Part shown: positions 1 through 64,000 of the stretch, one piece after another
How the letters are laid out: each line of letters begins with the position of its first letter
Numbering within the stretch: position 1 is the stretch's first letter
NCBI GenBank assembly: GCA_965243855.1
Contig: CBDEWE010000003.1
Span: forward strand, 3,206,288-3,270,287
Reading direction: 5' to 3'
From: an uncultured Candidatus Binatia bacterium
GTDB taxonomy: Bacteria; Desulfobacterota; Binatia; Bin18
Length of the DNA: 64,000 nucleotides
Position numbers and translations under genes: made by a program
Notes under the pieces: generated by a model
What the model was told of the DNA's origin: nothing
Seen by the model: the letters and a program-made list of their open reading frames with translations, nothing else
The model's database searches: none

Positions 1-1484
1 GCTTCGGCGGCTATATGCAGGACTGGAGCATCGCCTTTGGCCTGCGTGGAGAGTTGGAAAGCGAGTACGCGCTGCTGAACGGCTGGTTCTATGACGCCAG
101 CGCCAGCTTCGGCCAACATAGCGCGGACTTCTTCATGCACAACACCATTAACCCACAGCTCGCAGCCAGGCGCACGAATATTCCGACATCGTACCGACCC
201 GGCGGCTACCGCGAGTTCGACAAGGTGTTCAACTTCGATATCTCCCGGCCATTTGACGTGGGCCTGTTCTACTCCCCGCTCAACATCGCCTTTGGGCTGG
301 AATACCGTGAAGAGGAGTTCGAGGTCAAATCTGGAGAGAAGAATTCCTGGCATGTTGACGATAATCTTGCCCGCCAGGGGTTCGGTATCGGCTCCAACGG
401 TTTTCCGGGCTTCAGGCCGGATATCGCCGGCACATTCAACCGGGGCAGTTATGCGGGCTATCTTGACCTGGAAGCTGAGGTGCTCAAGGATGTGCTCCTC
501 GGTATAGCCGGGCGGTATGAGGATTTTGAACGGGTGGGCGACACGCTGAACGGCAAGGCATCGGTTCGCTGGCAAGCGCTGGACGCGGACCTGGTCCGGG
601 CAGCTCTGCGCGGTTCGGTCAGCTCCGGGTTCCGCGCCCCGACCGTGGGGCAAGCCAACGTCCGCAACGTCTCAACCTCGTTCGCCGGAGGTATGCTGTC
701 GGATCAGGCCACCCTGCCTCCGGACCATCCAATATCGGCCCTCAAGGGTGGCAAGAAGCTGGAGCCGGAAAAGTCCGTCAACTACTCCGTGGGCACAGTC
801 TTCAGCGTGGGTAAGCTTGACGTGACCGTCGACTATTTCCGGATCAAGGTGCAGGGGCGTATCCAACAGGGAAGCCCACAATCATTAACCGATTCTGATA
901 TAGCGGCGCTGTTGGCCCAGGGCGTTCAAGACGCAAGCAGTTACTCGTCCGTGGTGTTCTTCTCCAATGCCTTGGACACCACTACGCAAGGTGTCGACGT
1001 GGTGGCGAGCTACCCACTCCAGACCTTTGCCGGCCACACCCAGTTCACACTTGTGGGAAATTGGACCGACACCAAGATCGACAGCTTCGACTCTGACGTC
1101 ATCGTTAGCGGTGAACGGTTCATGCTTCGTAATAACCTGCCGGAGTTCCGTTTCACGCTGACCGCCGACCACACCTGGGGGCCGTGGCGGCTCCTGGTCC
1201 GGCAGCATTACTTCGACGGGTTTTGGGACGACCAGTTGAATACCAATCTTGCATTAGCCAGTAAATCCAGTGAACGCTGGCTCACGGACGCGGAACTCTC
1301 GTACACGTTTATGAACCTGCCGTTCATGCAGGCGGCGACGGTCGCGTTTGGCGCGGAAAATCTGTTCGATCAGTATCCGGCTAGAAGTCCGTATGCACGG
1401 GTAGTCGGCTATAAATACCCGCCCTCCTCGCCGTACGGTTTCAACGGCGGCTTCTACTATCTGCGAGCCAGGTTTGAGTTCTAA
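1..1484 (+). CDS. TonB-dependent receptor, C-terminal part (5' end cut by window edge); paralog of the next three genes
   Basis: ORF 15..1484 continues open to base 1; aligns with C-terminal ~490 aa of the downstream 858-866 aa paralogs; ends ...YYLRARFEF with terminal Phe typical of TBDR beta-barrels. Confidence 0.8.
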   Translation, partial: FGGYMQDWSIAFGLRGELESEYALLNGWFYDASASFGQHSADFFMHNTINPQLAARRTNIPTSYRPGGYREFDKVFNFDISRPFDVGLFYSPLNIAFGLEYREEEFEVKSGEKNSWHVDDNLARQGFGIGSNGFPGFRPDIAGTFNRGSYAGYLDLEAEVLKDVLLGIAGRYEDFERVGDTLNGKASVRWQALDADLVRAALRGSVSSGFRAPTVGQANVRNVSTSFAGGMLSDQATLPPDHPISALKGGKKLEPEKSVNYSVGTVFSVGKLDVTVDYFRIKVQGRIQQGSPQSLTDSDIAALLAQGVQDASSYSSVVFFSNALDTTTQGVDVVASYPLQTFAGHTQFTLVGNWTDTKIDSFDSDVIVSGERFMLRNNLPEFRFTLTADHTWGPWRLLVRQHYFDGFWDDQLNTNLALASKSSERWLTDAELSYTFMNLPFMQAATVAFGAENLFDQYPARSPYARVVGYKYPPSSPYGFNGGFYYLRARFEF

Positions 1485-1512
1485 GCACAGTTTGACAAAC
1501 ATGGCTACAAAA

Positions 1513-1549
1513 AGAGGGATGGGTTCATACCCGTCTCTCTTTTCCTTTT
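1513..1549 (+). terminator. rho-independent terminator-like hairpin after TBDR1
   Basis: AGAGGGATGGGT-tcat-ACCCGTCTCTCT stem followed by TTTTCCTTTT. Confidence 0.45.
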
Positions 1550-1615
1550 GTCTGATTTCTATCGTCCCCTCAAAACGGTAATGGTGTTGTAGCGAGAATC
1601 CGTTATCAAAAAGAG

Positions 1616-4192
1616 ATGAAGAAATCGAGAACGTGGACATACGGCCTGCTGATCGCTCTGCTCCTTAGCCTGGGAGTCGCGCCGGTCGGAGCCCAGGACG
1701 CGGAACCCCCATTGGAGGCACGGCAAGAACAGGAGGGAATTGTCGAACTGGAAGGCGTCAGGGTGCTGGGCTCCCGTCATGCAGCGCGTTCAGCCCGGGA
1801 CTCGCTGGTGCCGGTAGACGTGATCCAGAGAGAAGACTTGCAGACCTACGGCATCCGGGACATGGACACGCTGCTGTCGGCCACTGTGCCGTCCTACAAC
1901 GTCAACCGGCGTGCCGGCGATGCCGCCGCACTGGTTCGTCCGGCCAATATGCGTGGCCTGCCGCCCGACTCCACCCTGGTGCTGGTCAACGGCAAACGCC
2001 GGCATCGCGCCGCGGTGATTACCTTCCTGGGCAACGGCATTTCGGACGGCGCGCAGGGGGCTGATATTTCGGTGATTCCGGCCATTGCGCTCAAGCGGCT
2101 GGAAGTGTTGCGCGACGGTGCTTCGTCCCAGTACGGCTCCGACGCCATTGCCGGAGCGTTGAATTTCGTGCTGCGCGACGACCCCGAGGGGGCCATGCTG
2201 GAAACGCGCTGGGGTCAGAACTACCAGGGCGACGGCGACAAGGTAAGTGTTGCCGGCAACCTCGGCCTACCGTTGACCGCGGCCGGCTTTGCCAACTTCA
2301 GCTTCGAGTTCATGAACGTCGACGAGACCAGCCGCAGTGTGCAGCGCAGCGATGCGCTGGAGCTGATTGCCGCCGGCAACGACCACGTTCGTCAGCCGGC
2401 GCAATTTTTCGGCACACCCGCCGTGCAGTATAATTACAAATTCTTTGGCAACCTGGGCCTGGACCTGACCGACAGGCATAGCCTGTATGCGTTTGGCAAC
2501 TATGCCGAACGTAAGGCCGAAGGCCACTTCTTTTTCCGCAATCCCAATACCCGGAGCGGGGTGTTCCGGGGCGACCCGCTTGAAGACGGTACGCCGACGA
2601 TCCGGGTGGCCGACCTGTCCGACAATCTCAAAGGCTGTCCGGTAGTACCAGCCAATCCGGCCGCAGACTATACCAATGTGAATCTGCCGGCCCACTGCTT
2701 TATTTTCAACGAACGCTTTCCGGGCGGTTTTGCGCCGCGGTTCGGTGGCTCTATGCAGGACTGGAGCGTCACCTTCGGCCTGCGCGGGGAACTGTCCGAC
2801 ATGCTGGACGGCTGGCACTACGACATGAGCGCCAGCTTCGGTCGAAACAGCATTGATTTCTTCATGCATAACACCATCAACCCCCAACTCGCCCATATGC
2901 AGACCGCCATTCCGACCTCGTACAAACCCGGCAGCTATAGCGAGTTCGACAAAGTGTTCAATTTCGACATCTCCAGGCCGTTCGACCTGGGCCTCTTTTA
3001 TTCCGCGTTAAACCTCGCCTTTGGGCTGGAGTACCGCGAAGAAGAATTTTCAGCAAACGCAGGTGAGCCGAACTCCTGGAAAATCGAAGAAAGCCTCGCC
3101 CGCCAGGGTTTTGGTATCGGCTCCAACGGCTTTCCCGGCCTCAGCCCCACGCATGCCGGTACGTTCAATCGGGGCAGTTATGCCGGCTATCTGGACCTGG
3201 AAGCCGAGGTGATCAAAAACCTGACCATCGGCCTCGCCGGACGGTATGAGGCGTATGAAGGCATAGCGGATACCCTGGACGGCAAGGTCTCCGCCCGCTG
3301 GCAATTCCTGGCCGATATGGCCGTACGCGGCTCGGTCGGTTCCGGCTTTCGCGCCCCGACTGTGGGCCAAGCGAACGTTCGCAATGTGACAACATCGCTC
3401 ATAAACGGCAGGCTGGCGGACGAAGCCACCCTCTCTCCCACCGACCCGATTGCGCGCCAGAAGGGCGGCAAGGAGTTGGAGCCGGAAAAATCGGTCAACT
3501 ATTCCGTCGGCACGGTCTTCAGCCTGGGTAAGCTGGATGTCACCCTCGACTATTACCGCATCAAGATGCAGGATCGCATCGGGCTGACGAAGACGCTGAC
3601 CCTAACCGGGTCGGATATAGCGTCACTCCTGGCCCAAGGAGTCGTGGACGCGAGCAGTTTTACCGGGGTACGGTATTTTACCAACGACTTTGATACCACC
3701 ACACAAGGTGTCGATCTCGTGGCGACCTACCCGCTGGAGACGTTCGCCGGCAGTACGCTATTCACCTTTGTGGGCAACTGGAACAACACCAAGGTTGACA
3801 GCCGCAATCCAGCCATCATCGACGATGGGCGAGTACGGCAGCTTGAAGACAATCTGCCGGAGTTTCGTTTCTCACTCACGAGTGACCACACCTACGGGCC
3901 GTGGCGGCTCCTGACCCGGCTGCATTTCTACGATAGTTTTTATGCGGCCTATCTAAGAGACTTGCCCATAGAGGCGGGTGAACGCTGGCTCATGGACGCG
4001 GAACTCTCGTACACGTTTATGAACCTGCCGTTCATGGGAGTGCTGACCCTCGCGTTCGGCGCCGAGAACCTATTCGATCAGTACCCGGCCAGAAATCCGT
4101 ATGCACGTCTCGCCGGCGCCAAATACCCAGCCTCGTCACCCTACGGCTTCAACGGCGGCTTCTACTACCTACGGGCTGGCTTCGAGTTTTAA
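1616..4192 (+). CDS. TonB-dependent receptor (858 aa)
   Basis: Signal peptide; TonB-box-like LEGVRVLGSR; plug motif RLEVLRDGASSQYGSDAIAGALNF; C-terminal ...YYLRAGFEF; RBS upstream. Confidence 0.85.
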   Translation: MKKSRTWTYGLLIALLLSLGVAPVGAQDAEPPLEARQEQEGIVELEGVRVLGSRHAARSARDSLVPVDVIQREDLQTYGIRDMDTLLSATVPSYNVNRRAGDAAALVRPANMRGLPPDSTLVLVNGKRRHRAAVITFLGNGISDGAQGADISVIPAIALKRLEVLRDGASSQYGSDAIAGALNFVLRDDPEGAMLETRWGQNYQGDGDKVSVAGNLGLPLTAAGFANFSFEFMNVDETSRSVQRSDALELIAAGNDHVRQPAQFFGTPAVQYNYKFFGNLGLDLTDRHSLYAFGNYAERKAEGHFFFRNPNTRSGVFRGDPLEDGTPTIRVADLSDNLKGCPVVPANPAADYTNVNLPAHCFIFNERFPGGFAPRFGGSMQDWSVTFGLRGELSDMLDGWHYDMSASFGRNSIDFFMHNTINPQLAHMQTAIPTSYKPGSYSEFDKVFNFDISRPFDLGLFYSALNLAFGLEYREEEFSANAGEPNSWKIEESLARQGFGIGSNGFPGLSPTHAGTFNRGSYAGYLDLEAEVIKNLTIGLAGRYEAYEGIADTLDGKVSARWQFLADMAVRGSVGSGFRAPTVGQANVRNVTTSLINGRLADEATLSPTDPIARQKGGKELEPEKSVNYSVGTVFSLGKLDVTLDYYRIKMQDRIGLTKTLTLTGSDIASLLAQGVVDASSFTGVRYFTNDFDTTTQGVDLVATYPLETFAGSTLFTFVGNWNNTKVDSRNPAIIDDGRVRQLEDNLPEFRFSLTSDHTYGPWRLLTRLHFYDSFYAAYLRDLPIEAGERWLMDAELSYTFMNLPFMGVLTLAFGAENLFDQYPARNPYARLAGAKYPASSPYGFNGGFYYLRAGFEF

Positions 4193-4280
4193 GCGGAGGA
4201 GCAGGTATTTTTCTGGCAAAAGAAACAGGAGTCTGTCAGGGCAGATGGATTGATTCAAACGCACTGGAGGGAGAGAGAAA

Positions 4281-6881
4281 ATGAAGACCAAACGATGGCA
4301 ATGTGGGGTGGTAGTGGGACTTTTGGTCGTAACGGGTGCGCTGACAGTCTCGGCCCAAGAGACGAGCCAGCCAGAGCCGGCCGCCACCCAAGACACCGAA
4401 CAACAGGAGTCTGTCGTGGGGCTTGAGTCCCTCAAGGTGATCGGCTCCCGCGTGGCGGGCCGCTCGGCCCAGGACTCCGTAGTGCCAGTGGACATTATTC
4501 AAGGCGAAGACTTACAGACCTACGGCATCCGGGACATGGACTCGCTGCTGTCCGCCAGCGTGCCGTCCTATAACGTCAACCAGCAGCCCATCAGCGACGC
4601 CGCTACCCTGATTCGCCCAGCCAACCTGCGCGGATTACCGCCCGACTCCACCCTGGTGCTGGTCAACGGCAAACGCCGCCACCGCGCCTCGGTCATCCCC
4701 GAATTTGGAGGCATTTCGAACGGGTCGCATGGGGCCGATATCTCCGCTATCCCCACCATTGCGTTGGATCGGGTGGAAGTCCTGCGCGACGGCGCCGCCG
4801 CCCAGTACGGCTCGGATGCCATCGCGGGGATTCTGAACTTCCGGCTGCGTGAAGACCGGGAGGGCCTGACCGTGCAGACCAGCTACGGCCAGAACTATCA
4901 CGGTGACGGCGACAGGGTGAATGTGGCTGCCAACCTTGGACTGCCATTAACCGACAACGGCTTTGCCAACTTCAGCTTTGAATTCACCAACGCGGACGAG
5001 ACCAGCCGGAGTGCGCAGCGCGCCGATGCCCGGGGCTTGATTGAAGCCGGTAACGAGCATGTACGCCGGCCGGCGACCCAGATTTGGGGAGCGCCGGAGG
5101 TGCAGTACGACTATAAGTTTTTCGGCAACCTGGGGTTAGACCTGGAGGAGATCAACAGCCGTGCATATGCGTTTGGCAACTACGCGGAGCGTCGGGTGGA
5201 GGGCGGCTTCTTCTTTCGTAATCCCAACACCCGCGGCGGAATCTTCGATGGTGGCGAGAATCTCTTGGTCGCCGACCTGTCAGACGACCGTCGTGGCTGT
5301 CCTCCAATTGCGAAGAACCCCACGGCCGATTATGTCGCGGCATTGGCGGGCTTGCCCGACCACTGCTTCGCCTTTAACGAGCGGTTTCCGGGCGGGTTTA
5401 CGCCGCGTTACGGTGGAGTCGTCGAGGACTGGAGCATCACCTTTGGCCTGCGCGGGGAGGTTGAGAGCGCGTCGGCACTGCTCAATGGCTGGTTCTATGA
5501 TGCCAGCGCCAGCTTCGGTCACAACAGCGTGGACTTCTTCATGCATAACACCATCAACCCCCAACTCGCGGCCATGCGCACGAATATCCCGACCTCGTAC
5601 AAACCCGGCGGTTACCGGGAGTTTGACAAAGTGTTTAACCTGGACATCTCTCGGCCGTTCGATGTGGGGCTGTTCCATTCGGCATTGAATTTCGCCTTCG
5701 GGCTGGAGTACCGCGAGGAAGAGTTCGAGATTAAATCCGGCGGAGAAAATTCCTGGTATGTTGACAACAGCCCCGGCGGCCTAGCGGCTCAGGGCTTCGG
5801 CATCGGCTCCAACGGGTTTCAAGGCTTCGGGCCGGATATCGCCGGTACGTTCAATCGGGGCAGTTATGCCGGTTATCTAGACCTGGAAGCCGAGGTGATC
5901 AAAAACGTGACCCTCGGCGTCGCCGGGCGGTATGAGGCGTATGAAGGGATAGCGGATACCCTGGACGGCAAGGTCTCCGCCCGCTGGCAGTTGGTGGAAG
6001 CTCTTGCCGTGCGCGGTTCGATCAGCTCGGGCTTTCGCGCCCCGACCGTAGGACAGACCAACTACCGCAAGACCTCGACCTCATTAGAGGGAAACCGGCT
6101 GGTGGACAACGCGATCCTGCCGCCGGACCATCCGGCGGCAGTCCTGAAAGGCGGCAAGCAACTGGAGCCGGAAAAGTCGATCAATTATTCCGTGGGTACG
6201 GTCTTCAGCCTGGGCGACCTCGACGTGACCGTCGACTACTACCGCATCAAGGTGCAGGGCCGCCTCGCCTTGACGAGCAATCTCAAGCTGACGCAGGCGG
6301 ATATCGACACATTACTGGCCCAGGGTATTTCAGACGCGCGCAGCTTCGCGGGGGTGAACTTCTTCACCAATGATTTCGACACCACCACCCAAGGCGTCGA
6401 TGTCGTGGCAACCTATCCGCTCCACACTTTCGCCGGTCAGACCCTACTGACCTTCGTGGGCAACTGGACCGACACCCAGGTGGATAGCTTTAACCCGGAT
6501 ATCATCAATTCCAGGCGACGGCGACAGTATGAAGACGCCCTGCCGGAGTTTCGCTTCTCCCTCACGGCTGACCACACCTGGGGGCCGTGGCGATTTCTGA
6601 CCCGACTGCATTACTACGACGGCTTTTTCGAGGATATCGTTGAGGCTGGCTTGACCTCCATAAACGGGGAGCGCTGGCTCACCGATATGGAACTCTCCTA
6701 CACCTTCAGGAACCTGCCGTTCATGCAGATGGCGACCTTTGCCCTCGGCGCGGAAAACCTGTTCGACCAGTATCCGCGCAGGAGTCGCTGGGCACCTGTG
6801 CTCGGTAATAAATATCCACCCAACTCACCCTACGGCTTCAACGGCGGCTTCTACTATCTCCGAGCCAGCTTTGAGTTCTAG
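4281..6881 (+). CDS. TonB-dependent receptor (866 aa), paralog
   Basis: Same architecture (signal peptide, LESLKVIGSR, plug motif RVEVLRDGAAAQYGSDAIAGILNF, terminal Phe); RBS GGAGGGAG. Confidence 0.85.
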   Translation: MKTKRWQCGVVVGLLVVTGALTVSAQETSQPEPAATQDTEQQESVVGLESLKVIGSRVAGRSAQDSVVPVDIIQGEDLQTYGIRDMDSLLSASVPSYNVNQQPISDAATLIRPANLRGLPPDSTLVLVNGKRRHRASVIPEFGGISNGSHGADISAIPTIALDRVEVLRDGAAAQYGSDAIAGILNFRLREDREGLTVQTSYGQNYHGDGDRVNVAANLGLPLTDNGFANFSFEFTNADETSRSAQRADARGLIEAGNEHVRRPATQIWGAPEVQYDYKFFGNLGLDLEEINSRAYAFGNYAERRVEGGFFFRNPNTRGGIFDGGENLLVADLSDDRRGCPPIAKNPTADYVAALAGLPDHCFAFNERFPGGFTPRYGGVVEDWSITFGLRGEVESASALLNGWFYDASASFGHNSVDFFMHNTINPQLAAMRTNIPTSYKPGGYREFDKVFNLDISRPFDVGLFHSALNFAFGLEYREEEFEIKSGGENSWYVDNSPGGLAAQGFGIGSNGFQGFGPDIAGTFNRGSYAGYLDLEAEVIKNVTLGVAGRYEAYEGIADTLDGKVSARWQLVEALAVRGSISSGFRAPTVGQTNYRKTSTSLEGNRLVDNAILPPDHPAAVLKGGKQLEPEKSINYSVGTVFSLGDLDVTVDYYRIKVQGRLALTSNLKLTQADIDTLLAQGISDARSFAGVNFFTNDFDTTTQGVDVVATYPLHTFAGQTLLTFVGNWTDTQVDSFNPDIINSRRRRQYEDALPEFRFSLTADHTWGPWRFLTRLHYYDGFFEDIVEAGLTSINGERWLTDMELSYTFRNLPFMQMATFALGAENLFDQYPRRSRWAPVLGNKYPPNSPYGFNGGFYYLRASFEF

Positions 6882-6892
6882 CGGAGAAAAGG

Positions 6893-9469
6893 ATGAAAAC
6901 CATACGGTGGCCCTGCTGGGGAACAGCGGCGCTCTTCATCCTGCTGGGAGCAGTGACGGCCAGACCGCAGGAAGTGGAATCGCCCGCGGAGGTCGTCGGG
7001 CTTGACACCTTGCAGGTTGTGGGGTCGCGTCTGGACAGGCGTTCGGCCCAAGACTCGCCAGTGCCGGTGGACATCATTCAGGGGGAGGACTTACAGACCT
7101 ATGGCATCCGGGACATGGACGCCCTGCTGTCCGCCACCGTCCCGTCCTATAACGTCAACCAGCATCCCATCGGCGGGGACGCCACCTTTGTACGACCGGC
7201 TAATCTGCGCGGAATGCCGCCCGACTCCACACTGGTGCTCATCAACGGCAAACGCCGCCACCGCTCTGCCGTTATTGCCTTCTCCGCGGACGGCAGCAAT
7301 CGCGGGACGCAGGGCGCCGACCTGTCTGTCATCCCGGCCATCGCACTGGAGCGGGTCGAAGTCCTGCGCGATGGGGCCGCGGCCCAGTACGGCTCGGACG
7401 CCATCGCCGGTATCCTGAACTTCAAGCTGAAGGAGGCGTCCGATGGCCTGTCGCTCCACACCAGTTGGGGCCAGACCTACCACGGTGACGGCGACAAGGT
7501 GAATGTCGCCGCCAACCTGGGTCTGCCGCTGACCGACAACGGTTTTGCCAACTTCAGCTTCGAGTTTCTGAACGCCGACGAAACCAGCCGCAGTATACAG
7601 CGCGACGACGCGCGGGGGCTGATCGAAGCCGGCAATATGCATGTGCGCCGACCCGCGGCCCAGATCTGGGGGGCGCCCGAAATCCAGTTCGACTACAAGT
7701 TCTTCGGCAACCTCGGCCTGGACCTGGAGGCGCTCGACGCCCAGCTGTACGCCTTTGGCAACTACGCCGAGCGTAAGGTGGAGGGCGGCTTCTTTTTCCG
7801 TAACCCCAACACGCGCGGCGGGATATTCAGGGGCGACCCGCTCGGAGACGGCACGCCCACCGTCCGGGTGGCCGACCTGTCCGGCACTGGCCTCGGCTGT
7901 CCCGCCGTGCCTGCCAACCCGGCGGCCGACTACACCGGCGTGAATCTGCCCGAGCACTGCTTCCTCTTCAACGAGCGCTTTCCCGGCGGTTTCACACCTC
8001 GTTTTGGCGGCTACCTCCAGGACTGGAGCATCGCCTTTGGCCTGCGCGGGGAATTGGAAGGCGCATACGGCTTGCTGAACGGTTGGTCATACGACGCCAG
8101 CGCCAGCTTCGGCTACAACAGTATTGATTTCTTCATCCACAACACCATCAACCCGCAGCTGGCCGCCATGCGCACCGCTATTCCCACGAAATACCGACCC
8201 GGTGGAAACGCGCAGTTTGAGCGGACGTTCAACCTGGATATTGCCAGACCCCTGGATATCGGCCTCTTCCACTCTCCACTGAACGTGGCCTTCGGATTTG
8301 AGTATCACATGGAGGAGTTCGAACAGAAAGTTGGGGAAGCGCAGTCCTGGTTCATCGATGAAAACCTGAGAAATCAGGGTTTTACCATTGGCTCCAACGG
8401 GTTTTCGGGCTACCCGCCGCAGTCGGCCGGCGTGTTCGAACGCAACAACTATGCGCTGTATCTGGACCTGGAAGCTGAAGTCATACAGTCCCTCAGCCTC
8501 GGCCTGGCCGGGCGATATGAAAACTTCGACAGTGCCATAGGAGAGTCGCTGAACGGCAAGGGGTCGGTCCGCTGGCAACTGCTGGACGCTCTGGCCCTGC
8601 GCGGTTCGGTCGGTTCGGGCTTCCGCGCCCCAACACCGGGACAGGCGAACATCCGGAAAATCAACTCGCAGTTTACCACCGCAGGCCTAGTCGACCAAGG
8701 CATTTTCCCCTCGCATCACCCGGTCTCGGCCTTCTTCGGAGGCAGGCCGCTGGAGTCGGAAAAATCGGTCAACTATTCCGTCGGCAGCGTGTTCAACTCG
8801 GGTGACTTCAGTCTGACCGTCGACTATTATCGGATCAAAATTCAGGATCGCATCGGACTGACGCAGGATTTCAGAGTCCCGGACGAGCAGCGGGCGGCCT
8901 TCAACCGCCTCGCTCCCGACGCGAGTACCCTCACCTCGGTGCGCTACTTCACCAATGCATTTGACACGACCGCGCAAGGGGTCGATATCGTGGCGACCTA
9001 TCCGCTGGCAACGCGGGTCGGTGACACCATGTTGACCTTTGCCGGCAACTGGAACCGGCTGAGGCTCGACCGCTTCGACCCGCACGTCATCAATACCAAG
9101 CAGGTGCATCAGATAGAGGATGGCTTGCCGCAATTCCGGTTTTCGCTGACCGCGGATCACACCTACGGGCCGTGGCGCTTTCTGACCCGCGTGTATTTCT
9201 ACGACGAATTTTTTGAAGCCCACGCCAACACCGAAACGCGTTTCCTGACCGCCGGGGAGCGGTGGCTGATGGATGTCGAAGCCTCGTACACCCTGCTGAC
9301 GCTGCCCTTCACCCAGGCAGTGATTCTTGCAGTAGGCGCGGAAAACGTGTTCGACACCTACCCGCGCAGAAATCCGTACGCGCGCGATACGGGCGCGAAA
9401 TACCCGGAATCCTCACCCTACGGCTTTGGCGGCGGCTTCTACTACGTACGGGCTGGCTTTGAGTTTTAA
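6893..9469 (+). CDS. TonB-dependent receptor (858 aa), paralog
   Basis: Same architecture (LDTLQVVGSR, plug motif, ...YYVRAGFEF end); stop overlaps stop of convergent gene. Confidence 0.85.
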   Translation: MKTIRWPCWGTAALFILLGAVTARPQEVESPAEVVGLDTLQVVGSRLDRRSAQDSPVPVDIIQGEDLQTYGIRDMDALLSATVPSYNVNQHPIGGDATFVRPANLRGMPPDSTLVLINGKRRHRSAVIAFSADGSNRGTQGADLSVIPAIALERVEVLRDGAAAQYGSDAIAGILNFKLKEASDGLSLHTSWGQTYHGDGDKVNVAANLGLPLTDNGFANFSFEFLNADETSRSIQRDDARGLIEAGNMHVRRPAAQIWGAPEIQFDYKFFGNLGLDLEALDAQLYAFGNYAERKVEGGFFFRNPNTRGGIFRGDPLGDGTPTVRVADLSGTGLGCPAVPANPAADYTGVNLPEHCFLFNERFPGGFTPRFGGYLQDWSIAFGLRGELEGAYGLLNGWSYDASASFGYNSIDFFIHNTINPQLAAMRTAIPTKYRPGGNAQFERTFNLDIARPLDIGLFHSPLNVAFGFEYHMEEFEQKVGEAQSWFIDENLRNQGFTIGSNGFSGYPPQSAGVFERNNYALYLDLEAEVIQSLSLGLAGRYENFDSAIGESLNGKGSVRWQLLDALALRGSVGSGFRAPTPGQANIRKINSQFTTAGLVDQGIFPSHHPVSAFFGGRPLESEKSVNYSVGSVFNSGDFSLTVDYYRIKIQDRIGLTQDFRVPDEQRAAFNRLAPDASTLTSVRYFTNAFDTTAQGVDIVATYPLATRVGDTMLTFAGNWNRLRLDRFDPHVINTKQVHQIEDGLPQFRFSLTADHTYGPWRFLTRVYFYDEFFEAHANTETRFLTAGERWLMDVEASYTLLTLPFTQAVILAVGAENVFDTYPRRNPYARDTGAKYPESSPYGFGGGFYYVRAGFEF

Positions 9470-10512
9470 CCTGACCGACGGGTCGGCTGCGGATCAGGCC
9501 GGGGAGTTTTCTCCGGAAAAAGGGCGTAGCCGGCGCGGGCCAGGACGATCAGACCGACCGAGTTGTAGACGGCCTCGCGTGCGCGTTTGAGAAGCATGAG
9601 CGTCAGACCGGCGCTCTCCTCAATACCGAGCAGACGGCAAAGGAAGACTCCACCCGCTTCACGCACCCCCAACGCGCCCGGGATGATCAACGCCGCGGCT
9701 GTGACGGGTTGAATCATGGTTTCAATAATGAGGGCATCCATCCAACTGACCGGTGCGCCGATCAGAACCAAAAACACATAGACTTCCACCGCCCCAACCG
9801 CCCAGCCCAGAAAATGATACAGGCTGGCCGCAATGAAATCCTTGGCGTCTCCGTCATACAAATGAAAGAGATGCGTATCGATGTGCTTGGCCCGTTCCTG
9901 CCAGTATGCCAGGCGGCTCCAGCCGGGAAATCGACGCCGTAGCCAGCCGACGCATTTTTCAACAAGACCCTGCTGCTGCCAGCGCACAATAACCATCACA
10001 AACCCGTACGCCATGACAAAAACGGCACCGAATATCCACCAGGCATGGTAGCCGATATCCAGGCGATACAGAAAAAACGGCAGGCCCAGCACGATAAAAG
10101 CAACCTGAGAGACGGTCAGGGCCGTCTTGGCAGCGACAACCGAGGCCGTACCAACATCGGAGGTCACGCCGTGTTGTCGCAGGAGATAGACCTTGACGGC
10201 CTCGCCACCGACATTCGCCGTTGGGGTCAGATTATTGATGGCCTCCCCAGCCAGTCGGGTGAGCGAAAGCTGAAGCAGGGAGAGCTGCCTGGCGGCCACC
10301 GAGCCGCCCATGGTATAGCCCCAGCCCTTGGCGTCAAACAGCGCCACAAAGCTCTGCGGGATCAAGATCAGGGGGGCGAGCCAGCCAATGTGGTAGAGAT
10401 GCTGGGCGACCTCAGCAATACCGACCTTCCAGAAAAGAATCCCCAGCAAACTGAGGCCGAGCAGAGCGGCGCCAAGCTGGAGGACCCGGCTCTTTTTCTG
10501 CGCGGCGGTCAT
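9466..10512 (-). CDS. lysylphosphatidylglycerol synthase TM-region-like / flippase-like membrane protein
   Basis: 348 aa, multiple TM helices, N-terminal MTAAQKKSRVLQLGAALLGLSLLGILFWKVG typical of the UPF0104/LPG-synthase TM family. Confidence 0.6.
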   Translation of the reverse strand: MTAAQKKSRVLQLGAALLGLSLLGILFWKVGIAEVAQHLYHIGWLAPLILIPQSFVALFDAKGWGYTMGGSVAARQLSLLQLSLTRLAGEAINNLTPTANVGGEAVKVYLLRQHGVTSDVGTASVVAAKTALTVSQVAFIVLGLPFFLYRLDIGYHAWWIFGAVFVMAYGFVMVIVRWQQQGLVEKCVGWLRRRFPGWSRLAYWQERAKHIDTHLFHLYDGDAKDFIAASLYHFLGWAVGAVEVYVFLVLIGAPVSWMDALIIETMIQPVTAAALIIPGALGVREAGGVFLCRLLGIEESAGLTLMLLKRAREAVYNSVGLIVLARAGYALFPEKTPRPDPQPTRRSG

Positions 10513-10535
10513 ACCTGGATTTCTCTAGGGAGCAA

Positions 10536-10587
10536 AAGAGTAAACGTGTCAACAGCTTTGTATCTATTGAAAGACACGTTTACTCTT
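10536..10587. repeat. palindromic element copy 1 (15-bp arms AAGAGTAAACGTGTC / GACACGTTTACTCTT, 22-bp spacer)
   Basis: Perfect inverted repeat 24 bp upstream of start of the 9466..10512 gene; same element recurs at 29109..29162 and 31398..31451. Confidence 0.8.
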
Positions 10588-10657
10588 TGCGGACGGGGGA
10601 AGGGCGGTACGGGCTGCAAGCAGTCGCTCTCTTGTCCGGGTGCGTGTCTTGGGTCTG

Positions 10658-11557
10658 TTACTCAGGGACTCCGGACGGAAGGCCGGCCATCTCTCGGATA
10701 ACAGTTGCCAGCGCGCCCCAGTCGAGGTCGCCCCGTCCTCTGGCAAAGGCGGCCCGCAAATGGTTGTCAGCCAAGTCGGCCAGCGGCAGGGGCGCGGCAA
10801 CATCTTTGGCCAGCTTTTGCATCAGCCCGACATCTTTCAGTCCCAGCGCCAGCGCAAAGCCCGCAGGAACAAACTCCTGCTTGGCGATCCGGCTGCCATA
10901 GCCTTGAAACAGAGGCACGGGCAGCAATGCTCGGATCAACTCCAGAACGGTCTCGTTTTGCAACCCACCCTTCTCGGCCAAGGTCAGCGCCTCGCTAATG
11001 GTTTCGATGCCGGCAATCACAAAAAAGTTCCCCACCAGCTTGAGGACATTGGCGAGGTGAGGCTCTTCACCCACCACGATAACCCCCTGCCCCATGGCCT
11101 CGAACGCGGGTCGGCAACGGTCGATGGCCGCAGCTGGGCCAGCCGGACAGATCCACAGTTTTGCCGCGGCCGCGGCCTCCGGACGGCCAAAGACCGGCGA
11201 GGCCACAAAATGCGTCCCCCGGTCGTGATACAGCGGTGCCAGTTCTTTGGTTACGTCGGGTGAGACGGTGCTCATATCAACGTGAATCCCATCCGGTTTG
11301 AGGCCGGCCAGAATGCCGTCCTCACCCAGCGTAATCGCCCGGAGCGCGGCATCGTCAGCAATAATGCTGATCACAACATCGGATCGCGCGGCCAACTCGC
11401 GGGGGGAATCGGCCCACTGCGCTCCGTTTTGGCGCAAGGTGTCGGCCCGTGAGGCCGTGCGATTAAAAAGCGCGAGGGGAAAATCGGCATCGAGCAGATG
11501 CTGTGCCATGGGCAGGCCCATCCTGCCCAGTCCGATAAAGCCAATTGAAGGGGTCAT
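10658..11557 (-). CDS. NAD(P)-dependent oxidoreductase, 3-hydroxyisobutyrate dehydrogenase / 2-hydroxy-3-oxopropionate reductase family
   Basis: IGFIGLGRMGLPMAQHLL Rossmann motif at N-terminus; ~300 aa; start chosen at internal ATG with RBS AAAGGA (ORF extends to 11629). Confidence 0.8.
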   Translation of the reverse strand: MTPSIGFIGLGRMGLPMAQHLLDADFPLALFNRTASRADTLRQNGAQWADSPRELAARSDVVISIIADDAALRAITLGEDGILAGLKPDGIHVDMSTVSPDVTKELAPLYHDRGTHFVASPVFGRPEAAAAAKLWICPAGPAAAIDRCRPAFEAMGQGVIVVGEEPHLANVLKLVGNFFVIAGIETISEALTLAEKGGLQNETVLELIRALLPVPLFQGYGSRIAKQEFVPAGFALALGLKDVGLMQKLAKDVAAPLPLADLADNHLRAAFARGRGDLDWGALATVIREMAGLPSGVPE

Positions 11558-11640
11558 ATCTGCTTTGTCCTTTGAGTCCTTGAGTCTATGGGGTCCTTGA
11601 GTCCGACTCAACAGACTCAATAGACCCAACAGACCTAATC

Positions 11641-12030
11641 TCAGTGCATAGCGTGCGGTTCGCGCAGAATAAATTCGGCGATTTCCGCATCAAATTGCTC
11701 GCCGTCAGCCGTGGTCATCTGATAGCTGCCGCGCATGGAACCAAAGGGGGTGGTCAGCGGACAGCCCGAGGTGTACTCAAAGGACTGGCCTTGCGCCAGG
11801 ACGGGCTGCTCGCCCACCACACCCGGTCCTTTGACTTCCTCCACATGGCCGGTCGCGTCGGTAATGATCCAGTGGCGGGTCATGAGCTGGGCGGTGACCG
11901 ACCCTTCGTTGGTGATGCGGATGGTATACAGGAAGAACCACTGGCTCTGTTGAGGAGAAGAGCGGGTTGGATCGTATTGGGTTTCCACGCTGATGCGAAT
12001 CCCTCGGGTGACTGCTTCAGAGGCTGGCAC
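11641..12030 (-). CDS. apaG: ApaG (DUF525) protein
   Basis: GIRISVETQYDPTRSSPQQSQWFFLYTIRITNEG... matches ApaG; start set at GTG preceded by RBS AAGAGGAGGAG (ORF open to 12111). Confidence 0.75.
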   Translation of the reverse strand: MPASEAVTRGIRISVETQYDPTRSSPQQSQWFFLYTIRITNEGSVTAQLMTRHWIITDATGHVEEVKGPGVVGEQPVLAQGQSFEYTSGCPLTTPFGSMRGSYQMTTADGEQFDAEIAEFILREPHAMH

Positions 12031-12112
12031 GCTGTCTCCTCCTCTTTCTCTCATTGGCACGCATGTCGGAGTGTATGACCGCCCTGCCAGTGCGTCAACC
12101 AAGGACGTCAAC

Positions 12113-12544
12113 TTACTCTTCAGCCAGGGCTACTGCGATATCGGCCGCCAGTTGCCGGCCCGTTTCATTGTCCAGCGTACCCGCCGACCATTCAATGCCG
12201 AGCCCCGCGCCCTCGGTCGAATCCGGGAATCTGGGAATAATATGGAAGTGGACGTGCATCACGGCCTGGTGTGCGCTGGCGCCGTTATTTTGCAGGACGT
12301 TGAACGCCGTAGCCCCGGTGGCTTTGAGGACGGCCCGGCTCAGCCGGGGCAGCACCCGGCCAAGGGCCGCTGCGGATTCGTCCGAAAGCTGGTCGAACGT
12401 TTCTGCCGGCTCTTTTGGGATGAGCAGGGTATGGCCGCTGCTCAGCGGACCAATATCGAGAAAGGCGAAGACCTGGTCGTCTTCATAGACTTTGTGACAC
12501 GGAATCTCGCCGGCAATGATTTTCAGAAAGATCGTTTCCGCCAT
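12113..12544 (-). CDS. HIT family (histidine triad) hydrolase
   Basis: 143 aa; ...HVHFHIIPR histidine-triad motif; HinT-like N-terminus. Confidence 0.85.
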   Translation of the reverse strand: MAETIFLKIIAGEIPCHKVYEDDQVFAFLDIGPLSSGHTLLIPKEPAETFDQLSDESAAALGRVLPRLSRAVLKATGATAFNVLQNNGASAHQAVMHVHFHIIPRFPDSTEGAGLGIEWSAGTLDNETGRQLAADIAVALAEE

Positions 12545-12678
12545 GCCCCGAGAGTAGCGTATGAACGGATGGACGGCTAGGGTTGGGGCCTTGAGCTATT
12601 TAGGACCCAACAGTGGCGTGTGATACACATTCCCAGGAGCCTGCGCTCGCCAGACGTGCGGTGGCCGCCGGGACGGGG

Positions 12679-12749
12679 CAACCCACCCCGCCGCTACGCG
12701 GCACCCCTCCCGAGAGGGGAGCTTATCTTATCTCCCTTGGAGAGGGGAG
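12679..12749. repeat. REP-like GC-rich hairpin cluster (CCCCTCC-cgaga-GGGGAG; TCTCCC-ttgg-AGAGGGGA)
   Basis: Shares ACCCACCCCG...CCCCTCCGAGAGGGGAGCTT..TTATC..CCCTTGGGAGGG core with element at 24732..24815. Confidence 0.6.
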
Positions 12750-12764
12750 CAGTATGGCGCCGGC

Positions 12765-13607
12765 TTAGGGTAATCCGGCGCCGGGTACCTCAACCTGGAC
12801 CGTTTCGATAGCAGCTTCAGACTTCCCCTGGGCCAACTCCTCCACGGTTGTGGCTGCGGTCAGCATGAAGAGCGTACGACGCCCTTCCCCGCCCAACATG
12901 CAGGCAACGGCCCGTTTGTCCGGGACAGGAATACGATGCGTGACCTCTCCGCCGTCTTTGACCCGAATAAATTCACCACTCCCAAACGAACTCACCCAGA
13001 CCGCCCCTTCGGCGTCCAGACAAATCCCGTCAGGAGTCGCTTCCCCCAGCTGGGCAAATACGCGCCGGTCCGACAGCGAACCGTCGGCGGCGATGCTGAA
13101 AGCGCTCAGACAGTTCGCAAATGTCTCGGCAACAATGAAGGTGCTCCCGTCCGGACTGATCACGCTGCCATTCGGGAAGCTCAGACCGTCCGCGACCACC
13201 CGAGTCTGTCCGTCCGGCGTGACCATGACAATGTTCGCCGGCTGGGCTTCTTCACCGCCCATCAAGTCGTAGCCAAAGCTCCCGATATAGGATCGGCCCT
13301 GGGCATCAACGACCATATCATTGATATCACCCCGGACGAGCGCAGAGACATCTGCGACTTCCGCGAGACCGTTCGGGTCCTGCCGGAGCAGTTTCCTATC
13401 GTGCATAGAGACGATGAGCAGGCGTCCATCCGGCAGAAAGCCCAGTCCCGACGGGCGCTGTGGCACCGTTGCGACCAACTCGGTGTTGCCCTGCGCGTCA
13501 ACCGTGAGCACTTTCTCGGCAAACATGTCGGAAACCCAGAGTTTACCGTCGTGCCAACGCGGGCCTTCAAGAAAAACAAATCCATCTGCGAGAAGCTGCG
13601 GAGTCAT
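12765..13607 (-). CDS. SMP-30/gluconolactonase/LRE family protein
   Basis: 280 aa; N-terminal ...LADGFVFLEGPRWHDGKLWVSD and beta-propeller repeats typical of SGL family. Confidence 0.8.
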   Translation of the reverse strand: MTPQLLADGFVFLEGPRWHDGKLWVSDMFAEKVLTVDAQGNTELVATVPQRPSGLGFLPDGRLLIVSMHDRKLLRQDPNGLAEVADVSALVRGDINDMVVDAQGRSYIGSFGYDLMGGEEAQPANIVMVTPDGQTRVVADGLSFPNGSVISPDGSTFIVAETFANCLSAFSIAADGSLSDRRVFAQLGEATPDGICLDAEGAVWVSSFGSGEFIRVKDGGEVTHRIPVPDKRAVACMLGGEGRRTLFMLTAATTVEELAQGKSEAAIETVQVEVPGAGLP

Positions 13608-13625
13608 GCTGTCCCCCTTTCATGC

Positions 13626-14423
13626 TTAGCGGCCACGGAAGACCGGTTGCCGTTTGTCCATAAACGCGTTGACGCCTTCTTGATGATCTTCCGTCTGACC
13701 ACAGCGTAAATGCGTTTCCGCCTCCCGGTCGAGCATGGTACGAAAATCCACCCCCCCCGCTGCATTGACGTTGGCTTTCATATAGCGGTAGCTGACCAGG
13801 GGGCCGGAGGCGATCCGTTCGGCCAGTTCCAGCGCTTCGTTCATGAGCTGGTCGTGGTCAAAGACACGGTTGACCAGACCAATCCGCAAAGCTTCATCCG
13901 CGTTAATCATGTCCGGCAAAAAGAATAACTCCTTGGCCTTGGCTTGGCCGACCAAACGGCTGAGCTGCCAGGTGGTGCCGTAGTCGCCACCGTAGCCCAC
14001 CCGCGCATAGGCCGTCCCGAGCCGGGCCCGGTCGGAGGCAAAGCGCAGGTCACACGACAGGGCAATACCTAGGCCGGCGCCGGCGGCCGGACCGTTAATG
14101 ACCGCGATCGTGACCTTGGGCATATGGTGCAGCATCCAGGGCCAGGTATGACCTTCGCGGAGTTCGTCGACCTGCTGCTCCAGGGTGGAATCCCGAGTGC
14201 CGATTTCCTCCCCCTTTTGCATGGCTGACACATCGCCACCCGCACAAAAGCCCCGGCCCGCACCCGTCAGCACAACAGCGCCAATATCGGGGTCTTCCGA
14301 CATCTCGCGTAGCACCGAAACCGCCGCCTGGTTCATATCTCTGGTGAGCGCATTGAGCTTATCCGGGCGATTCATGGTCAGAATGCCGACACGGTTTGTG
14401 ACTTCGATATTAAGATCCGCCAT
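13626..14423 (-). CDS. enoyl-CoA hydratase/isomerase (crotonase) family protein
   Basis: 265 aa; ILTMNRPDKLNAL...GAGRGFCAGGD oxyanion-hole motifs. Confidence 0.85.
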   Translation of the reverse strand: MADLNIEVTNRVGILTMNRPDKLNALTRDMNQAAVSVLREMSEDPDIGAVVLTGAGRGFCAGGDVSAMQKGEEIGTRDSTLEQQVDELREGHTWPWMLHHMPKVTIAVINGPAAGAGLGIALSCDLRFASDRARLGTAYARVGYGGDYGTTWQLSRLVGQAKAKELFFLPDMINADEALRIGLVNRVFDHDQLMNEALELAERIASGPLVSYRYMKANVNAAGGVDFRTMLDREAETHLRCGQTEDHQEGVNAFMDKRQPVFRGR

Positions 14424-14521
14424 CTCTCTTCCTCCTTAGTCTCCCTGTGGATGAAGCTTGCACTTTATCGTGTTTTGCGTAGAAAGGAAGGGACAGCTCA
14501 GTAATGGAAAAGGAGAGGGAC

Positions 14522-15151
14522 ATGACGGCAACCGCAGACCCGCATCAAATTACGAGCGTGGAACAGCTTCGCGAACGCATTGGATCACCGAGTGAGCTTG
14601 TCCCGCATAAGCTCTGGACCGAGTTGGACGAGTCGTGCATGGACTTCATCAGACGCTCGCCGTTTCTCCTGCTCGCCACGGCAGACGCCGAAGGCAATCA
14701 GGATGTCTCGCCCAAGGGGGACGGGCCGGGGTTTGTCTGTATTGAGGATGCACACACACTGCTCATCCCGGACCGGGCGGGCAACAAGCTGGTCTTCGGG
14801 CTGACCAATATCATTGAGAATCCCCATATTGGCCTGATTTTCCTGCTGCCGGGAACACCGGAAACCATGCGGGTCAACGGCACGGCTGAGCTTACGGCCG
14901 ACCCTGAAGTCCTGGAGCGCCTGTCCGCGCGTGGGAAACCCGCGGTGGTTGCCATCCGGGTCCATATCAAAGAAGTGTTCTACCACTGCGCCAAGGCCTT
15001 TATCCGGTCACAACTCTGGAAGCCCGATACCTGGGAGGAGCGCCTGAAGATTTCGTTCGGCAAGATTCTGGCAGCCAAGATGGGCGGCGATACCGGCATG
15101 GCCAACAAGATCGACGAATTTGTCGAACAGGACTATCGGACCAATCTGTAG
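14522..15151 (+). CDS. pyridoxamine 5'-phosphate oxidase family (FMN-binding split barrel) protein
   Basis: ~210 aa; HIGLIFLLPGTPETMRVNGTAELTADPEV pattern; ATG with RBS AAAGGAGAGGG (ORF from 14504). Confidence 0.6.
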   Translation: MTATADPHQITSVEQLRERIGSPSELVPHKLWTELDESCMDFIRRSPFLLLATADAEGNQDVSPKGDGPGFVCIEDAHTLLIPDRAGNKLVFGLTNIIENPHIGLIFLLPGTPETMRVNGTAELTADPEVLERLSARGKPAVVAIRVHIKEVFYHCAKAFIRSQLWKPDTWEERLKISFGKILAAKMGGDTGMANKIDEFVEQDYRTNL

Positions 15152-15174
15152 ACTTCCTCCGCCCTCCTCGCATT

Positions 15175-15229
15175 CCCTCTCCCTCTGGGAGAGGGCTAGG
15201 GTAAGGAGACCTGCTTCTTACAGCAGGTC
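15175..15229. terminator. pair of hairpins between convergent genes (CCCTCTCC-ctctg-GGAGAGGG; GACCTGC-ttcttaca-GCAGGTC)
   Basis: Two GC-rich stem-loops; second overlaps the stop codon of the minus-strand gene. Confidence 0.5.
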
Positions 15230-16111
15230 CAACCCCCTCCGCTCCCATTCCATGGCCACCACCCGGCCCAACCCCGACTCCGTAATATATAAGGTCCTCG
15301 AATCGACACCGCCAAAGGCGATATTCGTGACCGCTCTGTCCTCACTCGGAATCCGGTCGACCTGCTGCCCGTGCGGATCAAAGACAATAATGCCCCCTCC
15401 CAGCACACCACAGACCAGAACATAGCCTGCTTCATCCAGACAAAAGCCATCGGGATAATGGCCGGTCGGCAGTTGACAGAATGGTCGGCGCTGGTCGAGT
15501 TCACCTGGGGCAAGAGCGGGAAAGGCACACAGGCTGGCGGCAAAGGTTTCCGCTACGAGCAGGGTTTTACCGTCCGGGGTGAGGCCGATGCCGTTTGGAT
15601 GTTGAAGATTGGTAGCGACACGCCGAATCCAGGTCCCATCCGGACTGGCGTAGTAGACGCTGCCCTGGCGCCGCGTTGGTGCATCCATTGGTTCAGGCCG
15701 CGTGGGATCGCGCTGGATCGGATCGGTAAAGTAGAAATTCCCTTCAGCATCAAACACCAAATCGTTTGGTGCGCTGAGTTGCACGCCGTCACATGAGGTG
15801 TATAAGCGTTCGACCTTACCCTCGGCGTCAATCCGCTCAAGGCGTCCGGTCTCGTAATCCGGAGCCGGTCCAACGGGCAGCCCCTTGCGCCAGCGAAAGC
15901 CGCCGTTATTCGTGACGTATAGGGCTCCGTCCGGCCCTCGGGCGGCCCCGTTCGGACCACCACCCGGAGTGACGAAGGTGGAGAGTGTTCCGTCAGGCGC
16001 AATTTTCCGAACGCGGCCCCCACGGATTTCCACACAATACACGCTGCCGTCCGGGTCACAGACCGGACCTTCCGGGAATGCCAAGCCGGTTGCAATGATG
16101 GTGTGACTCAT
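15218..16111 (-). CDS. SMP-30/gluconolactonase/LRE family protein
   Basis: 297 aa; N-terminal TGLAFPEGPVCDPDGSVYCVEIRGG typical SGL start. Confidence 0.8.
   Translation of the reverse strand: MSHTIIATGLAFPEGPVCDPDGSVYCVEIRGGRVRKIAPDGTLSTFVTPGGGPNGAARGPDGALYVTNNGGFRWRKGLPVGPAPDYETGRLERIDAEGKVERLYTSCDGVQLSAPNDLVFDAEGNFYFTDPIQRDPTRPEPMDAPTRRQGSVYYASPDGTWIRRVATNLQHPNGIGLTPDGKTLLVAETFAASLCAFPALAPGELDQRRPFCQLPTGHYPDGFCLDEAGYVLVCGVLGGGIIVFDPHGQQVDRIPSEDRAVTNIAFGGVDSRTLYITESGLGRVVAMEWERRGLDLL
16047..16092. repeat. 46-bp perfect direct repeat, copy A (inside 5' coding end of SGL gene)
   Basis: CCGTCCGGGTCACAGACCGGACCTTCCGGGAATGCCAAGCCGGTTG identical to 17847..17892, exactly 1800 bp away. Confidence 0.9.
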
Positions 16112-16145
16112 AAGGGCGAGCGTACCCGGCGGACGCTCAAAAATT

Positions 16146-16691
16146 TCAGGCCGCTTGCTGCTCTTTTTGTTTCAGCAACTTGCCAGCAATCTGGTCAATA
16201 ACCTGGTCGGCCAGCACGCGGACTTCATCCTCGAGCTTGGGCTGAATAGGATGCGGGACCAGAATGGGCTCATACTGAGGCATACCAAGAGCCGCACATT
16301 GGGCGTGCGCGGCGCTCAGAAACTCCGTGGTCGTGATATTTGCAGTCGGAATCCCTCTCTCTTCCAGCGCGATGACATCGTGCGAACTGCACGATATACA
16401 GCCGCCTCAATCGCTGAGCGCTTCAATGACCGCGTCGCACTTTTCTTGTAGCTCCTGCTGAATAGCTTCAGCCGCAGGCCGACCCGGGGTCAGTTTCGTC
16501 CGCCGCAGCACCTCCTTGACACCGTACTGCTCGCGCAGGATTTCCTCCAGGCGGTCCAGGAAGAATGCGCCTTTTGCCTTGTTAATATCCAAGAGACCAA
16601 TCGTGGTACCGGACAGGCTGTCCAGCCGGGTCGCAAAGACCTTGGGCGATTGGTCCGCCTGCGAGGTCGGGTCTAGTAATACGGTTCCCAT
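16146..16691 (-). CDS. candidate selenoprotein with U-G-G-C (UxxC) motif; in-frame TGA at 16407..16409 read as Sec (UGSC-family-like)
   Basis: ORF 16407..16691 stops at TGA, but the same frame stays open 87 more codons with good coding character to TGA at 16146; SECIS-like hairpin 10 nt after the UGA; 16 bp after the upstream gene. Confidence 0.6.
16375..16398 (-). promoter_or_regulatory. bacterial SECIS-like stem-loop downstream of in-frame UGA
   Basis: mRNA UGA-GGCGGCUG-UAUAUCGUGC-AGUUC-GCACGAUGU: 9-bp stem (one G-U), 5-nt loop containing GU, starting ~10 nt after UGA. Confidence 0.5.
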
Positions 16692-16706
16692 ACATTCCTC
16701 CTTTAC

Positions 16707-17795
16707 TTATGTATGAATCTCCTTTGTCGTAATGGTACTCCCGGAGCTCCCCCGGACCAAGCCTGGAACAGCCGCAGAAAAACGACCAGCCGTTCCACCC
16801 GCGACAACAATAAGAATACTCTCCGGTGCGGGAAACTTCGGATAGAGCGTGTCATCAGTCGGCGGTTCGGTCTGGGCGTTGACGCCGGCCAACATACTCA
16901 CTCCAGCGCCCTCTCCGCCGTTGACCCCAGGCCGCAGTTCACGCAGCGGGCGACGGATGTGTTCAAATAAAAATTGACGGAGATCATTTTTAGACCATCC
17001 ATCCTGGGCAAAGGTCTTGGCATGCTCCGGTCCGACAATCAGCGCCGTATCCGAGAACACCGGAAAATTCTTGTGATTCCAGACCGAGGCCATAGTCCAG
17101 CCAAGCGAGAGGGCTAACTGCTCTGCACTGCGACTGGCATGGTCATTGATCTGAAGCGGGGAGTGACCACCAAACAGGGTGACGGTATTCTGTTCCGGAC
17201 GAAAACCTTTCTCGACGTGCAGCGGCTCCCACGGACTCTCCTCCTCGGCCTCGCCAATACAGAACGTAAATTGGGCTGGATGGCCCAGGGTTGCCTTGCA
17301 AATCTCTTGGGGCTTTGCGCCGCCAATGTTGAGAATGATCAGGCGCAACGCACGCCCGATGGTGGCATTCGCCCGAAATCCATGGCCCAGGGCATTATGC
17401 CCGCAATTCACCCCAATGGTATGGCGTATGGGACCGTTAATAATCGTCAGTGGGGTTGCCGAGAATGTGGTGACATTAATAGCGTGGGCCGCAAACTGTT
17501 CTTCACACAGGGCTTCCACCGCGGCAACGACAACCGGAAAATACGACGCCTGACACCCCGCCATCACCGCATTAATCGCAACTTTTTCAAGACTGGCCGG
17601 TCCATAGTTGGGTCCCACCGTCCCCAAGAGCTCTTGTGGGTCGCGGTCCACTGTGGCGAGCAGCGCCATAACACGCTCTGCGGTTGGCGGAACAACCGGC
17701 AGCCCATCGGTGAGCCCACTTGAAAAGAGGGCTTCAAAAGGGTCGTTCTCCTGAATATCGATGGGTTGTGAATGGAATGCGGCGGCGTCCGCCAT
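16707..17795 (-). CDS. hypothetical protein (362 aa), first gene of the selenoprotein operon
   Basis: Long ORF with strong RBS GGAGGGGAG; no family recognised by eye. Confidence 0.6.
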   Translation of the reverse strand: MADAAAFHSQPIDIQENDPFEALFSSGLTDGLPVVPPTAERVMALLATVDRDPQELLGTVGPNYGPASLEKVAINAVMAGCQASYFPVVVAAVEALCEEQFAAHAINVTTFSATPLTIINGPIRHTIGVNCGHNALGHGFRANATIGRALRLIILNIGGAKPQEICKATLGHPAQFTFCIGEAEEESPWEPLHVEKGFRPEQNTVTLFGGHSPLQINDHASRSAEQLALSLGWTMASVWNHKNFPVFSDTALIVGPEHAKTFAQDGWSKNDLRQFLFEHIRRPLRELRPGVNGGEGAGVSMLAGVNAQTEPPTDDTLYPKFPAPESILIVVAGGTAGRFSAAVPGLVRGSSGSTITTKEIHT

Positions 17796-17846
17796 GTCTC
17801 CCCTCCAAGCCTGCCCAGCCTTTCACCCTTGCTGTCCGGCTGTCAA

Positions 17847-17892
17847 CCGTCCGGGTCACAGACCGGACCTTCCGGGAATGCCAAGCCGGTTG
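17847..17892. repeat. 46-bp perfect direct repeat, copy B (5' leader of the 16707..17795 operon)
   Basis: Identical to 16047..16092; in the SGL reading frame it encodes TGLAFPEGPVCDPDG followed by a stop. Confidence 0.9.
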
Positions 17893-17968
17893 GCAATAAC
17901 AGCGCAACTGAAGCAGAGTGCATGGCAATCAAGAAGTCAGCGCAATGCAGACTGAATCGGAGATAAAA

Positions 17969-17985
17969 TAAACATTCAGAATGTT
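17969..17985. promoter_or_regulatory. 17-bp perfect palindrome AAACATTCAGAATGTTT in AT-rich divergent promoter region
   Basis: Lies in the ~200-bp AT-rich island (17940..18140) between the minus operon and the cytochrome gene; TTGACA at ~18040. Confidence 0.4.
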
Positions 17986-18184
17986 TCTAGCCTTTATATA
18001 CATATAACTGTCTGTATTTAATTATGAAATGAAATATACTTGACACCCCCTAAATTAGGTGTTTATGAGTATTTCGTATTCATTATTCGTTAAAGCGACT
18101 TTCAGAAAATCCCTAATGGCGATCCACGATCACATGTGGATTACGGGGGCAGAACTCTCAGAAATATAGACAGATTCCTTATCC

Positions 18185-19620
18185 ATGCTCCGCCTCTTCC
18201 AGTCTCTTATTATCCTGCAACTGGCTCTCCTCTTCGCTCTGCCCGTAGGAAGCTTTGCACAAACCCCACCTGGGGAGCGCTCCGCCATGAGCGATCTCCA
18301 GATGAGCCAAGAAGATATTGCCAACGAGCGCGTCTCGCCCTATACGTTGCGCCGCAAGGGTGGCCTGATCTTCTCAACCCCGTTTACCAAGCTTGATGGG
18401 TTCGGGCACGCACCCTTTAGCGCGCACGAGCCTGATTTTCTTGAAACACGTCCCACTCTTCAGGGAAACGGGGCTTTTTTACGCGTCAACGGGCTCGACG
18501 CTCAGACCTGCATGGAATGTCACTCGGTCCTGAGCAATGCGGTTGTGCCTTTCCGGTTTGGTGTCGGTGGGGTTGGATCAGGCAGTTCGAATGTGATGTT
18601 TAAGCCGACATGGATTGACCCAACGACCGGCGGCAAAGAAAATTTCAACGGTCGGTTCATTAACCCTCCCTTTTTATTCGGCTCGGGTGGAGTGGAGCTG
18701 TTGGGAAAAGAAATGACCCTGGATTTGCAGCAGCTCAGAGCGCAGGCGCAACAAAGCCCCGGAACACGGGTCTCCCTAGTTTCCAAAGGGGTCTCTTCGG
18801 CAGCATATCCTGCCAACAGGACGGCACGTGCGATACCTCACAGGTCGAAGGGGTGAATACCGATCTGGTGGTTCGCCCCTTTGGCCGCAAAGGTGAGTTC
18901 GCCACCGTCCGTGCATTCGATGTGGAAGCAATGGAGTTCCACTTTGGCATGGAGCCCGTGGAACTGGTTGGGGACGGGGTGGACAGGGATGGCGATGGCG
19001 TGATCAACGAGGTCACTATCGGCCAGATATCCGCCTTACATATTTTTAATACGACCCTCACGCCGCCGATTATGCACCTCAGCCGTGAAGCCCAAGACGG
19101 ACAGGAGCTGTTTGCACACATCGGCTGTGCGGACTGTCATATCCCGTCCCTGACAACCAACAGTCCGATGCTGACCTATAGTTTTCCCGAAGTGCCGACA
19201 GACCCGACCGCCAACGTCTTCTACCGGGTCGATCTGAGAGACTATCCCACGTTTTTTGAGGAGGCGGCGCAGGGGGGCCTCGTGGTCCCGCTGTTCGCCG
19301 ACCTCAAACGGCATGACATGGGGTCGGCGCTGGCCGAATCATTCGGAGAAGAACTGGCCGCCCAGTTCACCACCGCCCGGCTGTGGGGCGTGGCCGATAC
19401 CGCCCCCTACCTCCACGACGGACGAGCGCTGACCCTCACCGAGGCGATTACGCTCCACGGCGGGGAGGCGCAAGCGGCCCGCGATGCGTTTGTCGATACG
19501 CTGGACACTCAGGAAAAGGAGACCCTCTTAACCTTTCTCCGCTCGCTCAGGACCCCTCACGCAGACGACGTGGCCCCTGATCTTCGGTCGGAGAGTAACG
19601 GAAGAGACTGGGAACATTAG
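18185..19620 (+). pseudogene. di-haem cytochrome c peroxidase-like protein (two CxxCH), interrupted by a frameshift near 18750-18765
   Basis: ORF1 18185..18856 (signal peptide, CMECH) and ORF2 18853..19620 (GCADCH) are in different frames; ORF2 frame reads through from 18664; shift maps near a CCCC run at 18757-18760. Confidence 0.55.
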
Positions 19621-19711
19621 AGCAAAGAACGATGCGGTGTAGCGCGGCTCTCTCTTCCCCTTTAGGAGTGCGGGCTGGAAGCCCGCAGGCGACCATCCTG
19701 GCCGCCCTCCC
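19621..19711 (+). repeat. ~90-nt 3'-UTR repeat element, copy A (hairpins GCGGGC-tggaa-GCCCGC, GGCGACCA..TGGCCGCC)
   Basis: About 90% identical to reverse complement of 22381..22469; starts immediately after stop of the cytochrome gene. Confidence 0.75.
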
Positions 19712-19889
19712 AGGAGGAGAGCCGCCCACCTCCCCTCCCAGGCCGTTTGGAGCAAGCCCCTGTCCTTCCCGACGAGAGCGGACTGGTACGGCTACAATTT
19801 ATCGTGAAACGCTCCAGCAGAATCTCCCCTCCAGGCGCGCTTCTCGGTATCCTCTCGGACACGGCTATCAATCTTATGGGTCGGCCTGC

Positions 19890-20444
19890 TCAGTCGAGCG
19901 GTTTTTCTTTAAACACATCGTCCGGACTATACTGCACCTGAAACGCCTGAAGCGCCTGATTGAAGGACGGGTCTTCTTCCGTATCGAGCAGCGCGTCCGC
20001 CGCGGGCGGATCGAGCCGGGCCACGGCCGCCCGCCAGTGCTCCAGTTGCGACAGAGACAGGGGAACGGACACGGTGTAGTGCAGTTCGGTATCCTCACTG
20101 AGCAGGATAACCGTCAGCTTCTCCCGTCGGACGAGCTTCCGCAGAATGGCGACGTCGCTCGCCTGTCTCGGGTTGAGATAAAACACGCCTCCCTTGCTCC
20201 CCCCAAACGTCGGGTGCAGTTGGTAGCCGATGGCCACCACCCATATCCCCTTTGGGCTCTGCCACGTACACAGGCTCAGGCTGAGCGGCAGGGGCGCGTC
20301 AATAAACCAGTCCAGGTCTTCGACCCGGCTGACAACGGCCAGCTCCTGTGTACCCTCACGGTCAATAAACCGGACGGAGTACAGGGGTTCTTCCATTAAA
20401 AGCAGCCAGCTTTCTCGGTTAATCACCACACCGGTCGGTTGCAT
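19890..20444 (-). CDS. hypothetical protein (~184 aa)
   Basis: Protein-like C-terminal 184 aa from MQPTGVVINRESW...; ORF extends upstream to 20657 but that part looks non-coding. Confidence 0.45.
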   Translation of the reverse strand: MQPTGVVINRESWLLLMEEPLYSVRFIDREGTQELAVVSRVEDLDWFIDAPLPLSLSLCTWQSPKGIWVVAIGYQLHPTFGGSKGGVFYLNPRQASDVAILRKLVRREKLTVILLSEDTELHYTVSVPLSLSQLEHWRAAVARLDPPAADALLDTEEDPSFNQALQAFQVQYSPDDVFKEKPLD

Positions 20445-20598
20445 TGAGGATGCTCCTCTCCTTACGCGCTTGACCCACAGGCACGCATCTATCATACATG
20501 GCACTCGCATGGCAGGTTCGACGCCGGAACGCCCAGTGGCCACAGCGGGGCGTTCGGTGTAGGGAGCGTAGACACCGGTCATCATACAAGGAGGGACC

Positions 20599-21885
20599 AT
20601 GGCGAGGCCGGTCAGGTATAAGATCGTTGGACTGCTGTTCTCCGGAACCATCATCAACTACATCGACCGGGTGAATATCTCTGTGGCCGCGCCGGTTATC
20701 ATGGCCGACTCCGGCTGGAGCAAGAGTGAGTTCGGGATGGTCTTTTCCGCCTTCCTGGTTGGCTACGCCGTGCTCCAGTTGCCAGGCGGCCTGGTGGCCG
20801 ACCGCTGGAGCGCACGGAAAGTGTTGGCCCTCGCCTTTTGTGGCTTCTCGCTTTTCACAGCCCTGACCCCGCCGGCCATTGCCGCCTTTTGGCTGCTGCT
20901 CAGCGCGCGTTTTCTGGTCGGCATGTTTGAGTCCGTGACTATTCCGGCGCTCACCTCTGTCAACGCTCGGTGGATTCCGCGGGCCGAGTTTGGCCGCGCG
21001 CAGACCCTGAGCGTGTCCGGCGTGACGGTCGGCCAGATGATTGCCTACCCGCTCACCACCTGGATTATTCTCCACTTCTCCTGGCAGCTCGTCTTCTATT
21101 TTAACGCCCTGCTCGGCTTTGTCTGGGCGGCGCTGTGGCTGTGGTCTTCCACGGACACGCCCGGTGAGCATCCGAAGATTGATGCAGCGGAACGCGCTTA
21201 TATTGAATCAAACCTGTCCCCCCGTCCGGCCGTTCCGCTGCCGTTGTGGACCGTGTTTTCCAGCGCGTCGCTGCTGACCGTGACCCTGGCCTTTATGTGT
21301 TATGCCTACGTGCTGTGGATGTTTCTGTTCTGGTTTCCGACCTATTTGGTCGAGGCGCGTGGCATGTCTCTGGGGGTCATGGGCACGGTCGGCATTTTTA
21401 TGCACGGCGCGTCGTTCCTGGGTGTTATCGGGGCCGGGATGCTGTCAGACTGGCTGCTGCGCAACGGCTGGAGTGCGCAGTTCGCCCGCGTGCGCTTTGG
21501 TGCCTTCGGCCTCACCCTGGCCCTGCCCTGTCTGGTGCTGGCGGCTCAGACCGCCTCGCCGCTGATCTGTACCGTTTTTCTGGTTCTTTTTTACGGGCTG
21601 TTCAGTATGGGCATCGGGGTGTTTACCACGGTTGCCCTGGAGTTTAATCCGCACCAGGCCGGCGCTATCTTCGGCATGATGAATACACTCGGGACCTTTG
21701 CTGGGGTTCTGGGTCCCTGGTCCGCCGGACAGATGATTGAGTACAGCGGAGGAGATTGGACTATACCGCTGTTTGTCGCGACCGGGGTGGGAGCGGTCAG
21801 TGCCCTTATCCTATTTGTGGTCAAGATCAGGAAGATCGAGATAGAGGACGTTGCCTTGGCGGAGGCAGCGGAAAGCGGTTCGTGA
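20599..21885 (+). CDS. MFS transporter (anion:cation symporter-like)
   Basis: 428 aa, 12 predicted TM segments, N-terminal GTIINYIDRVNISVAAPVI... and LPGGLVADRWSARKV MFS signatures. Confidence 0.85.
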   Translation: MARPVRYKIVGLLFSGTIINYIDRVNISVAAPVIMADSGWSKSEFGMVFSAFLVGYAVLQLPGGLVADRWSARKVLALAFCGFSLFTALTPPAIAAFWLLLSARFLVGMFESVTIPALTSVNARWIPRAEFGRAQTLSVSGVTVGQMIAYPLTTWIILHFSWQLVFYFNALLGFVWAALWLWSSTDTPGEHPKIDAAERAYIESNLSPRPAVPLPLWTVFSSASLLTVTLAFMCYAYVLWMFLFWFPTYLVEARGMSLGVMGTVGIFMHGASFLGVIGAGMLSDWLLRNGWSAQFARVRFGAFGLTLALPCLVLAAQTASPLICTVFLVLFYGLFSMGIGVFTTVALEFNPHQAGAIFGMMNTLGTFAGVLGPWSAGQMIEYSGGDWTIPLFVATGVGAVSALILFVVKIRKIEIEDVALAEAAESGS

Positions 21886-21923
21886 GTATAGTTAAGGAGA
21901 ACAGTGACAGAGAGGAGGACCCT

Positions 21924-22223
21924 ATGGCAGACCGACAGAAACTCTCGGATACGGACATTCAGGCCAGGCTGGGCAGTATGCCGGGCTGGAGTGTGGTCGA
22001 CGGGAAGTTGCACCGGGAGTATAAGTTCCAGGACTTTGTCCACGCCTTTGGTTTTATGGCCAGTGCGGCCCTGGTAGCGGAATCCATGAATCACCATCCC
22101 GAATGGTTCAACGTCTACAGCACGGTAAACGTTGACCTGGCCACCCATGACGCCGGGGGCATCACCGAGCTGGACTTTACTCTGGCCGACAAGATGGAAG
22201 AACTCGCCAGCGCAGGCGGTTGA
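21924..22223 (+). CDS. 4a-hydroxytetrahydrobiopterin (pterin-4a-carbinolamine) dehydratase
   Basis: 99 aa from ATG with RBS GAGGAGGA; ...REYKFQDFVHAFGFMASAALVAESMNHHPEWFNVYSTVNVDLATHDAGGIT PCD/DCoH signature. Confidence 0.85.
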   Translation: MADRQKLSDTDIQARLGSMPGWSVVDGKLHREYKFQDFVHAFGFMASAALVAESMNHHPEWFNVYSTVNVDLATHDAGGITELDFTLADKMEELASAGG

Positions 22224-22276
22224 AAGCTGATTACCGTTTCCTCTCCCCTGGCGGGGCGACGGGCGGCCCAAGGGCC

Positions 22277-22302
22277 GGGCAACCACAGGGGGTTGCCCCT
22301 AC
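22277..22302. repeat. 26-bp hairpin GGGCAACC-acagggg-GTTGCCCCTAC, copy 1
   Basis: Identical 26-mer recurs at 56022..56047; both lie between convergent gene ends. Confidence 0.8.
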
Positions 22303-22380
22303 GATACACATTCCCTCTCCCCTGGCGGGCTGAGGGCCTGACAGTTTGGCAGAGACAGGGAATCCGGGGGGCAGGAAACA

Positions 22381-22469
22381 GGGAGGGCGGCCATACTGGC
22401 CGCCATGCGGGCTTCCAGCCCGCACTCCTAAAGGAGGAGAGAGGCGCGCTACACAGCAGCGTGATTTGC
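22381..22469 (-). repeat. ~90-nt 3'-UTR repeat element, copy B (inverted relative to copy A)
   Basis: Reverse complement aligns to 19621..19711; lies ~55 nt downstream of the CaiB-family gene stop in sense orientation. Confidence 0.75.
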
Positions 22470-22524
22470 TCTAGGGTGAGGGGGTTCTCAACGGGGAACA
22501 GCTCTCGGCTGGCTTGCTCCCGAG

Positions 22525-23721
22525 TCAGATAACGCCCGCTTGTTCGAGCTTTTGCAGCTTTTCTGTGGAGAGGCCCAGCAGACCCTGGTAAACGTCTCCG
22601 TTGTGCTGACCGAGCAGGGGGGCCGGGGAGACTTCGACCGGGGAGTCGTCGAGTTGGACCGCGCAGCCGGGCATGGTGATGGTGCCGCGGGTTGGATGTT
22701 CGACGGTGGCGACCATGCCGCGTTCACGCAGCTGCGGGTGGGTGAAAATATCGTGCGAGTCAAAAACCGCTCCACACGGCACACCAGCCTTTCCAAATCG
22801 CTCCATGACCTCGAACTTGGTGTACCGTGTGGTCCAGGCGCAAATAATGTCATACACCTCGTCAAAGCGAGTGTTGCGCTCGGACGTGGCGGTATAGCGC
22901 GGATCGCCGATCAAATCTTCGCGCTCAATCGTGCGTAGCAAACTCTCCCACATCCGCGGCGTCGTGGACATGAGATAGACGTAGTCATTGGGTCCGCCCG
23001 GCGCGCAGGGATAGGTGTCTGTGGGGGCGGCATGGCTGAGGCGGTTACCGGTGCGCTGCACCACAGCATCGGCCTGGAGATGGTGGCGCATGGGCACACG
23101 CACATAATTGACTACCGCATCCTGCATGGACACTTCCACGTGCTGCCCCTTGCCCGTTTTGCCCCGTTGCAACAGGGCCGCCAGAATGCCGACGGCGCAG
23201 TGGATACCCGTACCGGTATCGCCGATAGTCGGGCCGGGTTTGAGCGGCGGCGAGTCGGGCAGGCCGGTAATGCTCAGGGCTCCGCCGGTTGACAGGGCAA
23301 TCGAGTTGAAACTCTTATACTCGCTCCACGGCCCGGATGTGCCAAAGCCCTTGATGGTGGCATAGATCAGCCGCGGGTCAAGCTGCTGCAAGTCCGCATA
23401 GCCGAGGCCCAGCCGTTCCATGGTGCCCGGAGAGAAATTCTCCAACACGACATCGACCTGCGGGATCAGGGAGCGGAAGAGATCACAGCCCTGCTCGGTC
23501 TTGAGATTGAGGGTAATGCTGCGTTTATTGGCGTTCAGCAGAATAAAGAAATGCGAATCGAGCCCCGGCTCGTTGGTCAGAAAGTTCCGTCCCGACTCGC
23601 CGGTGCGGGGTGGTTCGACCTTAATCACATCCGCACCAAGAAAGGCCAAGAGCTCCGTACACGACGGACCGGCCTCAAAATGCGACAAATCGAGAATACG
23701 CACATGATCGAGAGCGAGCAT
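22525..23721 (-). CDS. CoA transferase family III (CaiB/BaiF) protein
   Basis: 398 aa; MLALDHVRILDLSHFEAGPSCTELLAFLGADVIKVEPP family III N-terminal signature. Confidence 0.85.
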   Translation of the reverse strand: MLALDHVRILDLSHFEAGPSCTELLAFLGADVIKVEPPRTGESGRNFLTNEPGLDSHFFILLNANKRSITLNLKTEQGCDLFRSLIPQVDVVLENFSPGTMERLGLGYADLQQLDPRLIYATIKGFGTSGPWSEYKSFNSIALSTGGALSITGLPDSPPLKPGPTIGDTGTGIHCAVGILAALLQRGKTGKGQHVEVSMQDAVVNYVRVPMRHHLQADAVVQRTGNRLSHAAPTDTYPCAPGGPNDYVYLMSTTPRMWESLLRTIEREDLIGDPRYTATSERNTRFDEVYDIICAWTTRYTKFEVMERFGKAGVPCGAVFDSHDIFTHPQLRERGMVATVEHPTRGTITMPGCAVQLDDSPVEVSPAPLLGQHNGDVYQGLLGLSTEKLQKLEQAGVI

Positions 23722-23850
23722 CAGCTTTCTCCTTTTTTCTCAGCGCCTGATACCCTACCATTTGGGTCGCGTCTCTGCCAAGCTTGTCAAATGGAGAACG
23801 GCAGGAGATAATCAGAGCGCAGACTTTCAATCAGGGAGGGACGACAGGCT

Positions 23851-24717
23851 ATGCAAAACAAGAAAACGTACGATCGCACCACGCAGGATGTCGGCAATAT
23901 CATTGGCATGGAACATGTGAATGTCACCGTGCCGGACCAGGCGGTTGCTTCGACCTTCTATATCTCCGGCCTCGGGTTCACCCGCGACCCGTATATGATG
24001 GTCGGGCCGGGCAATATGTGGGTGAACGTTGGCCAGCAACAGTTTCACCTCCCGGCGAGTGATCCCCAGGTGTTCAGAGGCCATATCGGGTTGGTGGTCC
24101 CGGACTTGAATACCTTGCAGACACGGCTTGAGCGGATCCAAAAACGCCTCGCCGATACGGCCTTTCGCTGGTCGGCCAAGAAAAGCTATGTCGCGGTCAC
24201 CTGTCCGTGGGGGAATCAGCTACGCTGTTACGCGCCAAGTCCGCAGTTCGGCAGCATGACGCTGGGCCTGCCCTATGTTGAGATGCCGGTCGCACCCCGC
24301 ACGGCTCGCGGGATTTGCCAATTCTATCAGGATGTGATGAACACCCCGGCGAGAGTCATCCAAGAGCGCGGCGCGGCGGTGGCCCAAGTCCAGGTCGGAC
24401 GTTCTCAGGTCTTACGTTTTCGGGAAACCTCGAAAACCATCCCCGCCTATGACGGCCATCATATAGCCGTCTATGTTACCAACTTTTCCGCTCCGCATAC
24501 GTTCCTGAAGCGTCACAAACTGATTACCCAGGAGAGCGACGATCATCAGTATCGCTTTCAGGCCATCGTCAACCCCAAAACCGGCAAGCTATTGTGCGAG
24601 CTTGAGCACGAGGTTCGCAGCCTGTTTCATCCCATGTACGAACGGGAATTAGTGAACCGCAACGCCGGCCAGAGCATTTTTGCCTATCAGAAAGGGCAGG
24701 ACGCGTTTGCCGCCTGA
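23851..24717 (+). CDS. VOC (glyoxalase/dioxygenase-fold) family protein, putative
   Basis: 288 aa; MEHVNVTVPDQAVASTFYISGLGF resembles VOC beta-alpha-beta-beta-beta start; second similar half. Confidence 0.45.
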   Translation: MQNKKTYDRTTQDVGNIIGMEHVNVTVPDQAVASTFYISGLGFTRDPYMMVGPGNMWVNVGQQQFHLPASDPQVFRGHIGLVVPDLNTLQTRLERIQKRLADTAFRWSAKKSYVAVTCPWGNQLRCYAPSPQFGSMTLGLPYVEMPVAPRTARGICQFYQDVMNTPARVIQERGAAVAQVQVGRSQVLRFRETSKTIPAYDGHHIAVYVTNFSAPHTFLKRHKLITQESDDHQYRFQAIVNPKTGKLLCELEHEVRSLFHPMYERELVNRNAGQSIFAYQKGQDAFAA

Positions 24718-24731
24718 GCGGCCTACAAGCG

Positions 24732-24815
24732 AAACCCACCCCGGCCACCCCTCCGAGGAGGGGAGCTTTTTTATCCCCTCTTGGGAGGGCTGCCGCGTAG
24801 CGGCGGGGTGGGTTT
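24732..24815. repeat. nested palindromic REP-like element with hairpin-plus-T-tract terminator
   Basis: Outer arms AAACCCACCCCG / CGGGGTGGGTTT; inner CCCCTCCgaggaGGGGAG + TTTTTTAT + CCCCTCttggGAGGG. Confidence 0.6.
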
Positions 24816-24851
24816 CCCAGCCCCTAACCCCCAATCCCTAACCCCCAACCC

Positions 24852-25847
24852 CTAATACCCCCCACGTTTGTCCACAACATTATCCATGGGCTCGCCGCGC
24901 AGATACTGACCCAGAATCGGTTGGAACAGCGCCACCGCGTGCTCCCAATAGTGAGAGCGAATACCGGAATAGTGCGGGGTGAGAATCACATTCGGCAGGT
25001 AAAATAACTCGCTGTCCGCCTCCGGTGGCTCGGGGTCGGTAACGTCCAACCCGGCACCGCCGAGACGGTCTTCTTTGAGGGCCTGGATTAAGGCCGCTTC
25101 CTGAATAATCGCCCCGCGTCCGACGTTCAGAATAAAAGCTCCCGGCTTCATCAAGCGCAGTTCGGGCTCTCCGATCAGACCCCGGGTTTCCGGCGTCAGC
25201 GGGGCGGCCACCACCACATAGTCCGACTGTGCCAAGAGCTGGGGCAGGCCGTTTGGCCCGAGCAATTCATCAACACAGGCCGGTTTGTCGCCACCCCGCC
25301 GCTTGTTGGCAACTACCCGCATGCCGAGCGCCTGACAGCGTTCGGCCACGGCCAGGCCGATACTGCCCAGCCCGATAATGCCGACGGTCCGACCGTGCAG
25401 CTCGGCAATCAGGGAAAACCGGCTGATCATTTCCTGGCGCGCCCACTTGCCTTCCCCCTGGAGGCGGTACGCCTCGTGCAGGCGGCGCGCAAACATGAGC
25501 ATCATGCCCAGCACGTGCTCGGCAATCGGAATGCCGTAGAGGCCGCGCGAGTTGGTGACAATGATGTCGCTCTCGACCAGCTCTGGAAATAAGACGTGCG
25601 TGGCTCCGGCCGAGGTGAGGTGGAGCCATTTGAGCTGGGTGGCGGTCGCCAGGTCCTTTTTGCTGAATCGGACAGCACACAGCACCTCGGTATCGGCCAG
25701 TTCGGCCAGCCGCCGGTCCGGGTCCTGGATCAGATTGATGTGGGCCTGCGGAAATGCGTCTTGCAGTTGCCGGACGAGCGCCAGGGGAAAATCCGGCCAG
25801 CCGGCCAGCCCGGCCGCACCGGCAAACGAAATACTCACCTTGGTCAT
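24852..25847 (-). CDS. D-isomer-specific 2-hydroxyacid dehydrogenase family protein
   Basis: NAD-binding GXGXXG motif VGIIGLGSIGLAVAERCQALGMRVV; start at ATG with RBS AAGAGGA (ORF open to 25970). Confidence 0.8.
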   Translation of the reverse strand: MTKVSISFAGAAGLAGWPDFPLALVRQLQDAFPQAHINLIQDPDRRLAELADTEVLCAVRFSKKDLATATQLKWLHLTSAGATHVLFPELVESDIIVTNSRGLYGIPIAEHVLGMMLMFARRLHEAYRLQGEGKWARQEMISRFSLIAELHGRTVGIIGLGSIGLAVAERCQALGMRVVANKRRGGDKPACVDELLGPNGLPQLLAQSDYVVVAAPLTPETRGLIGEPELRLMKPGAFILNVGRGAIIQEAALIQALKEDRLGGAGLDVTDPEPPEADSELFYLPNVILTPHYSGIRSHYWEHAVALFQPILGQYLRGEPMDNVVDKRGGY

Positions 25848-25866
25848 GGCTGTCCTCTTGATGGGC

Positions 25867-26403
25867 CTATTCGTTGCCTTCCATTTGCGTGTCCCGCCAA
25901 TAACTCCACGGCACGGGATAGTGCACCAGTTCCAATTTGATGCCGTCCGGGTCGGCAAAGAATACGGCATAATAATGCGGCCCGTACTCGGGATAATCCG
26001 CCGGCGGATCGAGGACGGTTATTCCTTCAGAAAGCAGAAAATCGTGAAAGCGGTCCACATCGGGCTTCTGCCTGACCTTGAGGGCCAGATGGTGCAGGCC
26101 GGCGCGAAAGCGGTTATGGCCGAGCGCTTTTTCTTCGGCCGCGGCTTCCTTGATGCCGATGATCAGATGGGCGTTGTGGAAGCCATTGTAGTGCGGGTGA
26201 ACGAGCTTGCGAAATCCGAGCGCGCCCAGAATTTTTTCATAAAAAGGCAGCGAGCGGCTCAAATCCGTGACCGTCAGGTCCAGATGATCAACGCCCAGAA
26301 CCTCAAAGGTCTCGAAGTCGGGATCGACCGTTTCCAGCGGGACCGAGCCCGGAATGACCGCGCTTTTCAGATGGTCGGCGTGAAAGAGTTCGGATGGAGA
26401 CAT
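25867..26403 (-). CDS. VOC family protein (glyoxalase/bleomycin resistance/dioxygenase fold)
   Basis: 178 aa; LGVDHLDLTVTDLSRSLPFYEKILGALGF and ...GLHHLALKV VOC motifs. Confidence 0.75.
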   Translation of the reverse strand: MSPSELFHADHLKSAVIPGSVPLETVDPDFETFEVLGVDHLDLTVTDLSRSLPFYEKILGALGFRKLVHPHYNGFHNAHLIIGIKEAAAEEKALGHNRFRAGLHHLALKVRQKPDVDRFHDFLLSEGITVLDPPADYPEYGPHYYAVFFADPDGIKLELVHYPVPWSYWRDTQMEGNE

Positions 26404-26529
26404 CGCAATCCTCCTTTGCCTGAGCAGACCGCGTGCAGGTGCCCCCAGGCCCCAGAGCGTTCATCCGGTGTCGTCCCGTCTACGGGAGCGGCACCCTGGG
26501 TGAGCGCTCTCGGAGCCCTGAGATGACTC

Positions 26530-28932
26530 CTAATCCAGCACCTTCTCTTCTTTGAGCCGCGCAATCTCTTCCGGCGCATAGCCCAGCACGTCCCGCATGA
26601 TCTGGTCCGTATGCTGGCCGAGCAGTGGCGCGGGCGCGCGAACGCCGTTGGACGATTCGGCCAGTAACCAGGGGATACCCATATGCAGCCGGGGGCCGAC
26701 TTCCGGATGCGGCAGGCGCGCAAACGCTCCGCGCGCCTCCAACTGCTCGTCCTCCGCCAGGTCAGACGCACTCAGCGCCGGAAAGGCGGCCACACCCGCC
26801 TCCTGGAGCATCTGCGTGACTGCCCAGCGGTCGCGCTGGCTGGTCCACGCGGTCAGCAGTTTTTCCAGCTCGTCTTCGTTTGCTTTCCGGTCGGAAGCGG
26901 TATGAAAGCGCGAGTCACTCGCCAGTTGGGGCTCGCCCATAGCCTGACACAGGGCCTGCCATTCTTCGTCCGAGCCACACGCGATCGAGACCCAGGCGTC
27001 TTCTCCCGCGCAACGAAAACAGTTATGCGGAGCCATGACGGGGTCGTGGTTGCCGTCGCGCTCGGGCTGGGTGCCGTTCATGACGTAGTCCATCCAGCCC
27101 TCGGACACCAGGGCCGCCACCGCGTCAAACAGCGACACATCAATATACTGGCCCTGGCCAGTGCGTTTCCGGGCGACCAGTGCGGCACAGACTGCCGCGG
27201 CAGCGTGAATGCCGCTGTTCGGGTCGCCGTACGAAATCCCGACCTCTTGTGGCGAGCCGCCCTGATAGCCGCTCAGGGAAGATAAACCGCTGACCGGAGC
27301 CATGGCCGGGCCATAGCCCATGTACTTTTTCCGCGGGCCGGAATGGCCGAAGCCCGAGATCGAAGCCACAATGATATCCGGCTTGATCTGCTTGAGCTCA
27401 TCGTAGCTGAGCCCCAGATTGTCCATCACGCCGGTCGCAAAATTATCCACCACTACATCGCTCTGCCTGATGAGCTCTTTGATAATCTCCATCCCCTTTG
27501 GTTTGGCGACGTTGAGGAGCAGACTCTTCTTGCCCATGCTCCACTCGTTAAAAATACCGGAGCGATTCACCCCGGCTTCCATACCCTTCGGGTAGATCGG
27601 CAGCCGACGGGTAATATCCACCCGGGCGTTGGATTCGATCTTAATCACCTCGGCCCCCAGGTGGGCCAGATGCATGGTGCCAAACGGCCCGGCCCAGACC
27701 CAGGTAAAATCCGTCACCCGCACGCCTGCCAGGGGCAGACGGGAGTCGGGGGTTGGGGATTGGGGGTTGGAGGGACGTGACGGGCTTGGCAGTTCGGCGA
27801 AGACTTCGGCAGTATGCTCTCCCAGTTGTGGGGCGGGACGGCGAACCTGCCACCACGGCTCGCGCAGTCGGTAGGGTGCACCGAGCTGGGTCAGCTTGCC
27901 CGCTTTGGGATGTTCCACATCCACGAAAAACCCGCGCGCGCGGAGATGCTCGTCTTCGGCGAGCTGGGCCATGGTCTGCACCGGAGCAAAACAGATCCTC
28001 CGCTCCTGGCCCATCCGAAACAGCTCGTGCACCTTCTGCTGCTGGAACCACTCATCCAGATACATTTTGAGCACGTCCTGGTTCTTGGCCCGGTCTATCC
28101 CCCCTTGAAAAATCTCCCAGCTCCCCCACTCGGGATTCCCCATGAGGTCAACCAAGCGTTCCCACTGGTCCTCTTCCGCAACGACTAGAAAGATCAGGCC
28201 GTCCTGACACTCATAAATACCCCAGGGGTACAACAGCCGTTTGCCCAGGCGCGAGGCGACCCGCTCGCTATACGTGTAATGGACGAAGCTCTGTTCCATG
28301 AAAGAGGACACATAGGCTTGAGTGCTAAGATCAATATGTTCTCCACGCCCGGTCTCCAGCGCCCGATAATAGGCACCAAGCGTTGCGACCGTGGCGGCCA
28401 GCCCGCCTTGGAATCCCGTCTGCTGGCCATACGCCTTGAGGGGCGGCAGGTCCGGATAGTCCGACGCCCCAGGGCTCAACCAGGCCCAGCCGCCGGCATT
28501 GGCGACGGTGATGTCGTACGCCTTGTAGTCTTTATATGGCCCAGTCAGACCAAACGGCGTAATCGAACACATCACCAGCCGTGGGTTGAGTGCCCGAAAG
28601 GCCGGATAATCGATACCCAGTTCCGCCATCCGTGGTGGCGCATAATCATGGACCAGGATATCGGCCCACTGCACGAGTTGAGCGAGGCGGTCTTGCTCCT
28701 GCGCCACGTCAAGCGTGACACTGCGCTTATTGGTATTGAGGGATAAGAAGAGGCCGCTCTGCTCGGGGTCTGCTTTACCACCAGGAAAAGGCCCGCGCCA
28801 ACGGGACTGGTCGCCGCCCGGTTCTTCGGCTTTGACGACATTCGCGCCAAGGTCAGCCATGAGTTTTGTGGCGTAGGCTGCCGAAGCAAGATGGCCGAGT
28901 TCCAGCACTTTGACATCTTCGAGACCCTGCAT
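26530..28932 (-). CDS. tandem-fused CoA transferase family III protein (two CaiB/BaiF domains, 800 aa)
   Basis: Domain 1 MQGLEDVKVLELGHLASAAYATKLMADLGANVVK...; Pro/Ser linker; domain 2 LAGVRVTDFTWVWAGPFGTMHLAHLGAEVIKIES... Confidence 0.8.
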   Translation of the reverse strand: MQGLEDVKVLELGHLASAAYATKLMADLGANVVKAEEPGGDQSRWRGPFPGGKADPEQSGLFLSLNTNKRSVTLDVAQEQDRLAQLVQWADILVHDYAPPRMAELGIDYPAFRALNPRLVMCSITPFGLTGPYKDYKAYDITVANAGGWAWLSPGASDYPDLPPLKAYGQQTGFQGGLAATVATLGAYYRALETGRGEHIDLSTQAYVSSFMEQSFVHYTYSERVASRLGKRLLYPWGIYECQDGLIFLVVAEEDQWERLVDLMGNPEWGSWEIFQGGIDRAKNQDVLKMYLDEWFQQQKVHELFRMGQERRICFAPVQTMAQLAEDEHLRARGFFVDVEHPKAGKLTQLGAPYRLREPWWQVRRPAPQLGEHTAEVFAELPSPSRPSNPQSPTPDSRLPLAGVRVTDFTWVWAGPFGTMHLAHLGAEVIKIESNARVDITRRLPIYPKGMEAGVNRSGIFNEWSMGKKSLLLNVAKPKGMEIIKELIRQSDVVVDNFATGVMDNLGLSYDELKQIKPDIIVASISGFGHSGPRKKYMGYGPAMAPVSGLSSLSGYQGGSPQEVGISYGDPNSGIHAAAAVCAALVARKRTGQGQYIDVSLFDAVAALVSEGWMDYVMNGTQPERDGNHDPVMAPHNCFRCAGEDAWVSIACGSDEEWQALCQAMGEPQLASDSRFHTASDRKANEDELEKLLTAWTSQRDRWAVTQMLQEAGVAAFPALSASDLAEDEQLEARGAFARLPHPEVGPRLHMGIPWLLAESSNGVRAPAPLLGQHTDQIMRDVLGYAPEEIARLKEEKVLD

Positions 28933-29108
28933 AAACTCCCTCCTTCGTCAGAGCGGGTCAGACGGCTCCGACATCTATCTCATTATCGATCAGAGCACAC
29001 GTTTCTACCATTGATCGAACGAATTTCCTAACGTTCTTCTCAGTTCTTGCCTGACTCACGATTTGATCTCTTACCGAGACCTGGGATAGTATTCCTGTCC
29101 ACGGATTG

Positions 29109-29162
29109 AGAGAGTAAACATGTTCTGCACCGATTCCAAGCTGTTGTACACGTTTACTCTTT
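29109..29162. repeat. palindromic element copy 2 (AGAGTAAACATGT ... ACACGTTTACTCT, one mismatch, 24-bp spacer)
   Basis: In divergent promoter region between fused CoA-transferase gene and SnoaL-like gene. Confidence 0.7.
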
Positions 29163-29211
29163 GAGGTCAATCCAGAAGGAGCGCACCGAAGCAGAGAGCT
29201 GGAGAGGTTAT

Positions 29212-29679
29212 ATGCGTGGGATACGTCGTCGTCTGGTCATAGGCATCAGTCTGTTGGGCATCAGCCTGCTGTCCGGCATTGGGGGGGAGTCTGTGCGGGC
29301 AGATGATCTGGCCGACATCCAACAGGCATTTGAGGCGGATATCCGCTTGTTCAACGGACAGGACCCCACGGCGTTCACGGCCATAGCCCACGAGCATGTC
29401 GTCTTATTTGGTCCCTTATCTCCCTTTGCAGTCGAAGGCAAAGCGGCCATTCAGCAACTCGTGCAGGAGTATTTTACGAACCACGATTACGTCAAATGGC
29501 GTTCGGTCAACGCGAAATTCCTGGTGATTGAAACGAGCGGGCTGGCCTGGGGGCATTATACCGTGCGCGAGCAACCGCGGGTCGGGCCACGGCGAATACT
29601 GCACGGACGCTACACCTTCACCTATGCCAAGGAGGAGAACAAATGGCTGGTCGTTGCCTTGGACTTCTCACCGCTGTAA
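29212..29679 (+). CDS. SnoaL-like/NTF2-like (DUF4440-like) secreted protein
   Basis: 155 aa from ATG with RBS GGAGAGG; signal peptide; paralog of next gene (…GLAWGHYT…/…GVAWGHYQ…). Confidence 0.6.
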   Translation: MRGIRRRLVIGISLLGISLLSGIGGESVRADDLADIQQAFEADIRLFNGQDPTAFTAIAHEHVVLFGPLSPFAVEGKAAIQQLVQEYFTNHDYVKWRSVNAKFLVIETSGLAWGHYTVREQPRVGPRRILHGRYTFTYAKEENKWLVVALDFSPL

Positions 29680-29744
29680 TGAGGACAGACCGGAGCCGAC
29701 AAAGAAACGCGAACGTGATGAGCGTACGCTAAGGGAAACTGAGA

Positions 29745-30203
29745 ATGACGCTGCTACGCATCTCCCTGGTCTGTGCCTGGAGCCTCGTGCTGGGTGGACT
29801 GTCTCCAGCCCTCGGACAATCGGAACGCAAGGCCCTCATCACCGCTTTCAGCACCGAGATTGAAGCCCTCAATACCGGAGACCTGAACGCGGCGGTTGCC
29901 GCTGTCCACGACAAAATCGTCCTGTATGGACTGTACTCGCCGTTTCCCATCGAGGGCAAGGAGGCTTTTCGACAGGCGGTTCAGGACTACTTTGATGAAC
30001 AAGAGCACGCCATGCTCGAAATCGTCCATCCGCAATATCGCCTGACCGGGGCAACCGGGGTGGCGTGGGGCCACTACCAGCTCACCCGAAAACTCAAGGG
30101 CGAGCCGGTCGATATCACGCCCGGCCAGTATATGCTGACCTATGTGCAGATCGATGGTGCATGGCTAGTGATGAGCATGCACTTTGCGCCCTTACCGCAG
30201 TAA
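29745..30203 (+). CDS. SnoaL-like/NTF2-like secreted protein, tandem paralog
   Basis: 152 aa; signal peptide MTLLRISLVCAWSLVLGGLSPALGQ; conserved with upstream paralog. Confidence 0.6.
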   Translation: MTLLRISLVCAWSLVLGGLSPALGQSERKALITAFSTEIEALNTGDLNAAVAAVHDKIVLYGLYSPFPIEGKEAFRQAVQDYFDEQEHAMLEIVHPQYRLTGATGVAWGHYQLTRKLKGEPVDITPGQYMLTYVQIDGAWLVMSMHFAPLPQ

Positions 30204-30265
30204 AGAGGCTCGAACCTGTCTTTTTGGCTCCGCAGGCGGATGCCGCTTAATCCACGGACCGCTAC

Positions 30266-31375
30266 CTAACTCATTCCATAAAACTGCTTCGCGCTCTCCG
30301 CTAAAACCTTGTGCTTGTTCTCGTCCGAGAGCTTTTCGGCAATCATTTGAGGGGCTCCAGGAAAGAAGCCGTCCGGGTGCGGATAATCGGTGGCCCACAG
30401 AATCTTTTCCGCGCCAACATAGTCCACCAAGTGGGCCAGGCTACCCTCAACCGGTTCGTACGAGATCCAGCACTGGCGCTTGAAGTACTCGCTCGGGAGC
30501 AGCGTGAGGGGTGAGTCCGTAAACACTCCGTGATCGTCGCAGTGGCGGTCCATGCGGTCCAGCCAGGGCGCAATCCAGCCACCACCGGACTCCAAGAACG
30601 CAATGCGCAACTTCGGGAAACGCTCGCACACGCCGTCCCAGATAATGCTCAAACTCGCCAGCATCATTTCCACGGTGTGCGAAACAATATGGCGCGGGGC
30701 TAGCTCCTCAAAGCGGTCGGCCCCCGCTGCCGGCATCCCGCCCGTCCCCTCGTGGATGCCGATGGCAAAGTCGAGCTCTTGGGCTTCGGCCCAGAAGACA
30801 TCGTAGTCGCGATGCCCCAGCATGCGGTCGTTATACGGGTTCGGACGCAGAAAGCCGCTCCGCATCCCCAGTTCATGCCGAGCGTAGCGCATTTCTTCAA
30901 TAGCCAGCTCGATGGATTGCATGGGCAGCATGGCCACCCCGAACAGCCGGTCGGGATAGGGCTGACAGTAGTCGGCCAGCCAGCGGTTATACGCCCGGCA
31001 GGTGGCCGCGGCGAGTTGGGGGTCTGCTATCGCCCCGGAAAAAAGGCCCAAGGTGGGATACAGAAAAACGGCGTCTATGCCGTCCAGTTCCATGTCCGGC
31101 ATCCGCGCGTGCGGATCAAAGCCGCCCTTCCGGCCTTCGGTGTATTTAATATCGGTCGAAGCCCGGCCGTCCCGCGCGCCAATGGCACCGGCAAAGCCCA
31201 GCCCTTTTTGCCCGCCCAGGACACGGCCTTCAATCCGCAGGCGCTCTTTGCCGTCCGTATCGACAATCAGTTCGGGCACACGGTCCCGGTAGGTCGGGTC
31301 AATATAGTCGGCCCAAAAATCGGGTGGTTCCAAGACGTGGCCGTCCGAATCAATAACATTATAAGTGCGACTCAT
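30266..31375 (-). CDS. amidohydrolase family 2 (ACMSD-like metal-dependent hydrolase)
   Basis: MSRTYNVIDSDGHVLEPPDFW...; RBS GGGAGGGA before ATG at 31375 (TTG ORF start at 31396). Confidence 0.8.
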   Translation of the reverse strand: MSRTYNVIDSDGHVLEPPDFWADYIDPTYRDRVPELIVDTDGKERLRIEGRVLGGQKGLGFAGAIGARDGRASTDIKYTEGRKGGFDPHARMPDMELDGIDAVFLYPTLGLFSGAIADPQLAAATCRAYNRWLADYCQPYPDRLFGVAMLPMQSIELAIEEMRYARHELGMRSGFLRPNPYNDRMLGHRDYDVFWAEAQELDFAIGIHEGTGGMPAAGADRFEELAPRHIVSHTVEMMLASLSIIWDGVCERFPKLRIAFLESGGGWIAPWLDRMDRHCDDHGVFTDSPLTLLPSEYFKRQCWISYEPVEGSLAHLVDYVGAEKILWATDYPHPDGFFPGAPQMIAEKLSDENKHKVLAESAKQFYGMS

Positions 31376-31397
31376 TGGCGTTCCCTCCCTGCTCAAT

Positions 31398-31451
31398 AAA
31401 GAGTAAACGTGTCGACATCTGCATGTCTATTGGAGGACACGTTTACTCTTT
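31398..31451. repeat. palindromic element copy 3 (AAAGAGTAAACGTGTC / GACACGTTTACTCTTT, 22-bp spacer)
   Basis: Divergent promoter region between amidohydrolase and dienelactone hydrolase genes; spacer GACATCTGCATGTCTATTGGAG ~64% identical to copy 1 spacer. Confidence 0.8.
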
Positions 31452-31602
31452 TCACAACGCGTTGCCTTGCCTCCTACCACCTTCTCCAGAGGGGTACAAG
31501 CTTTGTCCGCCTGTGCCGGTATGCTCATACGACTTGAAACCGAGCGGGGCAAGACATATGCTCCCGGTAACAATTTTCCTATCTCCAAAGGAGGAACGAC
31601 GC

Positions 31603-32343
31603 ATGAGACCACCAGAAGTTCAATCCAGTATGATGCAGTATCCTGGCCAGGGTGATACGCCGGTCAACGCCTACCTGAGCCAGCCCACCACCGATGGTCC
31701 GCATCCCGGCGTGATCGTTATCATGGAGGCCTTTGGCTTAAACGATCATATCAAAGACGTGGCCGACCGGTTTGCCCGCGAAGGCTATATTGCGCTGGCA
31801 CCGGATATGTACACGCGCGAGGGCAACCCCGACCCCACCGATATCAACGATGTCATCAAAGTGATGTTCTCCGTCCCGGACTCTCAGGCCATGGCCGACC
31901 TGGACGCCGCAGCCCGCTATATCAAGGGCCAGGATGACTCCAACGGGAAAGTGGGCGCCATCGGCTTTTGTTCCGGTGGGCGGTACACCCTGATGTTTGG
32001 CTGCACGAGTCAAAACCTGGATGCCGCGGTAGATTCGGCCGGCGGTTTCATCATTCAGGACGATTTTCCGCCGACCCGCCCGACCTCGCCTATTGACTTG
32101 GTCAAGGACCTGTCCTGCCCCCTGCTTGGCTTATTCGGTGAAGAGGACCCCAACCCTTCGCCCGAACACGCCGACCGCCTCAAAGAGGAACTCGACAAGC
32201 ACGGCAAGACGTATGAGATGCGCATGTACCCCAACGCCGGCCACGCTTTTTTCGCTGACTATCGGGATAGTTATCGCCCGGTAGCTGCCCAGGATATGTG
32301 GCATCGCGTGCTGCTGTTCTACGGCAAACATCTCAGCAACTAG
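31603..32343 (+). CDS. dienelactone hydrolase family protein
   Basis: 246 aa from ATG with RBS AAAGGAGGA; GVIVIMEAFGLNDHIKDVADRFAREGYIALAPDMY typical DLH. Confidence 0.8.
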   Translation: MRPPEVQSSMMQYPGQGDTPVNAYLSQPTTDGPHPGVIVIMEAFGLNDHIKDVADRFAREGYIALAPDMYTREGNPDPTDINDVIKVMFSVPDSQAMADLDAAARYIKGQDDSNGKVGAIGFCSGGRYTLMFGCTSQNLDAAVDSAGGFIIQDDFPPTRPTSPIDLVKDLSCPLLGLFGEEDPNPSPEHADRLKEELDKHGKTYEMRMYPNAGHAFFADYRDSYRPVAAQDMWHRVLLFYGKHLSN

Positions 32344-32351
32344 TGTCGTCT

Positions 32352-32374
32352 CTCTCTCCCCTCGTGGGAGAGGG
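32352..32374. terminator. GC-rich hairpin CTCTCCC-ctcgt-GGGAGAG after dienelactone hydrolase
   Basis: Member of the CCCTCTCCC..GGGAGAGGG hairpin family. Confidence 0.45.
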
Positions 32375-32439
32375 CCGGGGTGAGGGGGCCTTTGTCTCCC
32401 CTACCCTGCTCACTAATATTCACAAAAGGAGACACACCC

Positions 32440-32934
32440 ATGGCAGTAGAGAAATTCCCCGTCGAAGCGAGCCATATCCTCATGTTTGCTCGTTCCGTGG
32501 GCGACTATAACGAGATTTATGCCGACGAAGAGTATGCCCAGACCACCGAGCCTGGGTCCATTATTGCTCCGCCGACCTTTGTTCAGGCGAGTGCCCAGTT
32601 TGATCCTGATTATTTTCTGCGGCCCAAACCGGGCAAGCCCTGGTTCGGCTCGGGCAAAGAACCCACAGGCATAAAAAAAGAAGACAGCAGCGGCGGGGGC
32701 GGAGGCGGCGGCGGTCTGCACGCCGAACAGCACTATGTCTACCACCGTCATCCCAAACCGGGCGATGTCCTGGCCGCCACGGTAAAACCGGGTAAGAAAT
32801 GGGAAAAGCAGGGCAAGCGTTCAGGTAAGCTGCTCTTTTCCGAGACCATTACCGAGTATCGCGATCAGAGCGGCGAACTGGTTGTCACCGCCCGGAGTGT
32901 TGGTGTTCAAACCGAGCGGCCTGTCGATCAGTAG
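32440..32934 (+). CDS. MaoC-like hot-dog protein, HadA-like (non-catalytic) half
   Basis: ~164 aa from ATG with RBS AAAGGAGA; FAS1-like dehydratase N-terminal pattern; contains Gly8 run. Confidence 0.65.
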   Translation: MAVEKFPVEASHILMFARSVGDYNEIYADEEYAQTTEPGSIIAPPTFVQASAQFDPDYFLRPKPGKPWFGSGKEPTGIKKEDSSGGGGGGGGLHAEQHYVYHRHPKPGDVLAATVKPGKKWEKQGKRSGKLLFSETITEYRDQSGELVVTARSVGVQTERPVDQ

Positions 32935-32944
32935 GAGGGAGAAC

Positions 32945-33367
32945 ATGGCATTATCAGCAAGCAAACTCACAGTCGGAGATACCTACGAAGAACAGGTGGT
33001 CGAAGACCTCAAACGCACCCAACTCGTCCAATACGCCGGAGCGTCGGGCGATTATAATCCGGTTCATACCGATGAAATTTTTGTCACCAAAGTGGCCGGC
33101 TATCCGTCCGTCTTTGCCCACGGCATGCTGTCCATGGGCATGACCGGCAAGATGTTGACCAATTACGTCGGCGACGGCCGTCTCACCCAATACGGCGTGC
33201 GCTTTACCCGCCAGGTCTGGCCCGGCGACTCCCTGACCGCCAAAGCCACGGTGAAAGCCATCCGTGAAGAAGAAGGCGGCCACATCGTTGATCTGGATGT
33301 CTCAACCGTCAATCAAGACGGGGTCGAGGTCGTCAGCGGCTACGCCTCGGCCCGGGTTGATCCATAG
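32945..33367 (+). CDS. MaoC family dehydratase (HadB-like (R)-specific hydratase half)
   Basis: 140 aa from ATG with RBS AGGAGGGA; ...YAGASGDYNPVHTDEIFVTKVAGYPSVFAHGM hydratase motif. Confidence 0.8.
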   Translation: MALSASKLTVGDTYEEQVVEDLKRTQLVQYAGASGDYNPVHTDEIFVTKVAGYPSVFAHGMLSMGMTGKMLTNYVGDGRLTQYGVRFTRQVWPGDSLTAKATVKAIREEEGGHIVDLDVSTVNQDGVEVVSGYASARVDP

Positions 33368-33393
33368 TTTCCTTCAACAAGACTTTCCATCTG

Positions 33394-33423
33394 CCCTCTC
33401 CCTCTGAGTCTGTTGGGAGAGGG
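33394..33423. terminator. hairpin CCCTCTCCC-tctgagtctgtt-GGGAGAGGG
   Basis: 9-bp GC stem directly after MaoC gene. Confidence 0.45.
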
Positions 33424-33471
33424 CGCTGGATTGCTCTTCTACTTTTCCATTGCAGGCCATGCAAAGAAAAC

Positions 33472-33726
33472 ATGGAACATGCCGTTCTCGACCGTTTTCT
33501 GAGGCCGTTCGCTGAATGCCTGACACCGGAAGTCGCTCAACGAATCGTGGACCTTGAACTCGACCCACACTCTCAATCGAGGCTTGATGAGCTTGCTGCT
33601 AAAGCCAATGAGGGACATTTGACCGACGACGAACGACAGGAATATGAGGAGTTTGTCGAAGGTATTGACCTCATGGGCATTCTCAAGACCCGAGCGCGGC
33701 CCGTCCTGGTGAAACACGCGTCATAA
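33472..33726 (+). CDS. hypothetical small acidic protein (84 aa)
   Basis: MEHAVLDRFLRPFAECLTPEVAQRIVDLELDPHSQSRLDELAAKANEGHLTDDERQEYEEF...; conserved-looking but unassigned. Confidence 0.45.
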   Translation: MEHAVLDRFLRPFAECLTPEVAQRIVDLELDPHSQSRLDELAAKANEGHLTDDERQEYEEFVEGIDLMGILKTRARPVLVKHAS

Positions 33727-33762
33727 TGGATGCCGCCCGCCACCTGGTACGCCCAGTTCTGC

Positions 33763-34065
33763 TCAGGCAGCATCCTTTTCTGAAGTCGTAAAAGTCACAC
33801 TGATCCCAACGGCTCTGAGGATGGAAAGAAGACTCGCCAGTCTTGGATTTCCATCTTCAGAGAGCATCTTGTGCATACTCTGCCGATTGAGCTTCGTTAT
33901 TGCGGATAAGACTCCAAGTCCACCGTGGGCTTCGGCAACATTTCGGAGAGCAATGAGAAACTCGTCTACTGCGCCATCTTCTATTGCAGCAGAGAGATAG
34001 GCCGCCGCGGTCTCTGGGTCTCGGAGTTCTTCGAGCAGGAATGTATCGTAGTCTTTAGTTGGCAT
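33763..34065 (-). CDS. putative addiction-module antidote protein (HTH, HigA-like), no cognate killer gene nearby
   Basis: 100 aa; ...AAYLSAAIEDGAVDEFLIALRNVAEAHGGLGVLSAITKLNRQSMHKMLSEDGNPRLASLLSILRAVGISV matches the antidote family. Confidence 0.65.
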   Translation of the reverse strand: MPTKDYDTFLLEELRDPETAAAYLSAAIEDGAVDEFLIALRNVAEAHGGLGVLSAITKLNRQSMHKMLSEDGNPRLASLLSILRAVGISVTFTTSEKDAA

Positions 34066-34093
34066 TGTGCTGAAACTCCTTCCAATAGTAACG

Positions 34094-35275
34094 CTACCCT
34101 TCTAGACTTCGAGTGAGGTTTGTCACCATACGCCACGGCAAGGCAGGCCCGATTTCGCGGGTCTGATATTGGTCCCCGCCATAGACGAGATAAGACTGTC
34201 GCACCTGCTCTTTTGCCAGATGTTGATAGTATTCGAGCCCCTGAAAAAAATCGGCGTTCAGGGTAGCGCCGGATTTGATTTCGAGCGCGGTCACCTGATC
34301 GCCCCAGTCGACGAGCACATCGACCTCCTTGCCCTTGTGATCCCGCCAGAAATGGAGTGGCAACCGCTTGCGGTGGCGGGCGTTCCATTTGTACAGCTCG
34401 CTGACGACCCAGCACTCAAACAGGCTGCCCCGCAGAGTGTGCAGGCGCAGTTCGTCTGCTGAACGGATACCGAGCAGTCGGCTCGCGAGTCCGGTGTCGT
34501 AGAAATACAGCTTCGGTCGCTTGACCAAGCGTTTAGAGAAATTGCGGTGGTGGGGTGTGAGGCGGTAGGCGATATAGCTCGCTTCCAGAACGGAAAGCCA
34601 GGCATTGGCGGTATTATGGGTGATCCCGGCGTCGTTCGCGAGCCCGCTCAGGTCGAGCACCTGCCCGATTCGTCCGGCACAAAGCCGTACAAAGGTTTGA
34701 AAAACATGGAGATTTTGGACAGCCGTAATCTGACGGACGTCCCGTTCGACATAGGTGCGAATGTAGTCGCCGTACCAGTCGAGCGGGTCAAGGTCGCGGT
34801 CGAACAGGGGGGGATACTGTCCGGTGAAGAGCAGGTGATCGAGCGACGGAATCTGGATGTCTGCTGTTTGCAACTCGGCAAAGGAAAGGGGCAGGAGGTC
34901 GAACAGCGCCACTCGCCCAGCCAGCGTTTGCGAAATCCCGGCGAGAAAACCAAAGTGCCGAGAGCCTGTGAGGACGAAGAATCCCGGCTCTTGACGTTCA
35001 TCCACAATCCCCTGGATATAGGAGAAAAGGTCGGACGCCCTTTGGACCTCGTCGAGAATAGCGCCCCTGGGAAAGCCTCCGAGAAATCGTCTGGGATCAG
35101 ACAGGGCAAAGTCCAACTGGTCCGGATCTTCCAGGCTGACATAGGCTTTGTCTGGAAAAACCGCACGCGACAACGTTGTTTTTCCAGACTGGCGAGGTCC
35201 GGTTATGGCGATAACAGAATAGCTTTGCGCGGCTTGACGAAGAGCTTGAGCCACTTCTCTTTCGATCATAAGCAT
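34094..35275 (-). CDS. AAA-family ATPase with DUF4143 (COG1373-like)
   Basis: 393 aa; Walker A ITGPRQSGKTTL; typical DUF4143 C-terminal half. Confidence 0.75.
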   Translation of the reverse strand: MLMIEREVAQALRQAAQSYSVIAITGPRQSGKTTLSRAVFPDKAYVSLEDPDQLDFALSDPRRFLGGFPRGAILDEVQRASDLFSYIQGIVDERQEPGFFVLTGSRHFGFLAGISQTLAGRVALFDLLPLSFAELQTADIQIPSLDHLLFTGQYPPLFDRDLDPLDWYGDYIRTYVERDVRQITAVQNLHVFQTFVRLCAGRIGQVLDLSGLANDAGITHNTANAWLSVLEASYIAYRLTPHHRNFSKRLVKRPKLYFYDTGLASRLLGIRSADELRLHTLRGSLFECWVVSELYKWNARHRKRLPLHFWRDHKGKEVDVLVDWGDQVTALEIKSGATLNADFFQGLEYYQHLAKEQVRQSYLVYGGDQYQTREIGPALPWRMVTNLTRSLEG

Positions 35276-35458
35276 GGATAATAGAATGATAAGTCCAATA
35301 TTTCAATCATTTTAATAAAATGTACTATCAAAACTTGAGCCTTCAAATTGGCATAACAGGCGGAAGAGAGGACTGACAGTCGAGGTTCCGTCTGGTCTTT
35401 ATAAGCTGGTCGTCGTATGGTGAGAGTATCTTGTCATACGAATGTCGCGAGGAGCGCT

Positions 35459-36190
35459 ATGGATACCGAAGCCATTCGGCAGGCACGCATTGATCTTACG
35501 GCCATACTGCGCTGGGCAGACCGGCTCGGCCTGAGTGAGGGCATCTGTAATCACTTCAGTCTGGTCGTCCCAGGCACGACAGACCGCTTTCTGATCAACC
35601 CTCAGGGCCTTCACTGGTCTGAGATGCAGACAAGCGACCTGCTCGTCGTCGACCCGGACGGAAACGTGATCGAAGGCAAGTGGCAGGTTGAGCCCACGGC
35701 CTTCTTTATCCATTCCCAGATTCACCGCGGTAACCCGTCTGCCCGGTGCGTGCTCCACACTCATATGCCGTATGCGACCGCCCTGTGCGCCATCGACGGC
35801 GGCCGTCTCGAATGGATCAGCCAGAATGCGCTACGCTTCTATCAGCGGGTTGCGTACGAAGAGGCGTATAACGGCCTTGCCCTGGACGAGGCGGAAGGGC
35901 AGCGGCTCAGGGAGAAGCTGACCGAGGGGAAGGTTGCCTTTCTCGCCAACCACGGCGTAATCGTAACCGGGCCGGACGTGGCAACCGCGTTCGACGACTT
36001 ATACTACCTGGAACGGGCATGCATGGTTCAGGTGCTGGCCCACTCAACCGGCTTGCCGCTCAAACGCATCTCCGATCAAGTGTGCCGTCATACGCGCGAT
36101 CAACTTGAAACGGCACGCCAACAAGCCGCCCTCCATCTGGAGGCGATCAAACGAATGCTGAAACGTGAGGCTCCCGAATTCCTGGAGTAA
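35459..36190 (+). CDS. class II aldolase/adducin family protein
   Basis: ~243 aa from ATG; ...GLSEGICNHFSLVVPGT...VLHTHMPYATAL... class II aldolase motifs. Confidence 0.75.
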   Translation: MDTEAIRQARIDLTAILRWADRLGLSEGICNHFSLVVPGTTDRFLINPQGLHWSEMQTSDLLVVDPDGNVIEGKWQVEPTAFFIHSQIHRGNPSARCVLHTHMPYATALCAIDGGRLEWISQNALRFYQRVAYEEAYNGLALDEAEGQRLREKLTEGKVAFLANHGVIVTGPDVATAFDDLYYLERACMVQVLAHSTGLPLKRISDQVCRHTRDQLETARQQAALHLEAIKRMLKREAPEFLE

Positions 36191-36204
36191 GTTCAATGCG
36201 AAAA

Positions 36205-36225
36205 GGGGGGCCTCCCGGCCCCCCC
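36205..36225. terminator. bidirectional rho-independent terminator GGGGGGCC-tccc-GGCCCCCCC
   Basis: 8-bp G/C stem flanked by AAAA on one side and TGCTTTG on the other, between convergent genes. Confidence 0.6.
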
Positions 36226-36248
36226 TGCTTTGATCAGGATTGTCTTGA

Positions 36249-36280
36249 TAATCCTGTAATCCTGTAATCCTGTAATCCTG
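36249..36280. repeat. 8-bp tandem repeat (TAATCCTG)x3 + TAATCCTA, preceded by inverted copy CAGGATT
   Basis: Direct reading of 36235..36285. Confidence 0.85.
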
Positions 36281-36296
36281 TAATCCTAATTGGTCT

Positions 36297-37184
36297 TTAG
36301 ACGTCCAGACGATAGCCGGCACCGTCTCGGACCAGCTTGCCGGCGGTTGGTCCGGCAAAATGGGTGCCGATGATCAGCGTCGGTGTATCCGCAAACTGCT
36401 CAAAGGTCCGCCAGCGAGTGGCCAGCGCCATATTGTTATCGACATCGAACGGGGTGCAGATATTCGGGTTATGGAACTGAATCGGGTGGTGAATGAAGTC
36501 CCCGGTAATCATGGCCGCCTCACCATTGGACTCAACCACGACCGAGCAGTGGCCGGGCGTATGGCCCGGCGTCGGGATCAGCCGGACCCCTTCACAAATC
36601 GTCGTCGGCGCGTCGATCGACTTGGCCAGACCGGCGTCAAAGACCGGCTGCATGGAGTCCTCAAACACGCGACGTTGAATATTGAAGAAGTCCACCGCAT
36701 CGGCCGGCAGGTTGGCGATCATGTCGTCGTCAATCTTGCCAAACAGTTCCAGGTCTTTCTGATCCATCAGATAGGATGCGTTCGGAAAGGTCGGGACCCA
36801 TTTGCCGTCAACCAACTTCGTGTTCCAGCCCACATGGTCAAGATGCAGGTGGGTACACATGACGTAGTCGATGCCGTCCGGGTCGTAACCGGCGGCCTTC
36901 ATGTCGTCCAGAAACGAGGTGGACAGATTGCTCATGATGTCTATGGGATCGCGGTTGCGGCCGTTGCCGATGCAGGTGTCCACCATCACGGTCGCACCGG
37001 GCGTGTCCACGATCAGCGCATGAATGCTCAGGGAGAGCATGCCTTCGGGCGTAACAAAGTGAGGAAAGAGCCACTCGACCTGTTTCACCACCTCGGGTGT
37101 TGCGGTCGGCAGCACATCCGAAAATTCCGGATACACGATCTCCTCAACCTTGGTGATTTTGGTATCACCTATCTGCCAATGCAT
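36297..37184 (-). CDS. MBL-fold metallo-hydrolase
   Basis: 295 aa; MCTHLHLDHVGWN metal-binding motif. Confidence 0.85.
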   Translation of the reverse strand: MHWQIGDTKITKVEEIVYPEFSDVLPTATPEVVKQVEWLFPHFVTPEGMLSLSIHALIVDTPGATVMVDTCIGNGRNRDPIDIMSNLSTSFLDDMKAAGYDPDGIDYVMCTHLHLDHVGWNTKLVDGKWVPTFPNASYLMDQKDLELFGKIDDDMIANLPADAVDFFNIQRRVFEDSMQPVFDAGLAKSIDAPTTICEGVRLIPTPGHTPGHCSVVVESNGEAAMITGDFIHHPIQFHNPNICTPFDVDNNMALATRWRTFEQFADTPTLIIGTHFAGPTAGKLVRDGAGYRLDV

Positions 37185-37244
37185 AATATCCTCCTGTTCT
37201 CTGCATTGTTCTGGCGTTTTTGTTGCTTGGTGTTGGGCCTTTTT

Positions 37245-37265
37245 CCGCTCCCACTAGGGGAGCGG
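37245..37265. terminator. hairpin CCGCTCCC-acta-GGGGAGCGG
   Basis: 8-bp stem downstream of VOC gene 37284..37808 (minus). Confidence 0.45.
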
Positions 37266-37283
37266 GCTTGCTTTGCAACTGGT

Positions 37284-37808
37284 CTATAGCGGTCCTGGTC
37301 GGACGGGGTCCTTGCCGTCCCAATTTTTTGCTGCGTCCTCAACTAGCATAAACAAATCCTTGAAGACAGCATTATTGTCCCACAGCTCGGTATAATGACC
37401 GATGGTGTTGACCGTATCAAAATACACCAGTTCGGCGTTGCCGACCGTGCACTCAAACGCGGCTTCATGGCCCAGCTCTTGATACTGGGCATAGGCGGCC
37501 TTGTAATCCTCGGGCATCAGGCCGAAATGATGGACGCCGACCCGACCGGCATCCAGAAACTCTTTGTAGACGGACGGCTCGTCGTTATGTTGCACGATCA
37601 ACTCGATCTGGAGAGCACCGCTATTGCCCAGGGCTAAGGTCACATCCACGTTCGAGGGATTGCCCCGGTAGCGCTGATTTCGGAGCGGACAGTGTTCAAA
37701 CAAATAGAACGGTCCGACCTTCAGCACATCCACCCAGTATTTGAGCGCGGCGTCCATGTCTTTGACCACATAGGCCAACTGACGAACGGTATACAGCGGT
37801 TGTGTCAT
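37284..37808 (-). CDS. VOC family protein
   Basis: 174 aa; LYTVRQLAYVVKDMDAALKYWVDVLKVGPF and GVHHFGLM VOC signatures. Confidence 0.75.
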   Translation of the reverse strand: MTQPLYTVRQLAYVVKDMDAALKYWVDVLKVGPFYLFEHCPLRNQRYRGNPSNVDVTLALGNSGALQIELIVQHNDEPSVYKEFLDAGRVGVHHFGLMPEDYKAAYAQYQELGHEAAFECTVGNAELVYFDTVNTIGHYTELWDNNAVFKDLFMLVEDAAKNWDGKDPVRPGPL

Positions 37809-37993
37809 CTGATTCCCCCCTTGTGTAAATATTCGATCACGGTCAGGATCAGGCAGTTGAGCCAGCCGGACTGTTAGCGTCTTAGCTTACATCGGAGTGA
37901 TCGACAAGGATAAGTGTCCACCAGTGTGGGCGTACGGACCACGAACCCGGCTGACCTGCCTGGAGCGGGTGTACACGTTAGGAGGAGAATTCC

Positions 37994-38242
37994 TTGGACT
38001 CGCCAAAAATTGAGTATCCGTGCACTTGGTCGTTCAAGATCATTGGTTCCGATGCCGCCCAGATCACGGATGCCGTAGTCATGATGCTCGAAGCGTTCGA
38101 ATATCAGTTCGGCGAATCGCGCCACAGTCGGACGGGGAAGTACACGTCGTTTAATCTCTCCGTTCACGTCAAGAGCGAACAAGAGCGGCTGGCCATATTC
38201 AGCGGCCTCAAGCGTATTCCGAGTGTCAAAGTAATCCTGTAA
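37994..38242 (+). CDS. DUF493 (YbeD/UPF0250) family protein
   Basis: 82 aa; YPCTWSFKIIG... signature; TTG start with RBS AGGAGGA. Confidence 0.65.
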   Translation: MDSPKIEYPCTWSFKIIGSDAAQITDAVVMMLEAFEYQFGESRHSRTGKYTSFNLSVHVKSEQERLAIFSGLKRIPSVKVIL

Positions 38243-38275
38243 GTAAGAAGACACCTATCAAAAAGGAGATTTCGT

Positions 38276-39505
38276 ATGAAGTTCATGTATTTTTGTCTGC
38301 CGTCCATTCCCGCCACTCCCCAAGAGCGGAAAGACCTCCGACCCATTGCCCACCACACCGAGCGCTGGCAAAAAATGTTCGACGAGGTTGCCGAGATTGC
38401 GCGTATGGTGGAAGACCTGGGCTTCACCGGCGTCGGCTTCCCCGAGCATCATCTTCATACCGAAGGCATGGAGATCGGCAGCCTGCCCCTTCTGACCCAA
38501 TACGTCATTCACCAGACCTCAACGCTCAAGGTCGGCCCCATCGGCTACGTCCTGCCGGGCTGGAACCCGCTGCGGCTCGCCCTTGAGATTGCCTGGCTCG
38601 ACCAGCTCACCAAAGGGCGCACGCATGTCGGGTTCGCCCGCGGGTATCAATCCCGCTGGCTCAGTCCCATGGCGCAGAAGATTCACGTCGGCGCAACGGC
38701 CAGCGATCAGAGCGACGTCGACATGCGTAATCGCGAGGCGTTTGAGGAGGTGTTTCAGATTTTGAAACTGGCCTGGAAGGATGAACCCTTTCGGTTCAAG
38801 GGCAAACACTACGAGTATCCGTACCCGTATGAGGAAGGCACTCCCTGGCAAGCCCACGAATGGACACGCGAACACGGCTCTCCGGGCGAGGTCGATGACA
38901 ACGGCCGAGTCCAGATGATCGACGTCGTACCCAAGCCGTATCAGAAGCCCCACCCCACCCTCTTCCAAGCCTTCTCCATGAGCGAGGCCACCGTCCGCTG
39001 GTGTGCCAGGGAGAATATTGTGCCGACCCTGTTCATCTCTGACCACGATCAGGTACGCTTTTTTGCCGAGACCCACGTCGAAGAAGCCAAGACCGCGGGC
39101 CGTACCCTCAAGTTCGGCGAGTCGCTCGGTGTGCTGCGCGCCATCTACCCCGGAGACACCCAAGAGGCTGCCAAGAAGATGCTCGCCGCCGGTTTTTGTG
39201 GCTATGGCTTTCAGAATTTCTTCTACCATTTCGGCTTTCTTGAAGCCTTTCGTACCGAAGCCGACAACAAGAAATACGGCGAGGGGCCGATGCCGGCCTC
39301 CGAAGCCACTCCCGAACGGATGATCGGCTCGAACTTTGCCCTGGCCGGAACAACGAGCGATATCCGCCGCGCCATGGATCAGCTCATCGAAGCGGGAAAT
39401 CCGGAGTGGTTTATCTGGCAGGGCGACCAGGGGCTCCTGCCTATTGAAGAAGTCAAACGCTCCATCAGGAAGGTCGGTGAGGAAGTCCTGCCGTACTATA
39501 TGTAG
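38276..39505 (+). CDS. LLM-class flavin-dependent oxidoreductase (luciferase-like monooxygenase)
   Basis: 409 aa; N-terminal MKFMYFCLP..., GFTGVGFPEHH region typical of LLM TIM-barrel enzymes. Confidence 0.8.
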   Translation: MKFMYFCLPSIPATPQERKDLRPIAHHTERWQKMFDEVAEIARMVEDLGFTGVGFPEHHLHTEGMEIGSLPLLTQYVIHQTSTLKVGPIGYVLPGWNPLRLALEIAWLDQLTKGRTHVGFARGYQSRWLSPMAQKIHVGATASDQSDVDMRNREAFEEVFQILKLAWKDEPFRFKGKHYEYPYPYEEGTPWQAHEWTREHGSPGEVDDNGRVQMIDVVPKPYQKPHPTLFQAFSMSEATVRWCARENIVPTLFISDHDQVRFFAETHVEEAKTAGRTLKFGESLGVLRAIYPGDTQEAAKKMLAAGFCGYGFQNFFYHFGFLEAFRTEADNKKYGEGPMPASEATPERMIGSNFALAGTTSDIRRAMDQLIEAGNPEWFIWQGDQGLLPIEEVKRSIRKVGEEVLPYYM

Positions 39506-39607
39506 GGCGTTCTCGACCTGAACACCGCGGCCAGTAATCAGCGGGCCAGTGTTACGTCGGTCGATGCACCGCCACGCGAATTTACAGAGACATATAAGAG
39601 GAGAGAG

Positions 39608-41716
39608 ATGAGTACAAAGTGGAACACCATTATGAGTGTGCTCGCAGTGTATATGTTGACGGCCAGTCATGCCCTGGCGGTAGAATGGGAGGTCTGGCTG
39701 TCCGACCAATCGAATAGTGCCGATATCAGCCCCGAGAACCCCACCGGAACCTTTGGCAGCCGGATTCTCATCTACGAAGGCCGCGACATCATGGCAGCGC
39801 CACCCGGAACATATGCGGAAGACCATGAGGCATATGCCCCGGCTGTCATCGAAGCGGACAATGTCTTTCCACACGCCCTCTCGGCACTCGGCGTGCACGT
39901 CGAGCGTCTACACGGCATGTTACCCCATCCGTCCCATCGATATATGAATACGAACTTCTTTGGGCCGGGCGTCGGGCTGGTCGGCATTATCGATGCGGAG
40001 GGACAATGCACGCTATCAGACAACGGGGTCAAGCAATGTGGACCGATTCAAGGGGGACCGCGTGAGGCGGAGAAGTTGGCCAAAGCCCTCTTTCGGACTA
40101 CTGGACCGGAAGGCTCCGTGCCCTCAAATCATATGTCCTTTTGGACGGCGGATGGCACCAAGCTGATCGTGGCCAATCTTGGCGCAAAGCTGTTGGAACG
40201 CATTGATTACGATGCAGAGACCGACACCTTCACTTTCAACAAAGCGGCCACACTCGATTTGGTAGGGGATCGAGACCTGACCGCCATAGAAGCGATGGCC
40301 GATTCCACCTTACCCGCTGGGCAGGTGAGTGGGGAGTATGCCAATTTCCAAACGATATACACGCCAAGCGGTGCGCTCAAGGAAGGGCCGGGGCGGCCCA
40401 ATAACGTCGTCGTTTGCCCTATCCCTAGCAGCAATAATCAGCATGTGTATGTCACGTTCGGCGGGGGCGGCCTGTTTGTGGTCGATCTTACGACTGAACC
40501 GATGTCCATCGTTGCCGAATATACCAATGACGTCATCAGTGGCGCTGGGTGTGGCGGCGCGGAAGGGGGCGGCTTTATGCATCTGAACGCGGGTGTCTCC
40601 GCGAGTGCCGCAGGCGCGGATGACTCCGTGTTCATCATGTATCGTCTGCCGCTCGACTACCCTGATGGCGCAAGCCCTCACACGACGCCGAATATGCCGT
40701 CGGTCGTCAAGTTTTTTGAAGAGAAAACACTGGGGATCACCTCTGAAGAGGCGCTGGCCAGTCGTCGTGATGCCCACGGCATGACCATTTCGCCCACCCG
40801 TCGGTACCTCTATCAGTTTGACCGAGTTCAAAATAATGCCGAAGTGTTCGATCTGGGTAAGGTTATCAACGATCCCGACGCAACGCTGGAAGAGCAGGCA
40901 GAGGCGCATGTGGGTACTATTGATCTCACTGAGTCAGAATGGTGTGTTGGCGAAGGAGCGCCCTTTGTCAACCAGGATGATGAAGACTATGAATTCAACG
41001 ACGATCCTGCCCCAGACCTCGTTGATATTACTCCCGATGGCAGCCGGCTCATCGTCTCCTTCCGGGGTCCGCATCCCGTTACCGTGAAGCACGCGGCGTT
41101 GGGCAGTTGCCCTGGGTTCGGGGTGGTCACGCTCGATGGCGATGGATCAACCGGCACACTGACCCATGTATTCCGAACCTTCCTGTCTGACGCGACCGGC
41201 ACCAAAAATCTGAGTGACATTCATGCGGCGGCCGTTCGGATCAAAGGGCCAAACGTCGTGCCCTCATTCCGTCACAGCGAACCGCCAGTGTCGACCGGGC
41301 CTCAGCGAGGAGTGCTAGAGAATCCGGGCCCAATGTCCTTTCAGAGCGGTATTGGGACAATCTGGGGCTGGGTGTGTGCAGCCGACGAGATGACTATTGA
41401 GATCAACGGGCGGGCTCAACCCGCGAGCTATGGCATGAAGCGTCCGGATACAAAAGCCGTGTGTGGTGACACGTACAACGGCTTTGAGCTATTGCTCAAC
41501 TGGAATCTGCTAGGTGACGGGGAGCATATGGTGGTGGCCAAGGCAGATGGGGTAGAGTTGGGCCGAGCGACGGTACAGGTGACAACGCTGGGCGAGGAAT
41601 TCTTGCAGGGAGCCGAGGGAGAATGTGTGGTGACGAACTTCCCGATGCCTGGAGAGATGGTCACGCTAGAATGGCAGCAGAATAGTCAGAATTTTGTCAT
41701 TACCGATAGGCAGTGA
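39608..41716 (+). CDS. secreted beta-propeller-repeat protein (YVTN/lactonase-like blades) with Cys-containing C-terminal domain; function unknown
   Basis: 702 aa; signal peptide; repeated ...LIVANLG / ...HVYVTFGGGGLFVVDL / ...ITPDGSRLIVSF blade-like segments; visibly lower GC than neighbours. Confidence 0.5.
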   Translation: MSTKWNTIMSVLAVYMLTASHALAVEWEVWLSDQSNSADISPENPTGTFGSRILIYEGRDIMAAPPGTYAEDHEAYAPAVIEADNVFPHALSALGVHVERLHGMLPHPSHRYMNTNFFGPGVGLVGIIDAEGQCTLSDNGVKQCGPIQGGPREAEKLAKALFRTTGPEGSVPSNHMSFWTADGTKLIVANLGAKLLERIDYDAETDTFTFNKAATLDLVGDRDLTAIEAMADSTLPAGQVSGEYANFQTIYTPSGALKEGPGRPNNVVVCPIPSSNNQHVYVTFGGGGLFVVDLTTEPMSIVAEYTNDVISGAGCGGAEGGGFMHLNAGVSASAAGADDSVFIMYRLPLDYPDGASPHTTPNMPSVVKFFEEKTLGITSEEALASRRDAHGMTISPTRRYLYQFDRVQNNAEVFDLGKVINDPDATLEEQAEAHVGTIDLTESEWCVGEGAPFVNQDDEDYEFNDDPAPDLVDITPDGSRLIVSFRGPHPVTVKHAALGSCPGFGVVTLDGDGSTGTLTHVFRTFLSDATGTKNLSDIHAAAVRIKGPNVVPSFRHSEPPVSTGPQRGVLENPGPMSFQSGIGTIWGWVCAADEMTIEINGRAQPASYGMKRPDTKAVCGDTYNGFELLLNWNLLGDGEHMVVAKADGVELGRATVQVTTLGEEFLQGAEGECVVTNFPMPGEMVTLEWQQNSQNFVITDRQ

Positions 41717-42099
41717 TGGGGATACGGCGGCGGAGGCGGGCCAAGCGACTCTAACCGAACAGGTCGCCTTCGCCGCGGACATGTTGCTGGCGCTGCCGGT
41801 CGAATTCGTTCCGGTACCGCTCCTGGGTTGTGGCCCAGCCCCTGCCAGTCGCTCGACCCAATCCTTGGCCGTGAATTCAGCGGTTGTCATTAATATTCCC
41901 TGCTACGGTCCTACCGCGCATGCGGGAGGTATTGGAATAGGTATGCGGAACGCTCCGAACGCCGTGGCTATGCCCAGGCTTGACCCGCCCTGGTGCGCAA
42001 CTTCAGCAATGAGGGCGGTGGGCTCGGCCGTGGCGGTGTTGGTCGCCAGAACTTGCGGCCGTAACGCACCGGCTGCGGGCGGGTCATCACCCTTCCCTG

Positions 42100-42369
42100 T
42101 CACGCGGCCGCCCTCTCCTGACGCAGCCGCTCTTGGGCCAAGTCGTACTGCGCCTGGCGTCGGACCCAGAACGCGGCGTTGCTCCATCCGAGACGTTCCA
42201 AAGCCAACGCCATCGCCGGCGAGATGCCGGTGCGGCCATTCAGCAGCCGCGAGAACGTCTGCCGGGTGCAGCCCAGCTTGGCGGCCGTCTCGGTCACGGT
42301 CCAGCCTGCGGCCGCCATTGCGTCCCGTAGGCTTTCGCCAGGGTGCGTGGGGTCGTACATCGTCGCCAT
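42100..42369 (-). CDS. higA: HigA-family antitoxin (XRE-type HTH)
   Basis: 89 aa; ...ESLRDAMAAAGWTVTETAAKLGCTRQTFSRLLNGRTGISPAMALALERL typical HigA. Confidence 0.85.
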   Translation of the reverse strand: MATMYDPTHPGESLRDAMAAAGWTVTETAAKLGCTRQTFSRLLNGRTGISPAMALALERLGWSNAAFWVRRQAQYDLAQERLRQERAAA

Positions 42370-42398
42370 GAGTCGTCTCCTCTTCAGATAGGTAAACC

Positions 42399-42650
42399 CT
42401 AGTGGTAATCGAGCAGGTCCACGTCTGCGACCTCGCCATTCACAAAGCGGAAGATGATGCGCCGGTTTCCAGAGACGCGCACACTCCAGTAGCCGCGACG
42501 GTCGCCTGTTAGCCGGTGGAGTCGATAGCCGGGCATATCCAGGTCCCTCGGTCCTATTGCCGCATCCATGTCTGACAGTATGCGCCGAATCCGCGGAACC
42601 AGGTCCGTAGGGAGGTGGCGTGCATCTCCTCGCTCGAAAAATGTCCGCAA
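42399..42650 (-). CDS. higB: HigB toxin (RelE/ParE superfamily)
   Basis: 83 aa; ...HRLTGDRRGYWSVRVSGNRRIIFRFVNGEVADVDLLDYH typical HigB C-terminus; immediately upstream of higA. Confidence 0.85.
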   Translation of the reverse strand: MRTFFERGDARHLPTDLVPRIRRILSDMDAAIGPRDLDMPGYRLHRLTGDRRGYWSVRVSGNRRIIFRFVNGEVADVDLLDYH

Positions 42651-42678
42651 GCCCTTGTGTTTAATGTTGATCCGTCAA

Positions 42679-42706
42679 TTGTCACATGCCACGTTCCATG
42701 TGACAA
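42679..42706. promoter_or_regulatory. operator-like palindrome TTGTCACATG-ccacgttc-CATGTGACAA upstream of higBA
   Basis: Perfect 10-bp inverted repeat 29-56 bp upstream of the higB start codon. Confidence 0.55.
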
Positions 42707-42854
42707 TCCCTATCTCCGTAATGTTGACAGGGCCAAGCAGGATGCTATGGGGGCGGAGATAAAGATGTATGGGTTGATGTAGAACCGCACGCTGGCAAAG
42801 GCGTCGCTCGGACCGATTCATGTTGGGCCAAGGTCCTCCTAACAGAGGAATTCT

Positions 42855-43994
42855 ATGAAGTTTGGAATCTTTCTCCCGAATGGTAGCAACGGCTATATCC
42901 TAAGCAAAGCGATTCCGCCGTATATGCCAACCTGGGAGCTGAACAGAGATATTACCCTTGAAGCCGAGCGTCTCGGATTCGATTTCGTCTTATCAATGAT
43001 GAAATTTCGTGGGTTTGGGGGCGAGACGGGATATTGGGATGGGTGCCTGGAGTCGTTCTCACTGACCTCGGCCCTCGCCACCGTAACGCGGCGGATCGGC
43101 TTGATTCCGACCGTCGCTCTGCTTGCGCTTCACCCGGCTTATGTCGCGCGCACCATGGCAACCCTGGATGATATTAGCGGTGGTCGGGCTGGGCTCAATA
43201 TTGTCACCGGCTGGAATAAGCCTGAGTATGCCCAGATGGGTCTCTGGCGTGGGGATGCGTATTACGAGCAACGCTATGCGTATGCGCTCGACTACGTCCA
43301 CGTGCTACGGACCTTGTGGAGAGATGGGACCATCACCCACCACAGCGCCTACTTTGATCTGGACGACTGTCAGTGTTTTCCCACTCCCACTCACGAGATT
43401 CCCCTGGTCTCCGCAGGGCAGTCGAGCACTGGACAAGATTTTGTCTCTCAGATTGGTGGACACAGTTTTGCGATGGCCCCTCCCGAACGGCTGCATACTA
43501 TTGCCTCCGGCCTCAAGCAGGCTGGAGCAAAGTACGGGACGCGGGTGGGCACCTACGGCTTGTTTCAAATTGTCACAGCAGAAACCGACGACCTGGCCTG
43601 GCAAACCGCCTCGGATATTGCCGCCGGGGGCGATATAGAGGCCATCAAGTCGATGCTCTACTCGGCAAGTCTGGACACGGTCAAGGATGGGACATCGGAC
43701 CAGTTCCGGAATGCAGATGCCGACGCTGATGCAGCCTTGCTGGCCGGGGACATTGAGAGCGGGAATATGGCGTTTATGAGCGTACCGGCCCTGATCGGTT
43801 CGTATGAAACGGTCGCTCGAAAAATCAACCGCATTGCTGAGGACCGGAATATCGAAGGCATGGTGCTCTGCTGGCCAGACTGGGTCGCAGGGGTTCGGAC
43901 CTTTGGCGAGCAGGTGTTTCCACTGCTCGACTGTCGGAAAAATTGGGACGGAGAAACCATGGGGGACCTACGGACACTTCGGACTGACTGCTGA
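42855..43994 (+). CDS. LLM-class flavin-dependent oxidoreductase
   Basis: 379 aa; MKFGIFLPNGSNGYILS... and LGFDFVLSM... LLM signatures. Confidence 0.8.
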   Translation: MKFGIFLPNGSNGYILSKAIPPYMPTWELNRDITLEAERLGFDFVLSMMKFRGFGGETGYWDGCLESFSLTSALATVTRRIGLIPTVALLALHPAYVARTMATLDDISGGRAGLNIVTGWNKPEYAQMGLWRGDAYYEQRYAYALDYVHVLRTLWRDGTITHHSAYFDLDDCQCFPTPTHEIPLVSAGQSSTGQDFVSQIGGHSFAMAPPERLHTIASGLKQAGAKYGTRVGTYGLFQIVTAETDDLAWQTASDIAAGGDIEAIKSMLYSASLDTVKDGTSDQFRNADADADAALLAGDIESGNMAFMSVPALIGSYETVARKINRIAEDRNIEGMVLCWPDWVAGVRTFGEQVFPLLDCRKNWDGETMGDLRTLRTDC

Positions 43995-44035
43995 ACCGCC
44001 ATCCTCTCCGCCCATCGATTCAGGAGGAGAAATCG

Positions 44036-45637
44036 ATGCAAAAAGCAACGCGCATGCCGCAGGAGACCAGCAACGGCTCAGTGTCCCACCAGCCCGACAC
44101 CTCACAACAACAAGTCGTACGCGAGCCGCCAACGGGTCAGGAATTTCTCGAAGGACTCCGTGACGGACGGGTCATCTATTTCGATGGTGAATTGGTCAAA
44201 GATGTCACCACCCACCCCGCCTTTGCCACCAGCGCCCGCTCGTATGCCCGCATGTACGACACGCTCCACGACCCGGAGAAGCACGACCTCTTGACCTACG
44301 TGACGGAGCGGGGGGCTCGTTCACACAAGTTCTACAAACTCCCCCGTACCCCTCAAGACCTCCTTGAGGCTCGTGATGCCATCGCCGAGTGGGCGCGCTT
44401 GAGTTGGGGTACGCTCTCTCGCGGCCCCGATTATAAGGCCGCGTTGGTCGGAACGCTGGCCGGGGATGTTGACTTTTATGGTGAGTATGCCCCGAACGTC
44501 CAGCGTTGGTATGAGAAGATCGCCGACGAGGTGATGTTCGTCAATCTGAGCTTGATCAATCCGGCCGGCGATCGCTCAAAGCCACCGGCCGAGCAGCGCG
44601 ATGTCTATATGCACGTCGTGAAAGAGCGTGATGATGGCATTGTTGTGCGTGGGGCGCGCATGGTCTCCACCGGGGCCGCCTTCAGCCATGTCACCTATAT
44701 GAGTCAGTATATCCAGCCGACCGGACTGGTTGAGGGCGAAGAGGACTTCGCCATTGGCTTCTTCGTGCCCTTCAACGCCCCAGGCCTCACCTTCATGGGT
44801 CGCTACTCTTACGAATACCTGGCGAAAAAAATCGGCTCTCCCTTCGACTATCCTCTCTCCAGCCGTTTCGATGAGTCTGATCTGAGTATCGTACTCGACG
44901 ACGTGTTTATCCCCTGGGAAGACGTGACGGTCTACCGCAACCCAGCCGTTGTCAACGGCCTCTTCCCACGCGGCTTTGCCCAGCGGTTTGCCTTTCACGC
45001 CGCGGCACGAACCGCGGTCAAGCTTGATTTTATTTGCGGCTTACTCCTCCGGGCAACAGCAATGCAGCAGAAGACCGGCTTCCGCGAGGTACAGGCGAGG
45101 ATTGGCGAGTTGCTCGGCATGCGGCATAACCTCTGGGCACTATCCACGGCAATGGCAGCCGAGGCCGAACCTGGGCCAGGGGGCTATCTCCTGCCAAAGA
45201 CCGAGTACGCGCTTCAGTGGCGCAATATCTACGGCGATATCTTCAGTACGGCTCGGACGATATTCCACAATCTCCTTTCCGGCAATTTGATCCAGATCCC
45301 CTCCTCGGCCAAGGATTTTAAGAACCCGGCCACCCGTCCGTTGCTCGACCGCTACTGGAAAGGGGCCACTGCCCCGGCCGAAGAACGAGTGAAGCTGTTA
45401 CGCGTCATCTGGGACTTGTTTCTCACCGAGTTCGCCGGCCGCACAGAGGCCCACGAGCGGAACTTCGCCGGTGGTTATGAACCGAATCGGGTAGAGACCT
45501 ATCAGGCGGCCGAGCATTCGGGTCTGAACGCCTCGATGAAAGCGATGGTCGACGAGTGCATGAGCCACTACGATCTGGATGGCTGGACAGATTCGACCTG
45601 GGCAGACGTGCCTTGGTCACTCCCGGATTCAGAATAG
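44036..45637 (+). CDS. 4-hydroxyphenylacetate 3-monooxygenase oxygenase-component (HpaB) family protein
   Basis: 533 aa; EFLEGLRDGRVIYFDGELVKDVTTHPAF... N-terminus characteristic of HpaB/PheA-type FADH2-dependent hydroxylases. Confidence 0.8.
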   Translation: MQKATRMPQETSNGSVSHQPDTSQQQVVREPPTGQEFLEGLRDGRVIYFDGELVKDVTTHPAFATSARSYARMYDTLHDPEKHDLLTYVTERGARSHKFYKLPRTPQDLLEARDAIAEWARLSWGTLSRGPDYKAALVGTLAGDVDFYGEYAPNVQRWYEKIADEVMFVNLSLINPAGDRSKPPAEQRDVYMHVVKERDDGIVVRGARMVSTGAAFSHVTYMSQYIQPTGLVEGEEDFAIGFFVPFNAPGLTFMGRYSYEYLAKKIGSPFDYPLSSRFDESDLSIVLDDVFIPWEDVTVYRNPAVVNGLFPRGFAQRFAFHAAARTAVKLDFICGLLLRATAMQQKTGFREVQARIGELLGMRHNLWALSTAMAAEAEPGPGGYLLPKTEYALQWRNIYGDIFSTARTIFHNLLSGNLIQIPSSAKDFKNPATRPLLDRYWKGATAPAEERVKLLRVIWDLFLTEFAGRTEAHERNFAGGYEPNRVETYQAAEHSGLNASMKAMVDECMSHYDLDGWTDSTWADVPWSLPDSE

Positions 45638-45678
45638 GCCACGAAGCTTGGTGTCGCGATGGATGAAGGAGAAGAACA

Positions 45679-46953
45679 ATGAATGAATCAAATAGAGTGG
45701 CTGCCGAAGCCAGGCCTATACACGGCTCGGAGCGAGGCATGCCGATCGATCCCCCCGAGCCGAACCTCACGCCCGAAGCGATGGTGGCTCGAGCTCGCGA
45801 GCTCGTACCGCGCCTCCGCGAGCGGGCGGAGGCGGCGGACCGTCTGCGCACGCTCCCGCCCGAAACCTACAAGGACTTTTTGGACGCGGGCTTCTACCGG
45901 ATCCTGCAGCCGCGCCGCTTCGGTGGCTACGAGTTCGATCTGCGGACCTTCTGCGACGTCATGATCGAGATCACGCGGGGCTGCGGCTCATCGGGCTGGG
46001 TGCTCTGCCTGACGGCGGCCCACGTCTTCCACATGGCCGGGGTATCCGAAGAGGGGCAGATCGAGATGTACGGGGACGACGGAGACTTCCGCTCGCCGAT
46101 GACCTTCGCACCGCAGGGGACGGCCACCCCCGTCGACGGGGGATACCGCATCAATGGCCGCTGGAACTACAACTCCGGCGGCGACTACGCGAACTGGCTC
46201 GGCGTCTCCGCGGTCGTTCCCGGCGATACGGCGGGCGGGCCTCCCCGGGACACGATCCTCGCATACCTCCGGCAGGAGGAATGCGAGGTCTTCGACGACT
46301 GGTTCGTCATGGGCCTGCGCGGAACCGGCTCGAAGCAGGCGATCATCGAGGACGTCTTCGTCCCCGAGCGGCGCGTGCTCTCCCAGCTTCCCTGGTTCGC
46401 GGGTCGAGCCCCGGGTTACGGCGTCCACGAGAATCCCTTCTACCGGACGTCGCCGTTCGACGTCTTCCTCGCCGAGCTGGCGTGCATCTGCGTGGGCCTC
46501 GCAGAGTCAGCGATCGACGCCTTTTACGAGCGGGCGATGACGAAGGTCAATAGCTATCCGCCGTTTACGCCCGTAAAGAATGAGCGATCGGTACAGCGCC
46601 TCATCGGTCTCGCGCGCGCCAAGACCGACGCCGCCCAGGCGGTGCTCCAACGCATCATCGATAATCAGAAGCGTCGCATGGAGCAGATCGCGCAGAGCGG
46701 TCCCGTTGATGTGACCGAGGAAGAGACGCGACGTACCTTCATGCTCACCCACCAGACGCTCCACCTCACTCGCGAGGCCGTGGAGCCGCTCTTCGACGCG
46801 AGCGGCACGAGCGTCGCTCTGACCGGTCAGCCTATGGAACGGATCTTCCGGGACCTCAACATGGTTCGAACCCACTACATGATGAACGGCGACCGGACCG
46901 CCGAGAACTGGGGGGCCACGTTCTTTGGGCAGGAGGCGTACAGCCTGTTCTAG
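45679..46953 (+). CDS. acyl-CoA dehydrogenase-fold flavin-dependent monooxygenase (HsaA/DszC-like oxygenase component)
   Basis: 424 aa; ...YKDFLDAGFYRILQPRRFGGYEFD...ITRGCGSSGWV...; markedly higher GC and GC3 than surrounding genes. Confidence 0.7.
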   Translation: MNESNRVAAEARPIHGSERGMPIDPPEPNLTPEAMVARARELVPRLRERAEAADRLRTLPPETYKDFLDAGFYRILQPRRFGGYEFDLRTFCDVMIEITRGCGSSGWVLCLTAAHVFHMAGVSEEGQIEMYGDDGDFRSPMTFAPQGTATPVDGGYRINGRWNYNSGGDYANWLGVSAVVPGDTAGGPPRDTILAYLRQEECEVFDDWFVMGLRGTGSKQAIIEDVFVPERRVLSQLPWFAGRAPGYGVHENPFYRTSPFDVFLAELACICVGLAESAIDAFYERAMTKVNSYPPFTPVKNERSVQRLIGLARAKTDAAQAVLQRIIDNQKRRMEQIAQSGPVDVTEEETRRTFMLTHQTLHLTREAVEPLFDASGTSVALTGQPMERIFRDLNMVRTHYMMNGDRTAENWGATFFGQEAYSLF

Positions 46954-47003
46954 GCCAGCGGCAACGATTCGAGGGTAGGCGGCGAAGCCGTGTTCGCACG
47001 TTC

Positions 47004-48098
47004 TCACCAGCTGCCTTTGCGCTGAGAGCCGCCCGGTCCGCTATAGGATGCGGTAAAGCCGGGCTCCTGTTGGAACAAATCTCTCGGCATCGACTGAACC
47101 GCCCGCTTCCAGGCAGCGACTAAGCGATCCTCGGCCGTATAGTCAAACGGGTCTTGCAGCATCACTTCCTCTCGCCCCCCATATGCCAATGGATGGTCGC
47201 GTAACCAGACCGCCGCCTGTTTGATGCCCTCAACCGGCGAGACCATATCCCGATAGCCGAGTTCTGATTTGATTTTGGTGAGATCAAACACCCGGTGGGT
47301 CGTCCAGGGTTGTGAGATTAACGGTCTGGCGCTGACGGCCAGATCGTACGGCATCGAGATCATCTCCCACTCGTGACCGAGCGCTTCGGCACACAGCTGC
47401 ACGACCTGCTTTAAGGTCAAGACATGATCGTCGCCACAGTTATACACCTGCCCGGCGGCAACCTCGGGTTGATCCACGGCCAACAGCAGGGCGTGCGCGG
47501 CGTTGGCAGCAGCGCCGGAGTGATTGAGCGATAAGCCGTCGTCCGGGAGGATGATGAAAGGCCGCCTGTCCAGGATACGGCGAACAATGGACCATTCGCG
47601 TGGAACGACTTGATAGGCGCCATAGATTTGGGGATACCGAAAATGCGTGGCGTTCGGGTGGTGTGCGAAAACCACCTCTTCCGAGCGATACACCCGGTAG
47701 CCTTTGCCATCTTCCGCTTCGCTCGTCGTCTTGACCGCATCCTCCCCGGTGGGCACGGGCAGGCCCGGCGGGTGGACCATATCCGCGTTCATAAAGCCCC
47801 GGTAGGCAGGCCCGCCCCCGACCGAGATAAACCGCTCCGTCCGGCCAACCATAATCTCGGCCACCCGCCGTAAGCGGCCGTACATGGCGAGGGTTATATC
47901 AAAATGGGAATCACCGAGGGCGTCAATCAACTCCTGCTCATCGAACGGGTTGGTATGAATGTGGACGACGGATGCGGGAATCTCAGCCACTTCGTGGTTC
48001 CCCGTGTGAAGAATAGCTACATCGTATCCTCGCTCAAGCAATCCGTTGACAATAAAGTGACCGGTCGGTCCGGTCCCGCCGATAACCAAAGCTCGCAT
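47004..48098 (-). CDS. NAD-dependent epimerase/dehydratase (extended SDR) family protein
   Basis: 364 aa; MRALVIGGTGPTGHFIVNGLLERGYDV Rossmann N-terminus. Confidence 0.8.
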   Translation of the reverse strand: MRALVIGGTGPTGHFIVNGLLERGYDVAILHTGNHEVAEIPASVVHIHTNPFDEQELIDALGDSHFDITLAMYGRLRRVAEIMVGRTERFISVGGGPAYRGFMNADMVHPPGLPVPTGEDAVKTTSEAEDGKGYRVYRSEEVVFAHHPNATHFRYPQIYGAYQVVPREWSIVRRILDRRPFIILPDDGLSLNHSGAAANAAHALLLAVDQPEVAAGQVYNCGDDHVLTLKQVVQLCAEALGHEWEMISMPYDLAVSARPLISQPWTTHRVFDLTKIKSELGYRDMVSPVEGIKQAAVWLRDHPLAYGGREEVMLQDPFDYTAEDRLVAAWKRAVQSMPRDLFQQEPGFTASYSGPGGSQRKGSW

Positions 48099-48152
48099 GG
48101 TTAGTGCACTCCGGTAAGCTTCTCCCGCATTCGTTTTGCGCTCTCCGGTTTT

Positions 48153-49970
48153 CTATCCAGGAATCACCGGCAGCAGGACGTAGGACGCCCGGTCTTCCTG
48201 GTGAAACACGGTCTGCTGGGCGGATACGCCCTGCGTGCCCTCGCCAAACGGCTCGCCCGTGTTCAGGTTGCGGTCAAACTCCGGGAAATGGCTGGAGCTG
48301 ATTTCCAGGCGGAGGCGGTGACCCGGTAGGAAGACGCTGCTCGTCGCCCATAGATCAATCGTAAACTGATACGGCTTGTTCGCTTCCATCAATGCGGGCG
48401 TAGACGCAGAGTCACGATAGCGGGCGCGGATGATGCCATTGAGCAGGTTCTGCGCATAGCCGTCAGGATGGACGTCAACAAGTTTGGCCGTAAAATCCGT
48501 ATCAACGGCTGAGGACGCAGCCCACAACGTCACCGACACCGGTCCGGTGATTTCCAGCGCTTGGGTGAACGGATCGGAGGTATAGACCAGGACATCATTA
48601 CGTTCCTCGACCGGGCGTTGATCCTGCACACCCATATCAACGGCCAGATTATTGCCGCCCAGGGACGGAACTGGATTGTCGGGATCATAGACATAGGTGT
48701 CTATCTGCTCTTGGCCGGGCGGGACGGTTGAGAGGGTCCCATTCCCGTTGAGCGTGTTCGCCTCACCGCCACTATGCAGAAAATAGCGCATCTGGCGCAT
48801 GTTGGGCGGTGGCCAATCGGACAAGTGTTGCCAACGGTTTTCACCCAGCGTGAAGACGCTGACTGGCGGCTCGTCCATAATCCCGTTGGCGACATCTTTG
48901 AGCCAATAATCGAACCAGCGCAGCAAGGTTTCATTGAGGTCGATCAAGGCACTTGGACCAAAATCGATATCACCCGCACCGCGTGAAGCCGGCGTCGTAT
49001 ACGGCAACAAATGGCCCCACGGACCAATGATCAGCCGTTGACCGGTGCGGGCGACCTCAAACTGACTTTTCCGAGTGATGCTCTGATACGCGGCCGGCCC
49101 ACCCTCGGCAAACGTGTCGTACCACGAGGTCACATGGAGCATCGGCGTCCGAATAGTCTCGGCAAAGCGATTCACATTGGCCCGGTACCAGTACTCTCCA
49201 TCGTCGGCATGGGCGATGTGATCGGCCATGTATGGCGCGGTTTCTTTGAGCAACTCACCCCAATCCTTGATGGGCAGGTGGCGATACCACTCGTCGGTCA
49301 GGGGGGTGAAGGCGTTTAAGCCCCAGCGGGTCGTCCGTACGCCGGCTAGCTCGCCGCCTTCGACATACTCCTTCATCTTCTCCATGAGGTCTCTGCGACC
49401 TTGGCGCTTGAGCGTATTCAGGCCCTTAAAGATGGCATACGGCACCATCCAGCCCCACTTTGACACTCCACCGGTCTGATAGATCCAACTGGCATGATAG
49501 TCGGCCGAAGCGGAAACCGGCGCCATACACTGGAGGGAGGGCGGCATGGGATCGTTACAAGCGATGAGATACTGTGTCAGCCCCATATAGGACTGGCCGG
49601 TCGTCCCCACCCGGCCATTCGACCACGGCAACCGGGCAGCCCATTCGACGGCATCATAGCCGTCGGCAGCTTCCTGAAAGATGGTGTCGTATTCTCCTTC
49701 GGACTCGAAACGGCCGCGACAGTCCTGGGTAATAAGAACATAACCATACTGGGCGTACGAGGCATTGAGGCCATTGGGGTCGGCGGAGCCCGTTTTGCCA
49801 TACGGAGTGCGGATCAGCAGGACGGGAAAACGTTCGGCGGAGTCTGGCCGAACGATGTCGGCGTACAGCGTGATCCCATCCCGGGTTTTCATCGGGACAC
49901 TCTCTTCAGAGGTGACTTTGTACTGTTTGCGCGCTTGGACGATCATGGCTCCCTCCTTGGCATGCGTCAT
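48153..49970 (-). CDS. CocE/NonD family hydrolase (S15 X-Pro dipeptidyl-peptidase-like)
   Basis: 605 aa; ...MKTRDGITLYADIVRPDSAERFPVLLIRTPYGK... characteristic CocE/NonD start. Confidence 0.8.
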   Translation of the reverse strand: MTHAKEGAMIVQARKQYKVTSEESVPMKTRDGITLYADIVRPDSAERFPVLLIRTPYGKTGSADPNGLNASYAQYGYVLITQDCRGRFESEGEYDTIFQEAADGYDAVEWAARLPWSNGRVGTTGQSYMGLTQYLIACNDPMPPSLQCMAPVSASADYHASWIYQTGGVSKWGWMVPYAIFKGLNTLKRQGRRDLMEKMKEYVEGGELAGVRTTRWGLNAFTPLTDEWYRHLPIKDWGELLKETAPYMADHIAHADDGEYWYRANVNRFAETIRTPMLHVTSWYDTFAEGGPAAYQSITRKSQFEVARTGQRLIIGPWGHLLPYTTPASRGAGDIDFGPSALIDLNETLLRWFDYWLKDVANGIMDEPPVSVFTLGENRWQHLSDWPPPNMRQMRYFLHSGGEANTLNGNGTLSTVPPGQEQIDTYVYDPDNPVPSLGGNNLAVDMGVQDQRPVEERNDVLVYTSDPFTQALEITGPVSVTLWAASSAVDTDFTAKLVDVHPDGYAQNLLNGIIRARYRDSASTPALMEANKPYQFTIDLWATSSVFLPGHRLRLEISSSHFPEFDRNLNTGEPFGEGTQGVSAQQTVFHQEDRASYVLLPVIPG

Positions 49971-50115
49971 ACCACCTCAGCTACACGCGCGATATATTAG
50001 CCAGAAGATTGACCCCATAGCAACGAAACCTTTATGAGGGAGTGAGCTGGCGGAGCTTGTGCACACCGTTTTGACGCATTGATGACACAATCGAGGTGAC
50101 ACTGGAGGGACACCA

Positions 50116-50865
50116 ATGGCAGAGCCCGATACCCTGTGCGGCTGGGGAGACCAGGACAAAGTTGACTATTTTGTACAGCGGAGCGCGTTCTTGATTCCGA
50201 AACGCCTTGAGCAACTCAACACCTTGCTCGACCTCTTCCCTTGGTCGGCTGATGAACCGATTCGCGTGCTCGATTTAGGCGCGGGCTATGGTGCGGTCAC
50301 GGAGACGATTCTCTCCCGTTATCCACACGCAACAGTCACCTGGGTTGACGGCTCGACCGCCATGCACGAGCATGCCGAGCCCCGCCTCAACAAATATGGC
50401 TCGCACGTCGAATTTTTTCTGCGCGACCTGGCTGATCCCACCTGGCATGTCGGCCTGCCCGGACCGTTTCATGCCGCAGTCTCGGCCATTGCGCTGCATC
50501 ACCTGACTGACAGTCGTAAAGGACAATTATGTGCTGAGGTGTTCAACCTGCTCCAACCTGGCGGTCTGTTTCTCAACAATGATGTCGTTGCCGGCGACCC
50601 GGCATTACGCGACCAGTTTACGCCCTTGGCTGATCGAGTGATTCAACAGCAGGTCCAGGAACAGACCGGAGAACTCCACTCGCTCGAAGAAATTCGCCAA
50701 GCGCGGACCGCCCTGCCGCGTCCCGAGGGGCAGCGCAGCCACATCGCTCCGCTGGAGCCTCAACTCAATTGGTGGCGAGAGGCCGGCTTTACGATTGTGG
50801 ACTGCTATTGGAAGTTTCTGAATTTTGCGATTTTTGGGGGCTTCAAGCCTCAAGCCGAGAGCTGA
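50116..50865 (+). CDS. class I SAM-dependent methyltransferase
   Basis: 249 aa; VLDLGAGYGAVTE motif I. Confidence 0.8.
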   Translation: MAEPDTLCGWGDQDKVDYFVQRSAFLIPKRLEQLNTLLDLFPWSADEPIRVLDLGAGYGAVTETILSRYPHATVTWVDGSTAMHEHAEPRLNKYGSHVEFFLRDLADPTWHVGLPGPFHAAVSAIALHHLTDSRKGQLCAEVFNLLQPGGLFLNNDVVAGDPALRDQFTPLADRVIQQQVQEQTGELHSLEEIRQARTALPRPEGQRSHIAPLEPQLNWWREAGFTIVDCYWKFLNFAIFGGFKPQAES

Positions 50866-50877
50866 GGAGAGCACACG

Positions 50878-52278
50878 TCAGTTCGATGTCAGACTCGTCT
50901 TGACGAGTTCATGCTCTTCCCCAAAAACAATCTGCCCAGCCGCATCTTGGGCGCGAATACGCGCTTCGATTGCAGGTGATAACTGCAAGTTTCGCTCCTC
51001 AGGAAACTTGTCCTTGTATAAGTGCGGGCGTAAAAAAAATTCTTCTGGAGCCCTGATTACCGCTTGAGTTTTTAAAGGCGCAGGGAACCAACCGCGCCGC
51101 ATGAAGTCGGGCGAGAAGAATACGTCCACGTCTTTCTGCGACCATTCTTTGACCTGCATGGCATCATGCACCGTATAGCCATAATAGTCTTCCTGGGCAT
51201 CCCACCAGACCGCAATCAGGTTATGATAGCCGCGCTCCCCGAGGTTCGGATTCATCATTTTGGTAATCCGCTCCTCAACAAAGATGAGTTCATCCTGCCG
51301 TCCATACACCTCCATCCGAAGCGGATAAAAATAGTGTTGCTCTAGCCAGTACACCACCTTGCTGGCGTAATAATCCGGCAGCCAGTCCGACTTTGGGCGC
51401 GCTTCAAGGACGTAGGTCCGCACGCCGCCACTCGGCTGATAATGTGGATATTCGTCTCCCATGATTTTCAGGTCTTGGACGGGCACATCGGTAAAGGACC
51501 CCTCCGGCGTGGCCAGCGTCATCACCGGTCGCGTTTTCGGAAAGCGAACCGTCTCGGTCAGGATATCGGTTCCCAATACGCGCCACGAAAACTCCCAGGC
51601 GTCGCGACCGAGCGAGTCGTCAAACGTCATCGGCCAGGTGGCCATTTTGTCTTCCCGCTGGGGTTGCGGGAAACGGCGAACCCGACGGATGGCCGGCGAA
51701 TAGCCAAACAGGTCGGCCTTGGTACGCTTCTCCTGATCGGTCCGGTAGGTAATGAAGAGCATTTGATTGCCGTAATTTTCAGGCGGAGAGAGATCCTGCG
51801 TCAGCCAGTGAGCCAACAGTTCTCCCGGTTGTGCTGTCAGGTGACCCATCAGGCCCTCGGGTTTCCGATAATGAACCAGGACGAGAATTTGTGCACTGGA
51901 CAGAGAGCCGCTGGGAGTCAGCAGCCCCATGTCTTCGACCTGGACGCAGTTCCAGCGCGGCATATGCGGGAATTCCATGGCCCGAAAGCCCATTTCCTCA
52001 GCCGTGTACGGAGCGCGGAACGGATAGGCTTCGGCCGGCAGATACGGGATGGTTGCATCGCGTGGCGTGTCCTGTGCCATGTCGATCGCGGTCCGCTCCT
52101 CTTCAGAGAGTTCGACCAGCGTCTTCCAGGTTTTCTCCGGTCGCCCGTTCTGGTCTTCCGCGGCCCAGAGAGGCTGCATGTAAAAAATAAGGCTGAAACC
52201 AATCAGGCAGATGAGTCCTGCGCTCAGGCCGATCAGATATTCAAGATGGTTGAGATGTCCGGGCTCGCTCCGCATCAA
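50878..52278 (-). CDS. DUF1329 (LolA-like) family protein with N-terminal membrane anchor
   Basis: 466 aa; TM helix then ...YSPAIRRVRRFPQPQREDKMATWPMTFDD... and ...YVLEARPKSDWLPDYYASKVVYWLEQHYFYPLRMEVY resembling DUF1329 conserved blocks. Confidence 0.55.
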   Translation of the reverse strand: MMRSEPGHLNHLEYLIGLSAGLICLIGFSLIFYMQPLWAAEDQNGRPEKTWKTLVELSEEERTAIDMAQDTPRDATIPYLPAEAYPFRAPYTAEEMGFRAMEFPHMPRWNCVQVEDMGLLTPSGSLSSAQILVLVHYRKPEGLMGHLTAQPGELLAHWLTQDLSPPENYGNQMLFITYRTDQEKRTKADLFGYSPAIRRVRRFPQPQREDKMATWPMTFDDSLGRDAWEFSWRVLGTDILTETVRFPKTRPVMTLATPEGSFTDVPVQDLKIMGDEYPHYQPSGGVRTYVLEARPKSDWLPDYYASKVVYWLEQHYFYPLRMEVYGRQDELIFVEERITKMMNPNLGERGYHNLIAVWWDAQEDYYGYTVHDAMQVKEWSQKDVDVFFSPDFMRRGWFPAPLKTQAVIRAPEEFFLRPHLYKDKFPEERNLQLSPAIEARIRAQDAAGQIVFGEEHELVKTSLTSN

Positions 52279-52310
52279 GTCTCTCCTTTCGCTTTCGTCA
52301 CGCTCATGAC

Positions 52311-53084
52311 CTATTGGGCCGCATATCCCCCGTCAACCGTGAACACCGAACCAGTGACCCATGACGACTCATCCGAGGCCAGAAAGAGTCCCATGGACGC
52401 CACATCTTCTGGCGTGCCCACACGACCGAGGGGGTGGCTCTTGGCCACGCGTTCCAGGCGTTTGGGATTGGAACCATGCAGAACGTGGGCCATCATCGGC
52501 GTATCCACAGCGCCGGGACAGATAGCGTTACAGCGGATGTTCTTGGCAGCATAGGCCGTCGCAATCGCTTTGGTGAGCGAAACAACGCCACCTTTGGCCG
52601 CGGTATAGGCGTGGACATTCCCAACGCCGAGGATCCCGGCCAGCGAAGAAACGTTGATAATCGATCCACCTCCGACCTTGGTCATTTCGGGAATCGCATA
52701 TTTACAGCCCAAGTAGATGCTCTTGAGATTCACGTTCAGAACGAAATCCCACATCTCCTCTTCAAGGTTGGTGACGGTCGTGTCGTGCTTATGCAGGACA
52801 GCCGCGTTGTTATACATGATATGTAAACCACCGTACGCCTCGACCGCCCGGTCAACTGCCGTTTTGATATCGGCTGCATTTGAGACGTCCGTCTCTTGAA
52901 ACACCGCCTCTCCCCCGGCCGCTTTGACCAACTCGACCGTCTCGTTGCCGCCCTCGACTTTAATGTCGGTGACAACGATCTTTGCGCCTTCTTGGGCGAA
53001 CATCACTGCGGCGGCCCGTCCCTGTCCACCGCCGGAACCGGTAATTAATGCGACCTTGTCCGCTAATCGTCCTGGCATAAGCAT
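52311..53084 (-). CDS. SDR family oxidoreductase
   Basis: 257 aa; KVALITGSGGGQGRAAA (TGxxxGxG), NNAA and YxxxK motifs. Confidence 0.85.
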   Translation of the reverse strand: MLMPGRLADKVALITGSGGGQGRAAAVMFAQEGAKIVVTDIKVEGGNETVELVKAAGGEAVFQETDVSNAADIKTAVDRAVEAYGGLHIMYNNAAVLHKHDTTVTNLEEEMWDFVLNVNLKSIYLGCKYAIPEMTKVGGGSIINVSSLAGILGVGNVHAYTAAKGGVVSLTKAIATAYAAKNIRCNAICPGAVDTPMMAHVLHGSNPKRLERVAKSHPLGRVGTPEDVASMGLFLASDESSWVTGSVFTVDGGYAAQ

Positions 53085-53226
53085 CTCCCCTCATTCGACC
53101 TCTACGCAAACGCGACTGCAATGTGCTCTAACAGAACACAGCGAGAAGCACTATACGCGGCTGCGCCTTGGCCTTCATCTTCTGACCGATTACGATGAGT
53201 TCGCTATCCGTTACTGGACGAAAAAG

Positions 53227-53592
53227 ATGAAAAAGTCGCTTGGCTGGGTGTACCTCTTCTTTGCTTTGAGTCTTTTTGGCCTCTTTGGCTTGCATACGAT
53301 CTACTTGGGAAAGCCGCTGAAGGGCGTCTTTTTTCTGCTGGCGACCTGGGCAGGACTCTGGGCCCTCACCCAAGTGCTCATTCTTCCTTCTCCGAGTATC
53401 CCGCTTGTCATTGGTCTGGCGCTCCCAAAGCTCTATCAGAATTTTGTGCTCACCATCCCCTCCCCGAGCCTGCCCCTGGTGATCGGGCTGCTGATGCTGC
53501 CTGTTCTTGGGGTATGGTGGTGGGTTGATCTCTTGACCCTGCCCCGGCAGACACGAAAGGCAAACGAGAAGGTTGAAACCATATTGCTGTAA
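53227..53592 (+). CDS. TM2 domain-containing membrane protein
   Basis: 121 aa from internal ATG; ...LFGLFGLHTIYLGKPLKGVFFLLATWAGLW... TM2 pattern; rest of long ORF upstream is antisense of SDR gene. Confidence 0.55.
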   Translation: MKKSLGWVYLFFALSLFGLFGLHTIYLGKPLKGVFFLLATWAGLWALTQVLILPSPSIPLVIGLALPKLYQNFVLTIPSPSLPLVIGLLMLPVLGVWWWVDLLTLPRQTRKANEKVETILL

Positions 53593-53822
53593 TCACCGTG
53601 GGCAATGGAAAGTACAGTATTTTCAGGAGGATCACGCGCGTCACGCCAGAGCGGAGCCGATCACTGGCCCGTCTGGGAATCATCGACATCTGCCCAAACT
53701 TCCAGTACAGTGCGCTCTAAGACTCGGACAGGTGATGCAAAAAGTAACCCACCCCGGCAGTCCTCGCATATCTGGCGAGCGCGAGTTCCTGGGAATGTGC
53801 ATCACACGTAAATGAGGTGTGT

Positions 53823-54614
53823 ATGGACGCCGAAATCATTCAAACCGATATCAGAGACTATATTGCCACGGTCACGATTGATCGCCCCCCCGTCAATGCC
53901 ATGAATCGGCAGATGTTTGATGAGATTCAAGCCTCCTTTGACGCTCTGAATAATCGGACCGATGTCCGGGTGGCCATCTTTACCGGGGCGGGGAAATGTT
54001 TTTGCGCGGGCGCGGATATGAAAGCGCGTTCGCGCTCGCTGGATGACGGCGCACAGCAACCGCGTCACGGGGCCATGTGGGCTCACTCGCGGGCCGCCCG
54101 CGAAGCTTTTCATTCCATTCTGGAATGTTCTGTCCCCGTCATCGGTGCGATCAACGGCCCGGCTCTCGGTGGAGGGCTGGCCCTGGTGGCATCCTGCGAC
54201 ATGCTGATTGCGTCAGAACGGGCGCTGCTCGGTCTGCCTGAGATCGATGTTGGCCTGTTGGGCGGTGGCCGCCATACCCAGCGCCTGTTTGGTATCTATA
54301 AAGCCCGCAAGATGATGTATACGGGCGAACGGATCGGCGCCGAGGAGTTATACCGTCGGGGCATTGTTGAAAAGGTTGTGCCGGCGGAGCAACTCATGGA
54401 CGAAGCCCGGGCTCAGGCCCAGGTAATTGCCGACAAAAGTCCGCTGGCCATCCGGCTTGCCAAACATGCCATGAATGCGATTGAGTTTATGGATCTGCGC
54501 GATGGTTACCGCTTTGAGCAGAATATGACGCACGAGCTGACGGGGAGCGAGGATGCCAAAGAGGCAGCCCGGGCGTTTGTGGAAAAACGAAAGCCTGTAT
54601 TTACAGGACAATAA
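53823..54614 (+). CDS. enoyl-CoA hydratase/isomerase family protein
   Basis: 263 aa; ...IATVTIDRPPVNAMN...FTGAGKCFCAGADM crotonase motifs; RBS GAGGTG. Confidence 0.85.
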   Translation: MDAEIIQTDIRDYIATVTIDRPPVNAMNRQMFDEIQASFDALNNRTDVRVAIFTGAGKCFCAGADMKARSRSLDDGAQQPRHGAMWAHSRAAREAFHSILECSVPVIGAINGPALGGGLALVASCDMLIASERALLGLPEIDVGLLGGGRHTQRLFGIYKARKMMYTGERIGAEELYRRGIVEKVVPAEQLMDEARAQAQVIADKSPLAIRLAKHAMNAIEFMDLRDGYRFEQNMTHELTGSEDAKEAARAFVEKRKPVFTGQ

Positions 54615-54638
54615 ACACGACTGGAAGGAGACAGGGGT

Positions 54639-55982
54639 ATGCTGTTTGGCTATTTTACTGAGCGGCCGTATCGGTGGGTCAACGAAGACGAGGTGCTTGA
54701 GCACCGGGGGTTCTTTGCCCTGCCCAACTCACGCTTTGACCGCGAAAAGGCGGCCGATGACTATAACTTCTTCCTGGACGAATACTGCTATGCCGAAGAA
54801 GTCGGTTTCGATGCGCTCATGTTGAACGAGCACCACGGCAATCCCTTCTGCATGGGCAGCGTCATGAATGTCGAAGCTTCCATCCTGGCGCGGATTACCA
54901 GCAAGGCCAAGATCGTTCTGATCGGCAACCCGTTGCCGGTACTGAAGCATCCGTTGCGGATGGCCGAAGAGTTGGCGGAAATCGATCTGATCTCGCGCGG
55001 TCGCCTCGTGACCGGCTGGGTGCGCGGAGCGGGCAGCGAACAGTTCTTTAATAATGCCAACCCGGCCTATAACCGGGAGATGTTCAACGAGGCTCACGAC
55101 TTCATTATCCAGGCCTGGACCAAGCCCGGTCCGTGGCGCTACGAGGGCAAGCATTTTCACTATCGCCATGTGAACCCGTGGGCACTGCCCTACCAGAAGC
55201 CGCATCCGCAAATGTGGATTCCTGGGGTGTTGAGCCCGGAGACGGTGCACTGGGCGGCCCAGCATAACTATCCCTATCTGGCCCTGGTGACCGCCCTGAG
55301 TCCCACCTGCGACCTGCTGGACTATTACGCCGATACCGCGGCCGAAAACGGCTATCAGGCCGGTACGGAAAATTTTGCCTATTTGATTGGCGTATTCTGC
55401 GCGGACACGGACGAAAAGGCGCAGGAGCTGGGCAAGGGATTTGTGTGGGGTGGCGGAGCCAGTGCGTTCTCCAGACCGGAACACACTCTACCGCCGGGTT
55501 ATAATTCCAAAAACGCCATCCGTCTGCTCGCCCAGCGTCCGAGCGGCGGCTGGGTCGGGGTTGATTCGGACCGACTCAAAGAGGCCCAGCAGGGCCGCAG
55601 GAAAAAGAAGAGTACAGACCTGAATGAGGTTCGCCAAAAGCTGGAGAAATCGTATAAGCGGGCTCAGGATGACTACCTGATGATCGTCGGCTCGCCCAAG
55701 ACGGTCATTGAAAAGATCAAGACCATGATCCGCGTGCTGCGGCCGGGAACATTCGCCTGTTTCCAGGTTCAAGGGCCCGTCGGCAACGAAGACCGGATGA
55801 ACAGCATCCGTCTGATGGGCCAGGAGGTCATTCCCGCAGTCAAAGAATACGCCAAGGAAATCGAGCTGGTCGATCAGTTCACCCGCGTACCGGGCTCGGT
55901 CAAACTCACGCCAGGAACAAAACGCATGCCAGTCGTGGACCGCACTCCGCTGGTAGACCTTGGCATGCAGCCGAAGGCGTAG
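54639..55982 (+). CDS. LLM-class flavin-dependent oxidoreductase (long form)
   Basis: 447 aa; ...VGFDALMLNEHHGNPFCMGSVMNV... LLM signature; RBS GGAAGGAG. Confidence 0.8.
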   Translation: MLFGYFTERPYRWVNEDEVLEHRGFFALPNSRFDREKAADDYNFFLDEYCYAEEVGFDALMLNEHHGNPFCMGSVMNVEASILARITSKAKIVLIGNPLPVLKHPLRMAEELAEIDLISRGRLVTGWVRGAGSEQFFNNANPAYNREMFNEAHDFIIQAWTKPGPWRYEGKHFHYRHVNPWALPYQKPHPQMWIPGVLSPETVHWAAQHNYPYLALVTALSPTCDLLDYYADTAAENGYQAGTENFAYLIGVFCADTDEKAQELGKGFVWGGGASAFSRPEHTLPPGYNSKNAIRLLAQRPSGGWVGVDSDRLKEAQQGRRKKKSTDLNEVRQKLEKSYKRAQDDYLMIVGSPKTVIEKIKTMIRVLRPGTFACFQVQGPVGNEDRMNSIRLMGQEVIPAVKEYAKEIELVDQFTRVPGSVKLTPGTKRMPVVDRTPLVDLGMQPKA

Positions 55983-56021
55983 GATGGATTTTCCCTCACC
56001 GACAGGGGAGCGGGCAACCAC

Positions 56022-56047
56022 AGGGGGTTGCCCCTACTCTATGCTGG
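56022..56047. repeat. 26-bp hairpin GGGCAACC-acagggg-GTTGCCCCTAC, copy 2
   Basis: Identical to 22277..22302; overlaps stop of the convergent amidohydrolase gene. Confidence 0.8.
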
Positions 56048-57229
56048 GGCCTCGTGCATCCGCCACGACTTTTTCCCTGCGGGTAGATTGAACAGCTTGG
56101 CGGCATTCTCCCGCATGATGTCCTGACGTTGCTCTTCCGTGATATGGGCCGCGTGGTCGGCCAGCAATTGCTGGGAGCGCGGCCAGGTGGAATCCGTATG
56201 CGGAAAATCACTGGCCCACAGCAACTGCTGGTGCGGCATGATATCGACCGCATGAAACGCGGTCGGATCGTCCTGAAAGGTCATCCAGACATTGCTCTTG
56301 ATATATTCGCTGGGCAGTTTTGACAGGCCGTCGATAATCCCGCCCTCGGCGTTAATCCTGGCGGCGTGGTCCATACGATACATATAGTGCGGCATCCAGC
56401 CGGCGTCGCCCTCGGCACACACGAGCTTCAGACGCGGATGACGCTCGAAAACCCCACCCAGGACCATGAGGCCGACCACATCCTGGACGGCCCGGATGAT
56501 GCCCAGAAAATTATTCATCTCATGACCTCGGTGCGGCATGTTCAGGCTGCCCTCGCGCGATGTCAGAATATGAAAACAGATGGGCAGTCCGAGGTCGGTT
56601 GCGCACTCCCACAGGGCGTCGTAGTCGGCGTGGTCATAGTCTTCGTAGATGGGCCGGCCGGGCATCATCATACCGACCATACCCATGTCCTTGGCGCGCC
56701 GGAAATCCTCAATCGCGCTGTCCACGCTCAAGACCGCGGTCTGCGCCAGACCCAGGATGCGGTTCGACGCTTCGCTGCACGTAGCCTGCAACCAGCGGTT
56801 ATAGGCCAGCATGCAGGCGTTCTTATAGTCCGGGTCGCGGTGCATACACAGGCCCATACCAATAGAGGCGTAGATGACCTCAGCCGCAATCCCATCCTCG
56901 TCCATATACGGAATCCGCGCGTGGCCGCCATAGGCTCCCTCGCGAATATCCGGGAACCTGATTTTTGCCGCCCGGTTGTTGCGTTCCGTGACCGTAAAGC
57001 CGGCACCGTCAATGAATCCCAGTTGAATCGGACGCTTCATGCCGTGGACGACAAAGGCGTCCGTACCATCCGGTTGCTCGACGATGCGCGGCGCGACGTC
57101 CCGGTATTTGGGTTCGATATAGTCGATATAACAATTGGCCGGCTCGCACACATGGCCGTCGGCTGAAATGATTCCTGCCGGTATCTCTTGCATCTTGCTC
57201 TCCGTTCCAGATCGGATTGGTCCTGACAT
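56039..57229 (-). CDS. amidohydrolase family 2 protein
   Basis: 396 aa; ...IISADGHVCEPANCYIDYIEPKY... typical Amidohydro_2 start (true start may be internal Met at 57193). Confidence 0.75.
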   Translation of the reverse strand: MSGPIRSGTESKMQEIPAGIISADGHVCEPANCYIDYIEPKYRDVAPRIVEQPDGTDAFVVHGMKRPIQLGFIDGAGFTVTERNNRAAKIRFPDIREGAYGGHARIPYMDEDGIAAEVIYASIGMGLCMHRDPDYKNACMLAYNRWLQATCSEASNRILGLAQTAVLSVDSAIEDFRRAKDMGMVGMMMPGRPIYEDYDHADYDALWECATDLGLPICFHILTSREGSLNMPHRGHEMNNFLGIIRAVQDVVGLMVLGGVFERHPRLKLVCAEGDAGWMPHYMYRMDHAARINAEGGIIDGLSKLPSEYIKSNVWMTFQDDPTAFHAVDIMPHQQLLWASDFPHTDSTWPRSQQLLADHAAHITEEQRQDIMRENAAKLFNLPAGKKSWRMHEAPA

Positions 57230-57345
57230 AAAAACGCTTGCGGCCCAGAGTACGGAAAGCGCGCCCTCTTTTCAAGAAAGCAGGAGAAACGGTGATTTCT
57301 ACAGGGACTTGTGGTAGGGGGGACACAACGTCAGAGGAGGGAGTC

Positions 57346-58623
57346 ATGCCAGCAACAACCAGCACACTCACCCAAGGACTCCGCGTCAGCATCATCGGGG
57401 GGTCGATTGCCGGCTGTACCACGGCAATCGAACTCCTGCGCTTAGGCTGCGAGGTGACGCTTTTAGAGCGCACGGGCGACACCCTGAAAGACAGGGGGGC
57501 GGGTATCGGCGTTCCACCCTCGGTCATGGACACTTTTATTGAACGCGACCTGGTCGATGCGGATACCCCCTTCTTCGCCGGTCATGCGTTCACGCGTATA
57601 TGGCGCACAACGAAAGAGCGGCGCTACGGCTATCTCGCCTGGGACCAGCCCGCAAATTTGGCTTTGCTCAACTGGGGTGGCTTGTATAGGAATCTTCGCA
57701 AACGCGTTCCGGACAGAGTGTATCACTCGGGGCAGCGCGCCGTGGCCCTGCACCAGCGATCCGATGGAACGGTTGAGGTGGAGTTGGCCGATGGCTCCAC
57801 GCATGCCTTTGACCTGGTAGTCTGTGCTGATGGCTACACTTCGCTCGGGCGGCGGACCCTCTTTCCCGATAGCACCCTGAGGTATGCCGGCTATGTCTTG
57901 TGGCGGGGCTTCCTGTCTGAAGAGGAACTTGAAGAATCACAGCCGCTCGAAAGCGGTGTTCGCTGTTTGGGCTATCCGGGCGGACACGGTATTTTTTATT
58001 TCGTGCCGGGTCTGGGCGGAGCGACCGCGCCGGGTCAGCGTCTGGTGAACTGGGGTCTGTATGTCCCGGTTGCCGCCTCCGCGCTGACCGATTTTCTGAC
58101 CGACAAGGACGGCAACGCGCACTCGGGCTCGCTCCCCCCCGGCGGTATGCCCCTGGTCACGGAAGCCGAGTTGAAACGGCGCGCCTACGAACGGCTGCCC
58201 GACTATTACGCCGAGATCGTCGATAAATGCCAGGACACATTTGCCTACGCCATTTATGATTGTGAAGTCCCAGCCTACCGTAAAGACCGGATCTGTTTGG
58301 TGGGCGACGCCGGGGCCTTCGCCCGCCCACATACGGCAGCCGGCGCGCTCAAGGGGATTAACGATGCCATCGCGCTGGGCGAAGCGCTCACGACTCATAG
58401 CTCATTGGAAGCGGCGCTCAGCCAGTGGGACACAACCCGGACCGATACGAACAACGACTTGGTGAGATTTGGCAACCAGCTCGGACGGGCGCTCGTCCTG
58501 GAAATTCCCGACTGGTCGCAGATGGACGCTCGGAGCATGGAGCAGTGGTTCACGTCGATCGTGACGATCAAGACCGAAGTCCTCGACCCCGACCTGCAGA
58601 GCGCAGACGACGCGCGGTTGTGA
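57346..58623 (+). CDS. FAD-dependent monooxygenase (FAD-binding, UbiH/salicylate-hydroxylase-like)
   Basis: 425 aa from ATG with RBS GAGGAGGGA; RVSIIGGSIAGCTTAIELLRLGCEVTLLER dinucleotide-binding motif; ...VGDAGAFARPH... FAD motif. Confidence 0.8.
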   Translation: MPATTSTLTQGLRVSIIGGSIAGCTTAIELLRLGCEVTLLERTGDTLKDRGAGIGVPPSVMDTFIERDLVDADTPFFAGHAFTRIWRTTKERRYGYLAWDQPANLALLNWGGLYRNLRKRVPDRVYHSGQRAVALHQRSDGTVEVELADGSTHAFDLVVCADGYTSLGRRTLFPDSTLRYAGYVLWRGFLSEEELEESQPLESGVRCLGYPGGHGIFYFVPGLGGATAPGQRLVNWGLYVPVAASALTDFLTDKDGNAHSGSLPPGGMPLVTEAELKRRAYERLPDYYAEIVDKCQDTFAYAIYDCEVPAYRKDRICLVGDAGAFARPHTAAGALKGINDAIALGEALTTHSSLEAALSQWDTTRTDTNNDLVRFGNQLGRALVLEIPDWSQMDARSMEQWFTSIVTIKTEVLDPDLQSADDARL

Positions 58624-58712
58624 CAAAATTCACGCGAAAGCGTTGATTTCCGGTATTGAGAAGGAGTAGAGAAGGAAGGAGAGACTGCAAGAGTTGGGTA
58701 AAGGAGGGTTTT

Positions 58713-58835
58713 ATGCTCACCATCCTTGCGATAACAGTTTCTTTTCTCGTCTTTTTGGTCCTCGTCGGCCTGCTCGCCCAACGGGCAGACCGGATACGGG
58801 ACGAGGACGCTCAGGGGGAAGCAGACAACCCCTAG
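58713..58835 (+). CDS. possible small membrane protein (40 aa)
   Basis: ATG 5 nt after strong RBS AAAGGAGGG; encodes MLTILAITVSFLVFLVLVGLLAQRADRIRDEDAQGEADNP (one TM helix + acidic tail); below ORF-track size cutoff. Confidence 0.3.
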   Translation: MLTILAITVSFLVFLVLVGLLAQRADRIRDEDAQGEADNP

Positions 58836-59113
58836 TCGCCACCGTAGCCTACTACACGTCGGGTGAGAAATCAGTGGTTCGCTTCGAGGTACAGCCCTCC
58901 CCCAGCATCGGGCGTGTGGAAAATCACGGCTGACTGTTCCGGTCCCAGCGCTTTCGTGCGGGTGCTGAAGACTACGGGTTTGTAGGTTGGCCGTCGTAAA
59001 ACAGCCTACCAAAGATATTTGTACGCTTGACTCTTTCCTTGAGAAAAGTGGATAACAACAAAGATCCAAACCGTCAGTAAGGCGTGTCAGTCAGAGAAAA
59101 GGGGGAACAATCT

Positions 59114-60274
59114 ATGTCAGCGACCGCGGAACGTGTACCAGAGGCAAACAGCATTTTTCAACAGGCCGTGGAAACCACGATCCAGGAAAACGGCGAGCTT
59201 GGGATGCAGGTCGCCGTGTATCTCGACGGCGAGCAGGTCGTGGATGTCTGGGGCGGTATTGCCGACGAGACCACTGGCCGGGCAGTCGATGGGGATACGC
59301 TCTTCCCCTCCTTCTCCGTCATCAAGGCGACCACGGCAACCGCGCTCCACCTCCAAGCCGAACGTGGCTTGATTGAGTATGATGCGCCTATTGCGCGCTA
59401 CTGGCCCGAGTTCGCGGCGCACGGTAAAGACACCGCAACCGTCCGGGATGCGCTGAGCCACCGCCTGGGAATTCCGTATATGCCCGAGGGCGTCACACCG
59501 GAACTCATGAGTAATTATGACTGGATGGTCGAGCAACTGGCAAATATGAAGCCTATCTTTACGGGTGGCACTCAGAATGCCTATATGTGCTACACCTTCG
59601 GCTGGGTCATTGCCGAGTGCGTGCGCCGGACCGATCCCAAGCACCGGCCCTACAGCACTTTCGTACAGGAAGAGATATGTGCGCCCCTTGGTATGACGGA
59701 TCTCTGGATCGGGATTCCTGAAGAAGCCGAATCGCGCGTGGCGCGGCTCAAGAACGCGCCTCCGCTGCCATTACCGGCAGATGCTCCGATCCTGCGTGCC
59801 ATGCCGCCTCAAGTCGGAGCGACTGAGGAGGTCTTTGGCCGTTCCGATATGCGACGCGGCTGCATTCCGGGTGCCCACGGCATCATGAACGCCCGCAGCT
59901 CGGCCCGGCTGTTTGCCATGCTGGCCAATGGTGGGGAACTGAACGGCGTTCGCTTACTGTCCGAAGAGCGGGTGAAGACATTCAGCACCCCGCGTCCGGA
60001 TACTGATCAGCCGGACACGGTACTGGGCATGGCGATCCGCATGGGTACCGCCGGGCTGTGGGTCGGTGGAGTAAAAGATCCCAAATACCCGTTCCGCCTT
60101 GCCGGTTTGAATCCACGTACGGTGTTCCATCCGGGCGCTGGCGGAGCGATTGCCTGGGCCGACCCGGACGCGCGTCTGGCGGTTGCGATCTGTCATAATC
60201 GCATGGTCCATAATCCCACGGTGACCTTCAAGCCCATTCAGACTGCGGTCGAGCAGGTCTTTGGGGTCGTGTAA
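59114..60274 (+). CDS. serine hydrolase, beta-lactamase-related (EstB-like esterase / penicillin-binding fold)
   Basis: ~386 aa; S-x-x-K motif in ...LFPSFSVIKATTA...; RBS AAAAGGGGGA before ATG 59114. Confidence 0.75.
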   Translation: MSATAERVPEANSIFQQAVETTIQENGELGMQVAVYLDGEQVVDVWGGIADETTGRAVDGDTLFPSFSVIKATTATALHLQAERGLIEYDAPIARYWPEFAAHGKDTATVRDALSHRLGIPYMPEGVTPELMSNYDWMVEQLANMKPIFTGGTQNAYMCYTFGWVIAECVRRTDPKHRPYSTFVQEEICAPLGMTDLWIGIPEEAESRVARLKNAPPLPLPADAPILRAMPPQVGATEEVFGRSDMRRGCIPGAHGIMNARSSARLFAMLANGGELNGVRLLSEERVKTFSTPRPDTDQPDTVLGMAIRMGTAGLWVGGVKDPKYPFRLAGLNPRTVFHPGAGGAIAWADPDARLAVAICHNRMVHNPTVTFKPIQTAVEQVFGVV

Positions 60275-60284
60275 GGAGGGCAGG

Positions 60285-60779
60285 ATGACGCTGCCGGATT
60301 CTGCAATCGTGCTTCAGCGTGGAGAGGGTGACTCGGTAGCCATTGGGACAGGCACCCGGTGTACATTCAAGGTCAGGGGGAAAGACACCGAGGGTCATTT
60401 TGGTCTGTTCGAGTATATAATGGAACCGGGGACTGAGGGACCGCGCCGCCATATTCACCGGCAGATGGCGGAAATATTCTACGTGGTCGAGGGCGCAATC
60501 GAACTCCTCGTCGGGGACGAGAAGATGACGGCCCAGGCCGGAACGACCGCCCTCGTCCCCAAGGAAGCGATACACGCCTTTTCCAACCCAGGCGCGCAGC
60601 GCTCCGTATTGTTGATTATGTTCTGTCCGGCCGACTCACGCGAGAAATACTTCGAGGGCCTGGCCGAACTCACCAAAGGCGGAAAACCGCCGGACCAACG
60701 CGCCCTCCTTGAGTTAATGCGCAAGTATGACACGGAGCCGGTGGCGGAACCGCTCTATGGGGAAACGGAGACACCGTAA
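60285..60779 (+). CDS. cupin domain protein
   Basis: ~164 aa from ATG with RBS AAGGAGGG; ...GHFGLFEYIMEPGTEGPRRHIH...GTTALVPKEAIHAF cupin motifs. Confidence 0.7.
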   Translation: MTLPDSAIVLQRGEGDSVAIGTGTRCTFKVRGKDTEGHFGLFEYIMEPGTEGPRRHIHRQMAEIFYVVEGAIELLVGDEKMTAQAGTTALVPKEAIHAFSNPGAQRSVLLIMFCPADSREKYFEGLAELTKGGKPPDQRALLELMRKYDTEPVAEPLYGETETP

Positions 60780-60855
60780 ACGGTCTGCGGCTCACACCCA
60801 AACAGACTGACAACACACCCTTTCGATTCGGCGAAAGGGTCTTTCATTGCGATGA

Positions 60856-61119
60856 CTAGGCCCATGGATTGGTTGGAGGTCGGTCGGCTCGATTGATCCG
60901 ATCGAGATCGTCCGCGAAGCGATCATCGCTTGGCTCGGTTCCAACCCAGACGCTAAACGCTTCGCGCAACGTTGTGTCTGAATGCGACGGAAGGGGCGAG
61001 AGCTTGGCCACAGCCTCACCGTTTCGTTCAACGACGAAAACGTCCCTGCGGTATCGAACCTTGCCCAGGATGTCTCCCAACCTCTGAGCTAACTCCGTTG
61101 CGCTGACCTTGGTTTGCAT
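60856..61119 (-). CDS. Phd/YefM-like antitoxin, apparently without a cognate toxin
   Basis: 87 aa; MQTKVSATELAQRLGDILGKVRYRRDVFVVERNGEAVAKL matches Phd/YefM N-terminal fold. Confidence 0.55.
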   Translation of the reverse strand: MQTKVSATELAQRLGDILGKVRYRRDVFVVERNGEAVAKLSPLPSHSDTTLREAFSVWVGTEPSDDRFADDLDRINRADRPPTNPWA

Positions 61120-61336
61120 AGGTACAGATTACGCACAAATATGTATTTCATGGAAGAGGAAGAGGTCTGTTGAAATCTACCTTCAACTTGACAGATCACC
61201 TGACCTGATTAGGATTTTCCCATGAAGACAAGGCTCGTGTCTGAATTCGAAGCGAAGCGTATAGCCGCACTCAAGGAAGAGCATCCCCGGCTCTACACGC
61301 CTTGAGCGTCACACCACGCTGGGCTAACGTGTCGGC

Positions 61337-62956
61337 ATGAACGCCCAACAGGAATATCAGCCGCACGAGACGCTCACCTTCGATAATCGCTTTACACGGG
61401 AACTGCCTGCCGACCCTGAAATCGGAAACACCCGCCGTCAGGTCTCCCGGGCGTGTTATTCCCGTGTCCAGCCGACAAAAGTTGCCCAACCCCAGTTGGT
61501 TGCCTATGCGTGTGAAGTGGCCGAGGAATTGGGCTTTTCTCGCGCGTTTTGCGAGTCAGACGATTTCCCCCATATCTTCTCGGGGAATCGGGTGCTGGAC
61601 GGCATGGACCCCTACGCGATGTGTTACGGCGGCCATCAGTTCGGCAACTGGGCCGGGCAGCTTGGGGACGGCCGGGCCATTAATCTGGGCGAGATCATCG
61701 GTCCGACCGGAAAACGCTGGGTGGTCCAACTCAAAGGGGCTGGCCTGACACCCTATTCGCGGAGTGCGGATGGACTGGCCGTCCTGCGCTCGTCCATCCG
61801 TGAGTTCTTGTGCAGCGAAGCCATGTACCACCTCGGTGTCCCGACCACCCGCGCGCTCAGCCTGGTCTCGACTGGTGAACACGTCATCCGCGATATGCTT
61901 TATGATGGTAACCCTAAACCCGAGCCGGGAGCCGTGGTATGTCGGGTCGCACCGTCTTTTGTGCGCTTTGGGAATTTTCAGATCTTTGCCGCCCGCGGAG
62001 AAATAGACGTCTTGCAGCAGTTGGTGGATTACACCATCCGGACCGACTTTCCTCACCTGGGCGAACCGTCCCGCGCGACCTATCTGGCCTGGTTCGAGGA
62101 GGTCTGCCGGACAACCGCCCAGATGATCGTACACTGGCTGCGGGTCGGCTTTGTCCACGGGGTGATGAACACGGATAATATGTCCATCCTGGGATTGACG
62201 ATTGACTACGGTCCGTACGGCTGGCTGGAAAACTATGACCCCAACTGGACGCCCAATACCACCGATGCCGCAAGTCATCGTTACGCCTTTGGCAAACAGC
62301 CCCAGATTGCCCATTGGAACTTGGTCCAGCTTGCCAACGCCCTCTACCCCCTGATTGAGCAGACGGAACCGCTGGTAGAGGCGCTGAACAGCTACGGGCA
62401 GGAGTTTGAGTCATGCTGGCAATCCACGATGGCCCACAAGCTGGGACTCCAAGCCTTCAAGCCCGACCTGGACGATGGCCTGATCACCGGTCTGCTGGAA
62501 ATTTTGCAACTGGCCGAGACGGACATGACCATCTTCTATCGGCGGCTGGCGAGCCTCGATCTCGACACTCAACCTGGAGACCGGATCGACGATGCCACTT
62601 TTATCGAACCGCTGTTGGACGCCTACTACGTCCCGGAACAGCTCACCCCGGAGACAACGGCCCGTATCGCTGCCTGGCTGCGCCGCTATCACGACCGTGT
62701 GAGGGAAGATGGAACGGATAACGAGACACGCCGGAAACGGATGAATACGGTCAACCCGAAATATGTGCTGCGCAACTACCTCGCCCAGCTCGCTATCGAC
62801 AAGGCCGAGCAGGGCGACCCCTCCATGGTGCACGACTTGCTGGAACTCCTCCGCCATCCCTATGATGAACAGCCTGACAAAGAGGCCTACGCCCAAAAAC
62901 GGCCCGACTGGGCCCGCCAACGCCCCGGCTGTTCCATGCTGTCGTGCAGTTCGTGA
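61337..62956 (+). CDS. selO: protein adenylyltransferase SelO (YdiU/UPF0061), Cys-type
   Basis: 539 aa; ...[14 protein letters not shown]...[24 protein letters not shown]... SelO kinase-fold signatures; C-terminus ...SCSS. Confidence 0.85.
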   Translation: [539 protein letters not shown]

Positions 62957-63068
62957 GCTTTAGCTAAATCCGAACAATGCACGCTAAACCATTTGGAAAC
63001 GATTTATAGACAACAGAGATATAACACGCGGAAATATAATACGTTGACCATTAAGCGAAAGCAGCGGC

Positions 63069-63398
63069 ATGTCCCTTCCAAACGCAGAGTACGCTGTAGT
63101 GGACATTCGTAAACTCCGTGACTACTGCTTAAGTCCCTTACACGACGAGGGGAAACATAAAGCGCGGTTGTTTGCTGCTCTGGGCCTCAACGCTAACGAC
63201 GCCGAGGCATTACGTGGCATCTTACTCCAGGTAGTCAAAGCCCACGAAGCACGGTTGGGACGCCGCGACGCGTATGGACAACGGTATATCGTAGATTTCT
63301 TTCTTGTGTGGCGTGGTAAACGAACCCTGGTCCGAAGTGGGTGGATTATCGAGCATGGGAGAGATATCCCCAGGCTCACGACGTGCTATCCTCTCTGA
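63069..63398 (+). CDS. DUF6883-like protein
   Basis: 109 aa; MSLPNAEYAVVDIRKLRDYCLSPLHDEGKHKARLFAALGL... matches DUF6883 pattern. Confidence 0.55.
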   Translation: MSLPNAEYAVVDIRKLRDYCLSPLHDEGKHKARLFAALGLNANDAEALRGILLQVVKAHEARLGRRDAYGQRYIVDFFLVWRGKRTLVRSGWIIEHGRDIPRLTTCYPL

Positions 63399-63414
63399 GA
63401 AAAAGAGGTGGACA

Positions 63415-63660
63415 ATGACAATCCCGATAAAATTGTTAGACGTAGTGGCCCTCACGATTGACTTGCCTGACTACAAGCTGTGGCGTGGGCAGGTGGGGAC
63501 GATTGTAGAGATTCTGGCAGATGGGGCAGCGTTTGAAGTCGAATTTTGTGACCGAGAGGGCCGGACATACGAGTCGGTGGGCCTTCGCCCGGATCAGATC
63601 ATGGTGTTACACTATGAGCCTTGGGCATCTCAACCACCCTCTGCGCCGGAGACCGCCTAG
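63415..63660 (+). CDS. DUF4926-like protein
   Basis: 81 aa from ATG with RBS AAGAGGTGGA; ...VVALTIDLPDYKLWRGQVGTIVEILADGAAFEVEF... matches DUF4926. Confidence 0.55.
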   Translation: MTIPIKLLDVVALTIDLPDYKLWRGQVGTIVEILADGAAFEVEFCDREGRTYESVGLRPDQIMVLHYEPWASQPPSAPETA

Positions 63661-63739
63661 AAGATTTGTGACACTCCCGAACAGCCTCGACTGCTCCGTT
63701 CGTGACAATGGCTCAAGAGAAATTCAGAAGGAGAGAGTA

Positions 63740-64000
63740 ATGGCACATCTGACAACCCTCCCGGCAACGGCGGACACCGCGGATATCCTCCCGATCATTG
63801 AAAAGGACGGGGCGGTTATCCTGAAGGATATGCTCACTCCTGCCGAGGTCGATCGGGTGCTGAGCGAAACCGGGCCGTATATCGAAGCCACGCGCAACGG
63901 CCAGGACCCTTTCGTCGGTCTCCGGACCACACGCACGGGCGCGCTGGTGGCCCGCTCGCCGGCGTGTCGAGACCTGGTGACCAATCAGTCGGTGCTCAAA
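63740..64000 (+). CDS. phytanoyl-CoA dioxygenase (PhyH)-like protein, 3' end beyond window
   Basis: ATG with RBS AAGGAGAGAG; MAHLTTLPATADTADILPIIEKDGAVILKDMLTPAEVDRVLSE... resembles PhyH-family N-termini; open to window end. Confidence 0.45.
   Translation, partial: MAHLTTLPATADTADILPIIEKDGAVILKDMLTPAEVDRVLSETGPYIEATRNGQDPFVGLRTTRTGALVARSPACRDLVTNQSVLK

Follow-up and report, generated by a model that had tools for sequence, protein, structure and literature searches.

A 54-bp palindromic repeat, probably a non-autonomous mobile element, in a Candidatus Binatia clade

Inverted repeats with a fixed spacing can be regulatory sites, and the CIRCE element (HrcA) is found at the promoters of a regulon that is small and coherent. 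The REP and REPIN sequences of Pseudomonas and Enterobacteria are mobilized by RAYT transposases, which are Y1 HUH enzymes (PMC3116915). The Rickettsia palindromic elements (RPEs), which are restricted to Rickettsia, are about 100 to 150 bp long and form about ten families, and nearly half of their copies, from three families, lie in open reading frames (ORFs) (PMC10969869). Typical bacterial MITEs are 100 to 400 bp long, carry target-site duplications, and have termini in common with a parent insertion sequence (IS), and they sometimes affect the transcription, termination, or mRNA processing of their neighbors (PMC10969869). Here we compare with these systems a palindrome that lies upstream of a membrane protein gene in an uncultured Candidatus Binatia bacterium.

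Copy 1 and its relatives in the window

We analyzed a perfect inverted repeat within a 64,000-nucleotide stretch of Candidatus Binatia DNA (contig CBDEWE010000003.1), which we refer to as the window. The initial annotation had described 15-bp arms around a 22-bp spacer, 24 bp upstream of an ATG. A repeat finder recovered the perfect inverted repeat and the spacer but gave arms of 16 nt (10535-10550 and 10573-10588) that are 100% complementary and 22 nt apart. The position upstream of the gene was correct, while the distance was not, since 22 nt separate the 16-bp arm from the ATG at 10512. The gene had been labeled as encoding a lysylphosphatidylglycerol-synthase-like membrane protein, and the ORF at 9466-10512 on the minus strand matches Pfam PF03706 (LPG_synthase_TM; E = 1e-34), in agreement with that label. 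The locus contains the following features.

10535 to 10588, minus strand: copy 1, a 54-bp palindromic repeat that reads AAAGAGTAAACGTGTC-TTTCAATAGATACAAAGCTGTT-GACACGTTTACTCTTT on this strand
10535 to 10550, no strand assigned: gene-proximal arm of copy 1, AAAGAGTAAACGTGTC on the plus strand
10551 to 10572, no strand assigned: 22-nt loop of copy 1, a variant of the family loop consensus CTCCAATAGACATGAGATGCTG
10573 to 10588, no strand assigned: distal arm of copy 1, GACACGTTTACTCTTT on the plus strand
9466 to 10512, minus strand: downstream neighbor, outside the element, a 348-aa membrane protein gene (Pfam LPG_synthase_TM)
10658 to 11557, minus strand: upstream co-directional neighbor, outside the element, an NAD_binding_2/NAD_binding_11 dehydrogenase gene

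Copy 1 thus lies between two co-directional genes, 69 nt past the stop codon of the dehydrogenase gene and 22 nt ahead of the ATG of the LPG-synthase-like gene. Its oriented loop faces the LPG_synthase_TM gene, and its orientation matches that of both flanking genes, with an nhmmer score of 47.9 bits on the minus strand versus 26.6 bits on the plus strand. For RNA, the predicted folding energy is −30.6 kcal/mol (z = −4.9); for DNA, it is −15.8 kcal/mol (z = −6.7). An identical orthologous copy is present in L034 (L numbers denote sampled loci), and among the sampled loci the orthologous site was filled, with no empty one seen. If both flanking genes are co-transcribed, copy 1 would form a stable intercistronic RNA hairpin. 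With REP elements as a guide, such a hairpin could incidentally dampen read-through or affect the stability or translation of the mRNA of the LPG-synthase-like gene. Any such local effect on this gene would be a by-product.

A second copy had been reported at 31398..31451, and we recovered it with arms identical to those of copy 1 (31398-31413 and 31436-31451) and the same 22-nt spacing. The earlier inventory of the repeat was incomplete in that both a third copy in the window and the conserved, oriented loop had been missed.

31398 to 31451, minus strand: copy 2, 22 nt upstream of the ATG at 31375 of an Amidohydro_2 gene
29109 to 29162, plus strand: copy 3, degenerate, AGAGAGTAAACATGTT...TACACGTTTACTCTTT, with two unpaired stem positions

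Copy 2 occupies a divergent spacer between the Amidohydro_2 gene and a DLH-family gene. At the orthologous site in L109 (OZ219926.1), exactly the 54 bp are absent upstream of the same amidohydrolase gene, and the sequence is otherwise collinear. The arms of copy 3 (29110-29124 and 29147-29161) are spaced as in copies 1 and 2. This copy lies 49 nt upstream of the ATG at 29212 of a DUF4440/SnoaL-like gene and is kept at orthologous sites in L006, L106, and L109. When up to three mismatches were allowed, the 15-mer arm occurred six times in the window, against 0.83 occurrences expected, and none of 100 shuffles reached six. A search of the whole window against Rfam gave no match at the gathering threshold.

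Two further observations concern the surroundings of these copies. Divergent from copy 3, a gene at 26530-28932 on the minus strand encodes an 800-aa protein with two CoA_transf_3 stretches, apparently a tandem fusion of two family III CoA-transferases. The window also holds perfect short inverted repeats at 24731-24816 (13-nt arms, 60 nt apart) and at 35150-35189 (12-nt arms, 16 nt apart), which have no relation to the 54-bp family.

A dispersed family with a covarying stem

We scanned one genome per species with the pattern GTAAACRTGT-N20-24-ACAYGTTTAC and obtained at least 113 loci. At least 106 of the matches listed come from 19 Candidatus Binatia-type assemblies, with several per chromosome; one of these assemblies is labeled Thermodesulfobacteriota but is syntenic with the others. 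Seven of the matches listed were in other phyla and had neither the flanks nor the loop, and we set these aside as chance palindromes. The spacing was nearly fixed, with 94 of 118 matches equal in length. The family unit is exactly 54 bp, or 18 codons, long and has the form AAAGAGTAAACGTGTCC-(loop)-GGACACGTTTACTCTTT, in which a 17-bp stem formed by AAAGAGTAAACGTGTCC and GGACACGTTTACTCTTT encloses an asymmetric loop, 20 nt long and conserved at its ends, and the consensus in oriented form is AAAGAGTAAACGTGTCCTCCAATAGACATGAGATGCTGGACACGTTTACTCTTT. What had been regarded as a spacer is this asymmetric and partly conserved loop, which gives the element an orientation. Information content was near 2 bits over the 54 bp and about 0 directly outside both edges, and the AAAGA and TCTTT flanks fell inside the conserved 54 bp even though the search pattern did not specify them.

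A sequence-only profile HMM applied to the 113 listed loci and the window identified 184 sites, 173 of them at E < 1e-3, and the profile search placed 170 copies in about 0.85 Mb of Binatia DNA. About 60 of the copies were additional ones within 8-kb blocks that had each been picked for one copy, and the local density is therefore about one copy per 10 to 20 kb. Extrapolated from this local density, a 4- to 5-Mb genome would carry roughly a few hundred copies if the neighborhoods are representative. A search of the literature found the core 12-mer in no relevant paper and no report of Binatia repeats.

The metagenome collection (JGI) contained 20 matching stretches (L114-L133), none of which was an autonomous element. 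These were mostly on contigs MKWU01 and LXNJ01, with others on Ga0209021 and JGIcombinedJ30088. We take the MKWU01 and LXNJ01 prefixes to denote marine-sponge metagenomes. The rarity of the repeat in metagenomes and its concentration in two WGS projects suggest a narrow habitat, possibly marine sponges, and Binatia MAGs have been reported from sponge holobiont assemblies (PMC12648040). We also noted that OZ219926.1 (L034, L109, L012, L112, and others) is labeled "Thermodesulfobacteriota bacterium." This taxonomic label looks inconsistent because the sequence has the repeat family and local synteny in common with the Binatia assemblies and the window.

We examined stem pairing in an alignment of 112 distinct copies that was made without a structure model. 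In the 17-bp stem, 94.9% of the cells were paired, versus 32 to 58% for slid partners. Changes on both sides had occurred at 9 of the 17 stem pairs, and there were 35 double-change cells versus 5.5 ± 2.0 in shuffles, none of 500 of which reached 35. Comparison of 74 orthologous pairs gave 23 double and 92 single arm differences, where about 4 doubles were expected under independence. The matched arm variants included GGAAAC/GTTTCC, GGGAAC/GTTCCC, GTCAAC/GTTGAC, and GTGAAC/GTTCAC, as well as CGTATCC/GGATACG, CGTGCCC/GGGCACG, and AATGAG/CTCATT. At one orthologous site (L020, L073, L112, and L082), the same unusual loop is found with four different, mostly compensated stems. These results show that stem complementarity is kept by compensatory changes, which points to selection on pairing. 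Such changes could instead be mutational, arising by template switching within quasi-palindromes and not by selection. Single-side stem changes on the element strand were G.T in 44 cases and A.C in 45; because the two are equal, an RNA on one defined strand is not indicated.

Empty sites, coding insertions, and genomic placement

About 35 filled/empty orthologous comparisons, representing about 30 copies, had flanks that were 82 to 97% identical and a gap of 54 to 56 bp that corresponded to the element. The empty sites close to within 0 to 2 nt. We detected no target-site duplication at k = 2 to 9, shifted boundaries included, and direct repeats were at chance level. These results show that the 54-bp unit is present or missing as an exact block and that its insertion leaves no target-site duplication, and the absence of a duplication over this range of k rules out a classical cut-and-paste MITE. 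A separate observation concerns L019:7029-7060 and L052:7122-7177. The L019 element breaks off within its loop, and from there on the locus no longer follows L052, to which it is otherwise 97 to 99% identical. A rearrangement or a break in synteny seems to have occurred within this copy.

At least six copies are genuine in-frame 18-codon insertions inside real genes, and they are found at the following sites.

L007:6915-6968: CoA_transf_3 gene; the Pfam domain spans the insert, and the orthologues in L021 and L064 are without the 18 aa
L066:3722-3775: MnmE gene; the Pfam domain spans the insert, and the orthologue in L013 is near-empty, with a 6-nt residual gap
L073:521-574: PDDEXK_1/AddB-like PD-(D/E)XK nuclease gene; the insert is within the domain, and the orthologue in L020 is empty
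L083:3612-3665: VWA_2 gene; the insert is within the domain
L083:5606-5659: MoxR gene; the insert is between the AAA and lid domains
L110:6689-6742 and L102:4886-4939: TonB-dependent receptor gene; the insert is in the post-Plug (barrel) part, and only Plug was matched

The L007 CoA-transferase reads NNQTP-RKRKRVLHTHEDAGHGSSF-QPVGN, where the orthologues in two genomes read NNQTPSEPVGN. Intragenic copies either use open frames or have lost the TAG of the loop. We left several "inside gene" calls, such as those at L084, L004, and possibly L009, out of the coding insertions, as they are artifacts or 3′-end extensions. The insertions in real genes show that the element tolerates in-frame residence in protein-coding genes.

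We counted placements in 111 orthologous groups using our own crude gene calls, which over-extend starts. By these calls, 96 of the 111 groups were outside genes and 15 were "inside" called ORFs, at least 6 of these as genuine coding insertions; 36 groups were co-directional sense, 21 co-directional antisense, 23 divergent, and 8 convergent. The median distances in co-directional spacers were 25 nt to the upstream stop and 30 nt to the downstream start. Copies tended weakly to face the nearer gene start (36:21 where the flanking genes are co-directional, 16:7 where they are divergent, and 52 versus 28 combined), and about 35% of the copies face away from the nearest gene start. In a replication-strand test along complete chromosomes, orientation was mixed within a few kilobases. 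Many copies are followed by an ATG 5 to 10 nt past the element. Because of these ATGs and the 52-versus-28 bias, some copies may have acquired a host function, such as that of an outward promoter.

The genes that adjoin copies are functionally unrelated and include rplT, tatA, fabF-like genes, and genes for metabolic enzymes. About 20 genes end at a TAA inside AAAGAGTAA (e.g., in L012, L033, L040, L045, and L078), and these genes take their stop codon from the repeat, which adjoins their 3′ end or stands in for it. Single genes are also found bracketed by copies on both sides (L012:5294-6241, L094:4055-4883, L092:3258-4757, and others), and, judged from their N-terminal sequences, the bracketed genes are enoyl-CoA hydratase-like, RadC-like, and FabF-like.

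The emphasis that the initial annotation placed on distance to the ATG implied a gene-specific cis-regulatory site common to two genes. Our results do not support such a site, because there is about one copy per 10 to 20 kb, because copies occur in all spacer types and within genes, and because orthologous sites can be empty. Copies also lie as near to stop codons as to start codons.

Origin of the repeat and comparison with known systems

Based on the sharp edges, the many copies, the presence/absence polymorphism without target duplication, the covariation, the indifference to context, and the tolerance of coding sequence, we conclude that copy 1 is probably one resident member of a mobile repeat family that is non-autonomous, forms hairpins, and is specific to a Candidatus Binatia clade. 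The repeat would have spread as a single-stranded DNA hairpin recognized in trans by a transposase encoded elsewhere. Because Y1/HUH enzymes of the IS200/IS605-RAYT type require hairpins and leave no duplications, we infer that one of them is the most likely mover. The copies that survive would be those that landed where little harm was done, either in intergenic spacers or in frame where a protein loop tolerates them. No transposase was found in the 133 loci and the window, about 1.1 Mb around about 200 copies, by a set of weak tests: tblastn with approximate sequences of E. coli YafM (RAYT) and IS200 TnpA; a YxxxNP[VL][RK] regular expression; and Pfam searches of small ORFs bracketed by two copies, in which the ORFs tested had no transposase domain.

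It is unlikely, but plausible, that the repeat is instead a distinct, ultra-short hairpin transposon that is moved by an enzyme other than a Y1 transposase of the RAYT/IS200 type or by a host process, that has its length and frames adapted to proteins, and that has been co-opted in part. Under this alternative, the length of 54 bp, a multiple of three, and the stop-free frames would be survival adaptations inside proteins, and the host would have co-opted copies as portable outward promoters or insulators. Co-option of this kind would account for the 65:35 orientation bias and for the apparently leaderless ATGs.

The mobile-repeat interpretation has to be weighed against functions that the palindrome could serve for its host at the level of RNA. 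We consider it improbable that the element is a host-serving RNA hairpin, whether a terminator, an attenuator, or an mRNA-stabilizing or -processing element comparable to REP sequences in operons or to SPRITE, in which case copy 1 would insulate or tune dehydrogenase versus LPG-synthase-like expression. The very stable predicted RNA fold of copy 1 is consistent with such a role, as are an A-rich 5′ flank and a UCUUU 3′ end like those of a bidirectional terminator, the many copies 0 to 30 nt from stop codons, the genes that end inside the repeat, and the maintenance of stem pairing in situ. However, neither strand has an excess of G.U over A.C, and, as the loop is 20 nt long and the U-tract weak, a terminator scan around copies 1 and 2 made no call. 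Moreover, only 8 of the 111 groups are convergent, and in the 23 divergent ones there is nothing to terminate; the presence/absence polymorphism and the in-frame coding insertions suit a selfish element better. A secondary RNA-level effect at individual loci is possible. A structured cis-regulatory RNA in the 5′ untranslated region of the downstream gene, such as a riboswitch, a thermometer, or a protein-binding leader, is scarcely credible. Its proximity to start codons, its covarying stem, and its conserved loop ends, which include an anti-Shine-Dalgarno-like CCUCC, would fit, but the element is one simple hairpin with no Rfam match and no transcribed-strand signature, and it occurs in both orientations, beside unrelated neighbors, within coding sequence, and at 3′ ends, with orthologous sites that can be empty.

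Two further readings place the function in DNA. That the element is a portable promoter, with a −35-like TAGACA in the loop and a −10-like TACTCT in the distal arm that drive the gene on the 3′ side, sometimes as a leaderless mRNA, appears very unlikely. The consensus does hold TAGACA-N18-TACTCT, there are genes that start 7 to 9 nt past TACTCT without a Shine-Dalgarno sequence (L003/L091, L017/L070, L058, and L059/L076/L088), and the orientation bias toward the nearer start points in the same direction. Nevertheless, TACTCT agrees with TATAAT at 3 of 6 positions, a sigma-70 consensus scan called no promoter in copies 1 and 2, and no part of the element is less conserved than the −35-like bases, which in copy 1 read TAGATA. 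The copies that face away from the nearest start, are convergent, or lie inside genes also argue against a promoter, as does the element-free amidohydrolase orthologue in L109, and the stem covariation would be left without a reason. We give very little credence to an operator for a dimeric transcription factor, in which the arms would be half-sites that co-control the LPG-synthase-like, amidohydrolase, and SnoaL-like genes as a regulon. In its favor, the arms of copies 1 and 2 are perfect and identical, all three copies in the window lie 22 to 49 nt upstream of a start codon and face it, and the arm sequence is highly conserved across genomes. A half-site model does not predict different arm variants within one genome that change together in both arms, and an operator is also at odds with copies that lie between convergent genes, at the 3′ ends of genes, or in frame within coding sequence, with the L109 amidohydrolase promoter that has no element, and with a copy every 10 to 20 kb beside functionally unrelated genes. 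In a comparison made by eye only, none of the attC, sigma-54, ECF-promoter, and IHF-site consensus sequences fitted the element consensus.

The palindromes at the LPG-synthase-like and amidohydrolase genes therefore define no shared regulon, and a tempting false lead is removed. Binatia are an uncultured lineage without genetics in which we found no report of this repeat family, and the repeat offers natural experiments there in the form of filled and empty orthologous sites, stems that have evolved compensatory changes in place, and enzymes with 18-aa in-frame insertions. It is a natural system for the study of hairpin repeats and a concrete target for finding the mobilizing enzyme in complete symbiont chromosomes. 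In addition, the repeat can be used as a strain or lineage marker and flags positions where gene callers over-extend or fuse ORFs.

The REP/REPIN sequences (PMC3116915) resemble the Binatia repeat in many respects. Both are short, noncoding palindromic repeats, mostly extragenic, that are present in about 10^2 or more copies, a number extrapolated for Binatia, and are vertically inherited within a lineage. In both, the inverted ends of about 16 nt do not vary and are separated by a less conserved spacer of fixed length, single-stranded DNA or RNA folds into hairpins in which compensatory changes are common, and the whole unit enters or leaves a site with no duplication of the target. The Binatia unit differs in being one simple 54-bp hairpin without a doublet or "clover" architecture. 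Its arms are not REP-type mini-palindromes, as each holds just a 4-bp ACGT palindrome. Its sequence is unrelated, about 5% of its loci are in-frame coding insertions, and the neighborhoods of about 200 copies, searched with approximate probes, gave no RAYT gene (PF01797), which in REP systems is single-copy and flanked by the repeats.

Like the RPEs (PMC10969869), the Binatia repeat is a palindromic selfish repeat that enters unrelated genes in frame, where it adds a short peptide and leaves the ORF intact. The differences are its length of 54 bp, its mostly intergenic location, its Binatia host, and the absence of sequence similarity. With the bacterial MITEs (Correia/CREE, ERIC, SPRITE, and Chunjie; PMC10969869) it shares a small size, a non-autonomous nature, terminal inverted repeats, which in the Binatia repeat are perfect and 16 to 17 nt long, and a mainly intergenic location. 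In contrast to the MITEs, it has no target-site duplication, its stem covaries instead of being simply conserved, and no parent IS or transposase was seen in the sampled Binatia loci. The resemblance to CIRCE lies in a perfect inverted repeat with fixed spacing that is conserved across genomes and located upstream of genes, whereas the Binatia repeat is dispersed, mobile, and partly intragenic, with arms that covary. The Binatia repeat is thus not a strict member of the REP/REPIN, MITE, or RPE class, and we rate it as a new family of a known kind of element and not as a new principle.

Follow-up and report, generated by a model that had tools for sequence, protein, structure and literature searches.

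Perfect 46-bp direct repeats around a selenoprotein operon in an uncultured Candidatus Binatia bacterium: probable scar of an old locus rearrangement, re-copied by gene conversion

Introduction

Target-site duplications produced by transposon or IS insertions are typically 2-14 bp long. Short repeats can undergo concerted evolution when a gene exchanges sequence, by ectopic gene conversion, with a paralogue or pseudogene fragment close by. In homology-facilitated illegitimate recombination, known from naturally transformable bacteria and from E. coli conjugation, a homologous anchor is combined with a join at microhomology (PMC3240628). Changes in gene order have been described by the duplication-random loss model, which is classic for animal mitochondrial genomes (PMC5745709). 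The UGSC-containing selenoprotein family (NF041046, PF24696) was described by Zhang and Gladyshev in 2008 (PMC2398784).

The DNA analyzed here, referred to as the window, is a 64,000-nucleotide stretch from an uncultured Candidatus Binatia bacterium. It carries two perfect direct repeats, A and B, on either side of a two-gene selenoprotein operon. An earlier note on this DNA had proposed that the two genes form a cassette, inserted into the 5' end of an SMP-30/gluconolactonase (SGL) gene and excisable by recombination between the repeats. As in att-bounded islands, integron cassettes and transposon target-site duplications, direct repeats surround a small number of genes, and the locus is also known in a cassette-free version. 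Unlike in those systems, there is no integrase, transposase, attC or terminal inverted repeat; the repeat is a gene fragment beginning at a start codon, and the genes that it flanks are ancestral residents. In our view copy B is probably part of a dead SGL 5' fragment, left by an old rearrangement and re-copied from the live gene, and not the end of a mobile element.

Results

The features of the locus are collected in Table 1. The 46-mer CCGTCCGGGTCACAGACCGGACCTTCCGGGAATGCCAAGCCGGTTG was found twice in the window, in both cases on the plus strand and with 0 mismatches between the copies, and a repeat of this length was matched in 0 of 100 dinucleotide-preserving shuffles. As the earlier note had described, the copies are 1800 bp apart; copy A falls in the 5' coding end of SGL, where it encodes TGLAFPEGPVCDPDG, while copy B encodes the same peptide in the SGL frame and then meets a TGA. 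The only ORFs in the 1754 bp between them are those of P362 and the UGSC-family selenoprotein, and the AT-rich island beyond copy B (17940-18140) has a GC content of 33.8% compared to 58.4% in the whole window. The placement of copy B in the 5' leader of the operon had to be corrected: the copy lies outside the leader of the conserved promoter and adjoins the promoter's TTGACAGC box from upstream, so that the inner end of the repeat coincides exactly with that box. In addition to the two genes, the interval between the repeats holds their promoter and leader, the 34-nt intergenic hairpin region and the first 19 nt of SGL.

Table 1. Genes, repeats and relics of the locus, in window coordinates.
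Feature	Position	Strand	Remarks
SGL (SMP-30/gluconolactonase/LRE-like) gene	15218..16111	-	PF08450, E = 5.6e-49
Copy A	16047..16092	-	codons 8-22 of live SGL; exact match, within ORF 15218-16111
UGSC-SGL intergenic segment	16112..16145	-	hairpin GAGCGT..ACGCTC; common to all close-clade cassette-carrying loci, with or without copy B
UGSC-family selenoprotein gene	16146..16691	-	in-frame TGA (Sec) at 16407-16409, motif U-G-G-C
P362, first operon gene	16707..17795	-	ORF, 362-aa protein
P, promoter and leader of operon	17796..17846	-	TTGACAGC (17839-17846), AAGGGTGAAAGGCT, ribosome-binding site GGAGGGGAGA before P362 ATG
26-codon ORF through SGL'	17843..17923	-	MHSASVALLLPTGLAFPEGPVCDPDG then stop; TGA inside GGTTGACAGC
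Copy B	17847..17892	-	homogenized 46-nt part of dead SGL 5' fragment; exact match
SGL', whole SGL 5' pseudogene fragment	17847..17912	-	66 nt; from a 7-genome alignment of copies A and B
Putative original SGL leader remnant and AT-rich divergent intergenic region	17913..18184		between DHOR and the original SGL start
DHOR, di-haem oxidoreductase (PF06537) gene	18185..19620	+	two overlapping ORFs, frameshift split
P', decayed second copy of spacer, TTGACAGC promoter and leader to ribosome-binding site	19823..19889	-	directly after O255 stop
O255, 255-aa ORF	19890..20657	-	function not known; conserved left neighbor of locus

The round spacing of the repeats was rejected as meaningful, since it equals the conserved length of the cassette and recurs, nearly unchanged, in related genomes (exactly 1800 in L005, 1799 in L008 and ~1798 in L004, by BLAST start coordinates). 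Elsewhere in the window, an exact 29-nt repeat was noted at an offset of 8000 (18-46 and 8018-8046), in a region, the first ~9 kb, that has further exact repeats spaced by ~2.68 kb; these repeats may represent tandem paralogous genes.

The homology between the two copies does not stop at the end of the 46-mer. Past copy B there is a 1-nt insertion (17893), after which the 19 nt at 17894-17912 can be aligned to SGL nt 1-19 at the cost of 8 mismatches; the whole fragment, SGL', is thus equivalent to SGL nt 1-65 plus the one inserted base. SGL' would stand in its original context, downstream of an AT-rich region once shared by SGL and the divergent DHOR gene. The intact SGL genes of three relatives (L009, L157 and L158) are preceded by a counterpart of this same region, and the leader motif GCGCTACACAGAC, found upstream of copy B in the window, also precedes SGL in L159.

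The UGSC gene scored 147.7 bits with NF041046, above the curated cutoff of 125, and matched PF24696 with E = 1.5e-46. As in other members of the family, the in-frame TGA occupies the family's Sec position. A hairpin, a candidate SECIS element, comes directly after the UGSC TGA, but its stability is not unusual (z = -0.33). The window's motif differs from the U-G-S-C of the family in its third residue. Scans of the whole window for tRNAs and with Rfam at gathering thresholds yielded no tRNA-Sec and no RNA gene match. The P362 protein had no Pfam, NCBIfam or PDB sequence match; at least 8000 relatives exist, with 8000 of 8000 scored candidates at E <= 1e-5. P362 is a member of a very large uncharacterized family with no known domain and no solved structural relative, which is often a partner of the UGSC selenoprotein.

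The TTGACAGC box and the surrounding P region were conserved in 17 of 17 aligned loci and in L159. The box is probably the -35 element of the operon, an assignment based on this conservation since a sigma-70 consensus scan of 15100-18300 found no promoter. A decayed second copy, P', was identified on the far side of DHOR. Its alignment to the promoter of either L011 or L001 reached a score matched by 0 of 2000 shuffles; the local alignment score was 28 with L011 (0 of 2000 shuffles reaching it) and 23 with the window's own P (19 of 2000). The same relic follows the O255 stop in L009 and L157. The segment between P' and the DHOR stop (19621-19832) was tested as a possible P362 or UGSC relic and ruled out; its 3' ~100 nt are a dispersed repeat. 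DHOR itself, split in the window, is a single 560-aa ORF in L005.

The locus was compared with its counterparts in other genomes, all of them metagenome-assembled, and four versions of it were found. On the L159 contig the order is O255-P362-UGSC-DHOR(-)-SGL, with the cassette upstream of DHOR and no SGL fragment; this order (cassette-DHOR-SGL) is likely ancestral. In type I, P362-UGSC-SGL are present without DHOR and without copy B; it was seen in 10 syntenic related Candidatus Binatia loci, including the outgroups L012, L014 and L015. Type II (O255, P', DHOR, AT-rich region, SGL', promoter-P362-UGSC, SGL) is the arrangement of the window and of six other genomes. In type III, represented by L009, L157 and L158, the cassette is missing and the AT-rich region and leader run straight into an intact SGL. 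All type II loci belong to the main clade, and all type III loci to the L009 clade. P362, UGSC and SGL are also adjacent in the more distant Binatia L018 and L021, and between UGSC and SGL in L018 there remains a DHOR relic of 35 aa that includes a CxxCH motif. Where the window has the hairpin segment at 16112-16145, the ancestral locus would have had the DHOR/AT-rich/leader segment, as DHOR is found at this position in L159. Apart from L079, the only close locus that it added, a scan of metagenomes gave for the most part short contigs with distant SGL genes lacking the cassette.

These four versions bear directly on the proposal of a mobile two-gene cassette, inserted in the 5' end of SGL with a 46-bp att-like or target-site duplication and excised by a dedicated mechanism. 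The proposal is tempting, as the direct repeats bracket exactly P362 and UGSC, the cassette-free SGL abutting the AT-rich region that the earlier note had suggested looking for is indeed present in the type III loci, and the P362-UGSC pair is also found elsewhere without SGL (L163, L164). Nevertheless, the same operon without the duplication, an arrangement that the note had named as contrary to its proposal, is both common and the outgroup state. Because the unduplicated order is present in 10 loci, outgroups included, the selenoprotein genes are old residents with no recent insertion into SGL. What stands of the insertion claim is the layout, an SGL 5' end, a cassette and SGL, with copy B as an SGL relic. 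Furthermore, the L159 cassette lies upstream of DHOR without any SGL fragment; what was duplicated is really a 65-nt unit counted from the SGL ATG, which has decayed in other species; and the repeat has its inner end at the conserved promoter box of the operon itself. No integrase, transposase or recombinase gene or domain was found between the repeats, nor any inverted repeat pairing the two cassette ends, and the gene order of both flanks is conserved, with a housekeeping-type synteny. An att-bounded island was rejected on the lack of a recombinase and on the presence of P362-UGSC at the locus in L012, L014, L015 and L159, as well as its adjacency to SGL in L018 and L021; a transposon or IS target-site duplication was rejected on the repeat length (46 nt, 65 ancestrally), the lack of paired inverted repeats and the lack of a transposase ORF. 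We consider the mobile cassette to be the least probable of the explanations discussed here and have removed it from our interpretation.

The six other type II genomes (L003, L004, L005, L008, L013 and L079) carry an SGL fragment at the same junction, in various states of decay. The junction itself, ...GACGG|TTGACAGC, is identical in all seven genomes. In L005, L008, L013 and L079 the fragment reaches back to the SGL ATG and starts with ATGAGT; in the window and in L004 the ATG was lost, in L003 and L004 the fragment is badly decayed, and in L007 it was replaced altogether. A truncated piece of a neighboring gene with a junction common to all carriers, together with other arrangements that could serve as its parents or products (L159, types I and III), is what a rearrangement scar is expected to leave. 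The end of the L004 fragment, GGCCCACACGG, matches the type I spacer of L027 (GGCCCACACGA), so that the original join must have fallen where the two sequences were already partly similar.

An assembly or polishing artefact, in which mis-mapped reads would have homogenized copy B or, in the extreme case, the duplication would be a mis-join, was also considered. The source is probably a metagenome-assembled genome, and the public collection holds no exact match to the window's SGL or P362 and hence no independent copy. However, the arrangement is present in six independent assemblies, among them three listed as complete chromosomes, L005 (OZ246888.1), L008 (OY763426.1) and L013 (OZ244620.1), and other MAG contigs (L004, L079); the identical tract is only 46 nt long with unique flanks, so that ordinary reads would anchor correctly, and signatures of conversion were observed in L005 too. 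Since six other genomes carry a decayed fragment at the same junction, the duplication is old and not an assembly artefact, contrary to the second doubt raised in the earlier note; an artefactual origin of the identity is, in our judgment, very unlikely.

The identity between the window's A and B copies is mosaic. Eight mismatches and one indel fall in the first 19-20 nt, and 0 in the next 45-46 (Fisher p = 5e-4 even when only 6 mismatches are counted). The identical tract is bounded by the 1-nt indel on one side and by the end of homology, at TTGACAGC, on the other. The 5' part of SGL' has 5 mismatches to the L004 fragment compared to 8 to the window's own copy A; in contrast, its 3' part differs from the L004 fragment, its closest counterpart, at 6 of 45 positions and from copy A at 0 of 45. 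Identical and diverged tracts thus coexist in one pair, in discord with the orthologous copies. The diverged tract beside an identical one points to a recent gene conversion from A to B, by which the last 46 nt would have been reset to identity in the window. The fragment-type ACA and CCTGTCTG are found in copy A of L005, indicating that conversion has also proceeded from B to A. The perfect identity of the window's repeats is therefore secondary, and the duplication itself old.

Could copy B have been kept for a function, as a short upstream ORF, a binding site shared by the operon and SGL, or a recombination substrate for switching? An ATG with an open 22-codon frame, ending at the TGA in GGTTGACA, is found in the four genomes whose fragment reaches the SGL start, a 26-codon ORF runs through the window's fragment, and repeated conversion keeps B similar to A. 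Against this stand the decay of the fragment and the losses of its ATG described above, its replacement in L007, and its absence from the 10 loci that keep the operon in type I form; moreover, deletion between the repeats is irreversible, which leaves no switch. A maintained function thus appears scarcely credible.

We infer the following order of events, which takes copy B as the remains of a rearrangement. The ancestral order would have been O255 / promoter-P362-UGSC / DHOR (opposite strand) / SGL, as in L159. Loss of DHOR would then have given type I (O255 / P362-UGSC-SGL), and loss of the cassette type III (O255 / promoter relic P' / DHOR / SGL). A single illegitimate join, linking SGL at about nt 55-65 to the short spacer just upstream of TTGACAGC, would have produced type II, with the order O255 / P' / DHOR / AT-rich / SGL' / promoter-P362-UGSC / SGL. 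The route that we favor for this last step is the recombination of a type III segment with a type I chromosome, anchored by homology at one end and joined illegitimately at the other. Afterwards SGL' decayed in most lineages, although it also exchanged sequence with the live SGL by ectopic gene conversion.

Alternatively, type II could have arisen by tandem duplication and subsequent reciprocal losses. The stretch from the spacer and promoter through P362-UGSC-DHOR to SGL at about nt 55-65 would have been duplicated in a genome with the ancestral order; the first copy would have lost P362-UGSC, leaving P', and the second DHOR and the leader, leaving the hairpin. Types I and III would have arisen later, by P'/P and B/A recombination, respectively, and the scar would be the same. 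The anatomy fits this scenario almost as well: two interleaved repeat pairs stand in the predicted order (P' ... B / P ... A), P' has the full 18-nt spacer and the B|P junction only its 3' half, as a duplication junction would, the ancestral order exists in L159, and the import of a second allele is not required. On the other hand, more events are needed, P' is at least as similar to the promoter of the L011/L009 clade as to the window's own P, the 18-nt spacer of ingroup type I loci equals that of outgroup type I loci and looks ancestral and not regenerated, and types II and III are each limited to their own clade. We therefore give the duplication route an appreciable, though minor, chance.

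Returning to the favored recombination of types I and III, neighbor-joining trees of five segments in the flanking genes, built to see if the carriers of the duplication make up a single clade, conflicted with each other, with types I and II intermixed, indicating that recombination among lineages has blurred the history. A recent acquisition of the empty allele by L009 was ruled out, as L009 and the type II genomes are only ~76% identical in the AT-rich leader and 85-92% in MFS, O255, SGL, PPOX and ECH, with 96% reached in one SGLp comparison. Whether the L009-type loci would be survivors from before the rearrangement or secondary products of B x A excision turns on 1-2 diagnostic bases.

Discussion

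The locus resembles homology-facilitated illegitimate recombination in that one step from two existing versions would yield the window's arrangement, and in that a short stretch of partly similar sequence (SGL ...TGTGACCCGGACGG versus spacer ...CTGGCCCACACGA) contains the join, with no recombinase gene. It differs from the experimentally observed cases, as donor and recipient are here deduced from comparison. Similarly to duplication-random loss, the gene order was permuted (from cassette-DHOR-SGL to DHOR-cassette-SGL), and the relics P' and SGL' lie exactly where lost duplicates would have stood; in contrast to that model's classic setting, the chromosome is bacterial, no genome with the complete duplication was found, and two different alleles may be the source of the relics. 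The later history of the fragment is like ectopic gene conversion in its mosaic identity and in its two directions (from A to B in the window and the reverse in L005), and unlike typical cases in its very short substrate (65 nt) and in showing no sign of a purpose such as antigenic variation. The UGSC family, whose function is not known, gives no explanation of the repeat.

Deletion of the cassette by recombination between the repeats, as the earlier note had envisaged, is plausible in principle: the 46 identical bp could support a RecA-dependent event that would leave a type III-like locus and put the ATG of the 26-codon ORF in frame with SGL. One may go further and suppose that the fragment is a standing recombination substrate, kept by conversion, by which populations repeatedly shed P362-UGSC through B x A deletion. 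If so, the operon would possess a built-in, one-way loss mechanism, used for instance under selenium scarcity, SGL would return to its original AT-rich promoter, and the cassette-free L009 and L158 would be recurrent excision products. We regard this as a speculative and very improbable extension.

The locus offers a case study in the reshuffling of a bacterial operon neighborhood, in which four locus versions and the relics of a promoter and a gene fragment record the steps; the related uncultured Binatia loci also bear clear footprints of short-tract gene conversion. Its value is modest, and lies in the study of rearrangement mechanisms and in genome annotation, where pseudogene labels are called for on both the SGL fragment and the split DHOR gene. 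The by-products, the P362 family and the operon link, may prove more useful; a clue to what UGSC proteins do may lie in their sharing an operon with an SMP-30/gluconolactonase-like gene.

Repeat pair and surrounding genes

The perfect 46-bp repeat described in the earlier note was confirmed: both copies lie in direct orientation without a mismatch, the 64-kb window contains just these two occurrences of the 46-mer, and the match was reproduced in 0 of 100 dinucleotide-preserving shuffles. All genes relevant to the pair are on the minus strand. Copy A, as claimed, falls within the 5' coding end of the SMP-30/gluconolactonase gene (SGL; codons 8-22), and 51 nt separate copy B from the downstream start codon of P362, a gene for which a family match was sought and none found. 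An AT-rich region beyond copy B was likewise seen (33.8% GC, against 58.4% window-wide). The factual statements of the note were thus all correct, while its interpretation of the pair as junctions of a P362-UGSC selenoprotein cassette inserted into the 5' end of SGL was supported only in part.

Coordinates of the features discussed (window positions unless a related locus, L, is named)
Feature	Position	Strand	Details
46-mer, copy A	16047-16092
46-mer, copy B	17847-17892
SGL	15218-16111	minus	SMP-30/gluconolactonase-like; PF08450, E = 5.6e-49
UGSC-family selenoprotein gene (UGSC)	16146-16691	minus	in-frame TGA 16407-16409; NF041046, 147.7 bits (cutoff 125 bits); PF24696, E = 1.5e-46
Selenoprotein motif and following stem-loop	16340-16415	minus	U-G-G-C, not U-G-S-C
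P362	16707-17795	minus	362-aa protein
Second SGL paralogue	12765-13607	minus	280 aa
AT-rich region	17940-18140
Di-haem oxidoreductase gene (DHOR)	18185-19620	plus	PF06537; ORFs 18185-18856 and 18853-19620
P' (decayed second promoter copy)	19823-19889		directly after the stop codon of O255 (255-aa ORF); also in L009/L157
Dispersed repeat	19621-19711; 22381-22470; L001 1602-1698; L025 1733-1832, 9438-9489
Exact 27-43-nt repeats	1-9000		e.g. 18-46 / 8018-8046
Short tandem repeat	36249-36287		8-nt unit TAATCCTG
Altered P362-UGSC	L015 4766-5950
Altered DHOR region	L007 3007-4317
Altered SGL fragment	L003 1-748
P362-UGSC without SGL	L163 4001-5673; L164 1469-2877
P362 homologue without UGSC	L160 4001-5771

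The second SGL paralogue, found 1.6 kb downstream, is divergent (~30-37% identity with the first) and is kept in all syntenic relatives. The two DHOR ORFs of the window overlap by 4 nt, whereas DHOR in L005 is a single 560-aa ORF; either the gene is a frameshifted pseudogene or the split is an error of sequencing. A stem-loop 3' of the UGA (AUCGUGC-AGUUC-GCACGAU) may be the bacterial SECIS element, although its fold energy is not unusual (z = -0.33); no tRNA-Sec was found within the 64-kb window.

Forms of the locus among relatives

A scan with the SGL protein, using one genome per species, yielded 78 loci, the nearest from uncultured Candidatus Binatia (89-94% protein identity); L079, L157, L158 and L159 were added through a metagenome scan and exact-protein look-ups. 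The common neighbourhood consists of an MFS transporter, O255, a variable part, SGL, a PPOX-type flavoprotein, an enoyl-CoA hydratase and the second SGL paralogue, and the variable part takes four forms. In the ancestral-looking form (L159) the order is O255, P362, UGSC, DHOR (opposite strand), SGL; L018 retains a 35-residue DHOR relic with a CxxCH motif between UGSC and SGL. Type I (L001, L002, L006, L010, L011, L012, L014, L015, L025, L027) has O255, P362, UGSC and SGL, with neither DHOR nor the duplication. Type II (the window, L004, L005, L008, L013, L079 and, in part, L003) reads O255, DHOR (opposite strand), AT-rich region, SGL fragment, P362, UGSC, SGL. Type III (L009, L157, L158) has O255, a DHOR remnant, the AT-rich region and an intact SGL without the cassette, the uninterrupted arrangement that the earlier note had proposed to look for.

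Insertion of the cassette into SGL was nevertheless not borne out, as P362-UGSC-SGL stands without the duplication in the 10 type I loci. The bracketed genes are ancestral residents. Nor is the interval between the repeats a mobile element: neither an integrase nor a transposase lies in it, its ends are not paired by any inverted repeat, and the locus flanks are syntenic across species. Mis-assembly of the arrangement is excluded by its recurrence in six independent assemblies, including records titled complete chromosomes; unlike the arrangement, the last few bases of identity are not formally covered by this exclusion.

Other changes were seen among the relatives. The cassette of the outgroup L015 appears to be decaying in place: part of the interior of P362 is deleted, and UGSC is matched by two segments that do not share a reading frame. 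Between O255 and the operon promoter the sequence has turned over repeatedly: L007 retains only the last ~75 nt of DHOR, with an unrelated 328-aa ORF and no SGL fragment, and L003 has a different sequence in place of the fragment's 5' half. The P362-UGSC pair also occurs beside other genes; in L160, whose protein is named Candidatus Rokuibacteriota by its source, a short-chain dehydrogenase follows the P362 homologue instead of UGSC.

Identity of copy B

The regions upstream of P362 were aligned with the SGL 5' ends. The fragment containing copy B is equivalent to SGL nucleotides 1-65, and its start, ATGAGT, is retained in L005, L008, L013 and L079. In these four the leader before it, ending in CAGCGCTAGACAGACGGACAT, is that found before the intact SGL of type III loci, and L159 carries the core motif GCGCTACACAGAC at the SGL-leader position. 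The fragment therefore represents the SGL start that was there first, still in its initial context, and copy A is the start of an SGL copy travelling with the operon.

The fragment ends identically in all 7 carriers, directly before TTGACAGC. Since this octamer, a downstream AAG(G/A)(G/A)TG(A/C)AAGG motif and a ribosome-binding site are kept in every operon-bearing locus, including L018, L021 and L159, TTGACAGC is a putative -35 box of the operon's own promoter; a strict consensus promoter scan found no promoter. Copy B, placed in the operon's 5' leader by the earlier note, is indeed upstream of P362 but would therefore lie just upstream of this promoter and not within the leader.

Probable gene conversion in the window

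When each genome's fragment was compared with its own SGL over 65 nt, 3 mismatches were counted in L005 and in L013, 7 in L008 and in L079, 13 in L004, and 30 in L003, where the fragment is largely unrecognisable. The window fragment is a mosaic. Over its first 19-20 nt there are 8 mismatches, one base is inserted at 17893, and the TTGCGC variant and ATG loss are shared with L004; over the following 45-46 nt it agrees with the window's own copy A at every position but has 6 mismatches to the L004 fragment (Fisher p = 5e-4 for the two-part contrast, even counting conservatively 6 mismatches). This mosaic points to the perfect repeat being the product of recent short-tract gene conversion on an old, decaying fragment, with the indel and the point where homology ends as the limits of the tract. 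The window's copy A is like that of L001 and L027, its nearest relatives, and the direction of transfer was therefore from A to B. The reverse occurred in L005, whose copy A has the fragment-type ACA and CCTGTCTG. Conservation of the fragment is too poor to support a functional role: L003 and L004 have only a decayed version, ten loci with the operon lack it, and in L007 other sequence has taken its place.

A second relic and the likely history of the locus

P' is a decayed copy of three elements: the spacer of type I, the TTGACAGC box, which here reads TTGATAGC, and the leader as far as GGAGGGGAGA; its alignment score against the L011 or L001 promoter was reached by 0 of 2000 shuffles. The window thus holds two interleaved direct-repeat pairs, P' ... 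SGL' / P ... SGL, where SGL' is the fragment and P the operon promoter/leader. In L004, L005, L008, L013, L079, L007 and L158, P' is gone through a deletion fusing the end of O255 to the DHOR stop. In L004 the fragment end reads GGCCCACACGG, and the type I spacer of L027 (GGCCCACACGA) has this sequence as its 3' half; the original join therefore linked SGL at about nt 55 to the middle of the spacer, in a patch of partial likeness, a pattern typical of illegitimate, microhomology-guided joining.

Starting from the ancestral order, loss of DHOR would give type I, and loss of P362-UGSC would give type III with P' left behind. One further event, by either of two routes, would give type II. A type III segment could have entered a type I chromosome, with homologous crossing over at the O255/MFS end and illegitimate joining at the opposite end, the same combination as in homology-facilitated illegitimate recombination (PMC3240628). 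The less favoured route is tandem duplication followed by reciprocal losses, in line with the duplication-random loss scheme described for mitochondrial genomes (e.g. PMC5745709). We lean towards recombination between types III and I, because P' aligns with the promoter of the L009/L011 clade at least as well as with the window's own, and because type III loci occur in that clade only, and type II loci only in the other. Five segment trees conflict with one another and intermix types I and II; the history has been blurred by recombination. Under both routes the repeat is a rearrangement scar. It adds a new, well-resolved case to processes already known: illegitimate recombination or duplication, the decay of pseudogene fragments, and ectopic gene conversion.

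Possible excision of the cassette

On the basis of RecA-dependent recombination in model bacteria, 46 identical bp 1.8 kb apart are a plausible candidate substrate for homologous deletion. The product of a B x A deletion would resemble type III, and in the window the SGL frame would then remain open, read from the ATG upstream at 17923-17921. In L009 the 5' end of SGL looks chimeric, its first 26 nt being of the fragment type and followed by the gene-type CCGGTG; this would fit excision, on the strength of one or two bases. The event behind type III is old, as the AT-rich leader of L009 is only ~76% identical to type II leaders. That the selenoprotein genes come with a maintained device for one-way excision seems very improbable.

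Other repeats in the window

The dispersed repeat beside the DHOR stop is ~100 nt long, occurs in both orientations with 82-86% identity, and may be a REP- or MITE-like element. The many exact repeats at the start of the window, with offsets of ~2674-2708, 5274 and exactly 8000 nt, are read as a putative tandem array of ~2.68-kb paralogous genes. A short tandem repeat lies further along.

Follow-up and report, generated by a model that had tools for sequence, protein, structure and literature searches.

A UGSC-family gene of Candidatus Binatia with an in-frame UGA that is almost certainly read as selenocysteine, and its conserved partner gene

Introduction

In the 64-kb stretch of Candidatus Binatia DNA analysed here (the window), a minus-strand gene called at 94 amino acids (aa) ends at a TGA triplet beyond which the same frame stays open. 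Is this TGA a stop, or is it a selenocysteine (Sec) codon within a longer selenoprotein? The original prediction proposed the latter and compared the motif with that of the UGSC selenoprotein family. Candidatus Binatia is a phylum without cultured members that has drawn attention in connection with methylotrophy and alkane metabolism.

The "UGSC-containing protein" family of Zhang & Gladyshev came to light in 2007, in Hyphomonas neptunium and in marine metagenomes (PMC1976440). In the 2008 survey of Global Ocean Sampling data, it ranks among the most abundant families, with 255 Sec vs 21 Cys forms (PMC2398784). The family has been defined by computational prediction alone and its function is uncharacterised (PMC1976440, PMC13188914); a 2026 review still lists it in this way, no member having been studied experimentally (PMC13188914). 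We found no mention of Binatia as a UGSC host phylum in the literature searched.

Results

The reading frame continues beyond the UGA and matches the UGSC family on both sides

The minus-strand ORF at 16407..16691, ending at TGA 16407-16409, is present as originally described. Translation can start at an ATG (16691..16689); after the in-frame TGA (16409..16407), 86 sense codons follow (16149..16406) before a second TGA (16148..16146) closes the frame. The putative full-length gene thus spans 16146..16691 (minus strand) and comprises 181 codons, including that of the predicted Sec95, plus the TGA stop at 16146-16148. The extension of the open frame to 16146 had been recognised correctly; the 87 further codons counted at the time include the stop. 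With UGA read as Sec (U), the translation runs ...CDAVIEALSD-U-GGCISCSSHDVIALEERGIPTANITTTEF...KEQQAA up to the stop, in agreement with the read-through translation quoted previously (SD-U-...). Across Sec95, the peptide reads ...AVIEALSD-U-GGCISCSSHDVIALEER, that is, ...EALSD-U-GGCISC, so that the UGA codon at 16407..16409 (minus strand) would supply the first residue of a U-G-G-C-I-S-C segment. The part encoded after the UGA contains the invariant residues C98, C101, H104, D105, H147, P148 and Q150. As the first in-frame start codon in this part is that of Met137, the conserved motif can be produced by read-through only.

For profile comparison, Sec was modelled as Cys in the 181-aa conceptual translation. 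The protein then scored above the cut-offs of both available "UGSC family (seleno)protein" models: NCBIfam NF041046 (147.7 bits vs a cut-off of 125; residues 28-170 on model positions 2-144 of 147) and Pfam PF24696 (159.1 bits vs a cut-off of 25; residues 5-172 on model positions 2-170 of 172). Both matches extend over both sides of the UGA. The original prediction had called for such an alignment, for a search for Cys at the UGA column and for a check of the downstream hairpin as a bacterial SECIS (bSECIS); all three turned out in its favour. The first alignment runs from end to end, beyond the N-terminal 94 aa, and the 86 post-UGA codons align to the C-terminus of full-length homologues. The UGA codon, predicted to encode Sec, occupies the first motif position, and the third motif residue is G instead of S. 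The window gene is a further member of the already described UGSC family, with UGGC as a minor, clade-specific variant of its motif. The family is already curated, and the NCBI annotation pipeline includes a model for it.

The UGA and the frame behind it are conserved across phyla

A scan of species-representative genomes yielded more than 570 UGSC loci, 80 of which were fetched; the comparisons below cover 81 related loci. The closest are in Candidatus Binatia metagenome-assembled genomes (MAGs), with 93-96% amino-acid identity over all 181 residues (96% over residues 1-181 in locus L003, from a Candidatus Binatia genome), which assigns the window to a Binatia bacterium. All 81 related loci have TGA at the Sec column. 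They come from about six phyla, with representatives in Binatia, Acidobacteriota, Actinomycetota, Myxococcota, Chloroflexota and Alphaproteobacteria, and the frame after the TGA is open for 78-106 codons in the window and in all 80 intact related loci. Across the window and these loci, the motif reads U-G-[S/A/G]-C-[T/I]-[S/T]-C-[S/C]-x-H-D. UGGC is limited to one Binatia subclade (the window, L001, L003-L007 and L016), UGAC is found in the other Binatia loci and UGSC in all remaining ones. Binatia genomes carry two to three TGA-containing UGSC paralogues each.

A profile search recovered at least 7973 family members. Among the matches listed, most are calls of ~92-106 aa that end at ...EAL(A/S)D, and ~20 are full length. 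Cys is the usual counterpart of Sec in homologues, and the full-length homologues P0191, P0192 and P0195-P0205 indeed read DCGSCTSCS, with Cys exactly on the UGA column. In a few singleton homologues, the column is occupied by W, R or G, all a single base change from TGA.

Could the TGA nevertheless be a real stop, arising in a pseudogene, by a nonsense mutation or from a sequencing error, such that the product is a fragment of 94 aa and the frame beyond it a decaying remnant? Gene callers do truncate at the TGA, most database entries for the family have ~92-106 aa, and one related locus (L030) has a frameshift just after it. However, a decaying frame would not be expected to stay intact in 80 loci and the window behind a TGA shared by several phyla. 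Moreover, the 86 post-UGA codons show dN/dS values of 0.05-0.17 against Binatia relatives, as low as those of the N-terminal half, and thus evolve as coding sequence, bearing out the coding character ascribed to them from the sequence alone. The most conserved residues of the family (C98, C101, H104, D105, H147 and P148) also sit after the TGA. The comparative data effectively refute a real stop, and we consider its probability to be close to nil.

A conserved hairpin follows the UGA

Directly 3' of the UGA, the mRNA is predicted to form a hairpin (16369..16405, minus strand). Its core stem of 9 bp (16389-16397 / 16375-16383; AUAUCGUGC/GCACGAUGU, with one G.U pair) starts at the tenth nucleotide (nt) after the UGA and is capped by the loop AGUUC (16384-16388), and a lower helix extends the element to 16369-16405. 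Stem length, the GU-containing 5-nt loop and the position after the UGA had all been described; only the 5' arm had been quoted one nucleotide too long. The 41-nt hairpin element has a minimum free energy (MFE) of -17.4 kcal/mol. Dinucleotide shuffles of it average -10.9 +/- 2.7 kcal/mol (z = -2.4), and 3 of 200 are equally stable; the folding energy of a wider 81-nt stretch is unremarkable (z = -0.13).

[quoted passage not shown] The window hairpin conforms to it: its loop, A-G-U-U-C, begins 18 nt downstream of the UGA and has G and U at positions 2 and 3. Hairpins that fit the bSECIS geometry and have a stem of at least 9 bp are found behind only 0.9% of the window's 1960 TGA triplets. We also considered other TGA-interrupted ORFs in the window, of which there are many chance candidates at 58% GC; after filtering for a bSECIS-like hairpin, the UGSC gene alone remains. 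Rfam, which holds no model of such a bacterial SECIS, gave nothing at gathering thresholds over the whole window and nothing at E <= 10 over 16100-16750.

The hairpin is conserved in homologues. When 73 distinct 51-nt post-UGA sequences were aligned without gaps, all 73 formed the five core pairs, and in-register pairing amounts to 83%, compared with at most 52% when the 3' partner columns are slid. Pair 15-33 changes from G-C to A-U in eight sequences, pair 18-30 is A-U in one (L081) and G-U in six, and pair 21-27 is U-A in one (L060); all three of these compensated pairs link third codon positions. The loop is AGUUC at 18 nt in Binatia and GUG at 19 nt in most other phyla.

The hairpin overlaps highly conserved codons, and it might be a mere by-product of self-complementary codons for the conserved S-C-S-x-H-D peptide, without being a functional SECIS. 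As the helix is nearly invariant, the covariation score shows no excess (0.070 vs 0.076 in shuffles). The lack of an Rfam match likewise fits this explanation. On the other side, double-sided changes affect four pairs, a level reached by 11 of 500 shuffles, and codon choice is constrained beyond what amino-acid conservation demands. It is only within the hairpin, at codons +5 to +9, that synonymous sites are frozen: of 81 sequences, 80 use TGC for Cys+6, whereas Cys+3 is split between TGC (52) and TGT (29); all 79 of 79 have AGU for Ser+7, against six codons in use for Ser+2; and Ser+5 is UCG in 57 of 58. L060 is the one sequence with TGT at Cys+6 and L081 the one with UCA at Ser+5, and in each the opposite arm has changed to compensate; where clades differ in their residues (I/T at +4, S/V/L at +8), pairing is kept or the loop is resized. 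Selection on the protein cannot produce this pattern, whereas selection on the RNA helix and on the G-U of the loop can. We give the by-product explanation a slim chance. The fit to the consensus and the conservation across all 73 distinct homologues support the hairpin as a bacterial SECIS, as had been surmised.

Selenocysteine is the most probable reading of the UGA

A UGA may also be read through as something other than Sec, either because it is reassigned genome-wide (to Trp or Gly, as happens in some lineages) or because a near-cognate tRNA leaks through in a cell lacking Sec machinery. In line with this alternative, the 64-kb window contains no tRNA, and an NCBIfam scan of 33 of its ORFs detected neither SelA nor SelB nor SelD, so that the absence of selA, selB, selD and tRNA-Sec noted originally holds within this scope; the singleton homologues with W, R or G at the Sec column could be cited in its favour as well. 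Global reassignment is contradicted by the window itself, as TGA ends 15 of its 52 long ORFs and also the UGSC gene, 87 codons further on. With TGA acting as a normal stop elsewhere in the window, recoding is local and does not reflect a change of the genetic code. Nor would simple read-through need the conserved hairpin and the frozen synonymous sites, which SelB-dependent decoding requires. In addition, abundant full-length homologues replace the UGA by Cys, and each Binatia genome carries more than one TGA-containing paralogue. We therefore assign non-Sec read-through a very slim chance.

Based on these comparisons, the UGA at 16407-16409 is almost certainly read as Sec, and we hold with high confidence that 16146-16691 is a genuine Sec-encoding UGSC-family selenoprotein gene in Candidatus Binatia. 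We infer that the source bacterium has Sec-decoding capacity, which would imply that Candidatus Binatia use selenocysteine.

A partner gene accompanies UGSC genes across phyla

The selenoprotein gene is preceded on the same strand by a gene for a 362-aa partner protein (16707..17795, minus strand). Its stop is separated from the selenoprotein ATG by 15 nt, which include an AGGAGG. This spacing, together with the upstream position of the partner in relatives, agrees with the two-gene operon proposed before, in which UGSC comes second. The 362-aa protein gave no Pfam or NCBIfam match, even at E <= 1. Its family is nevertheless large, with 5116 clusters (50% identity) at E <= 1e-3 and 1256 at E <= 1e-30. 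By tblastn, a partner homologue is found in 75 of 82 loci, almost always directly upstream in the same orientation, and its stop frequently overlaps the UGSC start; it is the sole neighbour of UGSC that is conserved across phyla. The two proteins can also be joined: P0316, P0322, P0328, P0374 and P0441 are single-chain partner-UGSC fusions, the gene calls of which stop exactly at the Sec codon. The 2008 survey mentions a fusion of UGSC to a domain termed 'Unknown_1' (PMC2398784). Given the fusions found here, 'Unknown_1' is probably the same partner family.

The partner has an invariant cysteine, Cys81, within the motif NAVMAGC. In 41 non-Binatia loci, ~120 additional aa at its N-terminus form a domain in which a C-x-T-C is invariant and a VPT loop is present. 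Searched as a profile, this domain matched 206 thioredoxins in the PDB (best E = 3.8e-8), with its CxxC falling on the active site, and the N-terminal domains of acidobacterial partners score as AhpC/Redoxin (E = 1e-17). The window partner lacks this thioredoxin domain. We found no published account of the partner operon, the thioredoxin fusion or a link to GrdB in the literature searched.

Downstream of the selenoprotein gene lies a gene for an SMP-30/gluconolactonase-like (SGL) protein (15218..16111, minus strand; PF08450, 5.6e-49), 34 nt past the selenoprotein stop. No terminator-like site was found in the gap between the two genes. An SGL gene follows UGSC only in the window and in nine closely related Binatia loci; it is possibly co-transcribed with the selenoprotein gene, as a clade-specific neighbour. 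Separately, a 46-nt direct repeat was considered as an assembly artefact or as the trace of a mobile cassette that delivered the operon. Comparison with relatives led us to reject both: the repeat lies at a rearrangement junction, where the 5' end of the SGL gene next to it is duplicated.

The predicted fold is not that of thioredoxin, and the Sec region resembles that of GrdB

A structure model of a Cys-form homologue (46-48% identical) shows a Rossmann/flavodoxin-like α/β domain, in which the invariant U-G-x-C-x-x-C-S-x-H-D segment headed by Sec95 would lie between strand 3 and the next helix; the active-site loop has a pLDDT of ~62 in this homologue model. The 2008 survey had offered a 'Trx-like fold' as a guess for UGSC (PMC2398784). 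Sequence searches of the PDB gave only chance-level matches for single UGSC and partner sequences and none for the UGSC profile; judged by these searches, the partner family is without a solved structural relative.

Models of GrdB/GrdF matched the Sec region in 21-23 of 25 UGSC members, with a best E of 1e-5, a weak but consistent signal. The match aligns query residues 71-154 with model positions ~323-401 and denotes similarity at the level of a region, far below family cut-offs: for TIGR01917, it reaches 21.4 bits vs a cut-off of 602 and covers only positions 325-401 of the 431 in the model. PF07355 did not match UGSC even at E <= 1. On the strength of these scores, UGSC is placed outside the GrdB/PrdB family, as an apparent distant relative of its Sec-bearing region only.

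Discussion

A proposed two-subunit reductase

We suggest the following sequence of events. The UGA at 16407-16409 would be bypassed as a stop, with the hairpin acting as a bacterial SECIS. By analogy with the established bacterial mechanism, from which the SelB step is taken, the hairpin would recruit SelB together with GTP and Sec-tRNA(Sec), Sec would be inserted at position 95 and translation would run on to the true TGA stop at 16146. The UGSC protein would be co-expressed with the upstream 362-aa partner and would most likely form a complex with it. The partner may bind the substrate, with the invariant Cys81 of NAVMAGC as part of the substrate site. Sec95 would then be the attacking nucleophile and end up in a selenenyl-sulfide bond with Cys98, Cys101 would serve for resolution, and a thioredoxin-type donor would re-reduce the site, being fused to the partner in other phyla and supplied separately in Binatia. 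Such a reaction scheme would be analogous to the reductase logic of the GrdB/PrdB 'protein B' selenoproteins.

The adjacency and fusions of partner and UGSC, the thioredoxin fusion and the GrdB-like Sec region, taken together, are what leads us to propose that the two proteins are the subunits of a thiol/selenol-dependent reductase. Built on weak profile hits and gene context, this proposal has, in our estimate, an even chance of being correct. A different role for the same residues can be envisaged if the UGA is decoded as Sec: U95-x2-C98-x2-C101-x2-H104 might provide ligands for a metal ion or cluster instead of a selenenyl-sulfide relay. Se-ligated metal sites are found in [NiFeSe] hydrogenase and formate dehydrogenase. 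We consider a metal site unlikely in UGSC and favour the two-subunit reductase with a selenenyl-sulfide relay.

We put forward a more far-reaching version only tentatively, thinking it somewhat improbable as a whole: UGSC and its partner may constitute an unrecognised, widespread two-subunit Sec-dependent reductase, in which the catalytic UGSC is an evolutionary offshoot of the Sec domain of protein B, the substrate-binding partner has a fold without a solved relative and thioredoxin, fused in most phyla and separate in Binatia, is the electron donor. If this were true, one of the most abundant orphan selenoprotein families of aquatic and soil aerobes would provide the catalytic centre of a new reductase, of the C-X bond-cleaving or the disulfide type.

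Implications

For annotation, the present analysis would replace a 94-aa call by a 181-aa selenoprotein with Sec at the UGA codon, and the same truncation at the Sec codon affects thousands of UGSC-family database entries. In environmental metagenomes, UGSC is among the most abundant selenoprotein families, with an uncharacterised function, according to the 2008 survey and the 2026 review (PMC2398784, PMC13188914). The context assembled here, consisting of an obligatory partner (~5000 clusters), partner-UGSC fusions, a partner-fused thioredoxin domain, a GrdB-like Sec region and a predicted fold other than thioredoxin, recasts UGSC as a testable two-component redox system.

Comparison with known systems

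The SECIS elements of E. coli fdhF/fdnG type are, like the window hairpin, intra-coding stem-loops directly 3' of the UGA with a small apical loop. The window hairpin differs from them in that it bears no sequence resemblance to the E. coli elements and has no identified bulged U.

The thioredoxin-fold UxxC selenoproteins (Trx-like, Prx-like and DsbA-like proteins of the marine selenoproteome) share with UGSC a UxxC at a strand-to-helix junction. UGSC is not a member of this group, as its predicted fold is not that of thioredoxin.

The protein B selenoproteins of the glycine, sarcosine, betaine and D-proline reductases (GrdB, GrdF, GrdH and PrdB; TIGR01917, NF040794, TIGR01918, PF07355) likewise have a UxxC motif, which is UGGC in the window protein; GrdB and PrdB are listed with UxxC in Table 2 of the 2008 survey (PMC2398784). 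GrdB has ~430 aa, in contrast to the 181 aa of UGSC, GrdE/PrdA show no detectable similarity to the UGSC partner and the UGSC host is no Stickland-fermenting anaerobe. No grd or prd genes were detected among the window ORFs scanned, with no grdA, grdC or grdD nearby. In the Grd/Prd systems, protein B pairs with a second subunit encoded alongside it and receives electrons from a thioredoxin-type donor.

With the UGSC family as described, the window gene has in common the UGA at the Sec column, the UxxC motif, the SECIS hairpin directly downstream and the rarity of Cys forms; it departs from the family in its motif, which reads UGGC in place of UGSC.

A direct repeat brackets the partner-UGSC operon

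The two-gene operon that encodes the UGSC-family selenoprotein and its upstream partner, a 362-aa protein, is bracketed by a perfect direct repeat of 46 nt (window 16047-16092 and 17847-17892), whose two copies are spaced by exactly 1800 nt. In the upstream copy, the 5' end of the SMP-30/gluconolactonase-like (SGL) gene that lies downstream is duplicated (codons TGLAFPEGPVCDPDG), and at its junction the SGL-derived piece is fused straight to the operon upstream region (...CCCGGACGG|TTGACAGC...). An assembly artefact was considered as the source of the repeat and ruled out, as both copies are also present in the related Binatia locus L006, where they are 43/46 identical and the ATG is retained, and as homology to three further Binatia loci (L003, L004 and L007), which lack window ~17848-19860, ends exactly at the repeat. 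The repeat is thus a footprint of recombination or rearrangement. The SGL gene (15218-16111, minus strand) has a paralogue at most 3.5 kb away on the same strand (12765-13607), and recombination between these SMP-30/gluconolactonase-like copies could explain the repeat.

The ~2-kb segment missing from L003, L004 and L007 contains a di-haem oxidoreductase (DHOR, PF06537)-like gene (18185-19620, plus strand), which is represented by two overlapping ORFs of 223 and 255 aa in different frames. This split marks it as either frameshifted or a pseudogene. DHOR is likewise in fragments in the Binatia locus L001.

Partner proteins vary in domain architecture

Outside Binatia (loci L028-L082; e.g. L045:1089-2516 and L042:1562-2998), the partner carries an in-frame N-terminal thioredoxin-fold domain marked by an invariant C-x-T-C motif and a VPT cis-Pro loop; behind it comes a linker with a conserved RPGCGS motif. 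In Acidobacteriota partners, this N-terminal domain is of the AhpC/Redoxin type. The database homologues P0316, P0322, P0328, P0374 and P0441 are single-chain partner-UGSC fusions, the gene calls of which stop at the Sec codon. Tandem double-partner proteins of ~710-740 aa (P0309) also belong to the partner family.

Departures at the Sec column and a frame-shifted UGSC copy

Singleton full-length UGSC homologues bear a residue other than Cys at the Sec column, namely Trp (P0190), Arg (P0001 and P0208) or Gly (P0193 and P0194). The respective codons (TGG, CGA and GGA) each lie one base from TGA, and an error in sequencing, an inactivated copy or a genuine substitution could lie behind each of these singletons. 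One UGSC copy (L030:3001-3533, from the Binatia MAG CAXXHG010000040.1) retains the TGA, while an indel within the SECIS and C-x-x-C region shifts its frame. Either this copy is a pseudogene or the indel stems from an error in the long-read assembly; two further UGSC paralogues in this MAG are intact.

Other genes in the window

Four consecutive plus-strand TonB-dependent receptor genes (15-9469; 489, 858, 866 and 858 aa) form a paralogous array, the 489-aa member probably being truncated by the window edge. An 800-aa ORF (26530-28932, minus strand) matches family III CoA-transferases (formyl-CoA/succinate-glutarate CoA-transferase type) over two to three stretches, best at residues 397-781, and apparently arose by duplication or fusion of CoA-transferase sequences; positions 22525-23721 hold a paralogue with a single domain. 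Finally, a YdiU/SelO-family protein adenylyltransferase is encoded at 61337-62956 (plus strand; NF000658, 599 bits). This protein does not belong to the Sec-insertion machinery, and its C-terminus (...SCSS*) has Cys at the position occupied by Sec in eukaryotic SelO.

Follow-up and report, generated by a model that had tools for sequence, protein, structure and literature searches.

Two related intergenic repeats of an uncultured Binatia bacterium, probable members of a TA-flanked, MITE-like family with an embedded REP doublet

The window, a 64-kb stretch of DNA from an uncultured Candidatus Binatia bacterium, contains two related repeats, copy A and copy B, that are very probably members of a dispersed, old, non-autonomous and non-coding family of mobile DNA, whose elements are MITE-like palindromes flanked by TA and enclosing a REP doublet. 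Repeats of this sort are commonplace in bacterial genomes, and the element is not a dedicated RNA gene. The first-pass annotation of the pair had left three options, a 3'-UTR-derived sRNA, an mRNA stabiliser or terminator module, and a small mobile element. TIRs, TA flanks, the REP doublet, dispersal, insertion and a link to RAYT genes all point to the last of these, and a dedicated sRNA or terminator finds no support. An apparent "structured 3'-UTR element" would thus be explained as a mobile repeat, which should guard against sRNA- or riboswitch-like annotation in Binatia. The analysis also puts on record a REP/RAYT system and a TA-flanked MITE family, with doublets nested in MITE arms, in an uncultured phylum-level lineage; the surprise is modest. 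For the clade, the repeats should serve as markers by which insertions, deletions and rearrangements in intergenic DNA can be traced.

Structure of the element and of its two copies

The repeats and their gene neighbourhoods comprise the following features:

19618..19816, + strand: complete MITE-like element, consisting of TA, a 195-bp body (19620-19814) and CA, a degenerate TA; copy A is its left 94 nt
19620..19643, + strand: left TIR GAGCAAAGAACGATGCGGTGTAGC, preceded by TA at 19618-19619, as defined by a 10-element alignment
19791..19814, + strand: right TIR GCTACAATTTATCGTGAAACGCTC, followed by CA at 19815-19816, where most other copies have TA
19663..19714, + strand: REP doublet (REPIN), TAGGAGT-GCGGGC-TGGAA-GCCCGC-A followed by GGCGACC-ATCCT-GGCCGCC-CTCCCAGG, with an outer GGAG/CTCC pair
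22381..22473, - strand: copy B, a shortened element with TA, left TIR (22448-22471), linker and REP doublet (22381-22430); the right arm is missing
22277..22302, - strand: second, unrelated REP type, GTAGGGGCAACC-CCCTGT-GGTTGCCC, in the intergenic region of copy B
Neighbours of copy A, convergent: DHOR gene (+) and conserved hypothetical gene 19890-20657 (-)
Neighbours of copy B, convergent: pterin-4a-carbinolamine dehydratase gene (+, ends at 22223) and CaiB-type gene (-, ends at 22525)

Positions 19618-19711 (+) and the reverse complement of 22381-22473 are 86% identical over 95 columns, and blastn of each copy against the 64-kb window gave E 1e-15. The repeat reported in the first-pass annotation is therefore real; the identity was given there as ~90%, and a 38-nt core of the alignment reaches 95%. 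No third copy of the 95-nt unit was found in the window by blastn. Copy A had been delimited as 19621..19711. Its start lies 3 nt earlier, at a TAG, and its right boundary falls inside the element, which runs on to 19816.

This TAG (19618-19620) closes ORF 18853-19620, a match to the Pfam family DHOR ("di-haem oxidoreductase, putative peroxidase"), in agreement with the earlier placement of copy A at the stop codon of a peroxidase-like gene. Likewise, copy B does lie behind the CaiB-family gene, which encodes a CoA-transferase of family III (22525-23721, - strand), at 51 nt past the stop instead of 55. Since both copies are located in convergent intergenic regions, each is on the sense strand of one neighbour and on the antisense strand of the other, so the sense orientation behind genes noted earlier is correct as geometry and weak as an argument.

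The DHOR gene has some peculiarities of its own. It is represented by two overlapping ORFs (18185-18856 and 18853-19620), of which the one for the N-terminal half has no Pfam match; the split suggests a frameshift or a sequencing error. An AT-rich stretch (GC 0.39 around 17900-18200) precedes the gene, which is missing altogether in a close relative (L020, see below) and may have been recently gained or be decaying.

For comparison, the pattern TAGGAGTGCGGGCNNNNNGCCCGC was scanned across one genome per species, yielding at least 116 loci, labelled L001-L116. An alignment of ten full elements with their flanks revealed sharp common ends, with TA followed by GAGCAAATCACGATGCNGTGTAGC on the left and GCTACAANTTATCGTGAAACGCTC followed by TA on the right, and imperfect TIRs of ~24-27 bp; the left end GAGCaaaTCACGATgcgGTGTAGC and the right end GAGCgttTCACGATaagtTGTAGC are inverted repeats of one another. 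In the next layer, GCGGCTCTCTC in the left arm pairs with GGAGAGCCGC in the right arm. The GUGUAGCGCG-CUCUCUC segment that had been singled out in the first-pass annotation is a part of the left TIR together with this inner repeat. The full unit consists of three nested layers, the TIRs with TA flanks, usually C-TA...TA-G, the inner inverted repeat and the REP doublet at the apex. End-to-end similarity to the element of copy A is 72-85% in L067, L104, L082, L069, L083, L075, L089, L108 and L088. The 199-nt element folds into one long nested hairpin (RNA, -82.3 kcal/mol, z -2.1); it contains no conserved ORF and is non-coding.

Of the 14 left-type ends, 13 have a C-TA flank; on the right, TA, mostly as C-TA, flanks 14 of the 17 ends. 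The resulting pattern, C-TA[G...C]TA-G, is the one expected of a TA-duplicating transposase inserting into CTAG. The target of copy A would have been the TA in the TAG stop of the DHOR gene; because the first base of the element is G, insertion at TA regenerates TAG, and the rebuilt stop would explain why copy A "starts" precisely at the stop codon. In L063, L072, L047 and L101, different inner palindromes are found inside the same TIRs, which indicates that the TIR arms are an independent module.

Two related loci, L020 (OZ242288.1) and L033, are syntenic with the window, with 97-99% amino-acid identity of the CaiB-type, MFS and dehydratase gene products. Both carry copy B at the orthologous site behind the CaiB-type gene, 92-94% identical to that of the window and extending about 14-30 nt further into the element; the right arm is absent in all three. 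Copy B is very probably an older, shortened copy that has been inherited vertically. Copy A, on the other hand, is absent from the orthologous junction of the DHOR gene and the convergent gene in L033, where 13 nt separate the two stops as opposed to 269 nt in the window, so that copy A represents an insertion. At this empty site the left junction fits and the right junction has diverged, which makes a TA duplication unreadable from this pair. No clean pair of empty and filled sites with a TA duplication was found among the fetched loci; the other orthologous pairs are all filled, and retrieval was biased toward filled sites because the loci were fetched by the pattern itself. The TA could also be part of the element termini and not a target duplication.

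The orthologous copies B differ in the loop of hairpin 1 (22411-22415), which reads TGGAA in the window and TTCCA in both L020 and L033, an inversion in situ. The loop of copy A is TGGAA as well, and gene conversion between the two copies of the window is possible.

The REP doublet and its association with RAYT genes

The 50-nt core of the family doublet reads TAGGAGT-GCGGGC-loop-GCCCGC-A followed by GGCGGCC-loop-GGCCGCC-CTCCCAGG; the two hairpins of copy A are at 19670-19686 and 19688-19706. Both hairpins of the first-pass annotation were recovered, GCGGGC-TGGAA-GCCCGC in copy A and copy B, and GGCGGCCA-GTA-TGGCCGCC perfectly in copy B and with a single A.C mismatch in copy A. The conserved heads are inverted with respect to each other, GGAGTGCGG... 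versus ...CCGCCCTCC (GGAG(T)GCGG / CCGC(C)CTCC, that is, GGAGTGC... facing ...GCCCTCC). Over 34 distinct doublet copies, 98.9% of cells are paired and one pair covaries, the basal pair of hairpin 2 (GC 23, AU 5, CG 3), the invariance of hairpin 1 and the outer helix being partly due to ascertainment, as the retrieval pattern fixed them and the copy filter required CTCC. The loops flip between copies (TTCCA/TGGAA, AGGAT/ATCCT), which is the behaviour of a DNA palindrome and not of a sequence-specific RNA loop. The ends of the doublet have no unpaired GTAG tag like that of the GTAG super-family (PMC3733652), the head being T-TAGGAG-T or GGGAG(T/C); the only places with GTAG are the TIR (as GTGTAGC) and the second REP type (22277-22302).

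A phmmer screen of all ORFs from the loci and the window identified three RAYT-like ORFs, none of them in the 64-kb window. One of the three, ORF 6582-7187 of L057 (Binatia, OZ252051.1), matches NCBIfam NF047646 "REP-associated tyrosine transposase" with 99.1 bits (cut-off 80) and Pfam Y1_Tnp with 38.6 bits, and has the doublet on both sides (6471-6550 and 7222-7275). An acidobacterial RAYT in L025, 39% identical to the RAYT of L057, is located between two ~175-nt REPINs that are built from GGAGTGCGGGCGTCCCGCCCGCA and share the head GGAGTGCGGGC with those of Binatia. When the L057 RAYT was used as the query against metagenomes, 80 homologous loci were obtained, 66 of which had both flanks; a repeat common to the two flanks was present in 58 of these 66. 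The nearest metagenomic homologues carry GGGAG[C/G]GCGGGCG...GCGCTCCCAGG, and the REP head GGAGTGCGGGC / CCTGGGAG[CT]GC is common to related RAYTs in Binatia and Acidobacteriota. By its sequence context in these relatives, as distinct from the genome of the window, the doublet qualifies as a RAYT-associated REP/REPIN under the operational definition (PMC3116915; PMC3733652). It would serve as the substrate of a RAYT (HUH/Y1) enzyme that recognises the hairpins in single-stranded DNA.

The doublet resembles the described REP/REPIN and RAYT systems (Nunvar 2010; Bertels & Rainey 2011, PMC3116915; PMC3733652) in its short GC-rich palindromes arranged as inverted pairs, in having many scattered copies that lie mainly outside genes, close to 3' ends, and provide a terminal TAG as a stop, in flanking a RAYT gene (L057, L025) and in its long vertical persistence. 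In contrast to them, its head is TAGGAG/GGGAG(T/C)GC and not the classical GTAG, and the two stems of the doublet differ (GCGGGC versus GGCGGCC) and are separated by 1-2 nt. A parallel to the nesting comes from Anabaena variabilis, in which Di Nocera et al. 2013 (PMC3733652) described REP dimers, of the GTAG-15 type, within long palindromes. The same study reported REP termini that supply the TAG stops of flanking ORFs, a concentration of REPs between convergent or unidirectional ORFs near 3' ends, and tyrosine-transposase genes flanked by long TIRs. The Binatia element is a mosaic of this type.

The second REP type of the window is contained in an insert of ~105 nt (22230-22335) bounded by direct repeats CCCGCCAGGGGAGAGG, which is present in the window and in L020 and absent from L033. 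Another copy of this type is found at about 56011-56037. In L032, a different RAYT-type gene (671-1360) has related GTAGGGGCGACC...GGTCGCCCCTAC palindromes around it and even inside it.

Distribution of the family and its likely mode of spread

In Binatia, MAGs and complete chromosomes alike carry the pattern many times over, with at least 8-9 loci per genome; among the matches listed, it was also found in Thermoanaerobaculia, other Acidobacteriota and Roseofilum cyanobacteria. The first-pass annotation had proposed looking for copies beyond the two, and blastn against the fetched loci shows that the 95-nt unit recurs full-length, with 82-94% identity, at no fewer than 17 sites in Binatia. Non-allelic copies were identified in OZ242288.1 (L020, L075, L104 and L110) and in CBDBDK01 (L011, L024, L088 and L089). 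Further sites have the 3' 50-nt doublet alone or the doublet with the right arm. Half-elements are always broken at the hairpin doublet. Copies within one genome are 80-90% identical and orthologous copies of different species 88-96%; with within-genome identity at just 80-90%, the family is old and shows no sign of recent movement. According to a crude gene caller based on codon usage, ~62 of 74 copies are intergenic. A TIR scan of viral contigs produced one chance match, in an apparent phage coding sequence, and a plasmid collection had no match.

Outside Binatia, the head with the hairpin TAGGAGTGCGGGC-N5-GCCCGC recurs in unrelated phyla (e.g. L013/L077/L092 and L031) where loop and partner differ by lineage. 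Thermoanaerobaculia have the loop GTCTC and, as second hairpin, CGGGCGTCCCGCCCG; the unit often follows directly on a coding sequence, with an apparent TAG stop. Roseofilum has the loop ATCTT and, in L031, also 24-nt tandem arrays of the hairpin.

Judging by the TIR/TA architecture, a CTAG/TA-targeting DDE transposase of the IS630/Tc1-mariner type, working by cut and paste, may have spread the whole element. IS630-family elements duplicate TA (PMC2170065), and a preference of IS630 for CTAG is mentioned in a passage of the same article that cites Tenzen & Ohtsubo 1991; TA termini are also characteristic of the bacterial MITEs Correia, ERIC and RUP (PMC2229807, Table 1). Neither the window nor ~0.9 Mb of related loci (at least 116 loci) yielded a transposase with matching TIRs, and TIR pairs 0.5-3.5 kb apart, scanned for an autonomous IS, contained no transposase. 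Two large TIR pairs were considered as autonomous IS and rejected because they enclose a VapBC-like gene pair (L032) and an enoyl-CoA hydratase-like gene (L024). With no RAYT gene in the window either, neither a DDE transposase nor a RAYT can be tied to this genome.

Alternatively, RAYT itself could have spread the whole 199-bp palindrome as an extended REPIN, with no DDE transposase involved. This is fairly unlikely in our estimation, for all that a DDE-type IS with these TIRs did not turn up in the window or the ~0.9 Mb of loci. At the apex of the nested palindrome lies the RAYT substrate; both TIR families of moderate abundance and RAYT-like genes between long TIRs have been documented (PMC3733652), and strand-specific transposition of single strands could account for the orientation bias described below. 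However, the RAYT gene of L057 is flanked by bare doublets that lack the TIR arms, the occurrence of unrelated inner palindromes within the same TIRs shows the arms behaving as a separate module, and symmetric C-TA flanks are a signature of TA-duplicating DDE transposases (PMC2170065).

Among bacterial MITEs with TA termini, the element is close to Correia/NEMIS of Neisseria, RUP of S. pneumoniae (IS630-Spn1) and ERIC (PMC2229807). It shares with them a size of <200 bp, the non-coding nature, TIRs of ~24 bp, TA at both termini, intergenic location, multiple copies and a transcript that would form a long stem-loop. In contrast to those families, the centre of the Binatia element is a RAYT-type REP doublet, and no cognate IS was found in the loci searched. 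A third point of comparison is provided by the BIMEs of E. coli, which are mosaics of REP with other short motifs. Like BIMEs, the Binatia repeats are modular mosaics of REP hairpins, intergenic, variable in their combinations and present in shortened forms; they differ from BIMEs in sequence and in that their accessory motifs are true TIRs with TA flanks. We found no literature description of such a mosaic in Binatia.

Possible effects at mRNA 3' ends and further repeats of the window

Copies of the family persist mainly at the 3' ends of genes, and if they are transcribed, the very stable hairpins at the mRNA 3' end could be a side-effect. Such an effect of the element is possible. A stronger version holds that the element is a selected RNA module of the 3'-UTR, a stabiliser, an exonuclease barrier or a 3'-derived sRNA, for which a mobile origin would be compatible. 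At 13 of 16 independent sites the gene upstream of the left arm is oriented towards it, and a junction TAG ends an ORF of 100 codons or more at 7 of 14 left ends, with copy A as an additional case, compared to 2 of 20 right ends, but these counts come from a crude, home-made gene caller based on codon usage, involve small numbers and have a post hoc p of about 0.02. Maintenance of copies at orthologous sites across species at 88-96% identity, the very stable fold and the location of most REPs downstream of ORFs, where they are plausibly transcribed (PMC3733652), would agree with selection on RNA. Yet copies A and B both lie between convergent genes; doublet-only and right-arm copies have no clear orientation bias and are found in divergent and upstream contexts, too; loops flip, in one case between orthologous copies; the family is modular, with many shortened copies; and the element has no Rfam family, no T-run and no promoter. 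Taken together, we regard a selected 3'-UTR module as quite unlikely.

The searches behind the last of these points were specific. The Rfam covariance search that had been suggested in the first-pass annotation returned no match at the gathering threshold in the window, and at E up to 1 both elements gave only chance matches far below threshold. A consensus scan detected no promoter in the elements, a TACAAT in the right arm having no -35 partner; neither an IHF site nor an outward promoter was detected in the element, and neither element has a hairpin followed by a T-run on the sense strand.

Symmetric targeting of TA does not predict a left-end bias, so selection or a strand-specific mechanism is hinted at. 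The bias of left ends toward stop codons may thus reflect selection on transcripts, a strand-specific mechanism or small numbers. That the REPIN within its TA-flanked TIR element is kept preferentially with its left arm joined to the sense gene's stop codon, beyond what selfish DNA would do, is a speculative proposition to which we give little credence. If true, the element would either have been exapted in Binatia to act at mRNA 3' ends or be inserted strand-specifically by RAYT. In the same speculative vein, the constant breakage at the REP doublet suggests that RAYT also makes the half-elements.

The GC-rich hairpins directly behind stop codons could also be taken for intrinsic (Rho-independent) terminators common to the two convergent gene pairs. 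This is very improbable because neither hairpin is followed by a T-run, the sole match of a terminator scan within the elements lies opposite to the sense strand of copy B, the total number of scan matches is no higher than in shuffled sequence, and terminators would leave the 45-nt left arm and the TIR architecture unexplained. Finally, the left arms of copies A and B are inverted, facing each other 2856 bp apart, as if they were the ends of a 2.85-kb composite transposon (19618-22473) carrying the hypothetical gene, the MFS transporter and the pterin dehydratase; we consider the chance of this negligible and rejected it, since the gene order is identical in L020 and L033, which have copy B only, and copy A is closed by a right TIR of its own, at a distance of 195 bp.

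Besides the MITE-like family, the window contains other repeats. Four paralogous units, each ~2.6-2.7 kb long and 60-88% identical to one another, follow in tandem at positions 1-10500 and look like an array of large, paralogous genes. The 46-nt sequence CCGTCCGGGTCACAGACCGGACCTTCCGGGAATGCCAAGCCGGTTG forms a direct repeat without mismatches at 16047-16092 and 17847-17892, 1800 nt apart, which brackets the gene at 16707-17795 (-). Two copies of a 54-nt palindrome (10535-10588 and 31398-31451) are 85% identical and have perfect 16-nt arms, AAAGAGTAAACGTGTC...GACACGTTTACTCTTT. More families of intergenic repeats are represented at 12617-12740, 24746-24852, 27742-27773 and 53748-53808. One of these combines CACCCCTCC(C)GAGAGGGGAGC hairpins with a GGGGCAACCCACCCCGCCGCTACGCGGC module and also adjoins a REP doublet in L041; runs of the CCCTAACCCCCAA type occur among them as well.

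Among the related loci, L032 has a two-gene module (3900-5320) between directly repeated partial copies of the element. By eye only, its ORF 4395-4658 looks antitoxin-like and ORF 4655-5062 similar to a PIN/VapC toxin. The orthologous site in L116 contains just an element of 128 nt.
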